In this document: positions 1 through 43,464 of the stretch, in pieces
Position numbering within the stretch: position 1 is the first letter of the stretch
Layout of the letters: the number at the start of each line of letters is the position of its first letter
Assembly: GCA_026395935.1 (NCBI GenBank)
Contig: JAPLXT010000056.1
Span: forward strand, 1 to 43,464
DNA length: 43,464 bases
Direction: 5' to 3'
Source of the DNA: Candidatus Nomurabacteria bacterium
GTDB taxonomy: Bacteria > Patescibacteriota > Minisyncoccia > Phycocordibacterales > UBA9973
Notes under the pieces: model-generated
The model's database searches: none
What the model was told of the DNA's origin: nothing
The model's input: only the letters and a program-made list of their open reading frames with translations
Program-made: the position numbers and the translations under genes

Positions 1-762
1 GGTGGTGGTTGGGGTGGTTGTGAAGATACTCGTAATGTCATAATAGACGGGGTGCTGTACATGACTCTCAATCTTTTTAATGGATGGAGTTCTCTGCGAG
101 TGGGAGTGATCTCTATCAAAGAGACTGATTTACTAAATAAGAAATGGGGTTGGAGTCCTTTGTCCTACCTTTCTCATTTAGGGGATAGACAGAAGAATTG
201 GGTTCTATTTCCAGAGAAAATAAATGGTAAATTTGCAGTTTTCCACAATCTGGATCTAGGTGATCCATCACGAGTTGGTATTACTTATGTGAACAATCTC
301 GACACAAGTGAGACGCCGGTAGGTAGTGACCCAGACAGTAGAGCTCCAGATCCACAGAGACTACCTGACCATATAGTGGCTTGGCACAAACGTACTCGTA
401 GTGCATCCTGCCCTCCGATAAAAACTAAAGATGGTTGGCTGTTACTCTATCATGCGATGGATAAAGATGGTGATCGTTACAAACTCGGAGCAATGCTCCT
501 CGACCTAGAAGATCCAAGGAAAGTATTATACAGAGCAAGCAATCCAATACTTGAGCCAGACTTGTGGTACGAGAATGATTGGAAGCCGGGTATAATATAC
601 GCGAGTGGGGCAGTAGTCAAAAATGGGAAATTATTTGTGTATTATGGTGGAGGGGACAAGCATGTAGGGGTCGCTTCGATCAAACTCTCTACCTTGATAG
701 ATAGTCTAAAGAATGACGGTAAGACTCAATTAGAAAAAAATAATAAAATAGAATTATCATAA
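1..762 (+). CDS. GH130-family glycosidase/glycoside phosphorylase, 5'-truncated by window edge
   Basis: Frame 1 is open from nt 1 (GGGWGGCEDTRNV...), so the track start at 52 is internal. 'GCEDTR' aligns with the GCEDPR[VI] motifs of the next gene. The C-terminus (GWLLLYHA..LGAMLLDLEDP..GKLFVYYGGGDKHVGVA) is paralogous to both halves of 764..2698. Confidence 0.75.
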   Translation, partial: GGGWGGCEDTRNVIIDGVLYMTLNLFNGWSSLRVGVISIKETDLLNKKWGWSPLSYLSHLGDRQKNWVLFPEKINGKFAVFHNLDLGDPSRVGITYVNNLDTSETPVGSDPDSRAPDPQRLPDHIVAWHKRTRSASCPPIKTKDGWLLLYHAMDKDGDRYKLGAMLLDLEDPRKVLYRASNPILEPDLWYENDWKPGIIYASGAVVKNGKLFVYYGGGDKHVGVASIKLSTLIDSLKNDGKTQLEKNNKIELS

Positions 763-763
763 T

Positions 764-2698
764 ATGTACGTAGTAAAAAGATCTCGCCACAATCCAATCC
801 TCACTCCTGATAGAGATCACTATTGGGAAGAATTCGCCACCTTTAATATGTGCCCAATAAAAGTAGGGAAGAAAACTTATGGACTCTACCGTGCCATTTC
901 GGCGACAGACGATCTGATGAAGCAAAAGCAAATGTCTATTATAGGTATCGGGAAAAGTGAAGACGGTATTCACTTTAAGGACAGAGCTCCATTCCTTATC
1001 CCTATCAAGTCATGGGAGTCTCACGGATGTGAGGATCCACGAGTCACTTTCTTTGAGGGTAAGTACTACATCTTCTATACAGCAATTTCAGGCTTTCCTT
1101 TTGGTAAAGAGAATATCAAAGTCGCCGTCGGTGTCTCGAAAGATTTGAAAAAAGTAGAAGAGAGGCACCTCGTCACTCCATTCAATGCGAAAGCCATGAC
1201 CCTTTTCCCCGAACGCATAAATGGGAAAATCGTAGTCATCTTCTCCGCTCATACTGATATGCCTCCAGCAAAAGTATGTATTGCAAAATTGGATAAAATA
1301 GAACAACTCTGGGATGAAGTTTTTTGGGAAGAATGGATTAAGAATATAGATGGCTCAGCTGTCGACTTTACTCGTAATCCTTATGATCACCTAGAAGTCG
1401 GAGCTCCACCAGTCAAAACAAAGTATGGATGGCTACTCATCTATTCACATATTCAGAATTATTTCGGAGGGCCGGAACGCTTGGATAGAATTTTCGGTAT
1501 CGAAGCCCTCATGCTGGATATCAATGATCCAACTAAAATAATAGGTAGAACAAAAGGCCCAATACTAGTACCGGAGGAGAATTATGAATTGTTAGGCTAT
1601 ATCAATGATGTGATATTCCCGACTGGAGCTACTTTAGAGAAAGATAAACTCTCTATATATTATGGTGCAGCTGATACGACTGCTTGCGTGGCCCACGTCT
1701 CGCTCCTTGATCTAGTTCAAACTATGAATATAGACAAGACGGGAGAATGGGAATTCAAACGCTTCGCATCGAATCCGATTATAGCTCCTAAAAGTATTAA
1801 TAAATGGGAAGCGAAAGCGACTTTCAATCCAGCCGCCATTCACCTAGGAGGGAAGGTGCACATACTATATAGGACACTCTCGGATGACAACACATCATTC
1901 ATCGGCTATGCGGGGAGTTCAGATGGGTTTAACATAGATGAAAGACTAGACTTCCCAATATACTTACCGAGAGAAGATTTTGAAATGAAAAAAATTGCTA
2001 ATGGGAATTCTGGTTGTGAAGATCCGAGGATAACAAAGATAGGCAAGAATTTATTCATCTGCTATACAGCGTACGATAGTGTGAATCCACCAAAAGTTGC
2101 AGTTGCAAGTATCACTGAGAAGGATTTCTTGGCACACAATTGGAATTGGACAAAGCCATTCATCATTACCCCCGAAGGACTCGACGATAAAGATACTTGT
2201 ATTTTCCCTACGAAATTCAAAGAGGGTTACTTTATACTCCATCGTTTGAATAATGAAATGTGCGGTGACTATATGGAAGCTCTCGATGCTAGTGCACCGA
2301 AAGTTGATAAATGTATTCGTGTCATCGGTCCAAGAATGAATACTTGGGATAGTGCCAAGGTTGGAATCACAACACCACCGATCAGAACTAAATATGGCTG
2401 GCTACTCCTCTACCATGGAGTTTCGAAAAGTCACAATACTTACCGCGTAGGCGCTTTACTCCTTGACCTCAAGGATCCAGCGATAGTGCTCGCTCGATCA
2501 TCTGATCCGATATTCTCTCCAGAAGAAGATTATGAGAAAGTTGGTATAGTTCCGAACGTAGTTTTCCCTTGTGGAATGGTGGAAAGGGGAGGAAAACTTT
2601 TCATATACTATGGTGGAGCTGATAAAGTAGTCGGAGTAGCGACGATGAAGCTCTCCATCATCCTAGACGCGCTTGTGCGAGGTTCAAAACTCGAATAG
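764..2698 (+). CDS. Tandem double-domain GH130-family glycosidase/phosphorylase
   Basis: 644 aa with two complete copies of the same module. Each has GCEDPR(V/I), YGWLL(I/L)Y and a terminal (L/I)YYG(A/G)AD..(A/V)..V motif. Starts 1 nt after the previous stop. Confidence 0.75.
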   Translation: MYVVKRSRHNPILTPDRDHYWEEFATFNMCPIKVGKKTYGLYRAISATDDLMKQKQMSIIGIGKSEDGIHFKDRAPFLIPIKSWESHGCEDPRVTFFEGKYYIFYTAISGFPFGKENIKVAVGVSKDLKKVEERHLVTPFNAKAMTLFPERINGKIVVIFSAHTDMPPAKVCIAKLDKIEQLWDEVFWEEWIKNIDGSAVDFTRNPYDHLEVGAPPVKTKYGWLLIYSHIQNYFGGPERLDRIFGIEALMLDINDPTKIIGRTKGPILVPEENYELLGYINDVIFPTGATLEKDKLSIYYGAADTTACVAHVSLLDLVQTMNIDKTGEWEFKRFASNPIIAPKSINKWEAKATFNPAAIHLGGKVHILYRTLSDDNTSFIGYAGSSDGFNIDERLDFPIYLPREDFEMKKIANGNSGCEDPRITKIGKNLFICYTAYDSVNPPKVAVASITEKDFLAHNWNWTKPFIITPEGLDDKDTCIFPTKFKEGYFILHRLNNEMCGDYMEALDASAPKVDKCIRVIGPRMNTWDSAKVGITTPPIRTKYGWLLLYHGVSKSHNTYRVGALLLDLKDPAIVLARSSDPIFSPEEDYEKVGIVPNVVFPCGMVERGGKLFIYYGGADKVVGVATMKLSIILDALVRGSKLE

Positions 2699-2750
2699 TG
2701 GAATTAGTAAATTAATTTGATACTATATAGGTAAAGGCTCAAATAGCCTT

Positions 2751-4541
2751 ATGTTTTCGTTTATGGACAAAGAAAAAGACTACTCAAATCTTCACCGAAT
2801 GCTGGTGATCAAATATTTCTGGGCCGTCATGAAGCGATTTAAAATATCGTTTTTTAGCATTATCTTTTTCGTAATTGTTACAGCTGCTCTCGATATATTT
2901 ATACCACTTCAGTATTTAAGACTCTGGAATGTTTTGAGTGCCAACAAATTTGACCTCGTTAGCGTCGCGCAATCAATAATTCTTTTCATTCTTGCTTTGA
3001 ACCTTTTGCGTTGGCTTATGAGACGAATGGTAGGATTCTTCAATACTTATTTCCAAGCAAACGTCATGGCGGGCCTACGCGAGCAAGCCTTCTCCTACAT
3101 GATAGGGCATTCACATTCCTTCTTTGCAAATAATTTCGGTGGCTCGCTCACACAAAAAATAAATAAATACGCTAGAGCCTTCGAGAAGCTCATGGATAAA
3201 ATGGTGAACGATGGTTTACCACTCGTCATCAGATCTGTCGGAACCGTCTGGGCTATTTACACCCTATTACCAAAATATGCAATCATCTTGGCTATTTTCT
3301 GTGTTGTATTTTTAGTTACCGCCCTCATATATACACGATTCAAACTCAAGTACGATGTTATCGCCGCTCTGTCCGATACGAAGACGACGGGTGCACTCGC
3401 TGACTCCATAAGTAATCACTCGTCCATTCAACTTTTTGCTGGGCATGATTATGAAAGAGGTAGAGTTGGTGGCGTCATCCAAGATCAGAAGAAGGCGACA
3501 CTTTTCAACTGGTATCTATGGGAAGGGTTAGGATCTATTCAGGCTTTTTATTCAGTCTCTGTTGAATTTATAGTTTTCTGGATGGCTATTTCTGACTGGA
3601 GAGTAAGCTTGATAAGCCTACCTATAATAGTATTGCTCCAAAGTTATATGGCTCGCTTAACGGAAAATCTATGGGGATTCGCTGGAATCGTCCGTACTTT
3701 CTACGATGCGTTTGCTGATGCTCAGGAAATGGCGCTAGTACTCGATACTCCATATAGTGTTTGTGATAAAACTGAAGAGGAGATTAAAAATGTAAAAGGA
3801 AAAATTGTTTTCGATAACATCACATACATTTATGAGAATAATAATACAAAAGTTTTTGATAATTTCTCTTTGACAATAAAAGCTGGCGAAAAGATTGCCA
3901 TAGTCGGCTCGTCGGGGGCAGGGAAGTCAACCTTTGTGCGTCTACTTATGAGATTGTTTAATTTGGAAAAAGGAAAAATTTTGATCGATGGTGTAGACAT
4001 CGCAACTATTTCTCAGATGCATCTGCGTGAACAAATAGGTTTCGTACCGCAAGACCCAGTTCTCTTCCATAGAACTCTGATGGAGAATATTCGTTATGGA
4101 AGACGCAACGCTACAGATGAAGAAGTAATAAAAGCAGCTAACCTTGCGCATTGTGATGAATTCATTGATAATCTGCCACTCGGTTACGATACTTACGTCG
4201 GAGAAAGAGGAATTAAACTTTCCGGTGGTGAACGTCAACGCGTAGCTATTGCTCGTGCAATATTAAAGAATGCGCCGATACTTGTCCTCGATGAAGCAAC
4301 TTCAGCCCTAGACTCAGAATCAGAAATGCTTATCCAAGACGCACTCCATAACTTGATAGCAGGGAAGACTGTCATCGTCATCGCTCACAGACTCTCAACT
4401 ATCAGAGAGATGAATCGCATAATAGTAATTTCAGAAGGAAAAATAATTGAAGATGGTACGCATAATGAACTCCTAACTAAAGAAGATGGTATTTATAAAA
4501 AGCTTTGGAGTATCCAAGCTGGAGGATTTCAGATTAATTAG
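2751..4541 (+). CDS. ABC exporter, fused permease/ATPase (MsbA-like half transporter)
   Basis: N-terminal multi-TM domain, then Walker A GSSGAGKST, signature [14 protein letters not shown], Walker B ILVLDEATSALD and H-loop IAHRLST. Confidence 0.9.
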   Translation: MFSFMDKEKDYSNLHRMLVIKYFWAVMKRFKISFFSIIFFVIVTAALDIFIPLQYLRLWNVLSANKFDLVSVAQSIILFILALNLLRWLMRRMVGFFNTYFQANVMAGLREQAFSYMIGHSHSFFANNFGGSLTQKINKYARAFEKLMDKMVNDGLPLVIRSVGTVWAIYTLLPKYAIILAIFCVVFLVTALIYTRFKLKYDVIAALSDTKTTGALADSISNHSSIQLFAGHDYERGRVGGVIQDQKKATLFNWYLWEGLGSIQAFYSVSVEFIVFWMAISDWRVSLISLPIIVLLQSYMARLTENLWGFAGIVRTFYDAFADAQEMALVLDTPYSVCDKTEEEIKNVKGKIVFDNITYIYENNNTKVFDNFSLTIKAGEKIAIVGSSGAGKSTFVRLLMRLFNLEKGKILIDGVDIATISQMHLREQIGFVPQDPVLFHRTLMENIRYGRRNATDEEVIKAANLAHCDEFIDNLPLGYDTYVGERGIKLSGGERQRVAIARAILKNAPILVLDEATSALDSESEMLIQDALHNLIAGKTVIVIAHRLSTIREMNRIIVISEGKIIEDGTHNELLTKEDGIYKKLWSIQAGGFQIN

Positions 4542-4667
4542 GAACTATAAAAACGTAATAAAAATGTTCTCGAGCGAACCCTTACGGAGGCCGACGGGCC
4601 GAGTACGAGCAAAATTTTCAGCAGAAAATTATTGTGTGGTGAGTCCGAGAATTTTTTTATGTAGTTT

Positions 4668-5777
4668 TTATTTAATCTTTAAAACTATTATTTCTGGTGT
4701 TGTTCCTATACGAACTGGAGTCATGGCCGTACCGACACCTTCACTTGTGACGGACATGGTATTTGAAGTATTTGTAACTCCATAGAAATATTTACTATCG
4801 AGCATTTTCACTAAAATAGAAAAAGGGAAGAACTGTCCTTTGTGTGTGTGGCCAGATAGGACGAGGGATACTCCATCTGCCGCAAGCATTGGAATATCTT
4901 TTGGATCATGCATTAGAATAATGCTGGGAATATTTTTATTGTAACCTACCTTACTTAATTCTGTGGAAATCTCGTCTGCGGTTTTCCCTTCATTATAAGA
5001 AATGCCTATAATCTGTGTATCATTTACTATTACTTTTTTTTCTGTGACATTATTTAAATTCTTTGGAAGATTCTCTTTGAATATAGGGTATTCTTCACTG
5101 TATGCTTCATGATTCCCCTCGACATAGAAGTTGCCAAGTGGAGGATTGAGTAGGGAGATCGGAGCAAAACCTTCCTTATAAGGGAATGATGGACCATCTA
5201 TAAGGTCACCAATGTTGAAGGTGATGTCCGGCTTTTCGCTATTCATAATATCAACAACTTTTTTCATAAATTTACCCTGACGAATTATACCCAAATGAAC
5301 ATCGGAAATTATGACGATCTTCTTTCCTTTCCATAGTGGAGCAAGTGTAGGAGAAATTACTTCCATTCTCACAATGCGAGGATGATTCGCATTATAGATA
5401 CCATAAAGTATGACTAAGGTGGAAATGGTAATCAATATAAATGATATTAATTTGATTGGAAGATTAATATTAAAAGAATTATTGATAAGCATCAATAATA
5501 ATATAGTAGCTACTCCCATTAATAAGTATGTAAAGATCACAAGCCAGATACCACCCACTGCGTATATCCACGTATTAATAAGAGAGAAATGTTTTCCTCC
5601 GTAGAACATTGCCCCGACGAACATAGTCGGCAATAATACTCCTAATATTAAAATAATATTTTTCACGTACGGGTATTTAAAAGCGCCTAATGATCGAAAC
5701 GTGACGAATAGTAAATACTCACCAGAAATAGTTATAAATAAAAGAAGAATAGAAATGAAAATATATCGTAAGTACAT
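4668..5777 (-). CDS. Membrane-anchored calcineurin-like metallophosphoesterase
   Basis: About 4 N-terminal TM helices, then SDVHLG, GDLIDG, GNHE and SGHTH metallophosphoesterase motifs. Confidence 0.8.
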   Translation of the reverse strand: MYLRYIFISILLLFITISGEYLLFVTFRSLGAFKYPYVKNIILILGVLLPTMFVGAMFYGGKHFSLINTWIYAVGGIWLVIFTYLLMGVATILLLMLINNSFNINLPIKLISFILITISTLVILYGIYNANHPRIVRMEVISPTLAPLWKGKKIVIISDVHLGIIRQGKFMKKVVDIMNSEKPDITFNIGDLIDGPSFPYKEGFAPISLLNPPLGNFYVEGNHEAYSEEYPIFKENLPKNLNNVTEKKVIVNDTQIIGISYNEGKTADEISTELSKVGYNKNIPSIILMHDPKDIPMLAADGVSLVLSGHTHKGQFFPFSILVKMLDSKYFYGVTNTSNTMSVTSEGVGTAMTPVRIGTTPEIIVLKIK

Positions 5778-5780
5778 AAA

Positions 5781-6698
5781 TTATATTTTGTTATGTTTAA
5801 TTGATTTATAAAGGAAATATCCAATAATCATGAAAGTCAAAAGAGGGGAGACATAGTAAGGAATTTCTACTCCGAAAGAATCCATCATCATCACAATACC
5901 TAGAACGAAGATGGAATACATCGCGCCATTTTTAAGGAATACATATTTCTTTATTCTATCGATGTTTCCAATTGTAAGCTTTCTTAATACGAAAGCACCG
6001 AGACCATTACCGAGGATGATGAGAGGGACGGAGAGAGTGAAGGCGAAAGCACCGAGAACTCCATCGATAGAGAAAGTCATATCAATAATCTCAAGATAAA
6101 GAATTTTACTTATGTCACTTAGTTTGTTATCACCTGAAAGAAGTTTTTGTTCTCCTTTTTCTGCATTTTCTTTGAATCCATTAGTAATAAAGAAAGCAGT
6201 AGAACCAATGACAGCAGCAAAAGCAAGCATTGGATTTATTTTAATAGCGTACCAGACAGTGGTGGCTAGAAGTATAGAAACAAGAGCAAAGAACCAGACG
6301 CCATTGTTTTGGAAAAATCTCTCGTGATGAAGGCCGATAGTTTTCGGTTCAAGGAAAAGCCAATGAAAGAAAAGAAATATCAAGAAAATTCCACCACCTA
6401 AGAGTAGTACAGGGGCAGATTGTGCGACAGCAGCATGTATACTTGGGTCGTTCGAGAAGGCAGCAGTAAATGAGCCAATAGGACCGAGTGATGGCATGGT
6501 TGCCCAGATGATAGCCCAAGGAAGTAGTCCACGAACAACAAAAACAGCAAAGAAGAATCCATAAAGAAGGAACCATCTTCGACTCTTTTTTCCCATTGTG
6601 CCTAAAACTTCGGCATTTATAACAGCATTATCAACACTTGAAATAATTTCAAACAAACAAAGTCCCAAAACCGTGATTATGATTGTACTGAATGTCAT
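5781..6698 (-). CDS. Integral membrane protein, DUF475/TerC-superfamily-like
   Basis: Polytopic membrane protein with N-terminal 'EIISSVDNAVINAEVL' motif, recalled as typical of DUF475/TerC-like proteins. Family assignment is from memory only. Confidence 0.55.
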   Translation of the reverse strand: MTFSTIIITVLGLCLFEIISSVDNAVINAEVLGTMGKKSRRWFLLYGFFFAVFVVRGLLPWAIIWATMPSLGPIGSFTAAFSNDPSIHAAVAQSAPVLLLGGGIFLIFLFFHWLFLEPKTIGLHHERFFQNNGVWFFALVSILLATTVWYAIKINPMLAFAAVIGSTAFFITNGFKENAEKGEQKLLSGDNKLSDISKILYLEIIDMTFSIDGVLGAFAFTLSVPLIILGNGLGAFVLRKLTIGNIDRIKKYVFLKNGAMYSIFVLGIVMMMDSFGVEIPYYVSPLLTFMIIGYFLYKSIKHNKI

Positions 6699-6746
6699 AT
6701 TTCACTATTATACATAATTTATTAAGAAATGTTATAATTTAATTAT

Positions 6747-8468
6747 ATGAAAAGCGAGATAAAAACCTGCCAGAATTGTAAGCTTGAATTTGTCATTGAG
6801 CCTGATGATTTTTTGTTTTATGAGAAAATTAAGGTTCCAGCTCCGACTTTTTGTCCGGAATGCAGATTACAAAGAAGAGTTTCATTGAGAAATGAGAGAG
6901 CTTTTTATCATAGAAATTGTGATTTATGTAAAGAAAAAATAATTTCAGTATTTAATGATAAAAATTTGAAAGTTTATTGTCAGGGTTGTTGGGCAAGTGA
7001 TCAATGGGATTCTTCTAGTTATGCAGTAGATTATGATTTTTCCAAGAATTTTTTTGCGCAATATATTGAACTCTTTAAAAAGATTCCACTTATAAATTTA
7101 AATGGACATATTTCAAATAAAAATTCACCCTATGTAAATTACATAACAGAAGCCAATAATTCCTATTATTGTTTTGGTGGAAGTTATCTTGAAAATGTAA
7201 TGTTTTCTAATCTTGGTGTTCGAATAAAAGATTCAATGGAAATTCTATTTTCTGAAGATTGTCAATTTTGTTATGAAATATTAAATTGCAGTAGATGTTA
7301 TAGGTTATTTTATGGAAATAATTCTCAAGATTGCCTAGATAGTTATTTTTTACAAGATTGTGGTAATTGTCATGATTGTATAATGTCTTGTAATTTAAAA
7401 AATCAGTATTATGTTTTTAAAAATGAACAGTTGTCTAAAGAAGAATATTTAATAAAAAAAGAAGAATTTTTAAAACAATTAAATAATGATGTTTCAAAAC
7501 GGAAAAAAGAATTTGCTGAGCATATTATTGCTTATCCAAAAAAATTTGCAAATATATTAAGATCCCAATCTTCTACTGGGAACAATATTCTTGAGTGTGC
7601 CGATGTTAAATCAGGTTTTAATGTTTCTAAATGCCAAAATGGTAAATATAATCAAGATGTAGTTGGTTCAGCAAAGGATGTTTACGATGTAACTAGTATA
7701 GGATTAAATGTAGAAATGATATATGAATCCACTGGTATGAGCAAGAATATTAATAACATATTATTTTCATCTCTCGTAAGAGATAGTTCTTTTAATGTTA
7801 GTTATTCATTTCATTGTCATGGAAGTAGTAATCTCTTTGGATGTATAGGATTGAGGAAAAAACAATATTGCATCCTCAACCGCCAATACACCAAAGAAGC
7901 CTACGAAGAACTAATTCCCAAGATAATCCAGCACATGTCTGACATGCCCTACATAGATAGCAAGGGTAGAGTATACAAATACGGTGAATTCTTCCCAAGT
8001 GAACTCTCACCCTTTGCCTACAACGAAACCATAGCCCAAGAGTACTTCCCATTAACGAAAGAAGAAGCTATAGAACAAGGTTACAAATGGAAAGACAAGG
8101 AAGAACGTAACTATAGTATAGATATACATACAGAGGACCTCCCAGACTCTATTAAAGAAATACCTGATACTGATATCCTAAACAAAGTCATAGAATGTAA
8201 CCATAAAGGAACCTGCAATCAACAATGTACGGAAGCCTTTAAGATAATACCCGAAGAACTATCCTTCTACAGACGTATGAATCTACTTTTACCCAGACTC
8301 TGCCCTAATTGTAGACACTATGAACGTCTATCTCAACGAAACCCAATGAAATTATGGCACAGGAGCTGTATGAAGGAAGGCTGTACTAACGAATTTGAGA
8401 CCTCATATGCACCGGAGAGGCCTGAGATCGTGTATTGTGAGAAGTGCTATCAGCAGGAAGTATACTAG
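6747..8468 (+). CDS. Cys-rich multi-zinc-ribbon protein of unknown function
   Basis: 573 aa with many CxxC pairs. The N-terminal module (CQNC..FY..P..CPECRLQRR..RNE..YHRNC) recurs near the C-terminus (CNQQC..FY..P..CPNCRHYER..RNP..WHRSC). Confidence 0.5.
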   Translation: MKSEIKTCQNCKLEFVIEPDDFLFYEKIKVPAPTFCPECRLQRRVSLRNERAFYHRNCDLCKEKIISVFNDKNLKVYCQGCWASDQWDSSSYAVDYDFSKNFFAQYIELFKKIPLINLNGHISNKNSPYVNYITEANNSYYCFGGSYLENVMFSNLGVRIKDSMEILFSEDCQFCYEILNCSRCYRLFYGNNSQDCLDSYFLQDCGNCHDCIMSCNLKNQYYVFKNEQLSKEEYLIKKEEFLKQLNNDVSKRKKEFAEHIIAYPKKFANILRSQSSTGNNILECADVKSGFNVSKCQNGKYNQDVVGSAKDVYDVTSIGLNVEMIYESTGMSKNINNILFSSLVRDSSFNVSYSFHCHGSSNLFGCIGLRKKQYCILNRQYTKEAYEELIPKIIQHMSDMPYIDSKGRVYKYGEFFPSELSPFAYNETIAQEYFPLTKEEAIEQGYKWKDKEERNYSIDIHTEDLPDSIKEIPDTDILNKVIECNHKGTCNQQCTEAFKIIPEELSFYRRMNLLLPRLCPNCRHYERLSQRNPMKLWHRSCMKEGCTNEFETSYAPERPEIVYCEKCYQQEVY

Positions 8469-8486
8469 AGACAAAAATTTAGAAAA

Positions 8487-8531
8487 TCTGCCCCCGAAAA
8501 TTACAATTTTCGGGGGCAGATTTAATTTTTT
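8487..8531 (+). terminator. Intrinsic terminator after the Cys-rich gene
   Basis: Perfect 15-bp stem TCTGCCCCCGAAAAT (8487-8501) / ATTTTCGGGGGCAGA (8506-8520), 4-nt loop, then a T-rich tract. Confidence 0.85.
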
Positions 8532-8673
8532 TGACAAGTAAAAATTAGAGAGGGAAATAGCCTTTATTAGTAGTACTTTAACGGGTAAAATTTTACAAAA
8601 TTTTGTGGAAGATTGACGGATTCCTAATATTTTTACATAGTGTTGATTTTTGCAAATTTTATAAGAATTTTGC

Positions 8674-8703
8674 TTGTGGAATAACTTGTACCGGAGGTAT
8701 AAT
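8674..8703 (+). promoter_or_regulatory. Candidate sigma70-type promoter for nrdJ
   Basis: TTGTGG (8674-8679), 18-nt spacer, TATAAT (8698-8703), about 60 nt upstream of the nrdJ ATG. Confidence 0.35.
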
Positions 8704-8762
8704 ATAGACCCGCAAGATCAGGGGAAAATTATTGGAACATTATTAACTAAAATTTTATAAAC

Positions 8763-11105
8763 ATGCCCTCAAAAAAGAAAGTGTCCAGTACAAAAAAAAT
8801 AGTCGATGCAAAAAATAAAAAAGTTGTTGCAAAGGTTCTCAAGAAAACTAACAAGAATGATTTTATTAAAGGCGTTCAAAAAAGAGATGGAGAAATTGTT
8901 CCATTTGATATCGAAAAAATTACGAATGCTGTTAATAAAGCAATGCTTGCAGGTGGTGAAGGCTCAATAGAGGAAGCGTCCGTGGTAGCTCGCAAGGTTT
9001 TGGCAGAGATGGAATTGATATCCAAGGAAAATAAGAAATTTATACCGACAATTGAAGGTATTCAAGACTCTGTCGAGAAGCAATTAATGCTTTCTGACTA
9101 TGTAAAAGCTTCGAAGAACTACATTCTCTATCGAGAAGAGAGAGCTCGTTTACGTTCCTCTGGTATTTATGTTCCTGATCATGTAAAAAAGTTAACTGAC
9201 GAAAGTAAAAAATATTTTAGGAATCCACTTTCTGAATTTGTTTACTATCGTTCGTATGCAAAATGGATTGAAGAGGAGGGCAGACGCGAGACTTGGATCG
9301 AGACGATCGATCGCTACATGAATTTCATGAAAAGTAATCTCGGTGACAAATTGAAAGAGTCTGAGTATCTTGAGGTTCGTGAAGCAATTCTAAGACAAGA
9401 AGCAATGCCATCGATGCGTCTCATACAATTCGCCGGAGCAGCTTGTGAAAAGACGAATGTCTGTGCATATAATTGTTCATTCGTTGCACCTGCATCATTC
9501 CAAGATTTTGGTGAAATAATTTATATCTCGATGTGTGGAACTGGAGTAGGATTCTCTGTTGAAAGTAAAAACATTCAATCACTTCCACAAATAAAACTTC
9601 AAAGTGGAAAGAAATTAGCTACTTTTGTTGTACCTGATACTAAAGAAGGTTGGGCAGATGCATTTGTTTTTGGAATGAAAACATGGTTTGAAGGAAAAGA
9701 TATTGATTTCGATTTTTCACTTCTTCGTCCTGCGGGAGCCCGCCTTAAAATAATGGGAGGTAAGAGTTCTGGACCAAAGCCACTTATGGACTTGCTCGGC
9801 TTTACTCGCGACAGAGTCATGAGACGCCAAGGCAGACATCTTCGCAATATTGATGCTCACGACATTATATGTAAAATAGGTGAATGTGTCGTTTCAGGTG
9901 GAGTTCGCCGAAGTGCCCTTATTTCACTGTCTGATTTAGACGATCAAGATATGCGTGATGCAAAAAATGGCCAATTCTGGATCAATGAAGGTCAGCGTAT
10001 GCTTGCGAACAACTCAGCAGTTTATAATGTAAAACCAACAGAAACAGAATTTTTGAAAGAATGGATTGCTCTTATGGAATCAGGATCAGGAGAGAGAGGA
10101 ATATTCAATCGTGAATCACTTTACAAAACTTTACCAAAGAGACGTCTTGAAAAGTCTGCTGACTATATCGGTGAGATGGGGACCAATCCTTGCGGAGAAA
10201 TAATTCTAAGATCAAAACAATTCTGTAATCTTTCTGAAGTTGTAGCCCGCGCAGAAGATAAAGAAGAAGATCTACTTCGAAAAATTCGTATTGCAACAAT
10301 CCTAGGTACTTATCAGTCTACACTTACAAAATTCGGATACCTTTCAAAAGAATGGAAGACTAATTGTGATGAAGAGAGACTTCTCGGCGTCTCAGTGACT
10401 GGTCAGTGGGATTCAAAGATTGCACGTAATGCGGAGATGTTAGCGAAGCTTCGACTTGAAGCAATTCGCATAAATAAAATTTATGCTAAAAGATTTGGGA
10501 TAAGTGAATCTACATGTATCACAGCAGTGAAGCCATCGGGAACAGTTTCTCAGACAGTTGACTGTTCGTCCGGTATGCATCCTCGTCACGCGCCTTACTA
10601 CATCCGCCGTATTCGTATCTCAGCTACAGATTCTCTTTTCAAAATGATGAAAGACCAAGGAGTTCCTTTTCATCCAGAAGTAGGACAGAATCTAGGAGAT
10701 GCTAATACTTTCGTTCTAGAATTTCCGATGAAGGCACCTAATGATGCAATTTGTAAAGACGACATCACTGCTATCGAACAGCTTGAACATTGGAAAATAG
10801 TAAAAGTAAATTACACAGAACATAATCCTTCCGTTACTATTTCAGTAGGGGAGAATGAATGGATCAAGGTCGCTCACTGGCTTTATCAGAATTGGGACAT
10901 TGTCGGAGGACTTTCTTTCCTTCCAAGAACTAATCACGTTTATCAACTTGCCCCTTATGAAGCGATAGATGAGAAGACTTATAAAGAATTAGTAGGGAGA
11001 ATGCCTGACTTTGATTTCTCAAAAATTGTGACTTATGAATTACGTGATGAGACCGAAGTAAAGAGAGAGCTTGCTTGTACTTCTGGTGTTTGTGATATAG
11101 TGTAA
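8763..11105 (+). CDS. nrdJ: Class II (adenosylcobalamin-dependent) ribonucleotide reductase with N-terminal ATP-cone
   Basis: ATP-cone (VQKRDGEIVPFDIEKI), active-site TNPCGEI motif, and C-terminal redox pair CTSGVCD. Length and motifs fit NrdJ. Confidence 0.88.
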   Translation: MPSKKKVSSTKKIVDAKNKKVVAKVLKKTNKNDFIKGVQKRDGEIVPFDIEKITNAVNKAMLAGGEGSIEEASVVARKVLAEMELISKENKKFIPTIEGIQDSVEKQLMLSDYVKASKNYILYREERARLRSSGIYVPDHVKKLTDESKKYFRNPLSEFVYYRSYAKWIEEEGRRETWIETIDRYMNFMKSNLGDKLKESEYLEVREAILRQEAMPSMRLIQFAGAACEKTNVCAYNCSFVAPASFQDFGEIIYISMCGTGVGFSVESKNIQSLPQIKLQSGKKLATFVVPDTKEGWADAFVFGMKTWFEGKDIDFDFSLLRPAGARLKIMGGKSSGPKPLMDLLGFTRDRVMRRQGRHLRNIDAHDIICKIGECVVSGGVRRSALISLSDLDDQDMRDAKNGQFWINEGQRMLANNSAVYNVKPTETEFLKEWIALMESGSGERGIFNRESLYKTLPKRRLEKSADYIGEMGTNPCGEIILRSKQFCNLSEVVARAEDKEEDLLRKIRIATILGTYQSTLTKFGYLSKEWKTNCDEERLLGVSVTGQWDSKIARNAEMLAKLRLEAIRINKIYAKRFGISESTCITAVKPSGTVSQTVDCSSGMHPRHAPYYIRRIRISATDSLFKMMKDQGVPFHPEVGQNLGDANTFVLEFPMKAPNDAICKDDITAIEQLEHWKIVKVNYTEHNPSVTISVGENEWIKVAHWLYQNWDIVGGLSFLPRTNHVYQLAPYEAIDEKTYKELVGRMPDFDFSKIVTYELRDETEVKRELACTSGVCDIV

Positions 11106-11114
11106 AGAGAATTT

Positions 11115-11636
11115 ATGAAAAGTTGGATTAAATATACAATTACATTCGTTTCTGTAATGGTCTTTAGGCTCATGCCCTTTCGGGCACCGAATGTAGAGCC
11201 TATAATGGCAACTATAATGCCCTTGGGTAAAGTTTATGGAGGATTTCATGCATTTCTATTTGGATTCCTTAGTATTGTCTTGTATGATTCCGTCACTTCA
11301 GGATTTGGTATCTGGACCCTTATAACAGCTTTGGCTTATGGAGCGCTAGGTGTAGGAGCAACATATTTCTTTAAGAATCGCTCTGGTTGGAGGAATTACG
11401 CTTTGTATGCAGTCATTGCTACTATCTTCTACGATGCTGTTACAGGATTAACTCTCGGACCTTTGTTCTTCCATCAATCATTTATGATGTCACTAGCGGG
11501 GCAGATTCCATTTACAATACTTCACTTGATTGGAAACGTTTCATTTGCTATAGTTCTATCACCAGTGATTGAAAAATGGATGGCAAAGAGTGAGGTCGCA
11601 GTGGCGAGGAAAGAGTTAGTTGTTTTGGTCAGTTAG
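11115..11636 (+). CDS. Small 5-6 TM membrane protein, ECF-S-component-like; candidate vitamin permease
   Basis: 173 aa, all hydrophobic helices, N-terminal 'FRLMPFRAPNVEPI' motif. Lies 9 nt after nrdJ and immediately upstream of the B12 riboswitch. Function is inferred from context only. Confidence 0.4.
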   Translation: MKSWIKYTITFVSVMVFRLMPFRAPNVEPIMATIMPLGKVYGGFHAFLFGFLSIVLYDSVTSGFGIWTLITALAYGALGVGATYFFKNRSGWRNYALYAVIATIFYDAVTGLTLGPLFFHQSFMMSLAGQIPFTILHLIGNVSFAIVLSPVIEKWMAKSEVAVARKELVVLVS

Positions 11637-11656
11637 TTGTTTAAAAAATTTGAATT

Positions 11657-11781
11657 AATATGTTTGGAAGTGAGGTGTGAATCCTCCACTGTGCCGCAAC
11701 GGTAATGCTCGAAAGAGATGAGTCCGGTCTTAACATATTGATAATCCCGAGCAGGAGAATATATTCTTATATATTAATAAA
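11657..11781 (+). promoter_or_regulatory. Cobalamin (B12) riboswitch, compact aptamer plus expression platform
   Basis: GGAAGTGAGGTGTGAATCCTCCACTGTGCCGCAACGGTAA matches the conserved cobalamin-riboswitch core (GGTG.GAATCC...CTG.GCCGCAACGGTAA). A B12-box-like GAGTCCGG follows. P1 is AATATGTT (11657-11664) / AACATATT (11732-11739). Confidence 0.8.
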
Positions 11782-11782
11782 A

Positions 11783-11808
11783 CTTCTGCTCAAGGCAGGA
11801 GCTTTTTT
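11783..11808 (+). terminator. Riboswitch-controlled intrinsic terminator
   Basis: CTTCTGC (11783-11789) / GCAGGAG (11795-11801) stem with one G.U pair, 5-nt loop, then C+TTTTTT. An upstream AGCAGGAG (11749-11756) offers an alternative partner. Confidence 0.7.
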
Positions 11809-11819
11809 AATTTATATTT

Positions 11820-12266
11820 ATGAAAAATAAAAAAATAATTATAATAGTTGGTTTAATTATATCTTTAATTATAATTTTTTTGATTATTCACCCCTCCGTC
11901 CTACGGACACCTCCCCTTAGCAGGGGAGGAATAAATACAGAGATAGTGCCTAAGGCACTATCTGAGAAAAACGTAAAAGTTTTTCTAACAGTACAAGAGA
12001 AAAAATATGAGACGGAAGTAAAAGAAAGTGGAACGGTATTTGAGGTAATGAAAAAAATACAAGATGAAAGTAGTAGTGCAAATCCATTTAGTTTTAAATA
12101 TACAGAGAATCCAAACTTAGGAGTATTTATAAATGAAATCAATGGTTTAAAAGGAGGAGGCGATGGATATTGGATTTATTATGTGAATGGGATTGAGGCT
12201 AATGTTGGTATATCAAATTATAAAATTAAGAATGGGGATATAATCTCTTGGAAATATGAAAAATAA
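11820..12266 (+). CDS. Membrane-anchored DUF4430 (transcobalamin C-domain-like) protein
   Basis: N-terminal TM anchor, then the DUF4430 pattern ..GTVFEVMKK..GVFINEINGL..GYWIYYVNG..IKNGDIISWKY. First gene downstream of the B12 riboswitch. Confidence 0.7.
   Translation: MKNKKIIIIVGLIISLIIIFLIIHPSVLRTPPLSRGGINTEIVPKALSEKNVKVFLTVQEKKYETEVKESGTVFEVMKKIQDESSSANPFSFKYTENPNLGVFINEINGLKGGGDGYWIYYVNGIEANVGISNYKIKNGDIISWKYEK
11887..11932 (+). repeat. GC-rich hairpin element, copy 1 (in frame inside the CDS)
   Basis: TTCACCCCTCCGTCCTACGGACACCTCCCCTTAGCAGGGGAGGAAT is near-identical to 43214-43257. Contains the 8-bp hairpin CCTCCCCT (11910-11917) / AGGGGAGG (11922-11929). Encodes HPSVLRTPPLSRGG. Confidence 0.8.
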
Positions 12267-13803
12267 AATTAAGGTCTCGTTTGTTTTATTTTGTTTAAGT
12301 TTTGTTTTATTAGGGCATAATTTCGTGTTAGCTGATGATATTCAAAATTTTTCAATTACAAAAAATATATCTCTTCCTGACAATTGTTCAATTAAAGATA
12401 CTAATGATAAGACACATATTTTTCCAGAGGAAAGCTCATCGAGTAAATTTCTAGGTATTTGTGCACTTGAAGAAGCTAAAAAACAAGGAGCGATTGATGA
12501 TTTTAAAATTGTTGAGTATCCATTTGGACTTTTTATTGATTCTATAAATAATTTAAAATCAGATACATCATATTGGGCCCTTTATCTAAATGATATATAC
12601 GAGGAGCGTGGTTTAACAATACTTCCTTTATTATCTGGTGATAAGATGTCGCTTGTTTATGTTGATTTTAATAATGTAGAATTGGGTTCACGTGTTGATA
12701 TTCATATTGATGAACTTACTCCATCGCCTGAGAAAAGAACAAGTGGTAGTAGTGGTAGTTATATAAGAGGATTTATTCCACAAATAGTCACCGAAAAAGT
12801 TTTTTCCGTAGAAAATGCTTTAAAATTTTTAGAAATAAATCAGAAAAGTGACGGATCATATAGTGCTCCAATGTATACTGATTGGGTGGCCGTAGCTATT
12901 GGGGCAGGGGATGATAAAGAGATAAAATCAAAACTAATAAATTATTTGAAAGAGAATGGGATAGATTCATCTGTTGTGACCGACAACGAAAGACATGCAA
13001 TGGCCCTTATGTCTTTAGGAATAGATCCATATACTGGCACAAAAGTAAATTATATTAAAAAAATTACTGACAGTTTCGATGGAATTCAATTTGGTGATAA
13101 AACTCTTGTGAATGATGATATATTTGCTTTGATTGTTTTGAAAAATGCTGGGTATTCTATAAACGATGAATTAATAATAAAGGATCTAAACTATATTATT
13201 TCTAAACAAGGTGAAGATGGTTCTTGGGGGAGTATCGACATGACAGCTGCGGGAATACAAGCCTTAAAAAGTTTTGAAAATATTTCCGGTGTGAATGACG
13301 CAATTTTGAAGGCAGAAAAATATATAACAACAAATCAAAAGATAGATGGTGGCTTCGAAAATTCGTCGTCTACTTCTTGGGTGCTTCAAATTTTATCCGA
13401 AAATAAAGAAATTTTAAAAACAGAAGGTTACTTAGCTTCTAAACAAGAGGCAGATGGCGGAATGGAAAGCGTCGGAACTGACTTGAATACTCGTATATGG
13501 GCAACGGCGTATGCGATCCCTGCGATTTTATACAAACCTTGGGGTGCAATCTTAAATAATTTCCCCAAACCAGATATAAGTACTTTAACATTAAACAAAA
13601 ATGAAATTATTAAGCAAAACAGAAAAGTTACTTCTAAAATATTTAATATAAATAATGGTGAGGTCATAAAAAATGGAGAAGATAGAAGAAAAATAGAAAA
13701 TATAATTGATAGTAATGGGGAAGTGAAAATTAATAAACCTTCGAATATATGGCGAGTTTTCAAGGCTCCTTTTAGTTGGCTTTTGGGAAAGCTTGGATTC
13801 TGA
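12256..13803 (+). CDS. Secreted DUF4430 + alpha/alpha-toroid (prenyltransferase/terpene-cyclase-repeat) protein, transcobalamin-like
   Basis: Signal peptide; N-terminal DUF4430-like segment (FGLFIDSINNL..SYWALYLND); four Q..DG(S/G)(W/F/Y/M) repeats (QKSDGSYS, QGEDGSWG, QKIDGGFE, QEADGGME). Overlaps the upstream gene by 11 nt. Confidence 0.7.
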   Translation: MKNKIKVSFVLFCLSFVLLGHNFVLADDIQNFSITKNISLPDNCSIKDTNDKTHIFPEESSSSKFLGICALEEAKKQGAIDDFKIVEYPFGLFIDSINNLKSDTSYWALYLNDIYEERGLTILPLLSGDKMSLVYVDFNNVELGSRVDIHIDELTPSPEKRTSGSSGSYIRGFIPQIVTEKVFSVENALKFLEINQKSDGSYSAPMYTDWVAVAIGAGDDKEIKSKLINYLKENGIDSSVVTDNERHAMALMSLGIDPYTGTKVNYIKKITDSFDGIQFGDKTLVNDDIFALIVLKNAGYSINDELIIKDLNYIISKQGEDGSWGSIDMTAAGIQALKSFENISGVNDAILKAEKYITTNQKIDGGFENSSSTSWVLQILSENKEILKTEGYLASKQEADGGMESVGTDLNTRIWATAYAIPAILYKPWGAILNNFPKPDISTLTLNKNEIIKQNRKVTSKIFNINNGEVIKNGEDRRKIENIIDSNGEVKINKPSNIWRVFKAPFSWLLGKLGF

Positions 13804-13815
13804 TATACTAGATAG

Positions 13816-14079
13816 ATGAAAACACAAGTCAAATTCATTATATTTATAGTAGCAGTTGTAGTATTAGTAGGAGGTTTTGGAGTTTATTCTGCTTTTAAAT
13901 CAGCACCACCAAGTAAGCTTGATGGCTTCGCTCAATGTTTGAAAACTGGAGGAGCAGAATTCTATGGAGCATTTTGGTGTCCTCATTGTCAGGAACAAAA
14001 GGCAGAGGGAACAAGTCAAAATGGTAGACTAACACTTCAAACTTTAGCAGATAAAACGCAATGTGTACTTCCTCAATAA
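13816..14079 (+). CDS. Membrane-anchored thioredoxin-like CPHC protein, abnormally short
   Basis: TM anchor, then FYGAFWCPHCQEQK active-site motif and a C-terminal LQTLADKTQC tail. The central part expected in such proteins is missing. Confidence 0.5.
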   Translation: MKTQVKFIIFIVAVVVLVGGFGVYSAFKSAPPSKLDGFAQCLKTGGAEFYGAFWCPHCQEQKAEGTSQNGRLTLQTLADKTQCVLPQ

Positions 14080-14082
14080 TTT

Positions 14083-14640
14083 ATGCCTGCATATGTAGAA
14101 ATAGTAAATAAAATTCTTGCAATTGGAACTATCGGTCTCCAAGTTGTTGTTGTGGCTATTTTAATTGGATTAATCTTTTTCAGAAATAGAGAAAATCCTT
14201 TTTTAATGTTAGTCAAAGAATACACTTTCATTCTTGGCTTCCTTGCTGCGCTTGGAGCTTTTCTTCTATCACTTTTCTACTCTAATATTGTTGGATTTCC
14301 ACCTTGTGAACTTTGCTGGATTCAGAGAATTTTCTTATACCCACAATTAATACTTTTCGGAATGGAATTATATAAACGTGATCGCTCAATTGTAGACTTC
14401 AGTATTGTCTTTGCTACTATTGGATCAATTGTTTCTGTCTATCATCTATATATAGAGAATGGGGGAGCATCGAACCTTGGCTGTGCAGCTCTAACACCCG
14501 CAAGTGCTACTCAGGTCTCTTGCGCGACTCGTTACATTTACGAATTCGGCTACGTCACCATGCCCCTTATGGCTCTCACCTTATCTTTATTTATAATCAC
14601 CATCTTGGTAAATTATAAATACATGGCAAGAGTGAAATAA
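14083..14640 (+). CDS. Disulfide bond formation protein, DsbB/BdbC family
   Basis: 4-TM protein with CELC in the first extracytoplasmic loop and a second Cys pair (LGCAAL..VSCATRY). Adjacent to the thioredoxin-like gene. Confidence 0.75.
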   Translation: MPAYVEIVNKILAIGTIGLQVVVVAILIGLIFFRNRENPFLMLVKEYTFILGFLAALGAFLLSLFYSNIVGFPPCELCWIQRIFLYPQLILFGMELYKRDRSIVDFSIVFATIGSIVSVYHLYIENGGASNLGCAALTPASATQVSCATRYIYEFGYVTMPLMALTLSLFIITILVNYKYMARVK

Positions 14641-14679
14641 AAACACCAATATTTTATTCATATGATATAATATACTCAT

Positions 14680-16443
14680 ATGCATATTGATGAGGGGACA
14701 ATTACGAAACTTCTAAATACTTCAGGACTCGTTAGTAAGACTGACGTCGCAATGGCTTTAAAGAAAGCTAAGGAAACTAACCAATCATTAGGTTCTGTTT
14801 TGATGAGTGACGGGAAGCTAACTGAGAAAGATTGGAATAGTATGCAGGCTGTTTCCCTTGGAATCCCTTTTGTCAGCTTGAAAGGCGAGCACATACCACC
14901 TGACGTTCTAAATTTAATCCCTGAACCCATTGCAAGGACAAATAATATCATTGCCTATAAAAAAAGCACTACAGGTCTTGAAGTTGCGATGCTTGATGTA
15001 GATAATCTACCAGTTATTGATTTCATAAAAAAGAAGGTTGGTATTCGTATTCTTCCTCGTATGACTTCCTCTGACTCTATAAAAGAGGCGCTTAGTTTGT
15101 ATCAGAAAAGTTTGCAAGCAGATTTTGAAGATATAATTAAAAAGGAAAGTAATCAAATAAAACCAGTTGTTGATAATTCTCTTTCAAGTGAAAAGACGAG
15201 TAATACTGGAAAGACAGAGCAGGAACTTGCTGAAGATTTACCAATCGTTAAAATTGTAGACACACTAATCTCTCATGCAATTTTACAAGGTGCTTCTGAT
15301 ATACATATCGAGCCATGCGAAGAGTCACTTGTCGTCAGGTATCGTATTGATGGAATCTTACATGACGCCATGGTTCTCTCTAAAGATACAGCTCCCGGAA
15401 TTGTCGCTCGTATAAAAGTGCTTTCCAATTTGAAACTCGATGAGAAACGTCTTCCCCAAGATGGCAGATTCAAAATCGTAAATGATTCTGGACGAGTCTC
15501 TTTTCGTGTCTCAACTCTTCCTACTTATTTTGGAGAGAAAACAGTTATAAGAATATTGCGCGAGAACGCCAAAGGATTTTCATTGGAAGGGCTTGGTTTC
15601 CATGGCGAAGCACTTGAAAGAATTCATAGAGGTATGAAAAAAAGAAATGGAATGCTTCTAACAGCAGGGCCTACTGGTTCTGGCAAAACAACAACGCTTT
15701 ATACAATGCTCGACATTCTAAATACACCCGATGTAAATATTTCAACAGTTGAAGATCCTATAGAGTACCAAATGGCTCGTATAAACCAAACACAGACGAA
15801 AGCCGAAATAGGATTAACTTTTGCAAATGGACTACGTACCTTACTTCGTCAGGATCCAGATATCATAATGGTGGGGGAGATTCGTGATGGGGAGACGGCA
15901 GGACTCGCTGTAAATGCTTCTTTGACTGGTCACTTGGTTCTCTCTACTATTCATACGAATTCAGCAGCAGGAGCGATTCCACGTATGATAGACATGGGAG
16001 TGGAGCCTTTTTTGATCGTTTCGACAGTCAAAACTGTTATCGCTCAACGTCTAGTTCGTAAGCTTTCAGAAGAAAAGGAAGAATATCTTTTAAGTGCGGT
16101 TGAGCTCGAAGCCTTAGCGAAAGTTGTAAACCTAGATGTTGTATTGGCAGCTCTAAAAGCTGAAAGCATTGTTGCACCTGCCGCTACATGGAAAGAGATT
16201 CCATTTTATAGACCGAAGCCAAACAAAGACTCTCCAGATGGTTATCATGGACGCGTAGGAATTCACGAAGTTTTAGAAGTAAGTTCAACGATCAAAGAAA
16301 TGATATTAAAGAATTCTTCTGCTGACGATATTGAAAAAACAGCTAAAAAAGAAGGAATGATGACGATGATCGAGGATGGTATTTTCTTGGTAGCATCAGG
16401 TGTGACTTCTACAGAAGAAGTCTTACGTGTGGTCTCTGAGTAG
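14680..16443 (+). CDS. pilB: Type IV pilus assembly ATPase (GspE/PilB family)
   Basis: N-terminal T2SSE_N-like domain, Walker A GPTGSGKTT, Walker B DPDIIMVGEIRD, His box TGHLVLSTIHTN. Confidence 0.9.
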   Translation: MHIDEGTITKLLNTSGLVSKTDVAMALKKAKETNQSLGSVLMSDGKLTEKDWNSMQAVSLGIPFVSLKGEHIPPDVLNLIPEPIARTNNIIAYKKSTTGLEVAMLDVDNLPVIDFIKKKVGIRILPRMTSSDSIKEALSLYQKSLQADFEDIIKKESNQIKPVVDNSLSSEKTSNTGKTEQELAEDLPIVKIVDTLISHAILQGASDIHIEPCEESLVVRYRIDGILHDAMVLSKDTAPGIVARIKVLSNLKLDEKRLPQDGRFKIVNDSGRVSFRVSTLPTYFGEKTVIRILRENAKGFSLEGLGFHGEALERIHRGMKKRNGMLLTAGPTGSGKTTTLYTMLDILNTPDVNISTVEDPIEYQMARINQTQTKAEIGLTFANGLRTLLRQDPDIIMVGEIRDGETAGLAVNASLTGHLVLSTIHTNSAAGAIPRMIDMGVEPFLIVSTVKTVIAQRLVRKLSEEKEEYLLSAVELEALAKVVNLDVVLAALKAESIVAPAATWKEIPFYRPKPNKDSPDGYHGRVGIHEVLEVSSTIKEMILKNSSADDIEKTAKKEGMMTMIEDGIFLVASGVTSTEEVLRVVSE

Positions 16444-16452
16444 CAAAATTAA

Positions 16453-17667
16453 ATGAAATTTAAATACAAAGAACAAAATAAAGAAGGAGCTCTTATGGAA
16501 GGAGTAGCAGAATCTCCAGATATGTTTACTCTTGCTCGTGAGATTAGAGCGAAGGGGAGTATTCCTCTCTCAATAAAAGAAGTAACTGGAAAAGAATTCA
16601 AGTTTAGTTTTGATTTAGAAATTTTTGGTTCTGTTTCTCTTTCTGAAAAGATAATGTTCACGAATAATTTAAGTGGAATGCTCTCCGCCGGACTCGCTCT
16701 CACTCGTGCGCTATCAGTCCTAGAAAAACAAACCAGAAATAAAACTTTTAATAATATTCTAAAAACATTGATTGATGATATTAATAAAGGAGGAACACTT
16801 TCGACAGGAATGAAAAAATTTCCGAAAGTTTTCTCTGGAGTTTTTGTTTCGATGGTTCACTCAGGCGAAGAATCTGGTAGCTTACCAGGGACACTTAAAG
16901 AAGTAGGGGAGACACTGAAGAAAACTTATGACTTAAACAGAAAAATTAAAGGAGCTCTCATATATCCTTCCATTATTTTAGCTGCTATTTTTCTAATTGG
17001 GGTTTTGATGATGATATATGTGGTGCCAACTCTCACGAAGACCTTTTCAGATATGGGAGTGGAATTACCTGGTGCAACTCGTTTCATTATATTTATTTCG
17101 ACTTCACTAACAGATCACTTCTTACTCTTCTTCTTGGTTATAGGATCTGTCATAGGATCTTTTGTTTTATTTGCTAAGTTAAAAGCTACCCAAAGATATT
17201 TTGATTTAATTATTCTGAAAATTCCAATGCTAGGGACTTTGTTAAAAGAAATGAATACAGCTCGTACCGCAAGGACGCTTGCTTCACTACTATCCTCTGG
17301 GGTTGATGTCTCAAAAGCTCTATCTATCACAGAAGAAGTTTTACAAAATATTCATTATAAGGAATTAATCCATAATTCTATTGGCTCTATTGAGAAAGGA
17401 ATAGCATTATCAGCTTCTTTTAAAGAAAATACTCATCTTTATCCAATAATGGTGGGAGAAATGATAGAAGTGGGTGAAGAGACAGGCAAGCTATCTCAAA
17501 TACTAGTAGATATTGCAAACTTCTATGAAAATGAAGTTGATGACAAAACAAAAAACCTCTCGACGATTATAGAGCCAGTCTTAATGATTTTCATCGGAGC
17601 GGCTGTCGGATTCTTTGCCATTGCTATGATCAAGCCGATGTATTCAGTCATGGATACTATTAATTAA
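16453..17667 (+). CDS. pilC: Type IV pilus platform protein (GspF/PilC family)
   Basis: 404 aa with two GspF-type repeats, 3 TM segments, and position directly after pilB. Confidence 0.88.
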   Translation: MKFKYKEQNKEGALMEGVAESPDMFTLAREIRAKGSIPLSIKEVTGKEFKFSFDLEIFGSVSLSEKIMFTNNLSGMLSAGLALTRALSVLEKQTRNKTFNNILKTLIDDINKGGTLSTGMKKFPKVFSGVFVSMVHSGEESGSLPGTLKEVGETLKKTYDLNRKIKGALIYPSIILAAIFLIGVLMMIYVVPTLTKTFSDMGVELPGATRFIIFISTSLTDHFLLFFLVIGSVIGSFVLFAKLKATQRYFDLIILKIPMLGTLLKEMNTARTARTLASLLSSGVDVSKALSITEEVLQNIHYKELIHNSIGSIEKGIALSASFKENTHLYPIMVGEMIEVGEETGKLSQILVDIANFYENEVDDKTKNLSTIIEPVLMIFIGAAVGFFAIAMIKPMYSVMDTIN

Positions 17668-17674
17668 TTATTAT

Positions 17675-18157
17675 ATGTTAAATTTTTTAAAAATAAATAG
17701 AAACAAAGGATTCACGTTAATAGAGATATTAATGGTGATTGCTATCTTAGGAATTATTTCTTCAATCGTATTATTGAATCTTTCTCAGTTTAGGAATGAA
17801 CAGTTATTGAAAAATACTACTCTTGATGTTGTTTCTCTTTTAAGTAAAGCTAGACAAAATACTCTTTCTTCGGTTAATTCTACAAACTATGGAATACATT
17901 TTGATAATGACAAAGCTGTACTTTTTACTGGATCTGTATACTCATCAAATAATACGACCAACGAACCAGTTGTTTTTAGTAGTAAGGTTATTATTCCAAT
18001 TCCTTCTGGTTTAAATATAGGAGGAGGTAGTGACGTTATATTTGAGAGATTAACTGGAGAGACTGTCGGTGGCACAATTAAAATACAACTAACATCTGAC
18101 TCCACAAAACAAAAAATAATTACTGTGGGTAAAATAGGTAATGCAAGTTCAAATTAA
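17675..18157 (+). CDS. Type IV prepilin (candidate major pilin)
   Basis: Class III signal ...NRNKG|FTLIEILMVIAILGII, with Gly at -1, Phe at +1 and Glu at +5. Confidence 0.8.
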   Translation: MLNFLKINRNKGFTLIEILMVIAILGIISSIVLLNLSQFRNEQLLKNTTLDVVSLLSKARQNTLSSVNSTNYGIHFDNDKAVLFTGSVYSSNNTTNEPVVFSSKVIIPIPSGLNIGGGSDVIFERLTGETVGGTIKIQLTSDSTKQKIITVGKIGNASSN

Positions 18158-18674
18158 AATGATAAATAAAAATAAGAAAAATTTAGGTTTTACATTAATT
18201 GAAGTCCTTGTGGCTTGCTCTATTATCTCTTTATCTATGTTTGCTTTAATGCAGACAGCAGAGAATGGAATTAGACTTTCCAACGAGGCCCTTACTAAGT
18301 CACAAGCGAGTTTGCTTCTTGAAGAGGGAGCTGAGTCAATTAAAGCCATTCGCGATAGCTCTTGGACGACAATATCTAATTTAAATTTAAATACGCCGTA
18401 TCATTTATTTTTTAATACAACTATAAAAGTATGGGAGTTAAATGCTAGTACAACTAATTTATCGGGATGTATTCCTAGTTATCCTATCGATGGTATTTTT
18501 AATAGAACTGTTACTTTTTCTTCTGTAGGTAGGGATACAAATGATGAAATATTGGCATCAGGGGGAACGATAGATACTGGAACTAAAAAAGTAACAATAG
18601 TAGTCACTTGGAATTCTCAAAAAGTTTTAATATCTAAAAGCTTATCTTTTTATATAAGTAATATTTTTAATTAA
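18141..18674 (+). CDS. Type IV prepilin-like minor pilin
   Basis: ...KKNLG|FTLIEVLVACSIISL prepilin motif. Overlaps the previous gene by 17 nt. Confidence 0.75.
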   Translation: MQVQIKMINKNKKNLGFTLIEVLVACSIISLSMFALMQTAENGIRLSNEALTKSQASLLLEEGAESIKAIRDSSWTTISNLNLNTPYHLFFNTTIKVWELNASTTNLSGCIPSYPIDGIFNRTVTFSSVGRDTNDEILASGGTIDTGTKKVTIVVTWNSQKVLISKSLSFYISNIFN

Positions 18675-18676
18675 AA

Positions 18677-19231
18677 ATGAAATTTAATAATAACAATAAA
18701 AAAGCCTTTACCCCCACACCTACTTTGAAGAGTAGAGCAAAGTGGGTGTGGGGGTTTAGTATTATAGAGATAATAATTTATATTGCTATTTTTACGGCAT
18801 TGTCTATTGTAGTTATTAATTCATTTATTATCGTTCTCTCATCTTTTTCTACGATTCGCAGCAATCATGACTTATTGAATTCTGGATCTATCGCAATGGA
18901 GAAGATAGCGCGTGAAATTCGTCAAGCAGATAGTATTGACCTCCTTAATTCAACAGGTGAAATTTTGCAATTAAATAGCACAGATAGTTCGTCTAACCCT
19001 GTTGTTGTTAAGTTTGCAAAAGTAGGCAATGCTTTAAATTTCTATAGAAACGGTACTCTTGTTGGTAATTTACTTACTTCTAAAGTAACCTTAATCTTCA
19101 TTTCTTTTATTCGCACCTCAAATACAAAAAGTGAAGGTGAAAAAATAAAGATGGTATTGGAATATACTCAAGGTAAAATAAATAAAACAGAGAATTTTTA
19201 TGACACTGTAATATTAAGAGGAACATATTAA
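18677..19231 (+). CDS. Prepilin-like protein with unusually long leader
   Basis: ...KWVWG|FSIIEIIIYIAIF keeps G-1/F+1/E+5, but the leader is 26 aa and contains a GC-rich palindrome. Confidence 0.65.
   Translation: MKFNNNNKKAFTPTPTLKSRAKWVWGFSIIEIIIYIAIFTALSIVVINSFIIVLSSFSTIRSNHDLLNSGSIAMEKIAREIRQADSIDLLNSTGEILQLNSTDSSSNPVVVKFAKVGNALNFYRNGTLVGNLLTSKVTLIFISFIRTSNTKSEGEKIKMVLEYTQGKINKTENFYDTVILRGTY
18711..18754 (+). repeat. GC-rich 17-bp-stem palindrome inside the prepilin leader coding region
   Basis: CCCCCACACCTACTTTG (18711-18727) pairs with CAAAGTGGGTGTGGGGG (18738-18754), with one G.U pair and a 10-nt loop. Flanked by direct TTTA (18707-18710 and 18755-18758). Confidence 0.8.
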
Positions 19232-20989
19232 ATGAAAAATAATACTAAAATTAAATATAATGGTGGGGCAGCAATGATGGTGCTAGTTGTATTCTTCGTT
19301 TTTATAAGTTTAACAATTCTTATTGGAATCGTTAGTCCAACAGTGAGAGAGTATAGAACCATCACGGACAATTTCAAATCAAAACAAACATATTTCTTGG
19401 CTGAATCAGGAGTCGAAGATGTTGTTTATAGACTCAAGAATAGCAAAAAGACAACTGGCACAGAAACCTTGGTGTTAGGTGATTCACAAGCTATCACAGC
19501 TATTACAGATATTGGAGGAGGTAAGAAAAAAATAAGTACACTAGGGAGTACTGATACACTAGAACGTAAAATTGAAGTAACTTTAAATACTGCAGCTGGA
19601 GTCTCGTTGAGTTATGGAGTTTTAGTTGGACAAGGGGGTGTATATATTGATAGTGGAGTTGTAAATGGTAACTTATATTCAAATGGTCCAATATCAGCAA
19701 ATGGATCAGGAAGTAATAAAATAACAGGTACAGCAATTTCTGCGAATAGCCCAGCCTTAATAGCAGATCAAACAAATGGGACAGGGAATCCAGCAAACAA
19801 TATAACTTTTGGGAACGCTGCAGCTACTCAAGATGTTGCACAAAGTTTCCAGGTAACAACTTCGAGTCCACTAAATAAGATTCAGTTATTAATTAAAAAG
19901 ACAAGTACTCCAGGCGATATAACAGTTAAAATTATGAATGATGTTAGTGGAAACATTGGTTCCACAATATTTGCAACAGGGACACTTTTGGCTTCATCTG
20001 TTACTAATAATTATGATGGGTGGATTAATGTATCTTTTACAACAAATCCACTTTTATTTGTGGGCACGACTTACTGGCTAGTGCTTGATGCTGGTACATC
20101 AAATACCAAATATTATACAATTGGGGCTACGGGTGGAAATGCTTATACAAATGGAGCAAGTAAGATAGGCCAGCTAGGTGGAACTTGGAATACGACAAAC
20201 GCAAATATAATTGATTATTATTTTAATATTTATCTTGGAGGAATAAATGGATCAATTATTGGAAATAATGTAAACACTAAACTCCCTGTTGGTACTACTT
20301 CTGGTACAGCTCAGGCGCATACAGTTAACTATGTGAGCTCAACTGGTAATATTTATTGTAAAAGTGGTACTGGTAATAATAAATCATGTATAGATCAGGA
20401 AGATCCTGCTTATGTAGCCTTTCCAGTTTCAGATGCAAATATAACTCAATGGAAAGCTGATGCTTTGGCCGGAGGAATTTACAATGGTAATTATACAGTA
20501 CCTTGGAATGGTGCAGTTCTAGGTCCTAAAAAAATAGTTGGGGATTTAGATGTGGGGAGTGGGGGGCTAACTGTGACTGGAACAATATGGGTCACAGGAA
20601 ACATTGTAATGGATGGCGGTGGTACAACAAAACTAGATCCAAGCTATGGGTCAGGTGATGCTGTTATTGTCGCGGATGGGACTATTACTGTTACGGGAGG
20701 GGGGAAAGCTACAGGATCAGGTGCTGCAGGGAGTTATCTAATGCTTTTAGCATTAAGCAATTCTCAAACTGCTGCGATGACTGTTTCTGGTGACGCAGGG
20801 GCTATTATTGCTTATGCTCCATATGGAACAATGAATGTTTCAGGAGGGTCTGCTATTAAAGAAGCCACTGCTTATAAATTAAACTTAATATCATCAAGTG
20901 TTACTTATGAGGTAGGTCTTATGAATAATAACTTTTCCAGTGGACCATCTGGAACTTGGAATATTGATAGCTGGAAAGAAGTAGAATAA
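19232..20989 (+). CDS. PilX-N-like pilus-associated large protein with Gly/Thr/Asn-rich beta-helix-like region
   Basis: N-terminal hydrophobic helix followed by ..QTYFLAESGVEDVVYRL (PilX_N-like). The C-terminal half is rich in G-x-G/T-V-T-G repeats. Last gene of the pilin block. Confidence 0.5.
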   Translation: MKNNTKIKYNGGAAMMVLVVFFVFISLTILIGIVSPTVREYRTITDNFKSKQTYFLAESGVEDVVYRLKNSKKTTGTETLVLGDSQAITAITDIGGGKKKISTLGSTDTLERKIEVTLNTAAGVSLSYGVLVGQGGVYIDSGVVNGNLYSNGPISANGSGSNKITGTAISANSPALIADQTNGTGNPANNITFGNAAATQDVAQSFQVTTSSPLNKIQLLIKKTSTPGDITVKIMNDVSGNIGSTIFATGTLLASSVTNNYDGWINVSFTTNPLLFVGTTYWLVLDAGTSNTKYYTIGATGGNAYTNGASKIGQLGGTWNTTNANIIDYYFNIYLGGINGSIIGNNVNTKLPVGTTSGTAQAHTVNYVSSTGNIYCKSGTGNNKSCIDQEDPAYVAFPVSDANITQWKADALAGGIYNGNYTVPWNGAVLGPKKIVGDLDVGSGGLTVTGTIWVTGNIVMDGGGTTKLDPSYGSGDAVIVADGTITVTGGGKATGSGAAGSYLMLLALSNSQTAAMTVSGDAGAIIAYAPYGTMNVSGGSAIKEATAYKLNLISSSVTYEVGLMNNNFSSGPSGTWNIDSWKEVE

Positions 20990-21016
20990 ATGACGTTTTT
21001 GTGGTAAAATAGCTAA

Positions 21017-21778
21017 ATGAAAGACATAAATAAGCTTATCGTTGCTAATTGGAAGATGAACCCGCAGTCTAAAAAGGATGCGGAGATTATTTTTAAAAAT
21101 ATTTCTCTATTTGTAAAAAATTTAAAAAAAATAGACGTAGTAGTCTGTCCACCTTTCCCTTATCTATACATAAAAGATAAAATAAAAAACAAGAAATTAA
21201 AATTGGGCAGTCAGGATGTTTTCTATGAAAAAGAAGGCTCTTATACTAGTGAAGTCTCAATCGGAATGCTTAAAGATTTTGGAGCAGAGTATGTTATTAT
21301 TGGTCACTCTGAGAGGAGAATGACGGGGGATACGAATAGTATTATAAATAAAAAGATTTTAGCAACTCTGAAAGCAAAGATTAATCCGATTTTTTGTATT
21401 GGAGAAAGCAAAAGAGACGCCAATGGATTTTATTTATCTTTTATCAAACAACAAATCATAGAAGGATTAGCTCTCGTAACTAAACCTCAAATGAAAAATG
21501 TAGTTATCGCTTATGAGCCTGTGTGGGCTATAGGTAGTAATGCTGTCAGGGAAGCGACTGCGGGAGAATTCATAGAAATCAGAATCTATATTAAAAAAAT
21601 AATAGCTGACTTGTTTGATATTAAGACAGCTAATGATATAAAAATAATTTATGGAGGTTCCGTGCATCCAACAAATGCAAATATTTTTATAAAAGATGGT
21701 GGGGCAGATGGATTGCTTGTAGGAAGGGATAGTTTAAATAAAAAATTGTTTGGACAGATTATTAATTTAGTAAAATAA
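21017..21778 (+). CDS. tpiA: Triosephosphate isomerase
   Basis: ANWKMN, IGHSERR and AYEPVWAIG catalytic motifs. Confidence 0.9.
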   Translation: MKDINKLIVANWKMNPQSKKDAEIIFKNISLFVKNLKKIDVVVCPPFPYLYIKDKIKNKKLKLGSQDVFYEKEGSYTSEVSIGMLKDFGAEYVIIGHSERRMTGDTNSIINKKILATLKAKINPIFCIGESKRDANGFYLSFIKQQIIEGLALVTKPQMKNVVIAYEPVWAIGSNAVREATAGEFIEIRIYIKKIIADLFDIKTANDIKIIYGGSVHPTNANIFIKDGGADGLLVGRDSLNKKLFGQIINLVK

Positions 21779-21788
21779 GTAAACTAAA

Positions 21789-22910
21789 ATGAAATCAATA
21801 AAAGACATAGAGAACTTGAAAGGCAAGAGAGTAATGGTGAGAGTAGACTTTAATGTTCCTATGAAGGACGACAAAATTGTTGATGATTTTCGTATTAAAG
21901 CTGCGTTGCCAACCATTGAATATTTACAAAAGAAAGGAGCGGTAGTCATCCTCATAGCTCACATAGGCGAAGATGGAGAGAAAAGTTTAAAGCCTGTCGC
22001 TTTGAAACTTAAAAAAATAGTGAAGAATTTCAACTTCATAGAGAGTCCAATTTTTTCAGACATAACAAAAAGAACCATAAATAATTTCAAGAATGGTGAT
22101 GTAGTTTTGCTTGAGAATATTCGTCGTGAAGCAGGTGAAAAGACGAATTCGCCTTCATTTGCAAGGGGATTATCACGATTTGGGGACATCTATGTGAACG
22201 ATGCATTCTCCGTTTCGCACCGTGTGCATGCTTCTATTGTAGGGATTACAAAGTACTTACCTAGTTATGCAGGGCTTCAAATGCAAGATGAGATAAACAA
22301 TCTATCAAAAGCTTTTAATCCTAAACACCCATTTCTTTTTATCTTAGGTGGATCAAAGTTTGAAACTAAAATTCCATTAATAAAGAAATTCCTTCGTGAC
22401 GCCGACCATGTATTTATAGGTGGAGCTATTGCGAATGATTTCTTTAAGCACAAAGGATATGAAGTAGGAGTCTCTCTTGTAGGGGGAAGTAATTTGCAAA
22501 TCAAGCCATTTTTAAAATGTAAAAATTTAGTTCTACCTACTGACGTTATTGCTGTTAAAGGGAATGCTCGTCGCGATATAAAACCCAACGAAGTAACTTC
22601 CGAAGAAAATATTTTAGATATAGGTAAAGCTTCCATTGAAGTCCTGAAAGAATTAATAGAAAAAGCGCAATTCGTACTTTGGAATGGACCACTTGGTAAG
22701 TATGAAAGTGGATTCGGAGGATCAACAGAAAGTGTTTTGAAAATTATTGCTAAGAGTAAAGCCATGAGTATTGTCGGCGGAGGGGACACTGTCGCTCTTA
22801 TCTCTAAATTGAAATTAGGAAGTAAAATAGGCTTCGTCTCGACTGGCGGTGGCGCCACTCTCGACTTCCTTGCCAAAGGCACGCTTCCAGGAATCAAAGC
22901 GTTGAAATAA
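21789..22910 (+). CDS. pgk: Phosphoglycerate kinase
   Basis: RVDFNVP N-terminal motif; C-terminal GGGDT...STGGGA(T)LDFL motif. Confidence 0.92.
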   Translation: MKSIKDIENLKGKRVMVRVDFNVPMKDDKIVDDFRIKAALPTIEYLQKKGAVVILIAHIGEDGEKSLKPVALKLKKIVKNFNFIESPIFSDITKRTINNFKNGDVVLLENIRREAGEKTNSPSFARGLSRFGDIYVNDAFSVSHRVHASIVGITKYLPSYAGLQMQDEINNLSKAFNPKHPFLFILGGSKFETKIPLIKKFLRDADHVFIGGAIANDFFKHKGYEVGVSLVGGSNLQIKPFLKCKNLVLPTDVIAVKGNARRDIKPNEVTSEENILDIGKASIEVLKELIEKAQFVLWNGPLGKYESGFGGSTESVLKIIAKSKAMSIVGGGDTVALISKLKLGSKIGFVSTGGGATLDFLAKGTLPGIKALK

Positions 22911-22926
22911 TTTTTTATAGTTTATT

Positions 22927-24585
22927 ATGCCCAATGAAATTGAGCTTCTAGATCTTCTTTTGAAGAATAGGGGAATAAAAAAAGAAGAGGAAGAATTGTT
23001 TTTAAATCCTTCATATGAGAACGGTCTTTATGATTCCTTTCTAATGAAAGACATGGAGAAAGCTTCCGTGCGTATTTTTGAAGCTATTGAAGCGAAAGAG
23101 AAGGTAGTTATCTATACTGACTATGATTGTGATGGAATTCCTTCGGCAGTCATAATGCACGACTTTTTCCAAAAGATTGGATATGAGAATTTTACTATTT
23201 ATATACCAGACAGACACGATGAAGGATACGGACTCCACATGGATGCGATTAAAAATTTTATTGATGAAGAAGTAAAGCTCCTTATTACTTTCGACTTAGG
23301 AATTACAGCCATAGAAGAAGTAGTGGAAGCTACTGCAAGTGGGATAGATGTAATCATAACAGATCATCATTTACCAAGTGAAAAAGGCTTACCAAACGCT
23401 TATGCAATTCTTAACCCAAAACAGGAAGGGTGTACTTATCCTGACAAAATGCTTTGTGGGGCAGGTATAGCTTTCAAACTTGTGCAAGCTCTAATAAAGA
23501 AATATGGAGAATATTGGAAGATAAGTAAAGGTTCCGAAAAGTGGTTATTAGACATGGTAGGTATGGCAACATTGGCAGACCAAGTGCCCCTTCTAGACGA
23601 AAATCGCATCTTTGCGTTTTATGGATTGAAAGTTTTACAAAAAGGGAAACGTCCTGGAATGGTAGAAATTTTCCGTAAGGCCAATGTAGACGTTGCTAAA
23701 TTGAGCGAAGAAGATATTACTTTCACTCTTGCTCCACGCATCAATGCAGCATCTCGTATGGCTGATCCGATGATGGCCTTTCTTGCTCTGTCAGCTACTG
23801 ATTCTGTCGTGGCGAAAACCTTAGCTGATAATTTATCTAAGATAAATGACGAGAGGAAGATTATGGTGGCGCAAATTATGAAAGAAGTGAAGAAAGTAAT
23901 GAGCAAAAGGGAAGAGAAGAAAGTAGTAGTCATCGGTAACCCCGCATGGAGGATAGGAGTCCTTGGAATAATTGCTTCAAAGATTGTAGAAGAATATAAA
24001 AGACCAGTATTCGTCTGGGGCTCTGATGGCAGTGATGAACTCAAAGGATCTTGCAGGTCATATGGTGGAGTAAATCTTGTAGAAATTATGGGAGCGTTGC
24101 AAGAAAATAGCATTACATCTTTTGGTGGACACAAAGGAGCTGGAGGATTCGCTGTCGCACACGAAGAAGTTCATTTCTTAGAAGAAAGAATTTTAAAAGT
24201 ATTTGATGATTATGAAAGTATAGAAGAAGAGGCAATTGAAGATGGAGTAGAGGCTACTATAGATATGGATGATATTACAAATGCAAACTATAACGTCATA
24301 GCAAAGCTTGCACCGTACGGGGTAGGGAATCCGAAACCAAAATTTCTTTTTAAAGATGTACCAATATATGCTGTTAAAGAATTTGGTAAAGAAAAGAATC
24401 ATATAGAATTAAGTTTTCTAAACAGTAAGGGTAAGGTTGTGAAAGCCATAGCTTTCTTTAAAACAAAAGAAAGCTATAATGGGAAAGTAGAAGTGGGGAG
24501 TAGGGTAAACATGGTCGCCACGTTTGAGAAAAGTACTTTCGGTGGTAGAACGGAATTAAGATTAAGAATAATAGACATACTATGA
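22927..24585 (+). CDS. recJ: Single-stranded-DNA-specific exonuclease RecJ
   Basis: DHH-family motifs DYDCDGI, ITDHH and GGHKGAGG (DHHA1). Confidence 0.9.
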   Translation: MPNEIELLDLLLKNRGIKKEEEELFLNPSYENGLYDSFLMKDMEKASVRIFEAIEAKEKVVIYTDYDCDGIPSAVIMHDFFQKIGYENFTIYIPDRHDEGYGLHMDAIKNFIDEEVKLLITFDLGITAIEEVVEATASGIDVIITDHHLPSEKGLPNAYAILNPKQEGCTYPDKMLCGAGIAFKLVQALIKKYGEYWKISKGSEKWLLDMVGMATLADQVPLLDENRIFAFYGLKVLQKGKRPGMVEIFRKANVDVAKLSEEDITFTLAPRINAASRMADPMMAFLALSATDSVVAKTLADNLSKINDERKIMVAQIMKEVKKVMSKREEKKVVVIGNPAWRIGVLGIIASKIVEEYKRPVFVWGSDGSDELKGSCRSYGGVNLVEIMGALQENSITSFGGHKGAGGFAVAHEEVHFLEERILKVFDDYESIEEEAIEDGVEATIDMDDITNANYNVIAKLAPYGVGNPKPKFLFKDVPIYAVKEFGKEKNHIELSFLNSKGKVVKAIAFFKTKESYNGKVEVGSRVNMVATFEKSTFGGRTELRLRIIDIL

Positions 24586-25046
24586 TAAATAAAACAATAG
24601 AAATATATACGGACGGTTCATCATTAGGAAATCCAGGTAGAGGTGGGTGGGGAGTTGTCGTTGTAGAAAAAGAAAAAATAATAGAAGAACTTGGTGGATG
24701 TGATAAGGACACGACGAATAATCGCATGGAGCTAGAGGCTGCCATCGAAGCTATTAAATATATAAATAAAAAACATAAACAAAGTACCGTGATTATTTAT
24801 GCAGATTCTTCTTATGTGTTAGGAGGAGTGACAAATTGGATTTTCGGCTGGGAGAAGAATGGATGGAGAACTGCAAATAAGAAGCCAGTCATGAATCAAG
24901 ATTTATGGAAAGAATTAATCGGGGTTGTTCGAGAATCGAAAGCTAATATTACTTGGCAGAAAGTGAAGGGACATTCAGGTCACGTTTATAATGATAAGGC
25001 AGATGAAATAGCTACAACCTATGCAGCTAACCAAAAAAGAAATTAG
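24582..25046 (+). CDS. rnhA: Ribonuclease HI
   Basis: IYTDGSSLGNPGRGGWG, NNRMELEAA, ADSSYV and KGHSGHVYNDKADEIA (DEDD catalytic residues). 4-nt overlap with recJ. Confidence 0.9.
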   Translation: MINKTIEIYTDGSSLGNPGRGGWGVVVVEKEKIIEELGGCDKDTTNNRMELEAAIEAIKYINKKHKQSTVIIYADSSYVLGGVTNWIFGWEKNGWRTANKKPVMNQDLWKELIGVVRESKANITWQKVKGHSGHVYNDKADEIATTYAANQKRN

Positions 25047-26319
25047 TTTAATAATCGTACTAATAATAATCGCATTAGTGCGGTTTTTCTTTTTTCTTCC
25101 AGGGAAACCCGCGTATCAAAATGCAGTAGGGAAGGAGGTAGTGCTCAAGGGAGTAGTGAGCGATGATCCAGATATCCGGCTTAAGAACCAGCACCTGAAT
25201 ATAAAATTGAAGGATAAAGATGTGAATATTTTGGTCTTCGTCGGCAGAGAAGAAGAAGTTTCCTATGGTGATGAAATTAAGGTAAGAGGTTTACTAGAAG
25301 AGCCAGAGAATTTTGTAACAAATTCTGGTAAAGAATTTAATTATAAAAGATATCTCGCGAATCAAGATATTTATTTTATGATTAAGAATGCTCAAATTGA
25401 GATTCTTTCAAGTGGCAATGGTAGTAAAATATATAGTTTGCTTTTCAAAATAAAGAATTCTTTCATGAAGAATGTTGATCAAGTGATTCCTATGCCTGAG
25501 AGTGATCTTGGTAATGGCCTTATACTTGGTGCTCGTGGAGGTTTCGATGAAGATACGAAGAATGAATTTATAAATACAGGCACCATTCACATCATCGCCC
25601 TATCTGGGTACAACGTATCAATAGTAGCGAATAATGTCATCAAAACATTGGGATTTATTTTCTCAAAGACTATATCAATTGTTTTCGGTGGTATTGTTAT
25701 ACTTTTATTTATTATCATGACTGGTGCTTCAGCCACCGCTATACGAGCGGGGATTATGGCATCTATTATGCTGTTAGGCAGGATGACAGATAGGAAATAT
25801 CTAGCAGGGCGTGCACTCATAGTGGCAGGGCTTCTGATGGTCGCTTATGATCCACGAGTCTTAGTAGATATGTCTTTCCAGTTGTCTTTCATCGCGACGG
25901 GTGGTGTGCTCTATCTTACGCCGAAAACTCTAAATTGGTTTAGATTTGTTCCACTACGTTTTGGTTTCAGAGAAATGGTGGCGAGTACCATCGCGGCGAC
26001 TATTTCAGTCATGCCAATACTTCTTTATCTGACGGGTGTGTTTTCGCTCGTATCTCTACCGGCTAACTTCTTAATACTTTTACTTATTCCTTACGTGATG
26101 TTTTTTATATTTGTTACGGGAATCTTTGGCTTCATCGCGCCTGTACTCGCAATATTCTTCGGGTATATTACATACATAATGCTAATGTACATACTGGGAG
26201 TAATTCACTTTTTTGGCTCGTTGCCGTTCGCCAGCTTTTCAATCCAATCTTTTCCATTGGTTTTAACAATCATAATTTATATATTTTTACTCAGGTGGAT
26301 TTTTAGAGAGAAGTCTTAA
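25021..26319 (+). CDS. comEC: ComEC/Rec2 DNA-uptake channel, N-terminal OB-like plus competence (membrane) domains only
   Basis: DUF4131-like region (VVLKGVVSDDP..EIKVRGLLEEPENF), then the competence-domain motif GTIHIIALSGYNVSIV and multiple TM helices. No metallo-beta-lactamase domain. Confidence 0.8.
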   Translation: MQLTKKEISLIIVLIIIALVRFFFFLPGKPAYQNAVGKEVVLKGVVSDDPDIRLKNQHLNIKLKDKDVNILVFVGREEEVSYGDEIKVRGLLEEPENFVTNSGKEFNYKRYLANQDIYFMIKNAQIEILSSGNGSKIYSLLFKIKNSFMKNVDQVIPMPESDLGNGLILGARGGFDEDTKNEFINTGTIHIIALSGYNVSIVANNVIKTLGFIFSKTISIVFGGIVILLFIIMTGASATAIRAGIMASIMLLGRMTDRKYLAGRALIVAGLLMVAYDPRVLVDMSFQLSFIATGGVLYLTPKTLNWFRFVPLRFGFREMVASTIAATISVMPILLYLTGVFSLVSLPANFLILLLIPYVMFFIFVTGIFGFIAPVLAIFFGYITYIMLMYILGVIHFFGSLPFASFSIQSFPLVLTIIIYIFLLRWIFREKS

Positions 26320-26896
26320 AATTATTTTCTATTGATTCCCAATTTATATTTTCGAAGAAGGCCTCTATATATTTTTTCTTTTCCGACGGGATGTAGTCTA
26401 GATAATATGCATGTTCCCACATATCAAGACAAAGAACAGGGGAGAGGCCAGTAAGTTGGCCTAGGTGGTGCTCGTCTATCCATGAGATAATTAATTTATC
26501 ACTCATTTTATCGTAATAAAGAATACTCCAGCCTGGACCACGAGTCGTGGCGACAAATTTGAAATGAACTAAAAAGTTTTCAAAAGAGCCCCATTCTTTT
26601 TCTATACTTGCATACAAGTCTCCTTTTTTATTTATTTCTTTTTGTTCTCCCGAAAGAGATGCGAAATAATATTCATGATTCCTCATACCATCGAATTCAA
26701 ATCCGAAACGTCGCTGTAATTCACCTAGGACGAAAGCATTTTTCTCTGGGTCACTTTTAAGTTCGCTTATTTTGTTGAAAATAAGATTCGTATTTGTGAC
26801 ATATCCTTTATAAAGTTTTAAGTGCTCCTCTATTGTTTTTGGGCTTATTCCTACTAGCTCTCCTATCTCAAATGTTTTTGTTTTAAATGTTTCCAT
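26303..26896 (-). CDS. Fe/Mn superoxide dismutase
   Basis: C-terminal DMWEHAYYLDY motif. Putative ligand His residues lie in ..EEHLK.. and ..RNHEYY... The 3' end overlaps the comEC 3' end by 17 nt. Confidence 0.85.
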   Translation of the reverse strand: METFKTKTFEIGELVGISPKTIEEHLKLYKGYVTNTNLIFNKISELKSDPEKNAFVLGELQRRFGFEFDGMRNHEYYFASLSGEQKEINKKGDLYASIEKEWGSFENFLVHFKFVATTRGPGWSILYYDKMSDKLIISWIDEHHLGQLTGLSPVLCLDMWEHAYYLDYIPSEKKKYIEAFFENINWESIENNFKTSL

Positions 26897-26936
26897 AATG
26901 TTTTTGTGTATTTAGTGTTAATATATAAAGTATATC

Positions 26937-27797
26937 ATGGAACGCATAAAAAAATACTTACCATATATATCCCTTATAATTCTTATTATTTTGACCGCTA
27001 GTATCTGGTTTTTAGTTTTTCAGCATAAAAATAATTATTTAAAAGTTGTATTTCTGGATGTCGGTCAGGGAGATGCTATTTATATAGAGGCACCCAATGG
27101 AAGGCAGATGTTAATAGACGGTGGTCCGGATGCGACCCTTCTCGCAAGTCTTGCAAAGGTAATGCCTTTTGCTGATCGATCTATCGACATGATTCTAGCT
27201 ACTCATCCAGATATGGACCACATCGGAGGATTCCCGCTACTATTAGACAATTATAAAGTGACGAGCATTATTGAGAATGACACCGTCTCTACAACTGCTG
27301 TCTCAGATAGTCTTGAAGAAAAAATTGCAAAGAAAAAAATAAATAAAATTATTGCACGACGTGGGATGCACATAATATTAGATGCAGAGAAAAATATTTA
27401 TTTTGATATTTTATTTCCAGACCGTGATATTTCAAACTTTGAAAGTAATGATGCTGGAATTGTAGGGAAGCTAGTCTATGGCAATGAGTCATTTATGTTT
27501 ACTGGGGACGCTCCTCTCTATACTGAGAATTTAATAGAATGGAACGAAAAAGATAGTACTTTAAAGTCCGACGTACTCAAGCTCGGTCACCACGGTTCGC
27601 GTACTTCATCGAGTACCCTTTGGCTTGAAAAGGTGAATCCCGAAATAGCAATAATATCAGTAGATAAGAATAACAAATATGGTCATCCGCACAAGGAATT
27701 ACTCGACAGACTTTCATCTCTTAAAATTCCATTTTTAAGTACGGCCGACCAAGGTAATATAATTTTTGAAACTGATGGAAAGAAAATTTTTAGATAA
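26937..27797 (+). CDS. Metallo-beta-lactamase-fold protein, ComEC C-terminal-domain type, with TM anchor
   Basis: VGQGDAIYIE, THPDMDHIGG and LKLGHHGS motifs, as in the ComEC nuclease-like domain. N-terminal TM helix. Confidence 0.8.
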   Translation: MERIKKYLPYISLIILIILTASIWFLVFQHKNNYLKVVFLDVGQGDAIYIEAPNGRQMLIDGGPDATLLASLAKVMPFADRSIDMILATHPDMDHIGGFPLLLDNYKVTSIIENDTVSTTAVSDSLEEKIAKKKINKIIARRGMHIILDAEKNIYFDILFPDRDISNFESNDAGIVGKLVYGNESFMFTGDAPLYTENLIEWNEKDSTLKSDVLKLGHHGSRTSSSTLWLEKVNPEIAIISVDKNNKYGHPHKELLDRLSSLKIPFLSTADQGNIIFETDGKKIFR

Positions 27798-27831
27798 AAT
27801 AAAACTCTCGAGTTAATCGAGAGTTTTATTT
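27797..27831. terminator. Bidirectional terminator hairpin between the MBL gene and rpmB
   Basis: 15-bp stem 27797-27811 / 27817-27831 (AAAATAAAACTCTCGA...TCGAGAGTTTTATTT), A/T-flanked on both sides. Overlaps the rpmB stop codon. Confidence 0.7.
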
Positions 27832-28071
27832 AATGATTCCGGCTTTCTTTAATACTGCATAAGCTCCATGTTTGTTGATAGTTTTGATAGCTTTGGTTGA
27901 AAGTGTAAGAGGGAAATATTTCTTTAGCTCAGGAACGTAGATTCGTTTCTTCTGAAGGTTTGGATATTTGCGGACCATACCAGTAGGGTTGAATTTAGTA
28001 GCACGAACAACGTTCGAGTAGCCGCCCCCCATGATTGAGCCCTTTTTTGTTATATCACAAACTTTCGCCAT
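27826..28071 (-). CDS. rpmB: 50S ribosomal protein L28
   Basis: MAKVCDITKKG...NVVRATKF..., typical L28 sequence and size (81 aa). Confidence 0.9.
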   Translation of the reverse strand: MAKVCDITKKGSIMGGGYSNVVRATKFNPTGMVRKYPNLQKKRIYVPELKKYFPLTLSTKAIKTINKHGAYAVLKKAGIIK

Positions 28072-28104
28072 AGATGAAGGTATGCTATCATATTAAATAC
28101 ACAT

Positions 28105-28734
28105 ATGCAAGCAATTGATCAAATATTCTATATAGTTGTACTTATAATGTCCGTGGTGGTTCATGAATTTTCTCATGGCTACGCAGCATACCTACTAGGG
28201 GACAATACAGCTCGCCTAAGCGGTAGACTTACCTTAAATCCTATAAAACATCTTGATCTTTTTGGTTCAATTATTTTACCCCTATTACTAATAGTTTCAA
28301 ATGCGGGTTTTGTAATTGGTTGGGCAAAGCCTGTACCTTATAATCCGAATAATCTTAGCAATAAGAGATGGGGGAATTTACTTGTAGCTATCGCTGGTAT
28401 AGCGGCCAATCTTGTTTTAGTTATTGTATTTGGCCTTTTGATTAGGTTTGCTCCAGTGTTGGGGATTCCTTTTGGTAGTCCTTTCTATAAAATTACCTCT
28501 ATTATTGTCATATTAAACTTGGTTCTTATCCTTTTCAATCTAATTCCTATTCCACCACTTGATGGATCGAAAGTTTTATTCTCTTTCCTCCCTTTAAAAT
28601 ATAGATATATTGAAGACTTCTTAGAGAAATGGGGGATGTTCCTTCTCCTTTTCTTTATAATTTTCCTATGGGGTAAAGTAGCACCTCTTATTTTTATATT
28701 TTTCCATTTAATTACAGGGGTTTCTTTGGGGTAA
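28105..28734 (+). CDS. Site-2 protease family (M50) membrane zinc metalloprotease
   Basis: HEFSHG (HExxH) in TM1 and NLIPIPPLDGSKV (NxxPxxxLDG) motifs. Polytopic. Confidence 0.8.
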   Translation: MQAIDQIFYIVVLIMSVVVHEFSHGYAAYLLGDNTARLSGRLTLNPIKHLDLFGSIILPLLLIVSNAGFVIGWAKPVPYNPNNLSNKRWGNLLVAIAGIAANLVLVIVFGLLIRFAPVLGIPFGSPFYKITSIIVILNLVLILFNLIPIPPLDGSKVLFSFLPLKYRYIEDFLEKWGMFLLLFFIIFLWGKVAPLIFIFFHLITGVSLG

Positions 28735-28807
28735 ACAAGCCCTTGCTTTTTTAGAGCCTTTATAGTAAAGTGTTTGCACTAGTCGTTGTGACTATGTTTT
28801 CATTTAT

Positions 28808-29233
28808 ATGCCTACAATTAACCAATTGGTTCGCAAGAGCCGCAAAATAATCAAGAGAAAATCTAAAGCTGTGGCTTTGGCTCGTGGTTTTAATTCTATT
28901 AAGAACAAGCCAGTTTATTATCCAGCTCCATTCAAGCGTGGAGTTTGTACGAAAGTTTCTACTACTACACCTAAGAAGCCTAACTCAGCTCTCCGAAAGA
29001 TTGCTCGTGTTCGTCTTACAAATGGTATGGAAGTAACAGCATATATTCCAGGAGAAGGACACAACTTACAAGAACACTCAGTGGTTATGATCCGTGGTGG
29101 ACGTGTGAAAGACCTTATCGGAGTACGTTATCATATCGTTCGTGGACGTCTTGATACGACAGGAGTTGAGAAGCGTCGCCAATCAAGAAGTCTCTATGGT
29201 ACAAAAACACCTAAAGCAGCAGTTAAGAAATAA
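28808..29233 (+). CDS. rpsL: 30S ribosomal protein S12
   Basis: [10 protein letters not shown]... and the highly conserved [10 protein letters not shown] motif. Confidence 0.95.
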
Positions 29234-29244
29234 TTTAAAATAAT

Positions 29245-29715
29245 ATGCGAAGAAAAATAAAAAATAAAAATATAGTAGAACCAGATATTTTGTACAAGTC
29301 TCAGAAGCTTGCGAAGTTCATAAACAATATTATGCTTCATGGAAAGAAGGAGACTGCTCGTAAGTCAGTTTATAAAGCTTTTGAAATTATCAAAGAAAAG
29401 ACCGGCAACCCTAATCCACTAGAAGTTTTCGATACAGCTTTGAAGAATGCAGGTCCTACAGTAGAAGTTCGTTCACGTCGTATCGGTGGTGCAAACTACC
29501 AGGTCCCTCGCGAAGTTCGTCCTGAGAGACGCCTTGCCTTAGCAATGAGATGGATGATAGATGCAGCACGTAGTAAGAAAGGAGCACCTATCGCCGAGAA
29601 GCTTGCCGAAGAATTGATACTTGCTTCAAAGAATGAAGGTTCAGCTATCAAGAAGCGTGATGATACCCACAAGATGGCAGAGAGTAACAAAGCATTCGCC
29701 CACTTCGCTTGGTAA
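29245..29715 (+). CDS. rpsG: 30S ribosomal protein S7
   Basis: 156 aa, ..EVRSRRIGGANYQVP.EVRPERR..LA.RW.., canonical S7. Directly after rpsL. Confidence 0.95.
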   Translation: MRRKIKNKNIVEPDILYKSQKLAKFINNIMLHGKKETARKSVYKAFEIIKEKTGNPNPLEVFDTALKNAGPTVEVRSRRIGGANYQVPREVRPERRLALAMRWMIDAARSKKGAPIAEKLAEELILASKNEGSAIKKRDDTHKMAESNKAFAHFAW

Positions 29716-29734
29716 TCAATATTTAAACAAAAAC

Positions 29735-29760
29735 AAAAACTCCCCACCCGGGGAGTTTTT
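29735..29760 (+). terminator. Intrinsic terminator after rpsG
   Basis: AAAAACTCCCC (29735-29745) / GGGGAGTTTTT (29750-29760), 11-bp stem, ACCC loop, built-in T tract. Confidence 0.8.
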
Positions 29761-29766
29761 GATTTC

Positions 29767-29794
29767 TTGACAAAAGTTGAATAAGGAGTAGTTT
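29767..29794 (+). promoter_or_regulatory. Candidate promoter of island unit 1
   Basis: TTGACA (29767-29772), 16 nt, TAGTTT (29789-29794). The context GATTTCTTGACAAA recurs at 30151-30166. Confidence 0.4.
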
Positions 29795-29859
29795 TAAGGT
29801 AAATTTGAATGCGTATTGTATTTTTAGTATAAATTTCTAATTTTCTAAATTTTATAATT

Positions 29860-30063
29860 ATGTCGAAAGATCCATGTGGAGCCTGCGGGACTCCGAAATC
29901 AAAAAATCATTGGGATAAAGATGATTGCCATCACTGCTACCCAGAGAATTTTTATGAGCTAAAAACTATTCCAGCTCAAATAAAAAATTCTGGAGACATT
30001 GTAGACAGCCCAATTTTTGAAGGCCAAGGAATTGAATTTTTGGCTGAACTAACTGAGGCTTAA
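29860..30063 (+). CDS. Small 4-Cys (CxxC...CxxC) protein with acidic tail, unknown function
   Basis: 67 aa; CGAC at residues 6-9 and CHHC at 23-26. Own promoter-like and terminator signals. Confidence 0.5.
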   Translation: MSKDPCGACGTPKSKNHWDKDDCHHCYPENFYELKTIPAQIKNSGDIVDSPIFEGQGIEFLAELTEA

Positions 30064-30080
30064 TGCCTGAAGAAATTAGT

Positions 30081-30114
30081 AAAAGGATGTCAAAAGCATC
30101 CTTTTATTTTTTTT
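30081..30114 (+). terminator. Intrinsic terminator of island unit 1
   Basis: AAAAGGATG (30081-30089) / CATCCTTTT (30097-30105), 7-nt loop, then ATTTTTTTT. Confidence 0.75.
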
Positions 30115-30148
30115 ACCTACTCAACGCTATCGCGTCAGAGAGGTAAAG
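30111..30148 (+). repeat. Junction hairpin element copy 1 (core AACGCTATCGCG)
   Basis: TTTACCT (30112-30118) / AGGTAAA (30141-47) arms, CTC/GAG extension, ACGC-TATC-GCGT apex. Core at 30123-30134. Confidence 0.8.
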
Positions 30149-30157
30149 AGGATTTTC

Positions 30158-30185
30158 TTGACAAAGATACCTAAAAGCTTAAGAT
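30158..30185 (+). promoter_or_regulatory. Candidate promoter of island unit 2
   Basis: TTGACA (30158-30163), 16 nt, TAAGAT (30180-30185). Same GATTTTCTTGACAAA context as unit 1. Confidence 0.4.
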
Positions 30186-30216
30186 GAATATAAATGTTAA
30201 ATTTAAAATATAGACT

Positions 30217-30726
30217 ATGATTAGCTACATTTCCTTTAAAAAAGCTTGTAAGGAGCTTAGAATTAATCCAAATATATTTGGAAATAATCCATTAGTAGGT
30301 GGACATCCACTTGTAACTTTTGAAGAACCCTTCGATTTTGGGACAATGAATTTTCCCGAGAAACAGCTGAAGCAGATTTTGATGATTGGTCAAATTATTT
30401 ACAATTTGGAATCACAAGTTAATTTGGGCCACATGTATAATCTGACGACAAAGAAGGGAAGGGAAGATTACAGGAGAGATAGCGAAATAAAAAAGATTTT
30501 GCCCATTCTGCAAGAGTCAATTGAATTCTGGCTTGAGACCGGACTGAAGAAATGTAAGTCAGATAAAAATCTCATGTTCTGCAATGGAAGAGTTTTTGAA
30601 GTTGATCCAAAACAGACAGAGAAAATGGATGAAATGAACGATTACATGAAAGAAGTCCATCGTGATTTTCTTTACAAAGAGGCTATGTCTGAAATATCTG
30701 CCAGGGATGTGATTTTAAATGCTTAA
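30217..30726 (+). CDS. Hypothetical 169-aa protein, no recognisable family
   Basis: Uninterrupted ORF bracketed by promoter-like and terminator signals. No motif recognised. Confidence 0.5.
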   Translation: MISYISFKKACKELRINPNIFGNNPLVGGHPLVTFEEPFDFGTMNFPEKQLKQILMIGQIIYNLESQVNLGHMYNLTTKKGREDYRRDSEIKKILPILQESIEFWLETGLKKCKSDKNLMFCNGRVFEVDPKQTEKMDEMNDYMKEVHRDFLYKEAMSEISARDVILNA

Positions 30727-30743
30727 TGCATGAAAAATTTAGT

Positions 30744-30776
30744 AAAGGGATGTCAAAAGCATCCCTTTATTATTTT
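30744..30776 (+). terminator. Terminator hairpin of island unit 2
   Basis: AAAGGGATG (30744-30752) / CATCCCTTT (30760-30768). Relative to unit 1 it carries a compensatory A>G / T>C pair. The following T tract is interrupted (ATTATTTT). Confidence 0.6.
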
Positions 30777-30810
30777 ACCAGCTCAACGCTATCGCGCCAG
30801 AGAGGTAAAG
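30773..30810 (+). repeat. Junction hairpin element copy 2 (core AACGCTATCGCG)
   Basis: TTTACC / GGTAAA arms, CTC/GAG extension. Core at 30785-30796. Confidence 0.8.
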
Positions 30811-30811
30811 G

Positions 30812-30820
30812 TGGTATAAT
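30812..30820 (+). promoter_or_regulatory. Extended -10 promoter element (TGgTATAAT) for the PaaX-like gene
   Basis: TGGTATAAT ends 6 nt before the ATG at 30827, with no Shine-Dalgarno between them. This implies a leaderless or near-leaderless mRNA. Confidence 0.4.
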
Positions 30821-30826
30821 ATAATT

Positions 30827-31327
30827 ATGAGTGCAGAGAAATTAATTTTAGAATATTTGAGTGAGAATAAGAGTAAGCCTGCGATTAGATATGCAGGTGT
30901 TCGCTTAGGATTTTTAGGTTTACCAGATTTTAAGTATTATAAATACCAGACACTTGCCAATAGATGTTCTTTATTAAAAAGTGGGGGATATATAAAAGAA
31001 ACGAATGGTATTTATTTTATAACACAGAAAGGTGAAGAATTTTTAAATAAGAAAAATAAAACGGTTTTTAAAAAATTTGAATCTAGTAAAACAGATAAGG
31101 ATCCAAAAGATTTACTTTTGTTATATGATGTACCAGAAGATAAGAAGGCACATAGAGATTGGCTTAGAAAAGAGCTTGTAAATTTCAATTATATTATGAT
31201 TCAGAGAAGTGTTTGGGTGGGGCCTTCTCCATTACCGAAAGAATTTACACAATATCTAAAGGACATTGGGCTAAAGGACACAATAAAAACATTTAAATTA
31301 GAAAAAGGTTATAACTTACAAAAATAA
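30827..31327 (+). CDS. PaaX-like transcriptional regulator (wHTH plus 'DIPE...QxSVWV' module)
   Basis: N-terminal winged-helix-like segment. C-terminal LLLYDVPEDKKAHRDWLRKELVNFNYIMIQRSVWVGPSPLP matches the remembered PaaX-family pattern (FDIPE..R..LR..L...GF..LQ.SVWV.P). Confidence 0.55.
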   Translation: MSAEKLILEYLSENKSKPAIRYAGVRLGFLGLPDFKYYKYQTLANRCSLLKSGGYIKETNGIYFITQKGEEFLNKKNKTVFKKFESSKTDKDPKDLLLLYDVPEDKKAHRDWLRKELVNFNYIMIQRSVWVGPSPLPKEFTQYLKDIGLKDTIKTFKLEKGYNLQK

Positions 31328-31371
31328 CATTTTACCTGTCTAACGCTATCGCGTTTGGGAGGTAAAATGTT
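31326..31371 (+). repeat. Junction hairpin element copy 3 (core AACGCTATCGCG)
   Basis: Perfect 12-bp outer stem AACATTTTACCT (31326-31337) / AGGTAAAATGTT (31360-31371), overlapping the stop codon. Core at 31342-31353. Confidence 0.8.
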
Positions 31372-31479
31372 ATAAGGTAGATATTTATTTTAATAGGAAG
31401 GTTTTTAATTTAAAAAGTTATCCACAGTTTTGGAAGTTTTTATATTTACAAATAAAATTTTTTCTTTTATAATCTAGGA

Positions 31480-32103
31480 ATGGAAAAATTTAAAAAAGTT
31501 TTTGCCCACGTTTTAAAAATTTTAAAGTGGGCCTTTCTAATTTTAGTGGGAGTTTTTATTATTTTAGTTATAGCTAGGATTCCTCACGCATTAAATCAAC
31601 AGAAGACAGACGCTCAAATTATTAAAATTCATAATACAAAACTCACCCTTCCTGATGTAATGGGGGAGAACTTGCCACCATACCCTGGCGTAGAGGCGGA
31701 CAAGACCGTGCAGGGCATAGATGCAAACAATAATGGTATTCGTGATGATGTTGAGCTTGCTATATTTAAAGAATATCCAAATTCTGCGAAAACCCGCGCA
31801 GTACTTTTGCAGTATGCACTAACGTTGCAAATGGAGGTTATGCAACCAATAATAAATACATCTACTGCTACAGAAGTTGCAAGAGAACAAAGTAGAGCAT
31901 ATGTTTGTATTGGTGATGTTTTATCAAGGGAAAATTTAGAAAAATTTAATAAAGAGGCTGATACTTTTACTAATTTTGTAAAAGAAAGAATGTTTAATAC
32001 AGAAGAGAGAAAAAATAATAGAAGTATTTTTGTTGATAATGTAAGAAGTTATTCAAATTTAGAACAAAAATGTGATATAGATTTGTTTATTTTATCAAAT
32101 TAA
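31480..32103 (+). CDS. N-terminally membrane-anchored extracytoplasmic protein, unknown function
   Basis: One TM helix (WAFLILVGVFIILVIA), EF-hand-like loop DANNNGIRDDVE, otherwise helical-looking. TATAAT (31468-31473) lies 6 nt before the ATG. Confidence 0.5.
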   Translation: MEKFKKVFAHVLKILKWAFLILVGVFIILVIARIPHALNQQKTDAQIIKIHNTKLTLPDVMGENLPPYPGVEADKTVQGIDANNNGIRDDVELAIFKEYPNSAKTRAVLLQYALTLQMEVMQPIINTSTATEVAREQSRAYVCIGDVLSRENLEKFNKEADTFTNFVKERMFNTEERKNNRSIFVDNVRSYSNLEQKCDIDLFILSN

Positions 32104-32123
32104 ATTATTTTAATAAAATTTAT

Positions 32124-35100
32124 ATGAAGAATAAAAAATTATTTATTCTCGGTTTCTCCTTGTTGTTTTCTCTCTTATCCTTAACTGCTAATGCAGAGGG
32201 TGTATGTTCTAAGAGTGGCTATACTATACTTACTATTAATGGGATATTTACAGACAAAGAAGGTGCACTTAATAATAAAGATAGTTTACAAAGAAGTTTA
32301 GGTGCAGGATTTAAAAATGAACCTCTCAATGTTGACTATGTTTACAACCCTACTCATGCGCAAGGCTTCATAGATGTTCTAGATACTATCGCTCAAGGAT
32401 ATTTAAATCAGAAATCAGATTATGATTTAGTAGAAATGCTTAATAATGCAAGCACAAAAGTAAAGACAGAGAAACTTCTACTGGTAGGTCATTCGCAAGG
32501 GAATTTCTATGCCAATAATTTTTATGACAAAGTTGCTGATATGGAAGGCGGAGTGCCGAAGCAGTCCATCGGAGTTTATAGTGTTGCTACTCCAGCTTCA
32601 CGCGTTGCAGGTGATGGTCTATATTTAACTTCAGATACGGATAAAGTTATCGCAAAGTTAGTAGGTAGTGCTAAAAAGATAATGCCTCCGAATACCCATA
32701 TTAGTTATACTAACAATGAAGATATTTGGGGTCACGATTTTTACAAAATATATTTAGCTCATAATGGTGACAGAATTATCGGAGACCTCAAAACATCTTT
32801 AGATAAATTAAAAACAAATGATATTCAATCCTCAAATACTCCTTGTTTGTCTCCAGTAAAAATTTCTTTAGCTCACAAAATTACCGGTGCAATGCTTGCT
32901 GTTACAGATTTTTCTGCAAACACTATTATAAATAGTGTAAAACAAACAGTAACCCTTGCATATAATTTATCAAAAAAAGCAACGATATTGGTAGGGGAGA
33001 ATTTAGCAAATATTGCCAGTAAGAACCTTGCTTTTGCTGGTTCTTCAATTATGGCAGGCCCACTTTTTAGTATAAGCGATCAATCTCTCAATAATACCCA
33101 GTTTAGCAATATGCAAGTCTTAGAAGGGGTAGAGAATAATATTCAAGAAAATACCAATCTAGATACCAATATTCCTGTGGTCACTGATACAAATGTTGAG
33201 GAGACAAACTTGAATCCTACTCCAACTGATATCGAGCCTGTAAGTACTACGCCTGATTCTGGTGTATCTTCTGGTGGAAGTAGCAATGGTGGTGGAAGTA
33301 ATGATAGTGGGGAAAATAGTGATGATAATCCGACAGAAGATAATAAAGATGACAAAGTAGAGGATAAGACTGCGCCAGTAATAACTTTAGTCGGAGAAAG
33401 TGTTATCAATATAGAAGTTGGCTCGACTTATGTAGATGCTGGAGCTACAGCTCTTGATGATATAGATGAAGTGGTAGAAGTAGTCTCTTCTGGTATTGTG
33501 GATAATATAAAAGCTGGGGTTTACACTATTACTTATACGGCGACGGATAAGGCAGAGAACGTGGCGACTTTAAATCGTACCATAAATGTTATAGCTCCGA
33601 ATATTAAAGATACAACTGCGCCAGTCATAACTTTAAATGGAGAAAGTTCTGTGAATATTGAATTGAATACGACTTACGTCGACGCTGGAGCAACTGCGAC
33701 TGATGATATAGATGGAGTGGTAGAAGTTGTGACGACTGGAATTGTAGATAATACAAAAGTTGGAATTTATACTCTTACTTATACAGCGACGGATAAAGCC
33801 TTGAATATTTCGACACTAACTCGCATAGTTGAAGTGAGTCAACCTGCAATGGCTCTCTCATTTCCACCTGCATCAATGACGACTTCAGGTGATGGAGTTT
33901 ATCCGAATAGTGCAAAGAGAAAGATAGAAGAATTTCTTTACCAAATAGTTTATACAAGCAAAGACAATACTCCTCCTTATAGTGTAACGCTTCGAAGAAA
34001 GAATTTGAAAACGGGAGTTTATTTAAATGATCAACAAATGAATACAATCAACAATAGTTCCAATAGAGTTTGGCCGGCTGAATTAAGAGATGGGAATTAT
34101 GCAAATGGGGAACTGTATAGCGTTAGTAATTCTGTAGATGATGAAGGTGAGTATGAGTATTATTTCGTAATTGTTGATAAAGATTTTAATATAGTAAAAA
34201 AATTTGGAGAAAATAATAATTTGAAAATCACGGCTACTCCGGCTACAAATTATTATCCTAGCAAAGCTTCTTTTGGGACAGAGAATGGTGACGGAAAAAA
34301 TTGGCAAGTTTGGATTTTTGATAAATCAAATATTTATGATTGGTCTGATACTTATATAAATAATTATTTGCATCAGCATTTCAAAGTTCAAAATTATGAT
34401 TATATAAGTGGTGGTGTTTTGAGACTTGATCTTTTTAGTAGTGATCCAAGGAATGGTTTTGAACCTGGAGATATTACTACAGGGGGTGTATCTGAATATC
34501 GTCTTCCTGTTGATCCGCTCAGTCTTCCTGCCAGCACTCTTCATGATGTTGATATACAGTGGGATAGCACTGGTTATAATTACACTTATACTTTAGCCTC
34601 AAATGCTTCTGTCGCAAGTACAGGGCACGTGAACATTACGAATATATCCAATAATCTTTGGATAGGTTGGGGTATTTATAATCCGAAAGTCTATTGGGCT
34701 GCAAGTGTTTATGCTCCATTCTTCGAAAGTGTTTGGGTTGGGGCTCCATCTCAATTTGCAGAGGGGAGAACAGGAGGAAAATATGTATACCCAGCTCCTT
34801 CACCGATATACAAAGTTCATACGGAGCCAGTTAAGAGTGGAGAAAAATTAATAAATACTTTTGATTTTCAAAATTTGTCACCGGTAGTAAATGGAGTTGT
34901 AGATAATACTAATCATACTATTAATCTGACTGTGCCGTACGGTACAAACATTTCAAGCATGACCCCAATAATTACAATTTCAGATAAGTCGACGATTGCT
35001 CCGCAAAGTGGGGTGGCGAAAGACTTTACAAATAATGTTACTTATACCGTCACAGCAGAAGATGGAACTACACAATCTTATATAGTGACAGTTACAGTTT

Positions 35101-35483
35101 TGCCAAATCCCAATCCAGACGACCCGGACAGTACTCCTCCAACTCTCCGAAGTTATGCATTGAATAATACTCAAAGTAATATAACTATCAATCCCGTGAC
35201 TTCAAATCTTACTATTTCACTTAGGGCGAATAAAAAAGTAAACTGGCTTTCTATAAAGATTATAAAAACAGATAATGAAGATGTTTCAAAACTATATCAG
35301 TCCGATACGAAGAATTGTCGTGATGGTGAAAATTCATGTGAAAAGCTTTGGGATAAAGGGGAGCTGACTCATGGTATTTTACAAAACGGAAATTATAAAA
35401 TACGAGTACGCTTGGAAGATACCTCAGGTAAAATTTATGAGGAATATCTGCCTTATATTATTACAGTAATTGGCCAATCATAA
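32124..35483 (+). CDS. Large secreted alpha/beta-hydrolase (lipase-like) protein with Ig-like repeat domains
   Basis: Signal peptide ending ..LTANA. GHSQG nucleophile elbow (Ser codon 32493-32495) with downstream SDTD and WGHDF. Ser/Gly/Asp-rich linker, two 82-aa DUF5011-like Ig repeats, and further beta-sandwich-like C-terminal modules. Confidence 0.7.
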   Translation: MKNKKLFILGFSLLFSLLSLTANAEGVCSKSGYTILTINGIFTDKEGALNNKDSLQRSLGAGFKNEPLNVDYVYNPTHAQGFIDVLDTIAQGYLNQKSDYDLVEMLNNASTKVKTEKLLLVGHSQGNFYANNFYDKVADMEGGVPKQSIGVYSVATPASRVAGDGLYLTSDTDKVIAKLVGSAKKIMPPNTHISYTNNEDIWGHDFYKIYLAHNGDRIIGDLKTSLDKLKTNDIQSSNTPCLSPVKISLAHKITGAMLAVTDFSANTIINSVKQTVTLAYNLSKKATILVGENLANIASKNLAFAGSSIMAGPLFSISDQSLNNTQFSNMQVLEGVENNIQENTNLDTNIPVVTDTNVEETNLNPTPTDIEPVSTTPDSGVSSGGSSNGGGSNDSGENSDDNPTEDNKDDKVEDKTAPVITLVGESVINIEVGSTYVDAGATALDDIDEVVEVVSSGIVDNIKAGVYTITYTATDKAENVATLNRTINVIAPNIKDTTAPVITLNGESSVNIELNTTYVDAGATATDDIDGVVEVVTTGIVDNTKVGIYTLTYTATDKALNISTLTRIVEVSQPAMALSFPPASMTTSGDGVYPNSAKRKIEEFLYQIVYTSKDNTPPYSVTLRRKNLKTGVYLNDQQMNTINNSSNRVWPAELRDGNYANGELYSVSNSVDDEGEYEYYFVIVDKDFNIVKKFGENNNLKITATPATNYYPSKASFGTENGDGKNWQVWIFDKSNIYDWSDTYINNYLHQHFKVQNYDYISGGVLRLDLFSSDPRNGFEPGDITTGGVSEYRLPVDPLSLPASTLHDVDIQWDSTGYNYTYTLASNASVASTGHVNITNISNNLWIGWGIYNPKVYWAASVYAPFFESVWVGAPSQFAEGRTGGKYVYPAPSPIYKVHTEPVKSGEKLINTFDFQNLSPVVNGVVDNTNHTINLTVPYGTNISSMTPIITISDKSTIAPQSGVAKDFTNNVTYTVTAEDGTTQSYIVTVTVLPNPNPDDPDSTPPTLRSYALNNTQSNITINPVTSNLTISLRANKKVNWLSIKIIKTDNEDVSKLYQSDTKNCRDGENSCEKLWDKGELTHGILQNGNYKIRVRLEDTSGKIYEEYLPYIITVIGQS
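33363..33854 (+). repeat. Tandem 246-nt coding repeat (two Ig-like DUF5011-type modules)
   Basis: D(K/T)TAPVITL.GES..NIE...TYVDAGATA.DDID.VVEVV..GIVDN.K.G.YT.TYTATDKA.N..TL.R occurs twice back to back (33363-33608 and 33609-33854). Confidence 0.85.
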
Positions 35484-35531
35484 AAAGGATTTACTCAAAC
35501 AAAGGTATGTGTGGGGGAGAGAAGATTTTTA

Positions 35532-35560
35532 TTGCAAAATTTATGGATTTGTTGTATATT
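35532..35560 (+). promoter_or_regulatory. Candidate dedicated promoter for fusA
   Basis: TTGCAA (35532-35537), 17 nt, TATATT (35555-35560). Confidence 0.5.
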
Positions 35561-35633
35561 TGGGGGACAAAAGACTTGAATGTCTACCTGTAAAAATCAG
35601 GTAATTTTATTTTTAGCAACATTAATTATATAT

Positions 35634-37778
35634 ATGGAAAGAGATTATCCACTAGAGAAAGTAAGAAATATTGGAATTATTGCTCACATCGATGCAGGTA
35701 AAACTACGACGACTGAGCGCGTGCTTTTTTATACAGGTGTGTCGCACAAAATAGGTGAAGTTCACGATGGGGAAACAACTACCGACTGGATGGAGCAAGA
35801 GCGTGAACGCGGAATTACTATTACTTCTGCGGCTGTTACTTGTTTCTGGACTCCAACTTATGCTGCTATCACTGATAAGACCAAGAAGCATCGTTTCAAC
35901 ATTATCGACACCCCAGGACACATTGACTTCACAGTGGAAGTGAAGAGATCTCTTCGTGTGCTCGATGGAGCTGTTGTCGTTTTCGACGGAGTTGCTGGAG
36001 TAGAACCTCAATCTGAAACTAACTGGCGCTATGCTGATGAGGCAAGTGTTCCTCGTGTTTGTTTTATCAACAAGCTAGATAGAACAGGTGCATCTTTCGA
36101 ACATTCATATGCGACAATTCTTGATCGTCTCACAAAGAAAGCTATCCGAATGCAGATTCCTATTGGTCTCGAAGAGAATCACGAAGGAGTTATTGATCTT
36201 CTAAACATGAAGGCGTACTACTTTGAAGGGGAGATGGGGAACAAAGTTATCGAAAAAGAAATCCCAGAAAATCTAGTTGCTGAAGCAGAAAAATATCACG
36301 CCGAACTTATTGAAAAGATCGTTGAACAAGATGATGCAGTGATGAATGATTATTTAGAAGGCAAAATTCCTGATATTGATACTTTGAAAAAATTAATGAG
36401 AAAAGGAGTTATTGCTAATGAAATTTTCCCAGTGTTTGCTGGATCAGCTTTGAAAAATAAAGGTGTCCAGCTAGTGCTCGATGCTGTTGTCGACTACCTT
36501 CCTTCTCCACTTGATATTCCAGCAATTCTAGGAACTAACCCTGATACAGATGAAAAAGATTCTCGCCCCGCTTCAGATGAAGCACCATTTTCAGCGCTTG
36601 CTTTCAAAGTAGCTACTGACCCATTCGTCGGACAAATTATTTTCTTCCGTGTTTATTCAGGTTCTCTTTCCGCCGGAAGTTATGTTTACAATCCACGCAC
36701 TCGTAATAAAGAAAGAATCGGACGAATTCTCCGAATGCATGCGAACGACCGTGAAGAAGTGAAGAAAGTTTACGCTGGAGAAATCGCAGCCGCTGTTGGT
36801 CTTAAAGATACTATTACTTCCGATACACTTTGTGACGAAGAACACCCAATCGAACTTTATCGTATTATTTTCCCAGAGCCAGTTATTCAACTACGTGTTG
36901 AGCCAAAGACAAAAGCAGACCAAGAGAAGATGGGTATGGCGCTTTCAAGACTTGCTCAAGAAGATCCTACTTTCCGTGTGACTACCGATGCTGAGACAAA
37001 TGAGACTATCATCGCCGGAATGGGTGAACTTCATTTGGAAATCATTGTTGATCGTATGAGACGTGAATTCTCTGTGGAGACAAACGTTGGTAAACCTCAA
37101 GTTGCATACCGTGAGACTATTACAGGCGAAGCTCAAGTAGAAGGTAAGTACATCAAGCAGTCAGGAGGCCGTGGTAACTATGGTCACGTGAAGATCAGAA
37201 TTAAGCCAATGGATCAGAGTATTAAAGCTGAAGATTTACCAAAGAATACAAAGCGTGAGAAAGGTTTCGAATTCATCAACACAATTAAAGGAGGTGCTAT
37301 TCCACAAGAATACATTCCTGCTTGTGAGAAAGGATTCAAAGAAGGTCTCGACCGCGGAGTGCTCGCTGGATTCAAACTTGAAAATGTTTCTGTTGAACTT
37401 TATGATGGAACGTATCACGATGTGGACTCCAACGAAATGGCCTTCAAGATTGCTGCAAGTATGGCAATTCAAGATGCATGTAAAATGGCCCGCCCTGTTA
37501 TCCTTGAGCCGATGATGCAAGTAGAAGTAGTTACTCCAGACAAATTCATGGGTGATGTTACAGGAAGTCTCTCATCAAAACGTGGACTCATCGAAGGTAT
37601 GGAGGCTCGTGGTATGAACCAAGCAGTCCGTGCAGTTGTACCTCTATCCGAAATGTTTGGATACATGACGACTCTTCGCTCTATGACAGAAGGACGTGCA
37701 GGATTCACAATGGAATTCCTACGCTATGATATAGTTCCACAAAGTGTCGCAACATCAATTATTGAAAGTAGAAAATAA
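35634..37778 (+). CDS. fusA: Translation elongation factor G
   Basis: [25 protein letters not shown] aligns with the canonical EF-G N-terminus, so ATG 35634 is preferred over the track start at 35580. DTPGH and NKLD GTPase motifs are present. Confidence 0.92.
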
Positions 37779-37798
37779 TTTTTTAAAAAAAAGAAGGA

Positions 37799-37850
37799 AA
37801 TGCCCCAGAGAGACGATAGTCTCTCTGGGGCATTCTCGATTTTGTATTTT
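37799..37850 (+). terminator. Intrinsic terminator after fusA
   Basis: 16-bp perfect stem AATGCCCCAGAGAGAC (37799-37814) / GTCTCTCTGGGGCATT (37819-37834), GATA loop, then a T-rich tail. Confidence 0.85.
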
Positions 37851-37859
37851 AACCAAAAA

Positions 37860-37868
37860 TGTTATAAT
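37860..37868 (+). promoter_or_regulatory. Extended -10 element (TGtTATAAT) upstream of the FKBP gene
   Basis: TGTTATAAT at 37860-37868, about 38 nt before the ATG at 37906. Confidence 0.4.
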
Positions 37869-37905
37869 AACAAGATATTATTAATTAATTTTTTCCTAAT
37901 CACAT

Positions 37906-38517
37906 ATGCAAAAACAAAAAGGAAATATGGGTGTAGTAGTTTCTTTTATTATTGTTATTGGCCTTATTGTATTGGCTGTTTATTCACTTATGCATAGACC
38001 CGTTAAAGTTGATCCATTAGAAGGGATTAAGGGTGTAGACAGTAGTGCACCGACAACAGCAGGAGATAGCGCAACAGCAACAACAGGAGAACAACAAGCA
38101 CAACCAACAGAACAAAAAACTATGGAACCAAATACAAATGCAAATAAGAATGTTAGAAATTTAAGTAATTTTACTCCAGTAGCTAAAGTCTCAACACTTG
38201 AGAAGATTGATCAAGTTGTCGGTACAGGGAAAGAAGTACAAGCTGGCGCAACGGTGAGCGTACATTATACAGGAGCAGTCGCTGCTACAGGTGCGATTTT
38301 CCAATCTTCAAAAGATTTTGGAACAGAGCCAGTAACATTTCCTCTCTCAGGAGTTATTAAAGGATGGACAGATGGAATTCCAGGGATGAAAATAGGTGGT
38401 ACTCGTCGTTTAGTTATACCTGCAGCTATGGCCTATGGAGCCAACCCACCATCTGGTTCTGGTATTCCTGCGAACGCAGACTTAGTCTTCGACGTTGAAC
38501 TAGTAGCAATTAAATAA
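37906..38517 (+). CDS. Membrane-anchored FKBP-type peptidyl-prolyl cis-trans isomerase
   Basis: TM anchor, low-complexity linker, then VHYTG...F.SS.D...P..F.L..VIKGW..G...MK.GG.R.L.IP...AYG FKBP core. Confidence 0.85.
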   Translation: MQKQKGNMGVVVSFIIVIGLIVLAVYSLMHRPVKVDPLEGIKGVDSSAPTTAGDSATATTGEQQAQPTEQKTMEPNTNANKNVRNLSNFTPVAKVSTLEKIDQVVGTGKEVQAGATVSVHYTGAVAATGAIFQSSKDFGTEPVTFPLSGVIKGWTDGIPGMKIGGTRRLVIPAAMAYGANPPSGSGIPANADLVFDVELVAIK

Positions 38518-38524
38518 ATTATTT

Positions 38525-40021
38525 ATGAAAGAGAAAGGTAAATTATTTTTCCAAAAGAACATAAGAAGGAAGCGCACTTGGGCGATTCTCGTTCTTCTAC
38601 TTCTTGTTGGAAGTTATTTTATCTTTAGGACACCTGCAAGCGTGGCGAATACTACTACAGACATTGCAAAAATTTCAGACTTAAAGCAAACGGTTCTAGC
38701 TACCGGTCAGGTAGTTTCTAATACTGATTTAAGTTTATCATTCAATTCGACAGGTATTGTAAAATCTTTAAAAGTAAAAGTGGGGGATAAGGTTAAGCAA
38801 GGACAAGTTTTAGCTACTCTTGATCAAGGGGCAGAGCTTGCTGCACTGACGTCTGCACGTGGCGCACTTGCGGCCGCGCAAGCCAGGCTGAAACGAACCA
38901 TCGAAGGATCTTCCAATGAAGAAATAGCCCTTGCAGAGATAACGCTTGCCCAGACCAAACTGACTCAAGAGACCCTTGTAAATAATGCGTATCAGAATCT
39001 CCTCAACAGCACCCCCGAAGCCAACCTATACCCTACAGAGAGAAATTATGAATCACCAACCATCAGTGGTAACTACAACCTAGGTAAAGAAGGCCAGATA
39101 ATAGTCAGTATTGATCTAAATGCTAGTTCTTTTAAAACTCACGGTCTACTTGCCGTAGATGGTGACGTCTCTACCACCACTCCTCAACCCATCGGTAACT
39201 CAGGCCTTTTCATAGAATTCCCCACAGGAGTCACTCTCAACTACACCGACTGGAGTATTGATATCCCTAACAAGAAAGCATCAAACTACTTAACCAATTA
39301 CAATGCATATCAGACGGCAGTCTCTCAAGCAAAGTTTGCTATCGATCAACGTACTGCCGAGCTCGCTATCAAGAAGTCCGCTGCTCGTGGATCCGACATT
39401 GATTTAGCCAATGCCGATATTTTATCTGCGGAAGGGCAGGTACAAGCGGCACAGGCTCGTTACAATAATACAATTATCTCGGCCCCCGTAGATGGAACGA
39501 TTACAAGTATAGATATTAAAATTGGTGAGCAAGCTATGGCTCAAAAGAGTGCAATAGTTTTGCAAGATGTTTCCAATATTTATATTGAGACGAATATCAA
39601 CGAAGCCAATATTAGTAGTTTGTCTCTCGGTCTTCCGATAGATATTACTTATGATTCTTTTGGAACAGATAAAATTTTCAAAGGTATTATTACCAAGATT
39701 GATCCAGCGGGAACTGTTGTCTCTGGCGTTGTGAATTATAAAGTTACAGCAAGCACAGAACAAGTGAAAGATTTGAGACCTGGCATGACGGCAAACATGA
39801 CTATCAAGGTTGCCGAGAAAGATGGCGTGATAGCTATCCCATCTCGCTCAATTATTATGAATAGTAATGGTGATAGAGTTTTGCGATTAATCACAAATAC
39901 AAAAAATAAAAGTTATAAAGAGGTTCCTATAATCACAGGACTAGAAGGTGATGGAGGACTTGTAGAGGTTATAAAAGGACTTTCCATTGGCGACGAGTTT
40001 GTAATATTAATCAAAAAATAA
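38525..40021 (+). CDS. HlyD/MacA-type membrane-fusion (periplasmic adaptor) protein
   Basis: N-terminal TM, lipoyl-like segment (VKVGDKVKQGQVLATLD), coiled-coil Ala/Gln-rich hairpin, beta-barrel segments. Leads the ABC genes. Confidence 0.8.
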   Translation: MKEKGKLFFQKNIRRKRTWAILVLLLLVGSYFIFRTPASVANTTTDIAKISDLKQTVLATGQVVSNTDLSLSFNSTGIVKSLKVKVGDKVKQGQVLATLDQGAELAALTSARGALAAAQARLKRTIEGSSNEEIALAEITLAQTKLTQETLVNNAYQNLLNSTPEANLYPTERNYESPTISGNYNLGKEGQIIVSIDLNASSFKTHGLLAVDGDVSTTTPQPIGNSGLFIEFPTGVTLNYTDWSIDIPNKKASNYLTNYNAYQTAVSQAKFAIDQRTAELAIKKSAARGSDIDLANADILSAEGQVQAAQARYNNTIISAPVDGTITSIDIKIGEQAMAQKSAIVLQDVSNIYIETNINEANISSLSLGLPIDITYDSFGTDKIFKGIITKIDPAGTVVSGVVNYKVTASTEQVKDLRPGMTANMTIKVAEKDGVIAIPSRSIIMNSNGDRVLRLITNTKNKSYKEVPIITGLEGDGGLVEVIKGLSIGDEFVILIKK

Positions 40022-40022
40022 A

Positions 40023-40745
40023 ATGTTAATCGAACTCAAGAATATAGTAAAGAATTACGTGAATGGCGACGTGGTTACAAGAGTATTGCGCGATGTTGAT
40101 CTCTCTGTCGATGAAGGGGAATTTGTTGCTATCATGGGGCCGTCGGGTTCTGGTAAGTCGACTCTCATGCATACTATCGGCTTCCTTGATCGTCCGACTT
40201 CTGGTACATATCTTTTTGATGGGGAAAACACACAAAGTTTTACTGACGATGAGCTTGCTCGAATCAGAAATAAAAGAATTGGATTCGTTTTTCAATCTTT
40301 CAATCTTCTTCCCCGTACTTCTGTCTTGGACAACGTAATGCTTCCACTTCTTTATAGTGGAGACAAGTCGGGTTATGAAAGTCGTGCTAAGAAAGCATTG
40401 GAATCTGTCGGTCTGGGGGAGAGAATTCACTTCATGAGTAATCAAATTTCCGGAGGGCAGAAGCAGCGCGTTGCTATTGCTCGCGCACTTGTCTGTGATC
40501 CGAAAGTTATTTTTGCCGATGAGCCGACTGGTAATTTGGATTCAAAGAGTGGAGCCACCGTCATGCACATACTTGAAGAATTGAACAAAGAGGGTCGCAC
40601 TATAATACTCGTCACTCATGACAAGCAGGTCGCACTCCATGCGAACCGCATTGTAACTATTCGCGACGGAAAGATTGTAGAAGATAGACTTGTCCCAAAT
40701 TCTGAAAGAGTTCACTCAAAAGAAATAAAAGAGGAAGAGGAATAA
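40023..40745 (+). CDS. ABC transporter ATP-binding protein, MacB/LolD/YknY type
   Basis: Walker [10 protein letters not shown], signature [14 protein letters not shown], Walker [13 protein letters not shown]-loop LVTHD. Confidence 0.9.
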
Positions 40746-40749
40746 TGCG

Positions 40750-41898
40750 ATGGATAATACTTTAGTCAAAGAAATAAAGACATCAATCAAAGATTTACTT
40801 GCAAGGAAAGGTAGATCATTTTTGACAATACTCGGTATTATCATAGGTGTTGCAGGGGTCATCATCATTATTTCTCTCGGCTCCGGTGCTCAGTCTCTCG
40901 TCTTGGGTCAGATTACCAAGTTGGGGTCAAATCTAGTTGGAGTCTTACCAGGGAAGAGTAGTGAGAATGGTCCTCCGACTGCAGTATTTGGTGTTCAGAT
41001 CAAAACATTGAAGCTTTCAGATGTGGAAGCGATAAAGAATAAAGGCAAGGTTCCGAATGCTACAGCTGTAGCTGCTTTTGTGAATGGGAGCGCGACGATC
41101 ATCGCTGGCAAGGAGAGTGTGGACACTTCCTTCACAGCTACGGATGGTAGTTATGTTCGTGTTCAGAATATAGAAATGACAAAAGGAACTTTTTTCTCAG
41201 ATGAAGAAGCGAACTCTGGTGCCAATGTTATCGTGCTTGGTTATGATGTCGCGACAGCTCTTTTCCCAAATGGTGGTGAGATAGGTAGTGTGGTAAAGAT
41301 AAAAGTTCCGAACAACAATCCGATGTCTAGTAATGAAGTTTCGAATAGTATTCCATTGCGAGTTATAGGAGTTCAGAAGAAGATGGGTACAGTTGCTTTT
41401 CAGAATCAGGATGATCAAGTCTTCATTCCATTTTTAATAGGTCAGCGTCAGATTTTAGGGATAGATTATGTGCAAGCTATTCGTATTAAAATTGACGATC
41501 CCAACAATGTGAAAAACGCCATTGCCGATATCACAAGGGTTTTACGTGAACAACATAGAATTCACAATATTGAGAATGATGATTTTTATGTTCGTGATTT
41601 AGCGGATGCCATTAAGCTTCTGACAGGAATCACGGATAATTTGCGCATATTCTTGGGGCTCATGGCGGCTATTTCTCTTGTCGTTGGTGGTATTGGTATT
41701 ATGAATATTATGCTCGTGAATGTATCCGAGCGCACGAGTGAGATAGGTTTGAGGAAGGCGATAGGTGCCACAAGGAAAAATATTCGCAATCAATTTCTTG
41801 CGGCTACTGTATCTATCGTCGTTGGTATTGTTTTTGGACTTTATCCAGCTTTAAAGGCAGCCAAGCTTGATCCGATAGTGGCACTTCGTTATGAATAA
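40750..41898 (+). CDS. FtsX/MacB-type ABC permease, lacking about 47 aa (TM3 region) relative to its paralog
   Basis: TM1, extracytoplasmic domain and FtsX motif GGIGIMNIML..SERTSEIGLRKAIGA. After ..IRNQFL it jumps directly to the last TM (VSIVVGIVFGLYPALKAAKLDPIVALRYE). Confidence 0.7.
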   Translation: MDNTLVKEIKTSIKDLLARKGRSFLTILGIIIGVAGVIIIISLGSGAQSLVLGQITKLGSNLVGVLPGKSSENGPPTAVFGVQIKTLKLSDVEAIKNKGKVPNATAVAAFVNGSATIIAGKESVDTSFTATDGSYVRVQNIEMTKGTFFSDEEANSGANVIVLGYDVATALFPNGGEIGSVVKIKVPNNNPMSSNEVSNSIPLRVIGVQKKMGTVAFQNQDDQVFIPFLIGQRQILGIDYVQAIRIKIDDPNNVKNAIADITRVLREQHRIHNIENDDFYVRDLADAIKLLTGITDNLRIFLGLMAAISLVVGGIGIMNIMLVNVSERTSEIGLRKAIGATRKNIRNQFLAATVSIVVGIVFGLYPALKAAKLDPIVALRYE

Positions 41899-43156
41899 TA
41901 TTTATTTAAAGCAAGCTATACGTGGCATCAAGTCGAATCCTTCAAGGACGCTTTTAACGACGCTCGGCATCATGATCGGTATCGGTACTGTTATTCTAGT
42001 TCTTTCGGCTGGTGAGGGATTCAAGAGTTATATCAATGCTCAAGTGGAAGCTTTCGGTAGTAACAGTATTATAGTAGAGACTTCAGTTCCTGCTTCTACG
42101 AAGGCTCGCCAAGGTGGCGCTTCTGATTCTGGTACTGCAAATAGCTCTGCCACGAATGCTGTCCCTATCACAACTTTGAAAATCCGTGATGTAGAAGATA
42201 TGAAAAATATTCCAAATGTGAAGAATGCATACGGAGCGTCTATTGGCCAGCAAGTTGTCACTTATAAAGGAGTTTCGAAAACCACATTTATCTTTGGAGC
42301 TTCAGCCGCACGTTTTGATATTGATAAAGGTGTCATCGCATCCGGCCGAGGTTACGATATCGGTGAGGATAAGTCGCTCGCTCAAGTGGCAGTCTTAGGA
42401 AGCAGAATCGCAACTGATTTATTTGGCGACAGTAATCCACTCGGCCAATTGATAAGAGTGGGGAATTATAATTTTGAAGTCATAGGTGTTTATGAGTCCA
42501 AGGGCAGCTTTGGTCCGATGAGTGAAGATGATGAAGTATTTATTCCTATTACAACTTTACAGAAAAAGATTCAAGGTATCGATTATCTTATTTATTCAGT
42601 TGTAGAGCTTGCGGACAATTCTAAAGCAAATGCTACCAAGCTCGACATTATAGATACACTTCGTAGGAATCATTACATCACCGATCCAACTCGTGACGAC
42701 TTCAAGGTAAATACTCAAGAAGAAAGTTTGTCCGTCTTTAATACCATTCTTCAGGCGATCACATTTTTGCTTATCGCCATTGCCTCCATCTCTCTCATTG
42801 TTGGCGGGGTAGGGGTTATGAATATTATGTACGTCGTGGTGACGGAGCGCATCGGCGAGATAGGACTCAAGAAAGCTCTAGGTGCTCGTGGTAAGGATAT
42901 ATTATATGAATTTTTGATTGAGGCAGTCCTCCTGACAATTATTGGCGGAGTCATAGGAATTATCGGTGGATCATTTCTGGCATTTGTCGTATCAAAGGTG
43001 GCGCAGGGCGCTGGCCTTGCTTGGAAGTTCATCGTGCCTATCTGGGGTGTTGTACTTTCCGTTTCTGTCTCTATGGTTATAGGTATAGTTTTCGGTGTTT
43101 TCCCAGCTCGCAATGCCGCCCGCTTGGACCCAATTGTGGCTCTAAATAGGGAATAA
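41891..43156 (+). CDS. FtsX/MacB-type ABC permease (full length)
   Basis: 421 aa with the complete TM1 - extracytoplasmic domain - TM2-4 layout. GGVGVMNIMYVVVTERIGEIGLKKALGA; C-terminal ARLDPIVALNRE. Confidence 0.85.
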   Translation: MNNIYLKQAIRGIKSNPSRTLLTTLGIMIGIGTVILVLSAGEGFKSYINAQVEAFGSNSIIVETSVPASTKARQGGASDSGTANSSATNAVPITTLKIRDVEDMKNIPNVKNAYGASIGQQVVTYKGVSKTTFIFGASAARFDIDKGVIASGRGYDIGEDKSLAQVAVLGSRIATDLFGDSNPLGQLIRVGNYNFEVIGVYESKGSFGPMSEDDEVFIPITTLQKKIQGIDYLIYSVVELADNSKANATKLDIIDTLRRNHYITDPTRDDFKVNTQEESLSVFNTILQAITFLLIAIASISLIVGGVGVMNIMYVVVTERIGEIGLKKALGARGKDILYEFLIEAVLLTIIGGVIGIIGGSFLAFVVSKVAQGAGLAWKFIVPIWGVVLSVSVSMVIGIVFGVFPARNAARLDPIVALNRE

Positions 43157-43170
43157 AAAACACGAATTTT

Positions 43171-43257
43171 CCCCCTCCTGCGAAGGAGGGGGTAGGGGGA
43201 GGTGAATAATTAGTTCACCCCTCCGCCTTCGGCACCTCCCCTTAGCAGGGGAGGAAT
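43171..43257 (+). repeat. GC-rich multi-hairpin block including copy 2 of the 11887-type element
   Basis: CCCCCTCC (43171-78) / GGAGGGGG (43185-92); GGGGGAGGTGAA (43195-206) / TTCACCCCTCC (43214-24); CCTCCCCT (43235-42) / AGGGGAGG (43247-54). 43214-43257 is near-identical to 11887-11932. Confidence 0.8.
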
Positions 43258-43275
43258 TTATGATATACTAGAGAT

Positions 43276-43464
43276 ATGGAAACATTTTTACAAGACAAAA
43301 AAATAAAGTGCTCGTTATTTATATTAATAATAATTATAGGTTTATTTACATTAGCTAGTTTCGTAAATGAGGTTAAGAAAGGGGATAATGAAGGTAATGG
43401 TAGTCAGCCCACCAATACTATCACTGTCTCTGGTACTGGGGAAGTTTCGGCGGTTTCTGATATT
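43276..43464 (+). CDS. SIMPL/DUF541-like secreted protein, 3'-truncated by window edge
   Basis: ATG at 43276, open to the window end: METFLQDKKIKCSLFILIIIIGLFTLA...TITVSGTGEVSAVSDI. TM/signal, then the 'I.V.G.GE....PD'-type start typical of SIMPL proteins. Not in the supplied track. Confidence 0.5.
   Translation, partial: METFLQDKKIKCSLFILIIIIGLFTLASFVNEVKKGDNEGNGSQPTNTITVSGTGEVSAVSDI

What the first reader, a model, noticed from the sequence alone, without database searches (positions are those of the whole stretch)
8763..13803. B12 use-and-capture module: nrdJ, a small permease-like protein, and a riboswitch driving two transcobalamin-like DUF4430 proteins
A B12-dependent RNR is followed 9 nt later by a 173-aa ECF-S-like membrane protein. 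A cobalamin riboswitch then controls an anchored DUF4430 protein and a secreted protein fusing DUF4430 to a Q..DGSW-repeat alpha/alpha toroid.
Eukaryotic transcobalamin and intrinsic factor use the same two folds, but in the opposite order (alpha barrel, then beta domain). No canonical BtuCDF, BtuB or ECF energising genes are visible nearby.
The arrangement suggests a surface B12-scavenging device feeding the only visible B12 enzyme in an organism unlikely to synthesise corrinoids. To my knowledge, bacterial DUF4430/toroid pairs lack experimental characterisation as corrinoid binders.
Basis: partly seen in the sequence, partly recalled or inferred. Interest (0 to 1): 0.66.

Follow-up and report, generated by a model that had tools for sequence, protein, structure and literature searches.

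The report
Riboswitch-gated vitamin B12 capture operon
A tiny-genome (Paceibacteria-type) bacterium keeps its B12-dependent DNA-precursor enzyme next to a B12-type membrane carrier and two B12-riboswitch-controlled surface proteins built like human transcobalamin; the feature is real and very conserved, but this kind of system was already predicted in 2007-2009.

Summary
The + strand carries, in order:
- a class II RNR, nrdJ (8763-11105);
- 9 nt later, a 173-aa ECF S-component (11115-11636);
- an AdoCbl riboswitch (RF01482, 60.3 bits, 11639-11794) with an intrinsic terminator;
- a membrane-anchored DUF4430 protein (11820-12266);
- a signal-peptide protein with DUF4430 followed by a 12-helix alpha/alpha toroid (12256-13803).

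The 173-aa protein belongs to the CbrT family, the proven B12 S-component (family profile vs PDB 6FNP, E=3e-12). The L. delbrueckii gene called cbrS in the known nrdJ-cbrS-cbrT-pduO cluster is itself a DUF4430 protein.

The order nrdJ, S, riboswitch, DUF4430, toroid, Trx-like, DsbB recurs in almost all of 80 metagenome loci. Two archaeal proteins fuse the S-component to DUF4430. Distant relatives sit beside BtuR adenosyltransferase.

The B12-scavenging reading is therefore well supported by computation. It is not new in kind:
- Burroughs et al. 2007 described bacterial transcobalamin-like domain/toroid proteins, in either domain order, with a paralogous partner, as B12 scavengers.
- An L. sakei ECF operon with split transcobalamin-like subunits has been linked to haem uptake.

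Still unresolved: corrinoid binding, the energising module, and the sign of the switch (OFF is likely). This is a new member of a known kind. Interest 0.4.

The parts
8613..8703 (+). Promoter-like blocks upstream of nrdJ: TTGACG-17-CATAGT (8613-8641) and an extended -10, GTATAAT (8697-8703).
   Evidence: The consensus scan found the first block. Both blocks, and the leader ATTATTAACTAAAATTT, are conserved in 17 orthologous loci. No Rfam family matches here.
8763..11105 (+). nrdJ: class II (adenosylcobalamin-dependent) ribonucleotide reductase of the RTPR type, with an N-terminal ATP-cone.
   Evidence: Pfam finds ATP-cone, RNR_Alpha and RNR-II_ins_dom. TIGR02505 matches at 1.9e-81, below its cutoff. 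It is 29% identical to the L. delbrueckii RTPR over 542 aa, E=4e-48. It lies directly upstream of the S gene in 72 of 72 informative loci.
11115..11636 (+). CbrT-family ECF S-component, the predicted corrinoid translocator (173 aa, 6 predicted helices).
   Evidence: The AF2 model has pLDDT 80.7 and pTM 0.77. The top 20 Foldseek PDB hits are all S-components, TM 0.41-0.64. The 74-sequence family profile hits CbrT (6FNP_A) at E=3.1e-12, and the next PDB hit is at 0.016. hhalign against L. delbrueckii CbrT gives 96.9% probability.
11639..11794 (+). AdoCbl-class cobalamin riboswitch aptamer. It includes the invariant L5 region ACTGTGCCGCAACGG (11688-11702) and the invariant CCCGAGCAGGAG (11746-11757).
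   Evidence: RF01482 scores 60.3 bits, E=9.5e-9. The same family is found at the same position in L001, L003, L005 and L008, and in 9 further loci. The L5 motif is present in 74 of 78 loci. CCGAGCAGG is invariant in 80 of 81 loci.
11783..11808 (+). Intrinsic terminator of the riboswitch: CTTCTGCT-CAA-GGCAGGAG followed by CTTTTTT. Its 5' strand can alternatively pair with the upstream GAGCAGGAG (11749-11757).
   Evidence: The terminator scan found it. Nearly all of the ~70 distinct platform sequences folded carry a hairpin plus T-run, with many compensatory stem changes.
11820..12266 (+). Membrane-anchored DUF4430 protein (transcobalamin beta-domain type, CbrS-like), 148 aa.
   Evidence: PF14478 matches at 1e-15. 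The family profile's best PDB hits are transcobalamin II (0.0095) and haptocorrin (0.0099), both at their C-terminal domains. hhalign against L. delbrueckii CbrS gives 93.7% probability. It is present downstream of S in 60 of 62 loci.
12256..13803 (+). Exported protein of 515 aa: signal peptide, DUF4430 domain (about residues 40-137), disordered linker, alpha6/alpha6 toroid (about 180-440), low-complexity linker, and a conserved hydrophobic C-terminal tail.
   Evidence: See the AF2 model. Foldseek returns drimenyl-PP synthase at 8e-7, transcobalamin from 8e-6, haptocorrin at 3e-4 and intrinsic factor at 3e-3. Among 30 relatives, Pfam gives SQHop_cyclase_C 30, DUF4430 27 and Cobalamin_bind 16. 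The gene is present in 43 of 44 informative loci.
13816..14640 (+). Possible accessory pair: a membrane-anchored thioredoxin-like CPHC protein (13816-14079, which carries an in-frame deletion of about 38 aa in this window) and DsbB (14083-14640).
   Evidence: The genes are tightly packed, with 12-nt and 3-nt gaps. DsbB matches Pfam at 1.9e-13. The homologue in L001 gives a weak Thioredoxin hit. The pair is conserved after the toroid gene: Trx-like in 34 of 37 loci and DsbB in 28 of 34. The deletion is shown. A functional link to the module is inference only.

Best explanation
This is a vitamin B12 (corrinoid) use-and-salvage operon of a Paceibacteria-type (CPR) bacterium.

Proposed working:
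- Conserved promoters upstream of nrdJ drive the B12-dependent ribonucleotide reductase and a CbrT-family S-component. The S-component carries corrinoid across the membrane.
- An AdoCbl riboswitch starts 3 nt after the S gene's stop codon. It acts as an internal attenuator.
- When the cell holds enough coenzyme B12, the aptamer captures the invariant CCCGAGCAGGAG segment. I propose a kissing contact between L5 (UGCCG) and CG(A)GCA.
- The terminator then forms, and transcription stops before the capture genes.
- When B12 is scarce, that segment pairs with the terminator's 5' strand, and transcription reads through.
- Read-through expresses two extracytoplasmic binders. One is an anchored beta-domain-only DUF4430 protein, equivalent to CbrS. 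The other is a larger protein in which a DUF4430 domain and an alpha6/alpha6 toroid would sandwich the corrinoid as in transcobalamin, but with the domains in the reverse order.
- The binders concentrate corrinoid at the surface and hand it to the S-component.

Shown here: the identities and folds of the parts, the riboswitch and terminator, conservation of the arrangement, homology to CbrT and CbrS, and natural S-DUF4430 fusions.

Inferred: corrinoid binding, the hand-off, the OFF sign of the switch (about 0.65), and the energy source (a shared ECF module elsewhere, or solitary operation as in BtuM).
For: - The riboswitch matches RF01482 at 60.3 bits. It is conserved at the same place in the orthologous loci.
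- A terminator is present in nearly all loci, with compensatory stem changes.
- The family profile hits CbrT (6FNP) at E=3.1e-12, with no other S-component closer than 0.016. CbrT is an experimentally proven B12 and cobinamide S-component in an nrdJ-cbrS-cbrT-pduO cluster (PMC5997447).
- The gene at the cbrS position in L. delbrueckii is a DUF4430 protein, 7.5e-20.
- P0403 and P0414 are natural fusions: S-component, an extra TM helix, then DUF4430.
- Distant family members sit next to the BtuR/CobA adenosyltransferase and an RNR.
- The small DUF4430 profile's best PDB matches are the transcobalamin and haptocorrin beta domains. PDB holds isolated transcobalamin beta-domain entries (5no0 and others, listed).
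- The toroid matches transcobalamin structures at E about 1e-5. PF01122 matches 16 of 30 relatives.
- Synteny in 80 loci: NrdJ 72/72, aptamer motif 74/78, DUF4430 60/62, toroid 43/44.
- The two loci that lack the toroid gene (L049, L098) also lack the riboswitch.
- Burroughs et al. 2007 reached the same functional prediction for this protein class.
Against: - No binding or transport data exist for any of these proteins.
- The window's own toroid protein has no PF01122 hit. By sequence it is nearer to squalene-hopene-cyclase repeats. By Foldseek a terpene synthase ranks above transcobalamin.
- No EcfA, EcfT or adenosyltransferase is found in the window. None lies within 4.5 kb of the S gene in 80 loci.
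- The helix-1 AxxxA of CbrT is not conserved in this family. This is my reading of the alignment.
- One archaeal S-DUF4430 fusion follows nrdD-nrdG, a B12-independent RNR.
- The related L. sakei system has been linked to haem rather than B12.
- The Rfam model aligns the antiterminator helix as P13. Taken literally, that gives an activating topology.
Confidence: 0.7

Rival explanations
1. The parts are the same, but the riboswitch is an activating (ON) switch. Ligand would stabilise the hairpin GAGCAGGAG...CUUCUGCUC, which Rfam aligns as P13. That hairpin shares its 3' strand with the terminator, so B12 would induce the binders rather than repress them.
For: - The Rfam alignment places that hairpin as the model's terminal stem.
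- It is mutually exclusive with the terminator.
- Kennedy et al. showed that a 3' side of P13 shared with the terminator's 5' side defines the only known activating corrinoid riboswitch, A. halodurans cobT.
Against: - The loop of that hairpin is A/U-only and variable, so it cannot kiss the invariant L5 UGCCG.
- CCGAGCAGG stays invariant in 80 of 81 loci while terminator stems change completely. It therefore probably contacts the aptamer and not only the terminator.
- In L019, L024 and L027 the Rfam hit ends about 20 nt after that motif, which suggests a short P13.
- Uptake genes are normally repressed by B12 (general knowledge).
Confidence: 0.2
2. The DUF4430 and toroid proteins capture another tetrapyrrole, such as haem, or a different soluble ligand. 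The S-component would import that ligand, and B12 would only regulate the system.
For: - The L. sakei lsa1836-1840 ECF-like operon, with transcobalamin-like beta and alpha subunits, was linked to haem uptake.
- A reviewer of Burroughs et al. warned that ligands of this clade may be diverse.
- An archaeal S-DUF4430 fusion sits beside the B12-independent nrdDG.
Against: - An AdoCbl riboswitch sits directly upstream.
- A B12-dependent RNR is invariably adjacent.
- The S-component is specifically homologous to CbrT, which transports B12.
- BtuR adenosyltransferase lies next to distant family members.
Confidence: 0.08
3. The toroid protein is an enzyme, such as a class II terpene cyclase or a prenyltransferase-like protein. 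It would not be a binder.
For: - The best sequence and Foldseek hits are squalene-hopene cyclase and drimenyl diphosphate synthase.
- An invariant NDD (N286-D287-D288) aligns with the DxDD region of SHC.
Against: - The protein has only one 12-helix barrel. Class II cyclases need two barrels (general knowledge).
- The first Asp of DxDD is Asn.
- The protein is exported and fused to a transcobalamin-type beta domain.
- It is controlled by a B12 riboswitch.
Confidence: 0.02

Closest known systems
nrdJ-cbrS-cbrT-pduO cluster and ECF-CbrT of Lactobacillus delbrueckii (Rodionov 2009 as cited in, and Santos et al. 2018, PMC5997447; PDB 6FNP)
   Same: Both have a class II RNR next to a DUF4430 protein and a CbrT-family S-component. 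I verified the L. delbrueckii locus (L009): cbrS is PF14478 at 7.5e-20 and CbrT is PF12822. The window's S family hits CbrT at E=3e-12.
   Different: - The gene order differs: S comes before DUF4430 here.
- A riboswitch lies between them here, whereas none reaches the gathering score in L009.
- This locus has an additional DUF4430+toroid protein.
- There is no PduO here.
- The window S protein aligns to CbrT at low identity (about 24% in the A4 family-profile alignment).
- Use of an ECF module is unknown.
Bacterial transcobalamin-like SLBB (DUF4430) / alpha-alpha toroid surface proteins predicted to scavenge B12 (Burroughs, Balaji, Iyer, Aravind 2007, PMC1796856)
   Same: Both are signal-peptide proteins that fuse the beta-grasp domain to a toroid. 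A toroid C-terminal to the SLBB domain was already noted in Bacillus. In both, the operon holds a second paralogous SLBB protein, and the hosts lack B12 synthesis.
   Different: - The earlier operons carried CbiO/CbiQ-type (ECF A/T) genes; none lies near this one.
- The lineage is CPR rather than Gram-positive bacteria.
- This locus is coupled to nrdJ and to an internal riboswitch.
Lactobacillus sakei lsa1836-1840 ECF-like system with transcobalamin-like alpha and beta subunits (bioRxiv 10.1101/864751)
   Same: Both combine an S-component with extracellular transcobalamin-like alpha (toroid) and beta (DUF4430) proteins.
   Different: - There, alpha and beta are separate proteins; here one protein carries both domains and a second is beta-only.
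- That operon encodes its own ECF module.
- The ligand assigned there was haem.
Eukaryotic transcobalamin, intrinsic factor and haptocorrin (PF01122 + PF14478)
   Same: The same two folds are present. The small DUF4430 family's best PDB matches are their beta domains. The toroid matches their alpha domains.
   Different: - The domain order is reversed.
- The window protein has no PF01122 hit.
- It carries QW-like repeats typical of cyclase-type toroids.
- It has a membrane or cell-surface context.
BtuM of Thiobacillus denitrificans, a solitary S-component-like B12 transporter (PMC6072759)
   Same: Both are small S-component-fold proteins for B12 with no ECF module visible. BtuM sets the precedent for working without one.
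   Different: BtuM is not detected by the family profile or by Foldseek among the top 50 hits. BtuM's cysteine ligand has no evident counterpart here.
Repressing corrinoid riboswitch of P. megaterium metE, with P13, antiterminator and terminator (Kennedy et al., PMC10327014)
   Same: Both control transcription termination. In my model, the L13/P13 3' side pairs with the terminator's 5' strand when unbound.
   Different: - P13 here would be a 2-5 bp mini-stem, with no covariation seen.
- The switch sits inside an operon, 3 nt after a stop codon.

Membership tests
Cobalamin riboswitch (Rfam clan CL00101; RF01482 AdoCbl) | Covariance-model score at or above the curated gathering score over the full model. 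| tested here: met
   The hit scores 60.3 bits against a cutoff of 50, covers model positions 1-149 and has E=9.5e-9.
Cobalamin riboswitch (Rfam clan CL00101; RF01482 AdoCbl) | Conserved at the orthologous position, with an expression platform. | tested here: met
   RF01482 hits lie at the same place in 13 other loci. The core motif is in 74 of 78 loci. The terminator is conserved with compensatory changes.
Cobalamin riboswitch (Rfam clan CL00101; RF01482 AdoCbl) | L5-L13 kissing loop and ligand-dependent switching. | tested here: inconclusive
   L5 (UGCCG) and the candidate partner CG(A)GCA are both invariant, so no covariation can be seen. Ligand response cannot be tested here.
CbrT (B12-specific ECF S-component) | S-component fold of six membrane helices. 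| tested here: met
   The AF2 model has pTM 0.77. The top 20 Foldseek PDB hits are all S-components.
CbrT (B12-specific ECF S-component) | Sequence homology to CbrT rather than to other S-components. | tested here: met
   The family profile A4 hits 6FNP_A at E=3.1e-12 over 149 of 177 positions, and the next S-component is at 0.016. hhalign gives 96.9% probability. The single sequence alone is not significant, E=0.1.
CbrT (B12-specific ECF S-component) | Genomic association with nrdJ and cbrS. | tested here: met
   nrdJ is adjacent in 72 of 72 loci and DUF4430 lies downstream in 60 of 62. cbrS is a DUF4430 protein.
CbrT (B12-specific ECF S-component) | Works with an EcfAA'T module. | tested here: inconclusive
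   No such genes are in the window or within 4.5 kb in 80 loci. Group II S-components normally use a module encoded elsewhere, and whole genomes could not be searched. The AxxxA of CbrT helix 1 is not conserved (my reading).
CbrT (B12-specific ECF S-component) | Transports cobalamin or cobinamide. | not testable with these tools
   This needs an uptake or complementation assay.
DUF4430 / transcobalamin-like SLBB domain (PF14478) | Pfam match above the gathering score. | tested here: met
   The 148-aa protein scores 58.4 bits against 23.8. The 515-aa protein alone scores 17.7 bits, below the cutoff, but 27 of 30 relatives match and hhalign to the small family gives 98.1% probability.
DUF4430 / transcobalamin-like SLBB domain (PF14478) | Relationship to the transcobalamin beta domain. 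| tested here: met
   The profile's best PDB hits are transcobalamin II (residues 297-408 of 414, E=0.0095) and haptocorrin (0.0099). These E-values are weak.
Eukaryotic cobalamin-binding proteins (transcobalamin, IF, haptocorrin; PF01122) | Match to PF01122 (the alpha domain). | tested here: not met
   The window protein has no hit at E<=0.01. Only 16 of 30 relatives give weak hits, the best at 1.7e-6.
Eukaryotic cobalamin-binding proteins (transcobalamin, IF, haptocorrin; PF01122) | Alpha domain N-terminal and beta domain C-terminal. | tested here: not met
   The order here is beta (about 40-137) then alpha (about 180-440).
Eukaryotic cobalamin-binding proteins (transcobalamin, IF, haptocorrin; PF01122) | Single alpha6/alpha6 barrel structurally similar to transcobalamin. 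| tested here: met
   The model has 12 helices. Foldseek hits to transcobalamin range from 8e-6 to 1e-4, with TM-scores of 0.42-0.48 on the target.
Class II terpene cyclases (SHC-like) | Two-barrel architecture and a DxDD acid motif. | tested here: not met
   There is one barrel only. The motif is NDD.
Class II (B12-dependent) ribonucleotide reductase | B12-dependent RNR insertion domain and RTPR-type core. | tested here: met
   PF21995 matches at 1.2e-7, above its cutoff. TIGR02505 matches at 1.9e-81 but with 274 bits, below the 340 cutoff. The protein is 29% identical to the L. delbrueckii RTPR.

The most novel reading that the evidence does not exclude
In this CPR clade the CbrT-like carrier may work without any ECF ATPase module, as BtuM does. 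It would be loaded directly by the anchored beta-domain protein, with which it is fused in some DPANN-type archaea. A reverse-order transcobalamin-like protein would serve as the high-affinity outer scavenger. This minimal, riboswitch-gated relay would be the only route by which these symbionts obtain the cofactor for their sole RNR.
Probability: 0.25. Interest if true: 0.65.

Novelty: new member of a known kind. Interest (0 to 1): 0.4.

Why it matters
CPR bacteria have minimal metabolism and depend on their neighbours. In this clade the only visible ribonucleotide reductase needs coenzyme B12, so B12 capture would gate DNA synthesis.

The locus gives a clean and very conserved test case, seen in 80 or more loci, for a 2007 prediction that has never been tested biochemically. 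That prediction holds that bacterial transcobalamin-like beta-domain/toroid proteins bind corrinoids and feed ECF-type carriers.

The locus also offers natural S-component-DUF4430 fusions as evidence of direct partnership. Its riboswitch sits inside an operon, separating constitutive genes for B12 use and transport from conditional genes for capture.

None of this changes current concepts; it extends them to a new lineage.

Tried and rejected
- **Narrow PDB searches for the S protein.** The single sequence and the narrow (70%+ identity) profile gave only E=0.1-0.8 to CbrT. Significance needed a diverse profile built from the representatives search.
- **Foldseek for CbrT or BtuM.** Foldseek with the S model did not list either among its top 50 hits. 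The CbrT link therefore rests on sequence profiles.
- **Sequence-level link to transcobalamin.** Profiles of the whole 515-aa family and of its N-terminal domain did not reach transcobalamin in PDB by sequence.
- **Rodionov 2009.** The paper could not be read. What cbrS is I established from the L. delbrueckii DNA instead.
- **One wasted search.** A literature search with min_terms=1 returned nothing useful.
- **Mini-P13.** I tested whether a mini-P13 (x-CC[CGAGCA]GG-y) covaries. The stem is only 2-5 bp and shows no covariation.
- **Antiterminator.** I tested whether the invariant segment is complementary to each terminator's 5' strand. It is clearly better than shuffles in only about 60% of loci. 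The antiterminator model is therefore incomplete for the GCCCCUCCG-type and CCCCUAGG-type terminators.
- **P1 strand and hairpin loop.** A 10-bp complementarity between the P1 5' strand and the A/U-rich loop, by my reading of the window sequence, is absent from the other loci in the alignment, so I dismissed it as chance.
- **C-terminal tail as a sorting signal.** I asked whether the tail is a general sorting signal. It occurs only on the toroid proteins in the fetched DNA.
- **Upstream ABC half-transporter as a B12 importer.** It is an ordinary PF00664/PF00005 exporter type and is separated from the operon by an opposite-strand gene. I rejected it as a component.
- **Whole-genome searches.** Presence of an ECF module or an adenosyltransferase elsewhere in these genomes could not be checked with the available tools.

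Full report
**What is there**

The + strand of 8763-14640 carries a compact gene row:
- nrdJ (8763-11105);
- a 9-nt gap;
- a 173-aa membrane protein (11115-11636);
- a 183-nt spacer;
- a 148-aa protein (11820-12266), overlapping by 11 nt a 515-aa protein (12256-13803);
- a small CPHC protein (13816-14079);
- DsbB (14083-14640).

Rfam finds exactly one family in the whole window at gathering score. It is an AdoCbl riboswitch (RF01482, clan CL00101) at 11639-11794, with 60.3 bits and E=9.5e-9. It starts 3 nt after the stop codon of the 173-aa gene.

Pfam and NCBIfam confirm a class II RNR: ATP-cone, RNR_Alpha, RNR-II insertion domain, and TIGR02505 at 1.9e-81 below its cutoff. They also give DUF4430 at 1e-15 for the 148-aa protein, and sub-threshold DUF4430 and squalene-hopene-cyclase-repeat hits for the 515-aa protein.

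No BtuCDF, BtuB, EcfA/T, adenosyltransferase or second B12 enzyme is among the other ORFs of the window. The only correction is that the riboswitch family is RF01482 rather than RF00174.

**The small membrane protein is a CbrT relative**

- Alone it gives only E=0.1 to PDB 6FNP chain A. 6FNP is ECF-CbrT, the B12 transporter of L. delbrueckii.
- A search of 1.84 billion representatives with the family alignment found 260 clusters.
- A 74-sequence profile of these hits CbrT at E=3.1e-12 over 149 of 177 positions. The next PDB S-component is at 0.016. hhalign gives 96.9% probability.
- The AF2 model (pTM 0.77) matches only ECF S-components among its top 20 PDB hits.
- Pfam splits the family between PF07155, DUF6580 and PF12822.

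**The link to the known Lactobacillus cluster**

Santos et al. 2018 state that CbrT lies in an nrdJ-cbrS-cbrT-pduO cluster. I fetched that locus (L009). The 159-aa gene between nrdJ and cbrT is a DUF4430 protein with a signal/anchor sequence (7.5e-20). It aligns to the window's 148-aa family at 93.7% probability. The window therefore contains the same three parts.

**Transcobalamin likeness**

- The small DUF4430 family's best PDB matches are the C-terminal domains of transcobalamin II (E=0.0095) and haptocorrin (0.0099).
- The N-terminal domain of the 515-aa family is homologous to the small family (98.1% probability, E=1e-13).
- The AF2 model of the 515-aa protein has these parts, in order:
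  - a signal peptide;
  - a beta-rich domain (about 40-137, pLDDT about 70-77);
  - a disordered linker;
  - a 12-helix barrel (180-440, pLDDT above 90);
  - a disordered K/N/E-rich stretch;
  - a C-terminal helix.
- Foldseek returns a class II terpene synthase first (8e-7). It then returns many transcobalamin entries (8e-6 to 1e-4), haptocorrin and intrinsic factor.
- Among 30 relatives, Pfam matches SQHop_cyclase_C in 30, DUF4430 in 27, TED_complement in 22 and Cobalamin_bind (PF01122) in 16.

The protein therefore has the two transcobalamin folds in reverse order. It is not a member of the eukaryotic family: it has no PF01122 hit of its own, and its order is reversed. It is not a cyclase either: it has one barrel, and NDD in place of DxDD.

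**Conservation**

Protein look-ups gave five further loci with the same order, in Paceibacterota and Nomurabacteria MAGs. A metagenome scan gave 268 relatives, of which 80 loci were kept. My survey of those 80 loci found:

| Feature | Loci with feature / informative loci |
|---|---|
| NrdJ directly upstream of S | 72 / 72 |
| Aptamer core motif within 200 nt after S | 74 / 78 |
| Small DUF4430 gene downstream | 60 / 62 |
| Toroid gene | 43 / 44 |
| Trx-like gene | 34 / 37 |
| DsbB | 28 / 34 |

L049 and L098 have S, DUF4430, Trx-like and DsbB with neither toroid nor riboswitch. No ECF A/T gene lies within 4.5 kb in any locus.

**Wider family**

- Two representative clusters (P0403, P0414) are fusions of the S-component, a seventh TM helix and DUF4430. 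P0403 lies on an archaeal contig (MCM, TBP) right after nrdD-nrdG.
- Distant members P0315 and P0302 are adjacent to the BtuR/CobA adenosyltransferase, and P0315 also to an RNR.
- These contexts support a corrinoid role and a physical S-DUF4430 partnership.
- The nrdDG neighbour is a caveat, because class III RNR does not need B12.

**Riboswitch mechanism**

- A terminator (11783-11801, then T-rich) follows the aptamer.
- Its 5' strand CUUCUGCUC can instead pair with the upstream GAGCAGGAG.
- Across about 80 loci the terminator stems differ widely, with compensatory changes. CCGAGCAGG and the L5 region remain invariant.
- Kennedy et al. show the two known topologies. Repressing corrinoid switches use the P13 3' side to pair with the terminator's 5' side when unbound. 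The one known activating switch shares that strand between P13 and the terminator.
- Rfam's alignment suggests the shared (activating) topology. However, that hairpin's A/U loop cannot kiss L5.
- I propose that CC[CGAGCA]GG is the P13/L13 equivalent. It would kiss L5 (UGCCG) with a bulged A. That gives the ordinary repressing logic.
- This is inference. I put OFF at about 0.65, ON at about 0.2, and leave the rest unresolved.
- Because the aptamer abuts the S gene, and conserved promoters lie upstream of nrdJ, the switch most likely attenuates read-through from nrdJ-S.

**Comparison with the literature**

- Burroughs et al. 2007 already defined the transcobalamin-like SLBB clade in bacteria.
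  - They noted fusions to a toroid on either side.
  - They noted operons holding a second paralogous SLBB protein.
  - They noted association with CbiO/CbiQ-type genes and the hosts' lack of B12 synthesis.
  - They predicted B12 scavenging and a bacterial origin of animal transcobalamin.
- An L. sakei ECF-like operon with separate transcobalamin-like alpha and beta subunits was tied to haem uptake.
- 'DUF4430' appears in only 8 held papers. None of them characterises a bacterial member biochemically.
- I found no relevant paper on CPR B12 uptake.

**Verdict**

It is a new member of a known, computationally predicted kind, here in a CPR lineage. Its local peculiarities are:
- an internal riboswitch;
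- no nearby ECF module or adenosyltransferase;
- a tight Trx-like/DsbB pair.

Interest is 0.4.

Noticed in passing
window 13816-14079: The thioredoxin-like CPHC protein is only 87 aa. Compared with its 125-188 aa orthologues, it has lost about 38 residues in frame from the middle, including the GYPTW cis-Pro region. It may be a degenerate gene or an assembly artefact.
   Followed up: partly
window 13750-13803 (C-terminus of the 515-aa protein): A conserved hydrophobic C-terminal tail, W..K.PF.WLL.KLGF, follows a disordered K/N/E-rich linker. In the fetched loci it occurs only on the toroid proteins. It may be an anchor or an interaction helix.
   Followed up: partly
window 6747-8468: A 573-aa cysteine-rich protein with CxxC pairs at both ends has no Pfam, NCBIfam or PDB match. 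A homologue lies upstream of nrdJ in 28 of the metagenome loci, and L001 has two copies.
   Followed up: partly
window 8524-8762: The nrdJ leader has two conserved promoter-like blocks (TTGACG-17-CATAGT and GTATAAT). A conserved ATTATTAACTAAAATTT lies just before the start codon. A 12-nt palindrome, ACAAAATTTTGT, is also present (at about 8595-8606 by my count). No Rfam family matches here. A possible NrdR-type control was not examined.
   Followed up: partly
window 2751-6698: An exporter-type ABC half-transporter (2751-4541) and a TerC/DUF475 membrane protein (5781-6698, minus strand) recur upstream of nrdJ in many loci. This is probably clade synteny and not part of the module.
   Followed up: partly
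L016 1-3095: On an archaeal contig, an S-component-DUF4430 fusion gene overlaps the end of an nrdD-nrdG (class III, B12-independent RNR) pair. The link of this carrier family to RNR genes therefore extends beyond B12-dependent enzymes.
   Followed up: partly
L049 and L098: These two variant loci have the DUF4430 gene immediately after the S gene, with no riboswitch and no toroid gene. The riboswitch and the toroid binder thus appear together or not at all.
   Followed up: partly
L003 about 10700-10850; L056 and L070 after the terminator: Three loci share an extra sequence, ATGAATCCCGTTAGA, between the riboswitch terminator and the DUF4430 start codon. In L003 it lies within a spacer of about 150 nt. 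It is unexplained.
   Followed up: no
L006 about 3330-3350: This orthologous riboswitch carries a 19-nt G+C-rich hairpin insertion (CCCCGCCTTGGCGGGG) in the L4 loop. That probably explains why it falls below the Rfam gathering score. Several other loci (for example L056, L070, L073, L079) show extra spacing between the aptamer motifs that suggests a similar insertion.
   Followed up: no
L007 10001-11653: In a Kaiserbacteria-type contig, a toroid-only relative (550 aa, weak PF01122) stands alone. It has no nrdJ, S-component, DUF4430 gene or B12 riboswitch nearby. An FMN riboswitch controls the neighbouring riboflavin genes.
   Followed up: no

What the first reader, a model, noticed from the sequence alone, without database searches (positions are those of the whole stretch)
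11887..11932. GC-rich hairpin mini-element inserted in frame in a coding region and repeated intergenically 31 kb away
A ~45-nt element, TTCACCCCTCCG(N)CGG(N)CACCTCCCCTTAGCAGGGGAGGAAT, occurs inside the DUF4430 gene right after its TM anchor, translated as HPSVLRTPPLSRGG. A second copy sits in the intergenic region at 43214-43257.
The two copies differ only in the small central hairpin (GTCCTACGGA vs GCCTTCGG), a 2-nt length difference. That difference keeps the TAG in CCTTAGC out of frame in the coding copy.
Both are strongly GC-rich islands in an AT-rich genome. Both contain the perfect hairpin CCTCCCCT-TAGC-AGGGGAGG. In-frame palindromic insertions tolerated within proteins recall Rickettsia palindromic elements, but I do not recognise this family.
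Basis: seen in the sequence. Interest (0 to 1): 0.62.

Follow-up and report, generated by a model that had tools for sequence, protein, structure and literature searches.

The report
BoxC-type triplex repeat inside a gene
The 46-base GC-rich insert in the DUF4430 gene is one unit of a dispersed DNA repeat of the long-known but unexplained BoxC/"triplex motif" kind; these repeats sit in frame inside several essential genes of this tiny bacterium, and they flank a small DUF559 nuclease gene that may be what spreads them.

Summary
Window 11887-11932 and 43214-43257 are two copies of one element. They differ only in a mini-hairpin, and the 2-nt length difference keeps TAG out of frame in the coding copy.

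It is a dispersed family, patchy within the genus: 22 model hits in this 705-kb genome, 0-28 in other genomes.

Each unit has three blocks:
- a pyrimidine block (ACCCCTCC);
- a linker, here a covarying mini-hairpin;
- a Y/R hairpin (CCTCCCCT-TAGC-AGGGGAGG).

The first block is the mirror of the hairpin arm. This three-way relation holds over about 45 subtypes (86 full matches against about 11 in permutations). Read on the G-rich strand it is a class II purine-motif intrastrand DNA triplex, the architecture of E. coli BoxC/PIT/TM_ECO repeats.

Units lie in frame in DUF4430, Dus, FtsK, TsaD and PolA. Close orthologues have empty sites, and other species carry other subtypes in the same loops.

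Copy 2 is the right half of an inverted doublet. The same inverted arrangement brackets a DUF559 nuclease gene: on contig C7, in 17 of 29 loci across the phylum (controls 1 of 89), in 58 of 71 loci from other phyla, and at E. coli ycjD.

Best reading: a tolerated, non-autonomous repeat unit. DUF559 as its enzyme is an inference.

The parts
11887..11932 (+). Solo repeat unit (type A), in frame in the DUF4430 gene; encodes (I)HPSVLRTPPLSRGG(I)
   Evidence: Best-class hit of covariance model R1: 70.3 bits, E 1e-17.
11890..11897 (+). Block 1, ACCCCTCC: mirror of the hairpin's 5' arm. Its complement on the bottom strand is the reverse-Hoogsteen (third-strand) block.
   Evidence: It matches the purine arm AGGGGAGG position by position in parallel register. 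The rule holds in 86 of 217 hairpin-strand instances, against about 11 in permutations.
11898..11908 (+). Mini-hairpin in the linker (G-TCC-TAC-GGA-C)
   Evidence: Compensatory changes among copies (TCC/GGA, CC/GG, GTC/GAC, GCT/AGC); 3 of 4 pairs change on both sides.
11910..11929 (+). Main Y/R hairpin, CCTCCCCT-TAGC-AGGGGAGG
   Evidence: 98% of cells paired; 4 of 8 pairs with changes on both sides.
11820..12266 (+). Host gene: membrane-anchored DUF4430 (PF14478) protein, 148 aa
11941..11963 (+). Second, unrelated in-frame palindrome (AGATAG-TGCCTAAGGCA-CTATCT; encodes EIVPKALSE). It is of the same type as the palindromes that flank and sit inside a RAYT-like gene on contig C25.
   Evidence: Conserved in orthologues with compensatory changes in the stem.
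11639..11794 (+). AdoCbl riboswitch upstream of the host gene (context only)
   Evidence: Rfam RF01482, 60.3 bits, above the gathering score.
43168..43206 (-). Left, inverted unit of the doublet (type B). On the + strand: hairpin CCCCCTCCT-GCGA-AGGAGGGGG (43171-43192), then the purine third block AGGGGGAGGT (43194-43203).
   Evidence: R1 hit 29.2 bits; mirror rule met.
43214..43257 (+).
   Evidence: 66.3 bits.
43168..43257 (.). Inverted doublet (unit - / centre GGTGAA-TAATTAG-TTCACC / unit +), inserted between the ABC permease stop and the -10 box of the next gene
   Evidence: Orthologous sites in G031, G004 and G019 are 20-30 nt long and empty. The fold has z = -5.9. The same (-)(+) arrangement brackets DUF559 genes.

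Best explanation
The 46-nt segment is a solo unit of a BoxC/PIT-type intrastrand-triplex DNA repeat.

Each unit has three blocks on one strand. On the G-rich (bottom) strand they run:
- pyrimidine arm, loop, purine arm: an ordinary hairpin;
- a linker, which in this subtype is a mini-hairpin;
- a G-rich third block that matches the purine arm antiparallel, as G.GC, A.AT or T.AT triplets.

This is a class II purine-motif triple helix. It can form only in single-stranded DNA, for example during replication or repair.

The family behaves as selfish, non-autonomous DNA and occurs in three forms:
- two inverted units around a roughly 110-aa DUF559 (Vsr-like PD-(D/E)xK) nuclease gene;
- inverted doublets without the gene, such as window 43168-43257;
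- solo units, such as 11887-11932.

The copy in the DUF4430 gene is a passenger. It lies in the linker behind the membrane anchor, is in frame and has no stop codon. It is therefore translated as 14-15 extra residues and tolerated.

Shown here:
- the family, its patchy distribution and the three-way covariation;
- in-frame copies in several genes;
- empty sites in orthologues;
- the close, oriented association with DUF559 genes.

Inferred, not shown:
- that the triplex actually forms in the cell;
- that DUF559 binds or cuts the units and spreads them;
- the transposition or copying chemistry.

The confidence of 0.72 is for the identity of the element (a BoxC-type triplex repeat unit, a tolerated passenger in frame). 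I put the DUF559-as-partner step alone at about 0.5.
For: Family and structure
- About 20 copies in the genome by pattern and nhmmer.
- Covariance model R1 gives 22 hits in this genome and 28, 7 and 6 in three congeners. It gives none in 19 of the 36 other same-genus genomes.
- Both hairpins covary: 7 of 12 pairs change on both sides; covariation score 0.337 against 0.107 in shuffles, 0 of 500 reaching it.

Mirror rule
- 86 full-length matches among 217 hairpin-strand instances. The direct-repeat control gives 16; permuted arms give a mean of 11 and a maximum of 24. About 45 distinct block/arm combinations occur, including three-way changes such as CCCTTCC/CCTTCCC/GGGAAGG.
- Units were also placed by their G positions alone. 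Opposite A-T pairs the top strand then has T (52) or A (59) and rarely C or G (11).
- A in that position is not canonical for a pyrimidine motif, but its complement T is canonical for the purine motif. This points to the G-rich DNA strand.

Match to the published family
- Same architecture, inverted A+B pairs and patchy distribution as TM_ECO/BoxC (Holder et al. 2015, PMC4666352).

Insertion
- Dus orthologues 82-84% identical lack the unit (FSGKVPTIKEKLKV against FS-RRPLRSNDHLPLAGEE-IRNKLKV). G031 has a doublet of other subtypes in the same loop.
- The intergenic site is empty in G031, G004 and G019.
- DUF4430 orthologues carry different subtypes, and in G066 the opposite orientation, at the same spot. 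Distant orthologues carry none.
- Independent metagenome contigs carry the identical in-frame unit, so it is not an assembly artefact.

DUF559 link
- The copy on contig C7 is flanked by the same type A/A2 units as the window's.
- 7 of 8 relatives with an intact DUF559 gene have units, against 11 of 53 without (Fisher p = 5e-4).
- 17 of 29 DUF559 loci across the phylum have a perfect unit within 400 nt, against 1 of 89 control loci.
- 58 of 71 YcjD-like loci from other phyla have one, against 9 of 71 in the outer flanks.
- The layout is oriented. The nearest upstream unit is on the - strand in 32 of 44 cases. The nearest downstream unit is on the + strand in 48 of 63 and often overlaps the last 25-45 nt of the ORF.
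- E. coli MG1655 has 23 TM_ECO motifs and one DUF559 gene (ycjD), with a TM_ECO 168 nt after its stop.
Against: - No target-site duplication or clean insertion boundary was found. At the Dus site the unit replaces about 15 nt rather than simply adding.
- Holder et al. could not detect the TM_ECO triplex in vivo by DMS footprinting, and double-stranded TM_ECO stayed duplex in vitro.
- A roughly 110-aa nuclease alone is not a known transposase.
- G025 has 28 units but only a DUF559 domain fused into a 937-aa ORF, flanked by a different subtype.
- G033 has a DUF559 gene without detected units.
- The family-2 doublets of this genome have no DUF559 gene between them in the 93%-complete assembly.
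- RAYT-like gene number also correlates with unit number within the genus (Spearman 0.48). General richness in mobile DNA could therefore contribute to the genome-level correlation, though not to the adjacency.
- The high identity of the unit among DUF4430 orthologues is not specific evidence of constraint. The whole first 150 nt of the gene is near-identical.
Confidence: 0.72

Rival explanations
1. The units are REP/REPIN elements mobilised by a RAYT (Y1 HUH) transposase acting on single-stranded hairpins.
For: The genome has two RAYT-like genes: PF01797 above cut-off and weak NF047646 matches. Doublets resemble REPINs. RAYT-like gene number correlates weakly with unit number in the genus.
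Against: Each RAYT-like gene is flanked by its own, different palindrome: CTCCGCTAGGA..TCCTAGCGGAG on C38 and CAGATAG..CTATCTG on C25. No GTAG or CGTC tag stands next to the units. RAYT-like genes are present in 46 of 61 relatives, including many with no units, for example G004 with five. No unit was found next to a RAYT locus; the control set, which included the RAYT loci L138-L149, gave 1 of 89. REPs have no third mirror block.
Confidence: 0.07
2. The element is a functional RNA structure, for example an mRNA stabiliser, a terminator or translation-control hairpin, or an SD/anti-SD sequestering element. The coding copy would be kept for regulation.
For: Stable hairpins. GGAGG and CCTCC resemble Shine-Dalgarno and anti-Shine-Dalgarno sequences. 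Several intergenic copies lie just upstream of genes. Solo coding copies are mostly in the sense orientation.
Against: No Rfam family matches. No U-run follows the hairpin on either strand. Units occur in both orientations relative to genes and in all three reading frames. The third block has A opposite A-T pairs in about half of cases. That fits only the purine motif, which is reported not to form in RNA (Holder et al.). TM_ECO/PIT elements showed no promoter or terminator activity.
Confidence: 0.07
3. The units are not mobile. They are host-maintained DNA structural sites (replication pausing, recombination or instability hot spots, protein-binding sites) that arise and are kept locally. DUF559 would be a repair nuclease that deals with them.
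For: TM_ECO loci show raised local variability. The DUF4430 gene is mosaic, with divergence starting right after the palindromes. The same loops and intergenic sites collect several unrelated palindrome families.
Against: Near-identical units at unrelated loci and about 45 co-varying subtypes imply copying from templates, not local origin. Copy number ranges from 0 to 28 among congeners. The ORF of DUF559 runs into the downstream unit, as a transposase ORF runs into its terminal repeat.
Confidence: 0.12
4. The segment is an ancestral, selected linker peptide of the DUF4430 protein, and the intergenic look-alike is a coincidence.
For: The peptide HPSVLRTPPLSRGG is identical in orthologues that are otherwise 66-81% identical. 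A PLS(R/K)G-like motif recurs in more distant orthologues.
Against: Dozens of copies lie at unrelated loci, in three reading frames giving different peptides: HLPLAGEE in Dus and PLRSG in FtsK. Other orthologues have different subtypes, the opposite orientation or no element. The recurring PLS motif is what variant units encode.
Confidence: 0.02

Closest known systems
BoxC / PIT (potential intrastrand triplex) elements / TM_ECO triplex motifs of E. coli and other bacteria (Hoyne & Maher 2000; Holder et al. 2015, NAR 43:10126, PMC4666352)
   Same: - Three-block unit on one strand (Y arm, loop, R arm, loop, G-rich reverse-Hoogsteen block): a class II purine motif, G/C-rich.
- Uses G.GC, A.AT and T.AT triplets.
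- Dispersed in tens of copies and very patchy among close relatives.
- Inverted pairs combine two different subtypes.
- No transposase nearby.
- One copy sits next to the single DUF559 gene, ycjD.
   Different: - The sequence differs: CCTCCCCT/AGGGGAGG, an 8-nt stem, against CCCTCNCCC/GGGNGAGGG.
- In the window's subtype the second loop is 10-14 nt and forms its own covarying mini-hairpin.
- The host is an AT-rich, 0.7-Mb Patescibacteria genome.
- TM_ECO is always intergenic in MG1655, whereas about a third of perfect units here lie in frame inside genes.
Rickettsia palindromic elements (RPE)
   Same: Small palindromic repeats that insert in frame into protein-coding genes of a reduced genome and are translated as extra peptide segments in tolerant loops.
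   Different: RPEs are about 100-150 bp, are specific to Rickettsia sequence families and have no reported mirror or third-strand block or associated nuclease gene. The units here are about 40-46 nt (doublets about 90-100 nt). There is no sequence relation; this is a functional analogy only.
REP / REPIN elements with their RAYT transposase
   Same: A single-copy enzyme gene bracketed by inverted copies of the very repeat that is dispersed in the genome. Gene-less inverted doublets and solo units also occur, and the folded single-stranded DNA is the presumed substrate.
   Different: The bracketed gene is a DUF559 PD-(D/E)xK nuclease, not a Y1 HUH transposase. There is no GTAG tag. The units have a third mirror block. 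The genome's RAYT-like genes carry other palindromes.
Vsr-like homing endonucleases (e.g. I-Bth0305I, PDB 3r3p), grouped with VSR/DUF559 by Steczkiewicz et al. 2012 (PMC3424549)
   Same: A small Vsr-fold nuclease acting as a selfish-DNA enzyme. This genome's DUF559 protein matches PDB 3HRL at E = 5e-22.
   Different: Homing endonucleases sit in introns or inteins and home to allelic sites. Here the gene is free-standing between triplex repeats, and its derivatives are dispersed.

Membership tests
BoxC / PIT / TM intrastrand-triplex repeats | Three consecutive blocks on one strand: a pyrimidine arm and a purine arm that pair as a hairpin, plus a third block matching the purine arm antiparallel by G.GC, A.AT or T.AT (class II) | tested here: met
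   Window units: AGGGGAGG against block ACCCCTCC (bottom strand GGAGGGGT), 8 of 8 positions. Family-wide: 86 full matches against 16 (direct control) and 11 (permutations). Base usage opposite A-T pairs is T or A in 111 of 122 cases.
BoxC / PIT / TM intrastrand-triplex repeats | Literal TM_ECO pattern CCCTCNCCC-N3-6-GGGNGAGGG-N3-GGGNGAGGG (9-nt stems, 3-nt second loop) | tested here: not met
   The stem here is CCTCCCCT (8 nt). The second loop is 10-14 nt with a mini-hairpin. Other subtypes in the same genome have 2-5-nt linkers and 9-10-nt stems. This is the same architecture but a different sequence family.
BoxC / PIT / TM intrastrand-triplex repeats | Dispersed, multi-copy, with copy number very different between close relatives | tested here: met
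   22 hits in this genome; 0 to 28 among 36 other genomes of the genus.
BoxC / PIT / TM intrastrand-triplex repeats | Inverted pairs made of two different subtypes (type A + type B) | tested here: met
   Window 43168-43257 is type B(-) plus type A(+). C32 and C40 doublets pair types C and A.
BoxC / PIT / TM intrastrand-triplex repeats | Strictly intergenic location (as in E. coli MG1655) | tested here: not met
   In-frame copies lie in DUF4430, Dus, FtsK, TsaD and PolA in this genome, and in UvrC and PolA in relatives.
BoxC / PIT / TM intrastrand-triplex repeats | The isolated G-rich strand folds into a stable triplex in vitro (CD, NMR) | not testable with these tools
   This needs spectroscopy of the oligonucleotide. 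ViennaRNA models hairpins only.
Rickettsia palindromic elements | Sequence membership in RPE families; about 100-150-bp palindromes of Rickettsia | tested here: not met
   The unit is 46 nt, the host is Patescibacteria-like, and the architecture differs. Only the in-frame behaviour is shared.
REP / REPIN-RAYT | The repeats flank the genome's RAYT gene and carry a conserved 5' GTAG or CGTC tag | tested here: not met
   Both RAYT-like genes are flanked by other palindromes. No tag stands beside the units.
MITE (transposase-derived, with TIR and TSD) | Terminal inverted repeats plus a target-site duplication; derived from a longer element that encodes the enzyme | tested here: inconclusive
   Doublets have the same (-)(+) arrangement as the units around DUF559 genes. 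No target-site duplication is visible at the filled-versus-empty comparisons.

The most novel reading that the evidence does not exclude
An intrastrand DNA triple helix is itself the selected, recognised structure of a widespread class of bacterial selfish repeats. The small DUF559 nuclease, whose gene sits between two inverted units from Patescibacteria to E. coli ycjD, is the enzyme that recognises the folded units and propagates them. In reduced genomes these units are driven even into essential genes, where only in-frame, stop-free insertions in loops survive. This would explain the BoxC/PIT repeats, unexplained since the 1990s, and would assign a function to DUF559.
Probability: 0.45. Interest if true: 0.85.

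Novelty: new variant of a known kind. Interest (0 to 1): 0.62.

Why it matters
BoxC/PIT/TM repeats have been known since the 1990s, with no function, partner enzyme or mechanism of spread. This locus adds three things.

1. Natural covariation. About 45 subtypes change all three blocks together, and the A/T usage fits only the purine-motif DNA triplex. That is evolutionary evidence that the triple-helix geometry, not merely a hairpin, is under selection. In vitro work could not show this.

2. Insertion into essential genes. These repeats can live in frame inside essential genes of a minimal genome. Insertions recur independently in the same protein loops in different species. This matters for annotation, for protein-family alignments of Patescibacteria, and for understanding how such genomes tolerate selfish DNA.

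3. A candidate partner. It supports, in a new phylum and with proper controls, the oriented association of these repeats with DUF559 nuclease genes. I did not find this association in print in the library searched. It can be tested directly in E. coli K-12 with ycjD.

Tried and rejected
- Rfam. At gathering thresholds on the whole window it finds only the AdoCbl riboswitch and nothing at the units. At E <= 1 on the long-variant region of L054 it finds nothing.
- RAYT as mobiliser. Rejected because both RAYT-like genes carry their own different palindromes and RAYT presence does not track the units.
- Terminator reading. Rejected because no T/U run follows the hairpin on either strand.
- Target-site duplication. 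Looked for at Dus, at the intergenic site and at the DUF4430 site; none found.
- Constraint on the unit. I tried to show stronger conservation of the unit than of its flanks by aligning four orthologous genes. This was uninformative: the whole first 150 nt, including the AT-rich anchor-coding part, is near-identical, and divergence begins only after the palindromes.
- Triplex as bracket pairs in the count of structure pairs. Not possible for a parallel register, so a custom script was used instead.
- Literature. Searches for a prior description in CPR/Patescibacteria or for a DUF559-BoxC link found none. The nearest item is DUF559 being enriched among predicted programmed-inversion targets (PMC9881135).
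Full report
**1. Observation**

The window is contig C91:1-43464 of a 705-kb, 129-contig, 35% G+C genome. Protein hits carry names such as "Candidatus Paceibacterota" and "Nomurabacteria", so the organism belongs to the Patescibacteria/CPR.

The sequence at 11887-11932 is TTCACCCCTCCGTCCTACGGACACCTCCCCTTAGCAGGGGAGGAAT. The sequence at 43214-43257 is the same apart from the central mini-hairpin, GTCCTACGGAC against GCCTTCGGC. The shared 22-mer occurs twice in the window, and none is expected by chance.

Copy 1 lies in ORF 11820..12266, a 148-aa DUF4430 protein, just after the N-terminal hydrophobic anchor. It reads IHPSVLRTPPLSRGGI. Read in the same frame, the shorter mini-hairpin of copy 2 would give CCT TAG, an in-frame stop.

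An AdoCbl riboswitch (11639-11794) precedes the gene.

**2. A family, not a pair**

Pattern and nhmmer searches of the whole genome find about 10 canonical and about 10 variant copies. A covariance model built from 14 copies gives:
- 22 hits in this genome;
- 28, 7 and 6 hits in three other species of the genus;
- none in 19 of the 36 other same-genus genomes;
- a few hits in two other genera of the order.

Both hairpins show compensatory changes. Seven of 12 pairs change on both sides, and the covariation score is 0.337 against 0.107 in shuffles (0 of 500 reach it). Slid controls collapse.

Many copies form head-to-head inverted doublets. Its left half is a related but different subtype.

**3. 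The third block**

Upstream of the main hairpin every unit has a conserved pyrimidine block, here ACCCCTCC. It is neither a direct nor an inverted repeat of the hairpin arm. It is the mirror of that arm: it matches the purine arm AGGGGAGG position by position in the same 5'-to-3' order.

When the hairpin changes, this block changes with it. Examples (block | purine arm):
- CCCCTCC | GGGGAGG
- CCCTTCC | GGGAAGG
- CCCCCTC | GGGGGAG
- CCTCCCCC | GGAGGGGG
- AACCTCTCCT | AAGGAGAGGA
- AACCTCTCTC | AAGGAGAGAG

I scanned all Y/R hairpins in the genome and the fetched loci.
- 86 of 217 hairpin-strand instances have a full-length mirror block within 22 nt.
- The direct-repeat control gives 16.
- Permuting the arms among units gives a mean of 11 and a maximum of 24.
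- About 45 distinct block/arm combinations occur.

No duplication or inversion process produces mirror repeats, so this relation must be maintained by selection.

I also placed units by their G positions alone and looked at the base opposite A-T pairs. On the top strand it is T (52) or A (59) and rarely C or G (11). A is almost universal at the loop-proximal pair.
- A in that position is not a canonical pyrimidine-motif triplet.
- On the complementary G-rich strand, the same positions read A.AT and T.AT beside G.GC. That is exactly the triplet set of the antiparallel purine motif.
- Subtype A2 (CCCCTCA | GGGGAGC) places a T opposite the inverted C-G pair. From my own recollection, a T.CG triplet is tolerated in that motif.

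The linker geometry also fits a fold-back: the third block begins at the base of the hairpin.

I therefore read the unit as a class II intrastrand purine-motif triplex on the bottom DNA strand. According to the literature cited, this motif does not form in RNA.

**4. What is known**

This is the architecture of BoxC / PIT elements / TM_ECO (Holder et al. 2015, PMC4666352). The published properties are:
- the pattern CCCTCNCCC-N3-6-GGGNGAGGG-N3-GGGNGAGGG;
- 23 copies in MG1655, all intergenic;
- five inverted pairs, always type A with type B;
- very different copy numbers among strains;
- a stable triplex in vitro for the isolated strand, but none detected in vivo;
- no promoter or terminator activity;
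- no mobility gene found nearby.

I reproduced the 23 copies.

The units here share the architecture, the A+B pairing and the patchiness. They differ in four ways:
- the sequence;
- the mini-hairpin that fills the second loop in the window's subtype;
- the host;
- their presence inside genes.

I file them as a new variant of that kind, not as TM_ECO itself.

**5. Insertion in genes**

In this genome, units lie in frame in the following genes.

| Gene | Location | Frame and peptide |
|---|---|---|
| DUF4430 | window 11887-11932 | IHPSVLRTPPLSRGGI |
| tRNA-dihydrouridine synthase (Dus) | C107:9994-10038 | a different frame, RPLRSNDHLPLAGEE |
| FtsK linker | C40:3420-3463 | in frame |
| TsaD | C10, about 6469-6553 | a whole doublet, about 35 residues |
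| DNA polymerase I | C122:1112-1203 | a doublet |
| A large repeat protein | C89 | in frame |

In relatives, units lie in UvrC and PolA. About a third of the 89 perfect units lie in long ORFs, in both orientations and in all frames.

Dus:
- Orthologues 82-84% identical read FSGKVPTIKEKLKV where this genome reads FS-RRPLRSNDHLPLAGEE-IRNKLKV.
- G031 has a full doublet of other subtypes in the same loop.
- G021 and G011 have other GC-rich palindromes there.

DUF4430:
- The closest clade keeps the identical unit.
- G015 has it with an extra insert of about 75 nt.
- G066 and allies have a type B unit in the opposite orientation at the same place.
- Others have short subtypes or a second copy of an unrelated palindrome.
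- Distant orthologues have AT-rich linkers with no element.

The intergenic doublet site is 20-30 nt long and empty in G031, G004 and G019. In other species it is occupied by other palindrome families.

Independent contigs from ENA, JGI and Logan carry the identical in-frame unit, which excludes an assembly artefact.

I found no target-site duplication. At the Dus site the unit replaces about 15 nt.

**6. The DUF559 link**

On contig C7 a 113-aa DUF559 protein gene is flanked by type A/A2 units on both sides. The protein matches NCBIfam PRK09767 (the YcjD family) and PDB 3HRL at E = 5e-22. The motifs DF, ELDG.QH and RFWN.E are conserved with E. coli YcjD. Type A is the window's subtype.

Genome-level association among 61 relatives:
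- 7 of 8 genomes with an intact DUF559 gene have units, against 11 of 53 without (Fisher p = 5e-4; p = 1.4e-3 without this genome).
- In 7 of the 8 the gene is flanked by units, and the subtype differs from genome to genome.

Locus-level association:

| Sample | Loci with a unit within 400 nt of the gene | Control |
|---|---|---|
| 401 genomes of the phylum | 17 of 29 (perfect unit) | 1 of 89 control loci |
| YcjD relatives in named bacteria of other phyla | 58 of 71 full-length loci | 9 of 71 have any unit in the outer 2.2 kb |

The second sample includes Enterobacter, Klebsiella, Stenotrophomonas, alphaproteobacteria, Melainabacteria, Elusimicrobiota and others.

The layout is oriented:
- The nearest upstream unit is on the - strand in 32 of 44 cases.
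- The nearest downstream unit is on the + strand in 48 of 63 cases.
- The downstream unit often overlaps the last 25-45 nt of the ORF.

This is the arrangement of a gene-less doublet with the gene placed in its centre.

MG1655 has exactly one DUF559 gene, ycjD. A TM_ECO lies 168 nt after its stop. A degenerate BoxC-like stretch stands at the stop, and a duplicated fragment of the ycjD 3' end lies between the two. By my estimate, the chance of such proximity is about 0.004.

Literature bearing on the link:
- Holder et al. state that they never found mobility functions near TM_ECO.
- I found no paper linking DUF559 or ycjD with BoxC.
- DUF559 proteins are listed as enriched among predicted programmed-inversion targets (PMC9881135). 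That fits genes flanked by inverted repeats.
- DUF559 is grouped with Vsr and with a homing endonuclease (PMC3424549).

After reaching this result I consulted the scan's earlier notes. Several agents had reached the same DUF559-BoxC reading on other genomes. I treat those as agreeing leads, not as evidence.

**7. Mechanism and its rivals**

Best reading: the unit at 11887-11932 is a non-autonomous half-element of a selfish repeat. The gene-bearing form of that repeat is the DUF559 cassette.

It landed in, or was copied into, the linker behind the membrane anchor. It persists there because it is in frame, has no stop codon and sits in a tolerant segment.

The triplex-compatible geometry is selected at the level of the repeat's propagation. 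Most simply, the folded G-rich single strand is what the partner enzyme recognises, or what triggers copying at a stalled replication fork.

Not shown: triplex formation in cells, DUF559 activity on the units, and the copying chemistry.

Rivals, with the evidence given in the Rival explanations section:
- RAYT/REPIN;
- a functional RNA;
- a non-mobile structural DNA site;
- an ancestral linker.

The RAYT reading fails because the two RAYT-like genes carry their own palindromes. One of those palindrome types also sits in frame in this same DUF4430 gene, at 11941-11963.

**8. Verdict**

- The interpretation (an RPE-like in-frame mini-element) is supported and sharpened.
- Identity: a BoxC/PIT-type intrastrand-triplex repeat, a new variant with a mini-hairpin linker, in a CPR host and able to reside in coding sequence.
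- The DUF559 association is strong and oriented, but its meaning is inferred.

Noticed in passing
window 11941-11963: A second, unrelated palindrome (AGATAG-TGCCTAAGGCA-CTATCT, encoding EIVPKALSE) lies in frame 9 nt after the unit. Its only other copies in the genome flank, and sit inside, a RAYT-like gene on contig C25. It is conserved in most DUF4430 orthologues with compensatory stem changes. Some orthologues have two tandem copies (QIGVKPLS plus QIVPKALS).
   Followed up: partly
L001 (G000:C38) 541-591 and 1247-1275; L002 (G000:C25) 1250-1280 and 1960-1990: Two RAYT-like Y1 genes (218 and 222 aa). Each is bracketed by its own palindrome (CTCCGCTAGGA..TCCTAGCGGAG; CCAGATAG..CTATCTGG). This is the classic RAYT/REP layout, but with very few dispersed copies.
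   Followed up: partly
L054 (G015:C8) about 1790-1930; own genome C39:2375-2495: A long variant of the unit. An insert of about 75 nt with several small hairpins splits the 5' arm of the main hairpin. In G015 it is translated in frame in the DUF4430 orthologue (YRSSTPFAFRVQDSQGLASGSLIPDS). No Rfam match.
   Followed up: partly
L109 (G022:C1, Dus gene): The Dus gene of G022 carries an insert of about 130 nt at the same loop. It contains stop codons and shifts the frame, and the downstream part of the gene continues in another frame. It could be a pseudogene, an intervening sequence or an assembly error.
   Followed up: no
L089 (G021), L094 (G011), L103 (G063): Dus genes: Other GC-rich palindromes that are not triplex units are inserted in frame in the same Dus loop or 30 residues further on. 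This loop is a general landing site in the genus.
   Followed up: no
window 11820-11970 compared with L113, L115, L117: The first 150 nt or so of the DUF4430 gene (anchor plus unit) are nearly identical among four orthologues whose 3' parts diverge to about 65%. Divergence starts at the palindromes. The pattern is mosaic and suggests recombination there.
   Followed up: partly
L119, L121, L127, L132 (intergenic site orthologous to window 43157-43275): The same intergenic site holds different palindromic repeat families in different species: pairs such as CAGACGTTGGACGTCTG in G064, others in G015 and G016, and the CAGATAG..CTATCTG type in G062.
   Followed up: no
window 18707-18758: A 17-bp-stem GC-rich palindrome (ACCCCCACACCTACTTTG..CAAAGTGGGTGTGGGGGT) lies in frame in a prepilin leader. 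It is a different family without a mirror block. An earlier first-reader note had already flagged it.
   Followed up: no
L162 (E. coli MG1655 1351205-1351420): Downstream of ycjD, in order: a degenerate BoxC-like stretch at the stop codon, a duplicated fragment of the ycjD 3' end, then a canonical TM_ECO. This looks like a rearranged element end.
   Followed up: partly
L152 (G025:C1:295935-296231): In G025, the genome richest in units, the only strong DUF559 match is the C-terminal domain of a 937-aa ORF. It is flanked by a different, short subtype (CCCATCCC | GGGAAGGG).
   Followed up: no
own genome C32:217-302, C40:33-118 and 1737-1824, C89:1893-1975, C90:4510-4592, C113:4877-4962, C116:2524-2609: A second abundant subfamily of doublets without a mini-hairpin. 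Arms are like TCCTCTCCTT/AAGGAGAGGA and the centre is GGTTC-TTAATTAATTA-GGAACC. They obey the mirror rule at 10 of 10 positions. No DUF559 gene lies between them in this assembly.
   Followed up: partly

Follow-up and report, generated by a model that had tools for sequence, protein, structure and literature searches.

The spacer between rpsG and fusA in this Candidatus Nomurabacteria genome is probably a flexible-genome hotspot, in which independent units surround a resident autorepressor gene, ORF3, and are exchanged by homologous recombination without a dedicated integrase. rpsG and fusA are usual neighbours. In the window, meaning the whole 43,464-nucleotide stretch that was analysed, they are separated by five ORFs, all on the same strand and with repeated junctions (Table 1). 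To the left of ORF3, the optional units would be a pair of small cassettes (ORF1 and ORF2) with separate promoters and terminators; to the right, the optional unit would be a two-gene surface module, ORF4 and ORF5.

A preliminary description of this DNA had reported an interval of ~5.9 kb splitting rpsG from fusA, a strong terminator after rpsG, a separate fusA promoter and five non-housekeeping ORFs (67, 169, 166, 207 and 1119 aa), and each of these features was recovered where it had been placed. The rpsG terminator folds at -19.3 kcal/mol (z -5.1), and its hairpin is kept in relatives with differing stem sequences. All relatives have the fusA promoter, even where the block is absent. A longer fusA ORF from 35580 was rejected, the true start being the ATG called in relatives. 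Alignments with relatives break on the left at 29759-29772, giving a spacer edge at ~29760, and in empty-site relatives the alignment reaches 29759 and picks up again at 35524. By comparison with relatives of identical S7 protein, in which rpsG is directly followed by fusA, the extra DNA maps to about 29760-35523.

Table 1. Features of the rpsG-fusA region, with window coordinates.
Feature	Position	Strand	Evidence or detail
rpsL	28808-29233	+	Pfam S12, E 2e-36
rpsG	29245-29715	+	Pfam S7, E 2e-59
rpsG intrinsic terminator, left edge of variable spacer	29734-29761	+	12-bp stem, then U run
Cassette 1 (two promoter-like sites and ORF1)	29767-30063	+	
Promoter-like site, cassette 1	29767-29794	+	TTGACA-16-TAGTTT
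Promoter-like site, cassette 1	29805-29833	+	TTGAAT-17-TATAAA
ORF1, 67 aa	29860-30063	+	CxxC...CxxC
Junction repeat A	30058-30148	+	terminator hairpin 30078-30108; palindrome A 30112-30147 (TTTACC-N24-GGTAAA)
Cassette 2 (promoter and ORF2)	30158-30726	+	
Promoter, cassette 2	30158-30185	+	TTGACA-16-TAAGAT
ORF2, 169 aa	30217-30726	+	
Junction repeat B	30721-30820	+	terminator 30743-30769; palindrome B 30774-30809 (proposed operator); extended -10
ORF3, 166 aa, winged-helix and Cas2-like protein ("mini-PaaX")	30827-31327	+	PaaX_M E 9.6e-15, HTH_45 E 1e-3
Palindrome C, 4 nt past the ORF3 stop (second operator and, as RNA, 3' hairpin; both proposed)	31331-31366	+	
ORF4-ORF5 module	31445-35483	+	
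Promoter, ORF4-ORF5	31445-31473	+	TTTACA-17-TATAAT
ORF4, 207 aa, membrane-anchored	31480-32103	+	N-terminal hydrophobic anchor
ORF5, 1119 aa	32124-35483	+	signal peptide, alpha/beta-hydrolase domain (GHSQGN), two PF16403 Ig-like domains, DUF5018
Right edge of variable spacer (~35523), fusA promoter and leader	35484-35633	+	alignment with empty-site relatives resumes 35524
fusA promoter	35532-35560	+	TTGCAA-17-TATATT
fusA (EF-G, 714 aa), conserved right flank	35634-37778	+	Pfam: all EF-G domains present

The rpsL and rpsG proteins are 100 % identical across related contigs L003-L012, and EF-G is 96-98 % identical in L003-L011; the content 3' of rpsG varies among them. Contigs with an identical S7 protein display four states of the site: empty (L003, L006, L010), ORF3-ORF4-ORF5 only (L004, L005, L007, L008, L009), other small ORFs (L011, L012), and all five genes (the window). 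Alignments break off at 29759 and 35524, with a further breakpoint at 30766 for the left cassettes of ORF1 and ORF2, and several variants come from a single metagenome, JGI 3300014208 (L006, L099, L104, L107). Intermediate arrangements include ORF3-ORF4-ORF5 without ORF1 or ORF2, ORF3 alone, ORF1 with ORF3, and ORF3 with an ORF2-like gene. Depending on the locus, members of the ORF2 family and of a 117-aa family are found to one side of ORF3 or the other, and cargo sets are mostly non-overlapping among loci (15 families, the majority confined to a single lineage). The block is not a single acquired island: at least four modules that vary separately make it up.

The spacer is itself a recurrent insertion hotspot, independent of ORF3, since 13 of 66 Paceibacteria species representatives (~20 %) carry unrelated genes there, spanning 0.8-7.4 kb and including surface proteins, pilin-like proteins and a possible toxin-antitoxin pair (identified by eye from sequence). 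In the wider class, the spacer is mostly 7-500 nt. The site had been presented as unusually conserved, a view not supported for this lineage in the light of these insertions and of tuf not lying 3' of fusA in the window. Block composition deviates mildly, with a GC content of 0.340 versus 0.374 and a tetranucleotide distance in the top 1 % among same-size windows, but the GC3 of the five genes (0.22-0.37) falls within the range of other window genes (0.19-0.40).

ORF3 consists of a winged helix and a Cas2-like domain, and resembles the DNA-binding half of PaaX. The top PDB folds for its AF2 model (pLDDT 79.5) are E. coli PaaX (8a39) and Rv0674, followed by Cas2 proteins, in agreement with the PaaX-like label it had been given earlier, and the family is strongly conserved (alignment A1). 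Nor is ORF3 a newcomer, for homologues with 62 % identity or more almost all sit between rpsG and fusA: one or both of these genes adjoin ORF3 in 21 of 25 fetched loci (L098-L122), as well as in L093-L095, and ORF3 is alone in the spacer of L105, L114, L115 and L121. ORF3 and rpsG divergence are correlated (Spearman 0.50). In this lineage ORF3 is the gene most usually found in the rpsG-fusA spacer, often by itself; "resident" here means frequent rather than universal, because it is missing from close relatives L003, L010, L011 and L013 (EF-G 94-98 % identical).

ORF3 is preceded by an extended -10 element (TGGTATAAT, 30812-30820), with 6 nt between the -10 box and the ATG, so that a leaderless mRNA is probable; a TAnnnT box lies 4-9 nt ahead of the ATG in 67 of 71 non-redundant homologue loci. 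This promoter overlaps the upstream palindrome, and downstream of ORF3 the second palindrome stands in place of a U-tract terminator. The earlier picture of ORF1 to ORF3 as promoter-ORF-terminator units with repeated junctions is therefore accurate as to the repeats, but not as to ORF3.

The palindrome, of 34-36 nt, is present both before and after the ORF3 gene (67 non-redundant loci, 43-100 % identity), with the downstream copy 1-10 nt past the stop in most homologue loci. Among 109 unique copies, complementarity reaches 88-98 % at outer arm pairs 5-8/33-36, where 3-4 pair types occur, compared with 32-41 % when shuffled, and the centre C-x-A-T-x-G is invariant. Positions 11-13, at about 40 %, are not complementary, a pattern more in keeping with a bipartite protein site than with an unbroken stem. 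The layout of the window palindrome matches that of the E. coli PaaX operator, TGATTC-N27-GAATCA (PMC9493321). Paralogues on one contig (L157 and L160) have different palindrome arms. An ORF3 dimer would bind the bipartite site TTTACC-N24-GGTAAA; the copy over the -35 region of the leaderless promoter would mediate autorepression, and that right after the stop would have two roles, as a further operator and, in the transcript, as a 3' RNA hairpin.

A hairpin would be as likely as an ORF3 operator to give covarying palindrome arms. The promoter copy in the window folds weakly (-10.7 kcal/mol, z -1.9), and the two transcribed copies fold much better (palindrome A, -17 kcal/mol, z -5.2; palindrome C, -22.2 kcal/mol, z -6.8), so an RNA role may be the main one for the latter. 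Mismatches in downstream copies are more often G-T than A-C (59 vs 31), compared with 45 vs 48 in upstream copies. Control of cargo genes by ORF3 is unsupported, since the downstream palindrome lies 27-80 nt upstream of the ORF4 or fusA -35 boxes and is not placed to repress either promoter.

Profile searches matched neither ORF1, which is probably a zinc ribbon, nor ORF2 to any known family. The cassette 1 promoter sequence recurs in L011 ahead of another ORF, and L100 has an ORF1 homologue (66 % identity) directly upstream of ORF3. ORF2 has only three close homologues in a set of 5.8 billion proteins; homologues of 40-43 % identity follow ORF3 in L103, L109 and L110, and truncated 61-aa forms precede ORF3 or stand alone in L108 and L011. 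Both cassettes end in a 91-nt repeat (30058-30148 and 30721-30810, 89 % identical) that begins 5 nt ahead of each stop codon (GCTTAATGC) and comprises a terminator hairpin, folding at -13.6 kcal/mol (z -6.8) in junction repeat A, and the 36-nt palindrome. With palindrome C as the third copy, the core AACGCTATCGCG occurs three times in the window against 0.05 expected (0/100 shuffles). Palindrome A looks like a hybrid, its left flank being of the upstream-of-ORF3 type and its right flank (GGTAAAGAGG...TTGACA) of the downstream type. L004, L007 and L008 have an additional copy between ORF5 and the fusA promoter, which is missing from the window and, judging from L004 and L007, appears to have been deleted. 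The junction element was also considered as a generic cassette border; this was rejected, as the palindrome pair accompanies the whole ORF3 family.

The AF2 model of ORF5 (pLDDT 79, pTM 0.75) has cutinase, B. subtilis LipA and monoacylglycerol lipases as its top folds, and residues H123, S124, D173 and H204 are invariant in 37 homologues. A role at the surface or in host interaction is in keeping with a secreted serine-hydrolase/Ig-like protein of this kind, and the ORF4-ORF5 module may act in host interaction. Other Patescibacteria carry the module too, at different loci. In L178 and L179, ORF4 homologues (53-65 % identity) are followed by separate hydrolase and Ig/DUF5018 genes, the set adjoining a restriction-modification system in L178 and lying upstream of rplJ-rplL in L179.

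The reported lack of an integrase or transposase was upheld by profile searches, which found no integrase, transposase or recombinase among the window ORFs. No CRISPR array or tRNA was found in the window, no consistent target-site duplication at the block relative to its relatives, and no relatives of ORF3 or ORF2 in phage, plasmid or viral collections. Genes for PilB, PilC, pilins, ComEC and RecJ lie 3-15 kb upstream. Along the 9 kb upstream, the nearest relative changes: identity to L004 is 93-94 % where that to L005 is 84-89 %, and the order is reversed 3 kb further on. Given the type IV pilus and ComEC genes and this mosaic pattern of identity in the flank, exchange by homologous recombination is the favoured route. 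Patescibacteria have been reported to have natural competence and recombination genes (PMC12455944). After DNA uptake, units would be gained, lost and shuffled by recombination without any part for a dedicated integrase, the homology coming from the conserved flanks (rpsL/rpsG and fusA) and, internally, from ORF3, its palindromes and the shared terminator. The hybrid look of palindrome A could equally reflect a site-specific event.

The palindromes might instead serve chiefly as hairpins, in RNA or DNA, that separate the units (as terminators, insulators or mRNA 3' stabilisers), with the ORF3 target elsewhere. Strong folding of the transcribed copies and a G-T excess restricted to downstream copies are in keeping with this, as is the palindrome being the sole hairpin past the stop of ORF3, and of ORF5 in relatives. 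Yet the upstream copy, which lies 5' of the -10 box and is untranscribed from the ORF3 promoter, is conserved like the downstream one, and a U tract is usually absent 3' of the hairpin. The unconstrained mid-stem, a centre invariant beyond mere pairing, arms that co-vary with protein lineage, and 6-bp arms with a 24-bp spacer mirroring the PaaX operator all render this reading unlikely. It is distinctly unlikely that ORF3 and its two palindromes constitute an active recombination or homing unit, at whose palindromes cassettes are captured, excised and reshuffled, with the winged helix recognising the palindromes and the Cas2-like domain (invariant Y100-D101) nicking or cutting. Distant ORF3 homologues are solitary, in conserved housekeeping positions without variable cargo (TsaD-ORF3-GDH, n=4 loci; RNase HII-ORF3-RsmE, n=2; neighbours assigned by eye from N-terminal sequences), and one-contig paralogues with different arms are typical of non-cross-talking regulators. 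In addition, ORF3 tracks rpsG divergence, species without ORF3 have unrelated insertions in the same spacer, known nuclease and recombinase families were unmatched in profile searches, and PaaX, the closest fold, is a repressor. The 91-nt repeats also reach past the palindrome into the terminator and stop codon, which points to homology-driven rather than site-specific exchange. Such a unit would nevertheless account for copies of the same palindrome bracketing ORF3 in every lineage, for extra copies at cassette borders (after ORF1 in the window, after ORF5 in relatives), for the flanks of palindrome A, as expected from copy exchange, for cargo families changing side, and for patchy ORF3 at a fixed site among close relatives; the Asp matching a Cas2 metal-binding residue is invariant, and Cas2 models are narrowly sub-threshold (TIGR01573, 24.4 vs a cut-off of 24.5 bits). 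If true, it would resemble an integron platform but be recombinase-free, or would be a free-standing homing endonuclease between two conserved genes.

As to the history of the block, an ancestral multi-gene arrangement altered by differential loss only would explain the wide occurrence of ORF3 and its palindromes at the site, and the apparent deletion after ORF5 indicates that decay occurs. It is very unlikely, given one cargo family on differing sides of ORF3, largely non-overlapping cargo sets, an ORF4-ORF5 module found at other loci, and the short spacers of the wider class. The preliminary description saw a host-interaction or variable island; on such a reading, the whole 5.9 kb would have arrived in one event with some mobile element as vehicle. 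The block is indeed strain-variable accessory DNA, absent from identical-S7 relatives, lower in GC than its flanks and with a tetranucleotide profile that departs further than that of any other stretch of its size, but a single event is highly improbable in the face of the intermediate arrangements, ORF3 occupying the site across the lineage, unexceptional GC3 values, and the lack of mobile-element genes and a consistent duplication. That unrelated contigs were joined at repeats is extremely improbable: the source is a metagenome-assembled genome, the 91-nt repeats could mislead an assembler, and the rpsG-to-ORF1 join has no independent copy, but the ORF2-ORF3-ORF4-ORF5 joins recur in independent assemblies L001 and L002 (100 % and 99.8 % identity), the rpsG-to-ORF3 and ORF5-to-fusA joins recur in related strains L004, L005, L007 and L008, and the sequence continues unbroken from the rpsG terminator into a promoter that L011 shares.

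With the spacer read as a hotspot of exchangeable units around a probable autorepressor, a small conserved gene for a DNA-binding-type regulator, with its own palindrome pair, stands at the centre of a strain-variable patchwork of optional genes in Ca. Nomurabacteria.

Between rpsG and fusA, the window carries five ORFs on the same strand (ORF1 to ORF5; 67, 169, 166, 207 and 1119 aa), located as the preliminary description had placed them, and the strong terminator behind rpsG, the separate fusA promoter and the repeated junction elements that it reported are all present (table). The junction repeat, which starts 5 nt ahead of the ORF1 stop codon, couples a terminator hairpin to a 36-nt palindrome behind it (TTTACC-N24-GGTAAA). 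Copies of this palindrome lie after ORF1 (palindrome A), before ORF3 (B) and after ORF3 (C); its 12-nt core is found three times in the window, where 0.05 occurrences would be expected. The window belongs to a Candidatus Nomurabacteria genome (Patescibacteria, Paceibacteria). A Nomurabacteria MAG at NCBI encodes proteins identical to ORF2 (NTV03_01895) and ORF3 (NTV03_01900), and the species representatives closest by EF-G, the fusA product, are likewise Nomurabacteria.

Features of the rpsG-fusA interval and its surroundings, in window coordinates
Feature	Position	Strand	Remarks
DNA-uptake toolkit	14680-18674 and 22927-27797		3-15 kb upstream of the interval
rpsL	28808-29233	+	
rpsG	29245-29715	+	
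rpsG intrinsic terminator	29734-29761		12-bp stem, -19.3 kcal/mol, z -5.1
Junction repeat, 91 nt	30058-30148 and 30721-30810		after ORF1 and after ORF2; 89% identical
Palindrome C (third copy)	31331-31366		follows ORF3
fusA own promoter	35532-35560		TTGCAA-17-TATATT
fusA	35634-37778	+	start agrees with gene calls in relatives

The fusA leader (35561-35633) contains a small hairpin and U run (35585-35612) that are kept in relatives; in the related contig L004 (15310-15390), as also in L007 and L008, a 27-nt insertion in the leader adds an extra stem. The leader hairpin was considered as an attenuator and rejected, its fold not being significant (z -0.94). Downstream of fusA (37906-43156), the window continues with an FKBP isomerase and a HlyD/ABC/FtsX (MacAB-like) efflux set, not with tuf, and in the related contig L003 the next conserved genes after fusA are SIMPL, secE and nusG.

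Contigs encoding an exactly identical S7 protein (the rpsG product) were found in ten places, with flanks 86-94% identical in DNA, and between these conserved flanks four spacer states were observed. The spacer is empty in L003, L006 and L010, where about 150 nt remain and the terminator runs into the fusA promoter; it holds only homologues of ORF3, ORF4 and ORF5 in L004, L005, L007, L008 and L009; it contains other ORFs in L011 (two small ones, one with a C-terminus common to ORF2) and L012 (yet another); and all five genes are found in the window. The view that this is accessory, variable DNA is therefore borne out. Alignment to these relatives places the extra DNA at about 29760-35523, the two left cassettes (the ORF1 and ORF2 units) spanning about 29760-30765, and a single metagenome, JGI 3300014208, yields several of the spacer variants. 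An assembly chimera, for which the preliminary description had advised a check, is unlikely, because the ORF2-ORF3-ORF4-ORF5 joins recur in the independent assemblies L001 and L002 (100% and 99.8% identical); no independent assembly reproduces the rpsG-to-ORF1 join, since exact-protein look-ups of ORF1 and ORF2 returned no record. The earlier interpretation is thus supported in part, the proposal of a single island giving way to that of a patchwork, in which modules vary independently around a resident, lineage-typical regulator.

Nor is the site an unusually conserved one, as had been supposed. Among 66 Paceibacteria species representatives in which a single locus carries both rpsG and fusA, most spacers measure 7-500 nt, and 13 of the 66 carry 0.8-7.4 kb of unrelated genes in it, including a 2010-aa surface protein, pilin-like proteins and, judged by eye, a possible toxin-antitoxin pair; other representatives lack rpsG in the several kb around fusA. 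Because of these insertions, the lack of a nearby rpsG elsewhere and the absence of tuf after fusA in the window, the spacer is regarded as a recurrent insertion hotspot in Paceibacteria rather than an unusually fixed junction. In the lineage that carries ORF3, 15 cargo families are found there. The hotspot concept is reportedly that of Oliveira, Touchon and Rocha in 2017, and additive and replacement flexible islands are said to have been described by Rodriguez-Valera. As in such flexible-island hotspots, content varies among close relatives at one spacer between conserved genes, with no integrase, with cargo rich in unknown and in surface or secreted proteins, and with mosaic flanks; the window spacer differs in lying inside the str cluster, in being very small (at most a few genes), and in having at its core a resident regulator that brings its own palindromes. 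A literature search for rpsG-fusA insertions in Patescibacteria found nothing relevant.

ORF3 is a resident gene of the spacer rather than cargo. In a survey of 80 metagenome loci fetched by family profile, homologues with at least 62% identity lie nearly all between rpsG and fusA, and at four loci (L105, L114, L115 and L121) ORF3 is the sole gene of the spacer. Divergence of ORF3 follows that of rpsG at the DNA level with a Spearman coefficient of 0.50, some pairs being discordant. Homologues further removed stand alone among housekeeping genes, at other conserved positions, and two paralogues can occur on one contig.

PaaX is the phenylacetyl-CoA-responsive repressor of paa operons, and ORF3 shares with PaaX of E. 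coli and Pseudomonas a Cas2-like central domain, which in ORF3 is probably preceded by a winged helix at the N-terminus. The Cas2-like domain is matched by Pfam PaaX_M (PF20803; E 9.6e-15, 54.9 bits, cut-off 24), whereas HTH_45 scores 19.4 bits, under its 25.5 cut-off, and a match to the Pfam PaaX N-terminal domain was not reported. In an AF2 model (pLDDT 79.5) the nearest folds are E. coli PaaX (8a39), Rv0674 and then Cas2 proteins, with a helix-strand-strand-helix at residues 40-74, where pLDDT is only 64-83, aligning with 8a39. Unlike PaaX, ORF3 is only about half the size (166 versus about 305-316 aa): it ends at residue 166, the C-terminal half of PaaX being absent, and with it the C-terminal helical domain that holds the ligand site, and no paa genes lie near it. 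ORF3 is not a PaaX of the TIGR02277 equivalog type, lacking the full length and the C-terminal domain; it scores 22.7 bits against a cut-off of 264.55 and covers profile positions 58-139 of 279. Points in common with the small Cas2/VapD ferredoxin-fold nucleases are the fold match to Cas2 structures, an Asp at the end of strand 1 that is invariant in the family, and sub-threshold profiles over the C-terminal 70 residues (PF09827, 21.8 bits, cut-off 23.8; TIGR01573, 24.4 bits, cut-off 24.5). In ORF3, however, this domain is fused to a probable winged helix and the family sits at housekeeping loci; an identity as CRISPR Cas2 was rejected, since the profiles fall under curated thresholds and there is no association with cas1 or an array. 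The family is large and well conserved, with 608 matches among 90%-identity clusters and, when clustered at 50% identity, 2955 representatives that reach E ≤ 0.001; the mean column identity is 73% (38 sequences). No paper pairing PaaX with Patescibacteria was found in the literature.

The palindromes go together with ORF3. Across 67 non-redundant ORF3 loci (43-100% identity), an upstream palindrome of 34-36 nt ends ~17 nt ahead of the ATG, and a downstream one, also 34-36 nt, starts 1-10 nt past the stop codon. In 67 of 71 loci the ATG is preceded, at a distance of 4-9 nt, by a -10 box, frequently an extended one (in the window, TGGTATAAT); the ORF3 mRNA is therefore probably leaderless, and the upstream palindrome overlies the -35 region. 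Among 109 unique copies, complementarity at the outer arm pairs is 88-98%, with 3-4 pair types, against 32-41% when shuffled; the centre, C-x-A-T-x-G, is invariant, and positions 11-13 have no complementarity. The arms vary with protein lineage and differ between paralogues, with variants such as TTTACC/GGTAAA, TTCCATC/GATGGAA, TGTTAGA/TCTAACA and TACTTATAA/TTATAAGTA. In E. coli, PaaX has the operator TGATTC-N27-GAATCA and represses its own promoter, and no structure of a PaaX-operator complex had been reported as of a 2022 review (PMC9493321). The TTTACC-N24-GGTAAA layout over the -35 region, which co-varies with the ORF3 protein, likewise has 6-bp inverted arms over the gene's own promoter (24 bp apart, 27 bp in PaaX); it differs in its conserved central core and in the second predicted operator directly past the stop codon. 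Given the arm complementarity, the lineage-linked arms, the promoter position and the likeness to the E. coli operator, the palindrome is best read as a predicted bipartite operator, to which an autoregulated "mini-PaaX" would bind. The transcribed palindromes may have an added role as RNA: they have fold energies of -17 and -22 kcal/mol, against -10.7 kcal/mol for the promoter copy, and G-T mismatches outnumber A-C mismatches in transcribed copies (59 versus 31), with 45 versus 48 in upstream copies. In one sub-lineage (L125, 6253-6988; L126, 439-1173; L127, 9863-10597), tandem arrays of 2-3 palindromes with a 43-nt period flank ORF3 on both sides and resemble iterons or centromere-like sites.

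With regard to how the units move, the reported lack of an integrase or transposase stands, as no integrase, transposase or recombinase family was matched by any ORF of the window. An integrase-type island or prophage is rejected for want of a recombinase, of a tRNA in the window and of a consistent flanking duplication across relatives; a TTGCAAAA-like target-site duplication that seemed possible in L005 is absent in L004 and L007, and this idea was rejected. A phage or plasmid origin is opposed by the databases: ORF3 has no counterpart among 50,697 phage and 72,556 plasmid records, neither ORF3 nor ORF2 has relatives in IMG/VR, and PHROGs and PADLOC gave only weak matches of regulator or Cas2 type. 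In form, ORF1 and ORF2 do recall phage "morons", autonomous promoter-gene-terminator units between conserved genes, since each has a promoter-like site and an intrinsic terminator and the neighbouring conserved units are undisrupted, but they are chromosomal in a Patescibacterium, with no phage genes or matches. A CRISPR remnant is rejected because arrays and cas1 are absent, both from the 43-kb window and from the called genes of the fetched homologue loci, and a free-standing homing endonuclease because no such domain (LAGLIDADG, GIY-YIG, HNH, His-Cys, PD-(D/E)xK) was matched in Pfam, NCBIfam, PHROGs or PADLOC.

The same-strand small ORFs split by imperfect palindromes, in varying order and content, are reminiscent of integron arrays, and the left core of the palindrome fits RYYYAAC. 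The right core (GTCAGAG, GCCAGAG or GTTTGGG) is not GTTRRRY, however, and the element is 36 nt long where attC sites measure 57-141 nt; no intI is encoded anywhere in the window, each cassette comes with a promoter of its own, and the palindromes stay with ORF3 even where cassettes are missing, so an attC identity was rejected. With palindromic hairpins on both sides of a gene for a small ferredoxin-fold protein, the locus also calls to mind the REPtron, a RAYT gene flanked by REP palindromes, and the comparable ends of IS200/IS605 elements, but the invariant residues of ORF3 include no HUH or catalytic Tyr motif, and the palindromes are not dispersed, all three copies in 43 kb lying in the rpsG-fusA interval.

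Homologous recombination is the proposed route of exchange. The upstream uptake toolkit comprises a PilB-like ATPase, a PilC-like platform, two N-methyl pilins, RecJ, ComEC and a metallo-beta-lactamase-domain protein, and competence and recombination genes have been reported for Patescibacteria (PMC12455944). Over the 9 kb upstream of the interval, the nearest relative of the window alternates between L004 and L005 within a few kb, a mosaic that reads as the pattern left by frequent recombination, and which, together with the uptake genes, is consistent with homologous exchange in the flanks. The composition of the block is only mildly deviant (GC 0.340 versus 0.374, GC3 within the range of neighbouring genes), which fits exchange within the lineage. 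Inside the spacer, the junction repeats are longer than the palindrome and take in the terminator and the final codons, and three different cargo genes are each followed by the same terminator and then by the upstream palindrome; such shared terminator and palindrome pieces could serve as internal homology for exchange. Since palindrome A has a left flank of the upstream-copy type and a right flank of the downstream-copy type, at least one exchange, homologous or site-specific, seems to have involved the palindromes. It is improbable, though conceivable, that ORF3 and its two bracketing palindromes go beyond autoregulated repression and constitute a self-contained, integrase-free docking unit for DNA handling, which would render the spacer prone to recombination. 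The palindromes would in that case be the points at which cassettes enter, leave and are exchanged, all within the most strongly conserved translation gene cluster of a reduced genome. In a weaker version, ORF3 would be a lineage-specific regulator of the str cluster, coupling expression around fusA to a signal.

Elsewhere in the window, a 128-nt piece of intergenic DNA (4547-4672) recurs inverted, at 96% identity, in the ComEC/SOD spacer of L005 (6934-7061), and may be a small mobile or repeated element. Three low-GC stretches (6500-8000, 11500-13500 and 17000-19500; GC 0.275-0.33), which include a 573-aa ORF without a Pfam match (6747-8468), may be other flexible regions. No known Rfam family was found in the rpsG-fusA interval, the sole match in the window being an AdoCbl (B12) riboswitch at 11.6 kb (11639-11794, + strand; 60.3 bits, gathering score 50), which is preceded by genes for a B12-dependent ribonucleotide reductase (8763-11105) and an ECF S-component-like protein and followed by a DUF4430 gene (11820-12266) and a low-GC ORF of 515 aa.

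The cargo is assorted, and most of it is without a Pfam family. ORF1 is zinc-ribbon-like, and a 66% identical homologue lies directly upstream of ORF3 in L100. The ORF2 family, for which a homologue search gave only three close matches, precedes ORF3 in the window and follows it in L103, L109 and L110, while a 117-aa cargo family is found on both sides of ORF3 in different loci, and one relative carries a secreted Lcl_C protein. ORF4 and ORF5, a membrane protein and a secreted protein, travel together (L004, L005, L007 and L008). The N-terminal 240 residues of ORF5 are a Patescibacteria-specific domain that has no match in Pfam or by sequence in the PDB, where the search hit the Ig/DUF5018 part only. 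Its AF2 model (pLDDT 79, pTM 0.75) is closest to cutinase, B. subtilis LipA and monoacylglycerol lipases (probability 0.98-0.99, with E only about 2e-3), and H123, S124 (within GHSQGN), D173 and H204 are invariant in 37 homologues. With an alpha/beta-hydrolase fold, a nucleophile elbow and a Ser-Asp-His triad, the domain is assigned, at fold level, as a lipase-like serine hydrolase. In L178 and L179, ORF4 homologues (53-65% identity) lie at unrelated loci, and the hydrolase and the Ig/DUF5018 part are encoded behind them as two distinct genes, so the ORF4-ORF5 module is relocatable and ORF5 is a fusion. In L179 (4325-10083), this module stands directly upstream of rplJ-rplL, again by ribosomal protein genes. 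Within ORF5, two Ig-like units (33363-33823) repeat with a 246-nt period and 76% identity, and the homologues in L004, L007 and L008 appear one unit shorter (1040-1043 versus 1119 aa), which suggests repeat copy-number variation in a surface protein.

Patescibacteria have tiny genomes and depend on hosts, and the diversification of their surface and accessory genes is poorly understood. Strain-level cassette turnover in the str cluster, with no mobile-element genes and with DNA-uptake genes nearby, offers a concrete model of recombination-driven plasticity in these organisms. The combination of ORF4, hydrolase and Ig-like units is a recurring secreted module of Patescibacteria that could act on lipids or host surfaces. 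The locus also reveals a large undescribed family of regulators, the "half-PaaX" proteins of ~165 aa, and their lineage-specific palindromes provide ready protein-site pairs for the study of DNA recognition by the PaaX fold.

What the first reader, a model, noticed from the sequence alone, without database searches (positions are those of the whole stretch)
30058..31371. Unrecognised junction element after three consecutive ORFs: long hairpin with invariant AACGCTATCGCG apex
Three copies (30111-30148, 30773-30810, 31326-31371) share an identical 12-nt core at the tip of a hairpin (ACGC/GCG(T) mini-stem, TATC loop). The core is flanked by TTTACC(T)...(A)GGTAAA arms. Arm length varies (7, 6 and 12 bp; copy 3 is AACATTTTACCT/AGGTAAAATGTT) but pairing is kept.
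Copies 1 and 2 lie in a ~93-nt direct repeat, roughly nine-tenths identical by eye. The repeat begins in the last sense codon of two unrelated ORFs (GCT TAA TGC...). It also carries a terminator hairpin with a compensatory double substitution (AAAAGGATG/CATCCTTTT vs AAAGGGATG/CATCCCTTT).
In copies 1 and 2 the element abuts the next promoter: -35 at 30158, and extended -10 at 30812. A weak gapped echo (AAAAGGAT-TTTAC-CTCAA-AGGTA, 35483-35508) follows the 1119-aa gene.
The layout of ORF, terminator, conserved hairpin, next promoter is cassette-like. I cannot assign it to a known repeat, attC, REP or riboswitch class. Possible roles are an operator for the adjacent PaaX-like regulator, a recombination or mobilisation site, or a structured RNA.
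Basis: seen in the sequence. Interest (0 to 1): 0.75.

Follow-up and report, generated by a model that had tools for sequence, protein, structure and literature searches.

The report
Palindromic binding sites of a mini-PaaX
The three "hairpins" are copies of a conserved 36-bp palindromic DNA site that brackets the gene for a small PaaX-like DNA-binding protein in a group of ultra-small (CPR) bacteria; it is most likely that protein's own operator, and the same palindrome also turns up in frame inside reverse-transcriptase genes and at the joints of reshuffled gene cassettes.

Summary
Three exact AACGCTATCGCG cores sit at the centre of 36-bp palindromes TTTACC-N5-AACGC-TATC-GCGTT-N5-GGTAAA (30112-30147, 30774-30809, 31331-31366). 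The "echo" at 35483 is chance.

The element is a family. About 58 non-redundant copies were found in Paceibacteria/Nomurabacteria MAGs and metagenomes. None is in viral contigs and no Rfam family matches.

In every locus encoding a homologue of the 166-aa protein at 30827-31327 (wHTH plus Cas2-like domain; best fold match E. coli PaaX), one site lies 2-4 nt upstream of an extended -10 box. That box lies 6-7 nt from the ATG, so the site covers about -53 to -18. A second site follows the stop codon. This holds in three different genomic contexts, and the site sequence and spacing change together with the protein.

The variable inner "stem" is unpaired in roughly 40-55% of copies (37-54% per pair) and shows no strand-specific wobble. 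Copies 1 and 2 lie between a terminator and the next promoter. I therefore read it as a dsDNA operator, with the same geometry as E. coli PaaX's TGATTC-N27-GAATCA, and not as an RNA.

There are two twists. The site occurs as an in-frame 12-codon cassette in DGR reverse transcriptases, and sites mark rearrangement joints. A REP-like mobile reading is not excluded.

The parts
30112..30147 (.). Site S1: TTTACC TACTC AACGC TATC GCGTC AGAGA GGTAAA, a 36-bp palindromic site. It lies between the terminator of the 67-aa ORF and the TTGACA promoter of the 169-aa ORF.
30774..30809 (.). Site S2: TTTACC AGCTC AACGC TATC GCGCC AGAGA GGTAAA. It ends 2 nt before the extended -10 box of the mini-PaaX gene. 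If transcription starts at the ATG, the site spans about -53 to -18.
31331..31366 (.). Site S3: TTTACC TGTCT AACGC TATC GCGTT TGGGA GGTAAA. It starts 3 nt after the mini-PaaX stop codon; the palindrome extends to 31326-31371.
30827..31327 (+). Mini-PaaX gene (166 aa): N-terminal winged helix plus a Cas2-like (PaaX_M) domain, with no PaaX C-terminal effector domain. This is the proposed cognate binding protein.
30812..30820 (+). Extended -10 box TGGTATAAT of the mini-PaaX gene. It lies 6 nt before the ATG, so a leaderless mRNA is inferred. There is no -35 hexamer; S2 occupies that position.
30078..30108 (+). Intrinsic terminator after the 67-aa ORF. Its T-run runs into the left arm of S1.
30741..30771 (+). 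Intrinsic terminator after the 169-aa ORF. It is a copy of the previous one with a compensatory A>G / T>C change.
30058..30150 (+). Direct-repeat module 1 (last codon + stop + terminator + S1).
30721..30812 (+). Direct-repeat module 2 (last codon + stop + terminator + S2), about 89-90% identical to module 1.
30158..30185 (+). Promoter-like TTGACA-16-TAAGAT of the 169-aa ORF, 10 nt after S1. The same junction, site followed by TTTTCTTGACAAA, follows the downstream site of mini-PaaX in L012 and L021.
29860..30063 (+). 67-aa CxxC-rich ORF (cassette 1). In L021 its homologue lies after mini-PaaX, not before it.
30217..30726 (+). 169-aa ORF of unknown function (cassette 2), flanked by the two direct-repeat modules.

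Best explanation
The three elements are copies of a double-stranded DNA binding site. It is a 36-bp dyad, TTTACC-N5-AACGC-TATC-GCGTT-N5-GGTAAA, made of four conserved blocks about one helical turn apart. I propose that it is bound by the adjacent 166-aa 'mini-PaaX', which has a winged-helix DNA-binding domain plus a Cas2-like domain, the domain a review calls PaaX's dimerisation motif.

S2 occupies the -35 region of the protein's own extended -10, apparently leaderless promoter. The protein would therefore most likely auto-repress by keeping RNA polymerase off, as E. coli PaaX does at Px. S3 (just after the stop codon) and S1 (660 bp upstream, next to the following promoter) would be auxiliary operators. 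They could act by cooperative binding or looping, by controlling the neighbouring promoters, or by blocking read-through.

Shown: the sites exist, are conserved, are linked to the gene, and keep a fixed geometry. Inferred: that the protein binds them, the direction of regulation, and any looping.

Because the same 36-bp sequence is repeated, the sites also serve, probably passively, as crossover points for reshuffling the small gene cassettes between rpsG and fusA.
For: 1. Linkage. Every homologue of the protein with sequence available on that side has a site upstream (14/14) and a site 0-60 nt after the stop codon (14/14). This holds in three different neighbourhoods: rpsG-fusA; M1 peptidase/129-aa ORF in L072; rmuC/dnaJ in L073.

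2. Fixed geometry. The order is site, 2-4 nt, TGnTAnAAT, 6-7 nt, ATG in all 14 loci. S2 therefore replaces the -35 element.

3. The site changes together with the protein, and both flanking copies change together.
- L070 (74% identity): ATTGC-TATA-GCGTT.
- L073 (65%): AAACC-TATC-GCTCT, and the two copies are 36/36 identical.
- L074 (59%): AAACC-yATA-GGTTT with N6 spacers in both copies.
- L072 (57%): outer arms CTTACT/AGTAAA in both copies.

4. The protein is a PaaX-type DNA binder.
- Pfam PaaX_M scores 9.6e-15 and there is a weak wHTH hit.
- The AF2 model has pLDDT 82.
- The best PDB fold match is E. coli PaaX 8a39, probability 0.99 over the full length. The N-terminal half matches operator-bound winged helices and the C-terminal half matches Cas2.

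5. Precedent. A review (PMC9493321) reports that E. coli PaaX binds TGATTC-N27-GAATCA and represses its own promoter Px by steric hindrance. Here the site has 6-bp inverted arms separated by 24-26 bp.

6. DNA rather than RNA.
- S1 and S2 lie after an intrinsic terminator and before the next promoter.
- The middle 5 pairs are unpaired in 37-54% of 54 sites.
- Watson-Crick complementarity in N5 is 75/210, against 66 +/- 6.6 for shuffled partners.
- G.U and A.C counts are equal, 36 versus 36.
- Centre variants are themselves palindromic (TATA, GATC, CATG).
- The orientation relative to neighbouring genes is not fixed (L005 between tRNAs; L073 and L019 have inverted copies).

7. Selection on the site. 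Flanking intergenic DNA is at random-level identity (20-26/45) where the flanks are not homologous, while the blocks are invariant. 55 of 58 sites are intergenic.

8. Low copy number. There are at most 3 exact copies per species-representative genome and 3 in this 43-kb window. This fits a small regulon.
Against: - No binding experiment exists; the protein-site pairing is inferred from linkage.
- The co-variation of site and protein is confounded with phylogeny. All genomes come from one narrow clade, with S7 protein 85-97% identical.
- Natural sites fold slightly better than chimeras of left and right halves (-13.2 versus -11.9 kcal/mol, z -3.2). Covariation also exceeds column shuffles. Some hairpin or cruciform constraint, or copy-and-paste history, is therefore not excluded.
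- A constant second site directly after the stop codon is not needed for simple autorepression.
- Several features are not typical of a plain operator: sites inside a reverse-transcriptase ORF, tandem arrays with a 43-44-nt period, near-identity of the two flanking copies within a genome, and sites at rearrangement joints.
- The Cas2 beta1 Asp (D101) is invariant, so a nuclease activity cannot be ruled out.
Confidence: 0.6

Rival explanations
1. REP/RAYT-like ('REPtron'-like) or otherwise self-propagating palindrome system. The 36-bp palindromes would be low-copy selfish or domesticated elements that are copied to new places. The wHTH-Cas2-fold protein that they bracket would be the factor that recognises them, and perhaps nicks them as hairpin or cruciform DNA. 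Promoter overlap would be secondary.
For: - The gene is bracketed on both sides by the element in every locus, as RAYT genes are by REPs.
- The two flanking copies are (near-)identical within a genome but differ between genomes: L073 36/36, L070 35/36, L019 35/36. Within-locus N5 identity is 3.17/5 against 1.94/5 between loci.
- The element is exactly a 12-codon in-frame extra segment in DGR reverse transcriptases, relative to Bordetella bRT and to close homologues that lack it.
- Two site classes (AACGC core and AAACC core) are each seen both flanking mini-PaaX genes and as RT cassettes.
- Tandem copy-number variation occurs at orthologous tRNA loci: L010 has 1 copy, L015/L064/L049 have 2.
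- Sites are the junctions of rearranged flanks between the window and L021.
- Sites often sit right after stop codons or next to terminators, as REPs do.
- D101, the Cas2 catalytic-position Asp, is invariant.
Against: - Copy number is very low: at most 3 exact copies per representative genome and 3 per 43 kb.
- There is no Y1/HUH transposase, integrase or other recombinase in the window.
- The protein's closest structural relative is a classical repressor with the same operator geometry.
- The strictly conserved site-to--10 spacing argues for a promoter function.
- Mini-PaaX identity tracks S7 identity (r = 0.56), consistent with vertical descent.
- No insertion event with target-site duplication was seen.
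Confidence: 0.2
2. Structured RNA element. This would be a 3'-UTR or intercistronic hairpin acting as an mRNA stabiliser, processing site or protein-dependent terminator, possibly bound or cut by the Cas2-like (RNase-fold) domain.
For: - The hairpins are stable.
- S3 and its orthologues begin 2-4 nt after the stop codon and would be in the mini-PaaX 3' UTR.
- The TATC orientation is co-directional with the upstream gene in most loci.
- Cas2 and VapD relatives are RNases in vitro (fold hits).
Against: - No Rfam family matches at gathering or E<=10 thresholds.
- S1 and S2 lie downstream of canonical terminators whose T-run overlaps the left arm, and upstream of the next transcription start.
- There is no U-tract after the sites.
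- The middle stem is unpaired in 37-54% of copies, and there is no excess of G.U over A.C.
- The 'loop' variants are palindromic.
- Inverted copies (L073 upstream, L019 downstream) and antisense placement between tRNAs (L005) occur.
- The opposite strand folds at least as well (-14.5 versus -13.2 kcal/mol).
Confidence: 0.1
3. The site is an operator, but for some other, unlinked DNA-binding protein that regulates mini-PaaX and a few other genes. Mini-PaaX itself would bind something else.
For: Protein-site co-variation is confounded with phylogeny. No direct binding data exist.
Against: - The sites stay with the gene in three unrelated neighbourhoods.
- The site geometry matches the known PaaX operator type.
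- Autoregulation is the rule for small wHTH repressors (general knowledge).
Confidence: 0.08

Closest known systems
E. coli / Pseudomonas PaaX repressor and its operator (TGATTC-N27-GAATCA); autorepression at Px
   Same: - N-terminal winged helix plus central Cas2-like domain (Pfam PaaX_M; best fold match 8a39).
- The operator is a pair of 6-bp inverted arms separated by roughly 2.5 helical turns (here N24-N26).
- The site overlaps the regulator's own promoter.
   Different: - The protein is 166 aa against about 305-316 aa, and lacks the C-terminal effector (phenylacetyl-CoA) domain.
- It scores 22.7 bits against a cut-off of 264.55 for TIGR02277.
- There are no paa genes nearby.
- The site has an additional conserved inner dyad, AACGC-N4-GCGTT.
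- A second site always follows the gene.
- The host is a CPR bacterium, and the usual location is inside the str operon (rpsG-fusA).
REP elements with their RAYT (TnpA_REP) gene ('REPtrons')
   Same: - Short (20-40 nt) palindromes, intergenic, often after stop codons or near terminators, sometimes in tandem.
- A single-copy gene is bracketed by the repeats.
- The repeat sequence is genome-specific.
   Different: - There is no Y1/HUH transposase fold protein.
- The repeat has no GTAG-type head.
- There are only a few copies per genome rather than tens to hundreds.
Rickettsia palindromic elements (RPEs) inserted in frame in protein-coding genes
   Same: A palindromic repeat is found in frame inside an ORF, in a permissive surface loop, as well as in intergenic DNA.
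   Different: - RPEs are about 100-150 bp and high-copy (from my own knowledge).
- Here the element is 36 bp, and the only ORF seen to carry it is one loop of a DGR reverse transcriptase.
Integron attC sites / gene cassettes
   Same: Imperfect palindromes lie at the 3' end of small ORFs. The flanks are recombined at the sites between genomes, giving a cassette-like layout.
   Different: - There is no IntI integrase.
- There are no R/L boxes and no GTTRRRY core.
- The cassettes carry their own promoters and terminators.
- The sites are conserved in sequence, unlike attC sites.
CRISPR repeats with Cas2
   Same: The repeat is a 36-nt palindrome. The adjacent protein has a Cas2-like domain, and some homologues are annotated as Cas2.
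   Different: - There is no Cas1.
- There are no spacer-sized intervals: units are about 560-660 bp apart or in arrays with a 43-44 nt period.
- TIGR01573 scores 24.4 against a cut-off of 24.5.
- No array is present in the window.

Membership tests
PaaX family transcriptional repressor (TIGR02277 / Pfam PaaX, PaaX_M, PaaX_C) | [quoted passage not shown] | tested here: met
   Weak Pfam HTH_45 hit at residues 40-78. The AF2 model shows helix 40-52 followed by a beta-hairpin at 56-65. Foldseek hits include operator-bound wHTH domains such as CggR and MarR-type proteins.
PaaX family transcriptional repressor (TIGR02277 / Pfam PaaX, PaaX_M, PaaX_C) | Central Cas2-like domain (PaaX_M) | tested here: met
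   PF20803 scores E 9.6e-15, 54.9 bits against a cut-off of 24. The C-terminal half superposes on Cas2 structures.
PaaX family transcriptional repressor (TIGR02277 / Pfam PaaX, PaaX_M, PaaX_C) | C-terminal helical effector (phenylacetyl-CoA) domain; full-length equivalog score | tested here: not met
   The protein ends at residue 166. TIGR02277 scores 22.7 bits against a cut-off of 264.55, matching only profile positions 58-139 of 279.
PaaX family transcriptional repressor (TIGR02277 / Pfam PaaX, PaaX_M, PaaX_C) | Operator made of 6-bp inverted repeats about 27 bp apart, overlapping regulated promoters including its own | tested here: inconclusive
   The geometry matches: TTTACC-N24-GGTAAA overlaps the -35 region of the gene's own promoter in 14/14 loci, compared with TGATTC-N27-GAATCA (PMC9493321). 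Binding itself was not tested.
PaaX family transcriptional repressor (TIGR02277 / Pfam PaaX, PaaX_M, PaaX_C) | Association with phenylacetate catabolic (paa) genes | tested here: not met
   No paa genes are present in the 43-kb window or in the related loci.
REP / RAYT (REPtron) | RAYT gene: IS200/IS605-type Y1 (HUH) transposase homologue | tested here: not met
   The bracketed gene is wHTH + Cas2-like. No Y1_Tnp or other transposase is present in the window.
REP / RAYT (REPtron) | The gene is flanked by the repeats | tested here: met
   A site lies on both sides in all loci with sequence available.
REP / RAYT (REPtron) | Tens to hundreds of copies per genome, often as inverted pairs (BIMEs) | tested here: not met
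   There are at most 3 exact-pattern copies per species-representative genome and 3 in this 43-kb window by PWM. Degenerate copies genome-wide were not counted.
Integron attC / gene cassette | Adjacent IntI tyrosine recombinase and attI | tested here: not met
   No integrase domain is present in any window ORF.
Integron attC / gene cassette | attC architecture (R''-L''...L'-R', GTTRRRY core, variable sequence) and promoterless cassettes | tested here: not met
   The site is sequence-conserved and has no GTTRRRY core. Both cassettes have their own promoter-like sites and terminators.
CRISPR array / Cas2 | Repeats separated by unique spacers of about 25-50 nt; Cas1 present | tested here: not met
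   Spacings are 662 and 557 nt. Elsewhere the period is 43-44 nt, leaving 7-8-nt linkers. No array and no Cas1 are present in the window.
CRISPR array / Cas2 | Cas2 equivalog score | tested here: not met
   TIGR01573 scores 24.4 bits against a cut-off of 24.5, covering only profile positions 3-40 of 96.
Any Rfam RNA family | Covariance-model score at or above the gathering threshold | tested here: not met
   No match covers the sites at the gathering threshold or at E<=10.
Intrinsic (Rho-independent) terminator | GC-rich stem-loop followed directly by a U-tract | tested here: not met
   The scan calls the neighbouring hairpins (29734-29761 and 30078-30108 on the + strand; 30743-30769 on the - strand only) but none of the three sites. 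The sites are followed by GAGG, GGTG and ATGT.

The most novel reading that the evidence does not exclude
The mini-PaaX and its 36-bp palindromes form a previously undescribed, low-copy, self-propagating repeat system of CPR bacteria. It would be functionally analogous to REP/RAYT, but built on a winged-helix plus Cas2-fold protein.

In this reading the protein recognises, and perhaps nicks, the palindrome. Copies are then seeded at new sites: in frame into the permissive loop of DGR reverse transcriptases, next to terminators, and as tandem arrays. They also mediate cassette shuffling in the rpsG-fusA hot spot.

This would be an example of a Cas2-fold protein coupled to sequence-specific palindromic repeats outside CRISPR.
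Probability: 0.18. Interest if true: 0.85.

Novelty: new variant of a known kind. Interest (0 to 1): 0.55.

Why it matters
CPR/Patescibacteria have tiny genomes, very few recognisable regulators, and almost no experimentally defined regulatory sites. This finding gives a concrete and directly testable regulator-operator pair:
- a defined 36-bp site;
- a 166-aa protein;
- a conserved leaderless promoter geometry.

The pair is conserved across several hundred database homologues and usually sits inside the str (rpsL-rpsG-fusA) ribosomal operon. It therefore offers an entry point into transcription control in these organisms.

It also shows how a PaaX-type repressor can exist as a minimal, effector-less module.

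The side observations would matter beyond this locus if they reflect mobility or regulation of a mutagenic retroelement. These are the same palindrome embedded in frame in DGR reverse-transcriptase genes (which carry several other palindrome families in the same loop), and sites at the joints of reshuffled cassettes.

Tried and rejected
1. Rfam at gathering and at E<=10 found nothing at the sites. Weak hits were terminator look-alikes.
2. The fourth 'echo' at 35483-35508 has no fold and no PWM hit, so it is rejected as chance.
3. Hits of the search pattern in proteobacterial, actinobacterial and other GC-rich contigs had the wrong spacing or other 'loops'. I treated them as chance.
4. RNA-type covariation in the variable N5 blocks is weak (z 1.3 for Watson-Crick pairs) with no strand-specific wobble. 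It is not convincing as an RNA helix.
5. A viral-contig scan for the site gave 0 hits, so it is not a phage element.
6. The site does not supply a -35 element. The hexamer at the right distance from the -10 box is TCGCGC (2/6), so the idea is rejected (reading).
7. I tried to match RT cassette class to mini-PaaX site class in more genomes.
   - A third homologue search from a divergent member returned essentially the same about 120 proteins.
   - Cluster look-ups gave protein accessions but no assembly links.
   - Only one genome (L003/L039 + L070) could be matched.
8. A search for further copies of the other RT-loop palindromes (NSAMAE and IYAMAE classes) in 0.55 Mb of fetched CPR DNA found none outside the RT genes.
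9. A literature search for PaaX + Cas2, or PaaX + Patescibacteria, returned no paper in the held library.
10. PADLOC gave only weak Cas2/WH hits for mini-PaaX and nothing for the neighbouring small ORFs, so there is no known defence system.
Full report
**1. What is in the window**

The 12-mer AACGCTATCGCG occurs exactly three times, all on the + strand, at 30123, 30785 and 31342. By my own arithmetic, about 0.005 exact matches are expected in 2 x 43.5 kb.

Each core is the centre of a 36-bp dyad, TTTACC-N5-AACGC-TATC-GCG(T/C)(T/C)-N5-GGTAAA:
- S1, 30112-30147
- S2, 30774-30809
- S3, 31331-31366

As single strands they fold well. The energies are -17.0, -10.7 and -26.5 kcal/mol, with z-scores of -5.2, -1.9 and -7.5.

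S1 and S2 lie in a ~93-nt direct repeat, made of 56 nt at 89% identity plus 41 nt at 90%. The repeat begins with the last sense codon and stop (GCT TAA) of two ORFs with no detectable similarity to each other. It also contains a genuine terminator hairpin with a compensatory A>G / T>C change.

The TTGACA at 30158 and the TGGTATAAT at 30812 are present. The 'echo' at 35483-35508 does not fold (z +1.3) and is not detected by a weight matrix of the family, so I discard it.

The gene order is: rpsL, rpsG, terminator, 67-aa ORF, terminator + S1, 169-aa ORF, terminator + S2, 166-aa PaaX-like ORF, S3, 207-aa ORF, 1119-aa surface protein, fusA. The rest of the window holds ordinary CPR housekeeping genes. 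There is no integrase, transposase, Cas1 or reverse transcriptase. The exact protein is NTV03_01900 of a Candidatus Nomurabacteria MAG.

**2. It is a family**

A scan of one genome per GTDB species with TACC-N(3-7)-AACGCTATCGCG-N(5-9)-GGTA gave 25 loci. All hits with the 5/7 spacing and TT...A flanks were in Paceibacteria or 'Saccharibacteria'-labelled MAGs. The hits with other spacings were in unrelated GC-rich genomes, and I treat them as chance.

A metagenome scan with the centre relaxed (TTACC-N5-AACGC-N4-GCG-N7-GGTAA) added 42 loci. Together these give 42 unique exact-pattern sites and about 58 non-redundant sites by weight matrix.

The centre is TATC in most sites. It is TATA in L058, L068 and L031, and GATC in L053 and L063, and in those cases the whole centre is a perfect palindrome. 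The consensus is cTTTACC-nnccn-AACGCTATCGCGTt-ngnnn-GGTAAAg.

No Rfam family matches, and no viral contig carries the site.

**3. Linkage to the 166-aa gene**

tblastn with the 166-aa protein found homologues at 68-83% identity in L008, L012, L014, L019, L021, L036, L054, L058, L068 and L031. I then fetched more distant homologues at 57-74% identity: L070, L072, L073 and L074.

In every locus with sequence on the relevant side there is:
- a site upstream of the gene (14/14);
- a site 0-60 nt after its stop codon (14/14), usually 2-4 nt.

The upstream geometry is invariant: site, 2-4 nt, TGnTAnAAT, 6-7 nt, ATG. I infer a leaderless mRNA from an extended -10 promoter that has no -35 hexamer. The site occupies about -53 to -18. 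For S2 the dyad centre is at 30791/30792, with the ATG at 30827.

Most loci lie between rpsG and fusA. The module is unchanged in L072 (next to an M1 peptidase) and in L073 (between rmuC and dnaJ).

**4. Site and protein change together**

| Locus | Protein identity | Site |
|---|---|---|
| L070 | 74% | TTTACC AAACT ATTGC TATA GCGTT AGTTT GGTAAA on both sides |
| L073 | 65% | TTTACC AAGTC AAACC TATC GCTCT GAGTT GGTAAA; the two copies are 36/36 identical but mutually inverted |
| L074 | 59% | AAACC-yATA-GGTTT with N6 instead of N5 spacers in both copies |
| L072 | 57% | outer arms CTTACT/AGTAAA in both copies |

(All.)

Even the 'variable' N5 blocks are more alike within a locus than between loci (3.17/5 against 1.94/5).

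One caveat applies. All these genomes are close relatives, with S7 protein 85-97% identical, and mini-PaaX identity correlates with S7 identity (r = 0.56). Co-variation is therefore partly phylogeny.

Selection on the site is nevertheless clear. Non-homologous flanks are at random-level identity (20-26/45), while 12 columns of the site are invariant over 54 sequences.

**5. The protein**

- Pfam gives PaaX_M ('PaaX central Cas2-like domain', E 9.6e-15), with weak Cas2 and winged-helix hits.
- NCBIfam PaaX scores 22.7 bits against a cut-off of 264.55. Cas2 scores 24.4 against 24.5. It is therefore neither a true PaaX nor a true Cas2.
- The family has about 600 database homologues. The top 120 are all about 166 aa and 57-100% identical.
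- The AF2 model has pLDDT 82.
- The best PDB match over the full length is E. coli PaaX 8a39 (probability 0.99). Next come Cas2 structures for the C-terminal half and operator-bound winged helices for the N-terminal half.
- The protein lacks PaaX's C-terminal effector domain.
- Y100-D101, corresponding to the Cas2 beta1 Asp, and the QRSVWVGPSPLP strand are invariant.

**6. DNA site or RNA hairpin?**

Several results argue for double-stranded DNA.
- Hairpin potential comes mostly from the four conserved blocks. Chimeras of left and right halves from different sites still fold at -11.9 kcal/mol, against -13.2 for natural sites.
- The five middle pairs are unpaired in 37-54% of 54 sites.
- Watson-Crick complementarity in N5 is 75/210, against 66 +/- 6.6 for shuffled partners.
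- G.U and A.C counts are equal, 36 each.
- The opposite strand folds at least as well.
- 'Loop' variants are palindromic.
- S1 and S2 lie after a terminator whose T-run overlaps the left arm, and before the next promoter, so they should be poorly transcribed.
- No U-tract follows the sites.
- Orientation is not fixed relative to neighbouring genes.

The four blocks are centred about 10.5, 9 and 10.5 bp apart, so they lie on one face of the helix (my reading of the consensus).

A review (PMC9493321) reports that E. coli PaaX binds TGATTC-N27-GAATCA, and that it represses its own promoter Px by steric hindrance. The geometry here is the same, with 6-bp inverted arms and N24-N26. I therefore favour a duplex operator bound by a mini-PaaX dimer or by two dimers.

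The residual within-site symmetry (z -3.2; covariation above shuffles) keeps a cruciform or hairpin contribution, or a copy-and-paste history, open.

**7. Features that go beyond a plain operator**

(a) *The site occurs in frame inside a reverse transcriptase.* In L003/L039, L007 and L018 the site lies in frame in an RVT_1 ORF, reading FTxxTLSRxxGK directly before GLPLGNLTSQ.
- This RT is DGR-type. Its best PDB match is Bordetella bRT 8ub7 (E 1e-38), and homologues sit next to bAvd genes.
- Against bRT, the RT has exactly 12 extra residues at this point, which equals 36 nt.
- Among 119 close RT homologues (at least 67% identical), this loop varies from 2 to 41 residues and carries recurrent cassettes.
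- 11 homologues carry the window's site. 4 carry an AAACC-core variant with the same TTTACC/GGTAAA arms (L075), which is the class that flanks mini-PaaX in L072-L074.
- Others carry unrelated perfect palindromes, such as GCTACAAACTCTGCCATGGCAGAGTTTGTAGC in L076 and CCCCATTTACGCCATGGCTGAAATGGGG in L077.
- In all six RT genes with DNA in hand, this palindrome is the most stable hairpin of the gene.
- In the one genome where both can be seen (L003/L039 and L070 come from one contig; I estimate the two about 11 kb apart from the locus coordinates), the RT cassette and the mini-PaaX flanks are of the same class and share the left N5, AAACT.

(b) *Tandem arrays.* Arrays with a 43-44-nt period occur (L015, L029, L034, L049, L064, L065). 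Copy number differs at orthologous tRNA loci.

(c) *Placement after stop codons.* Sites directly follow the stop codon of a 566-569-aa Zn-ribbon-rich protein in L004 and L065.

(d) *Rearrangement joints.* Between the window and L021 (mini-PaaX 83% identical) the flanks of the sites are recombined:
- S1 = left flank of L021-Sc (37/45) + right flank of L021-Sb (33/45)
- S2 = left flank of Sc (37/45) + right flank of Sa (40/45)
- S3 left flank = Sb left flank (36/45)

The sites are therefore the joints at which the small cassettes (67-aa, 169-aa or 101-aa ORFs, and mini-PaaX) have been reordered. The 169-aa cassette in the window is bracketed by the two 93-nt repeats, as expected for a single crossover of a circle carrying terminator + site (my inference).

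Copy number is nevertheless low. There are at most 3 exact copies per representative genome and 3 in this window. 55 of 58 sites are intergenic.

**8. Verdict**

Best explanation (about 0.6): S1-S3 are operators of the adjacent mini-PaaX.
- S2 mediates autoregulation, probably repression, of a leaderless extended -10 promoter.
- S3 and S1 act as auxiliary sites, through looping, control of neighbouring promoters or a roadblock.
- The repeated 36-bp sites act passively as recombination joints.

Main rival (about 0.2, and not mutually exclusive): a REP/RAYT-like propagating palindrome system built on a wHTH-Cas2-fold protein. An RNA element (about 0.1) and an operator for another protein (under 0.1) are less likely.

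By membership, the protein shares the two N-terminal PaaX domains but fails the PaaX equivalog test and lacks the effector domain. The element fails the defining tests for REP/RAYT, attC, CRISPR, Rfam families and intrinsic terminators.

I class it as a new variant of a known kind, namely a PaaX-type repressor-operator pair. The unusual and unexplained extra is the in-frame palindromes in DGR reverse transcriptases.

Noticed in passing
L007 13-1038; L018 1416-2423 (-); L003 3-599; L075 6285-7289; L076 10001-11011; L077 4641-5651: DGR-type reverse transcriptases of CPR bacteria lie next to bAvd genes. One loop, between IDSF and GLPLGNLTSQ, is hypervariable in length (2-41 aa among RTs at least 67% identical). 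It carries in-frame DNA palindromes of about 28-36 nt from several unrelated families. One of these families is the window's site. In each gene the palindrome is the most stable hairpin.
   Followed up: partly
L015 2440-2524; L029 254-383; L034 2515-2599; L049 91-175; L064 2156-2240; L065 203-331 and 2171-2256: Tandem arrays of 2-3 sites occur with a 43-44-nt period, about four helical turns. Copy number differs between orthologous tRNA-cluster loci: L010 has one copy, while L015, L064 and L049 have two.
   Followed up: partly
L004 3989-4022 and L065 246-331: Sites, single or in arrays, start 0-10 nt after the stop codon of homologous 566-569-aa CxxC-rich (Zn-ribbon-like) proteins in two different genomes. 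In L065 a second array lies upstream of the gene, apparently after a tandem paralogue.
   Followed up: no
window 29716-35579 and the rpsG-fusA interval of L008, L012, L014, L017, L019, L021, L070, L074: The spacer between rpsG and fusA is a hot spot for variable small genes, with ORFs of 51, 67, 82, 101, 133, 169, 178, 197, 207 and 211 aa plus a 1119-aa surface protein in the window. Their content and order differ between genomes whose S7 proteins are 85-97% identical. rpsG has its own terminator, so fusA is uncoupled from rpsL-rpsG.
   Followed up: partly
window 30812-30829, 31445-31482, 29840-29862: Several genes here appear leaderless. A -10 box ends 6-7 nt before the ATG and no Shine-Dalgarno sequence is present. 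This is conserved for mini-PaaX in 14 loci.
   Followed up: partly
window 11639-11794: An AdoCbl (B12) riboswitch (Rfam RF01482, 60.3 bits) lies immediately upstream of a DUF4430 gene (11820-12266). It sits downstream of a B12-dependent ribonucleotide reductase and an ECF S-component-like gene. This looks ordinary.
   Followed up: no
proteins P0045, P0081, P0032, P0108 (homologues of window 30827-31327): Some database homologues are annotated 'CRISPR-associated endonuclease Cas2'. The family scores 24.4 bits against the TIGR01573 cut-off of 24.5, so these names probably come from borderline hits and not from a CRISPR context.
   Followed up: partly
window 30103-30192 and 30762-30812: tblastn of the DGR RT against the window 'hits' S1 and S2 themselves (17-30 aa, E 0.09-1.1). 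The reason is that the site translates to FTxxTLSRxxGK. This is a trap for homology-based annotation.
   Followed up: yes
L003 1125-1808: A LAGLIDADG_3-domain ORF (227 aa) lies about 0.5 kb downstream of the RT gene (after an L19-like ORF) in one Paceibacterota MAG.
   Followed up: no
protein P0120: A mini-PaaX homologue (63% identical) is deposited under a 'Desulfobacterales bacterium' MAG on a 6.4-kb contig. This is likely a mis-binned CPR contig.
   Followed up: no
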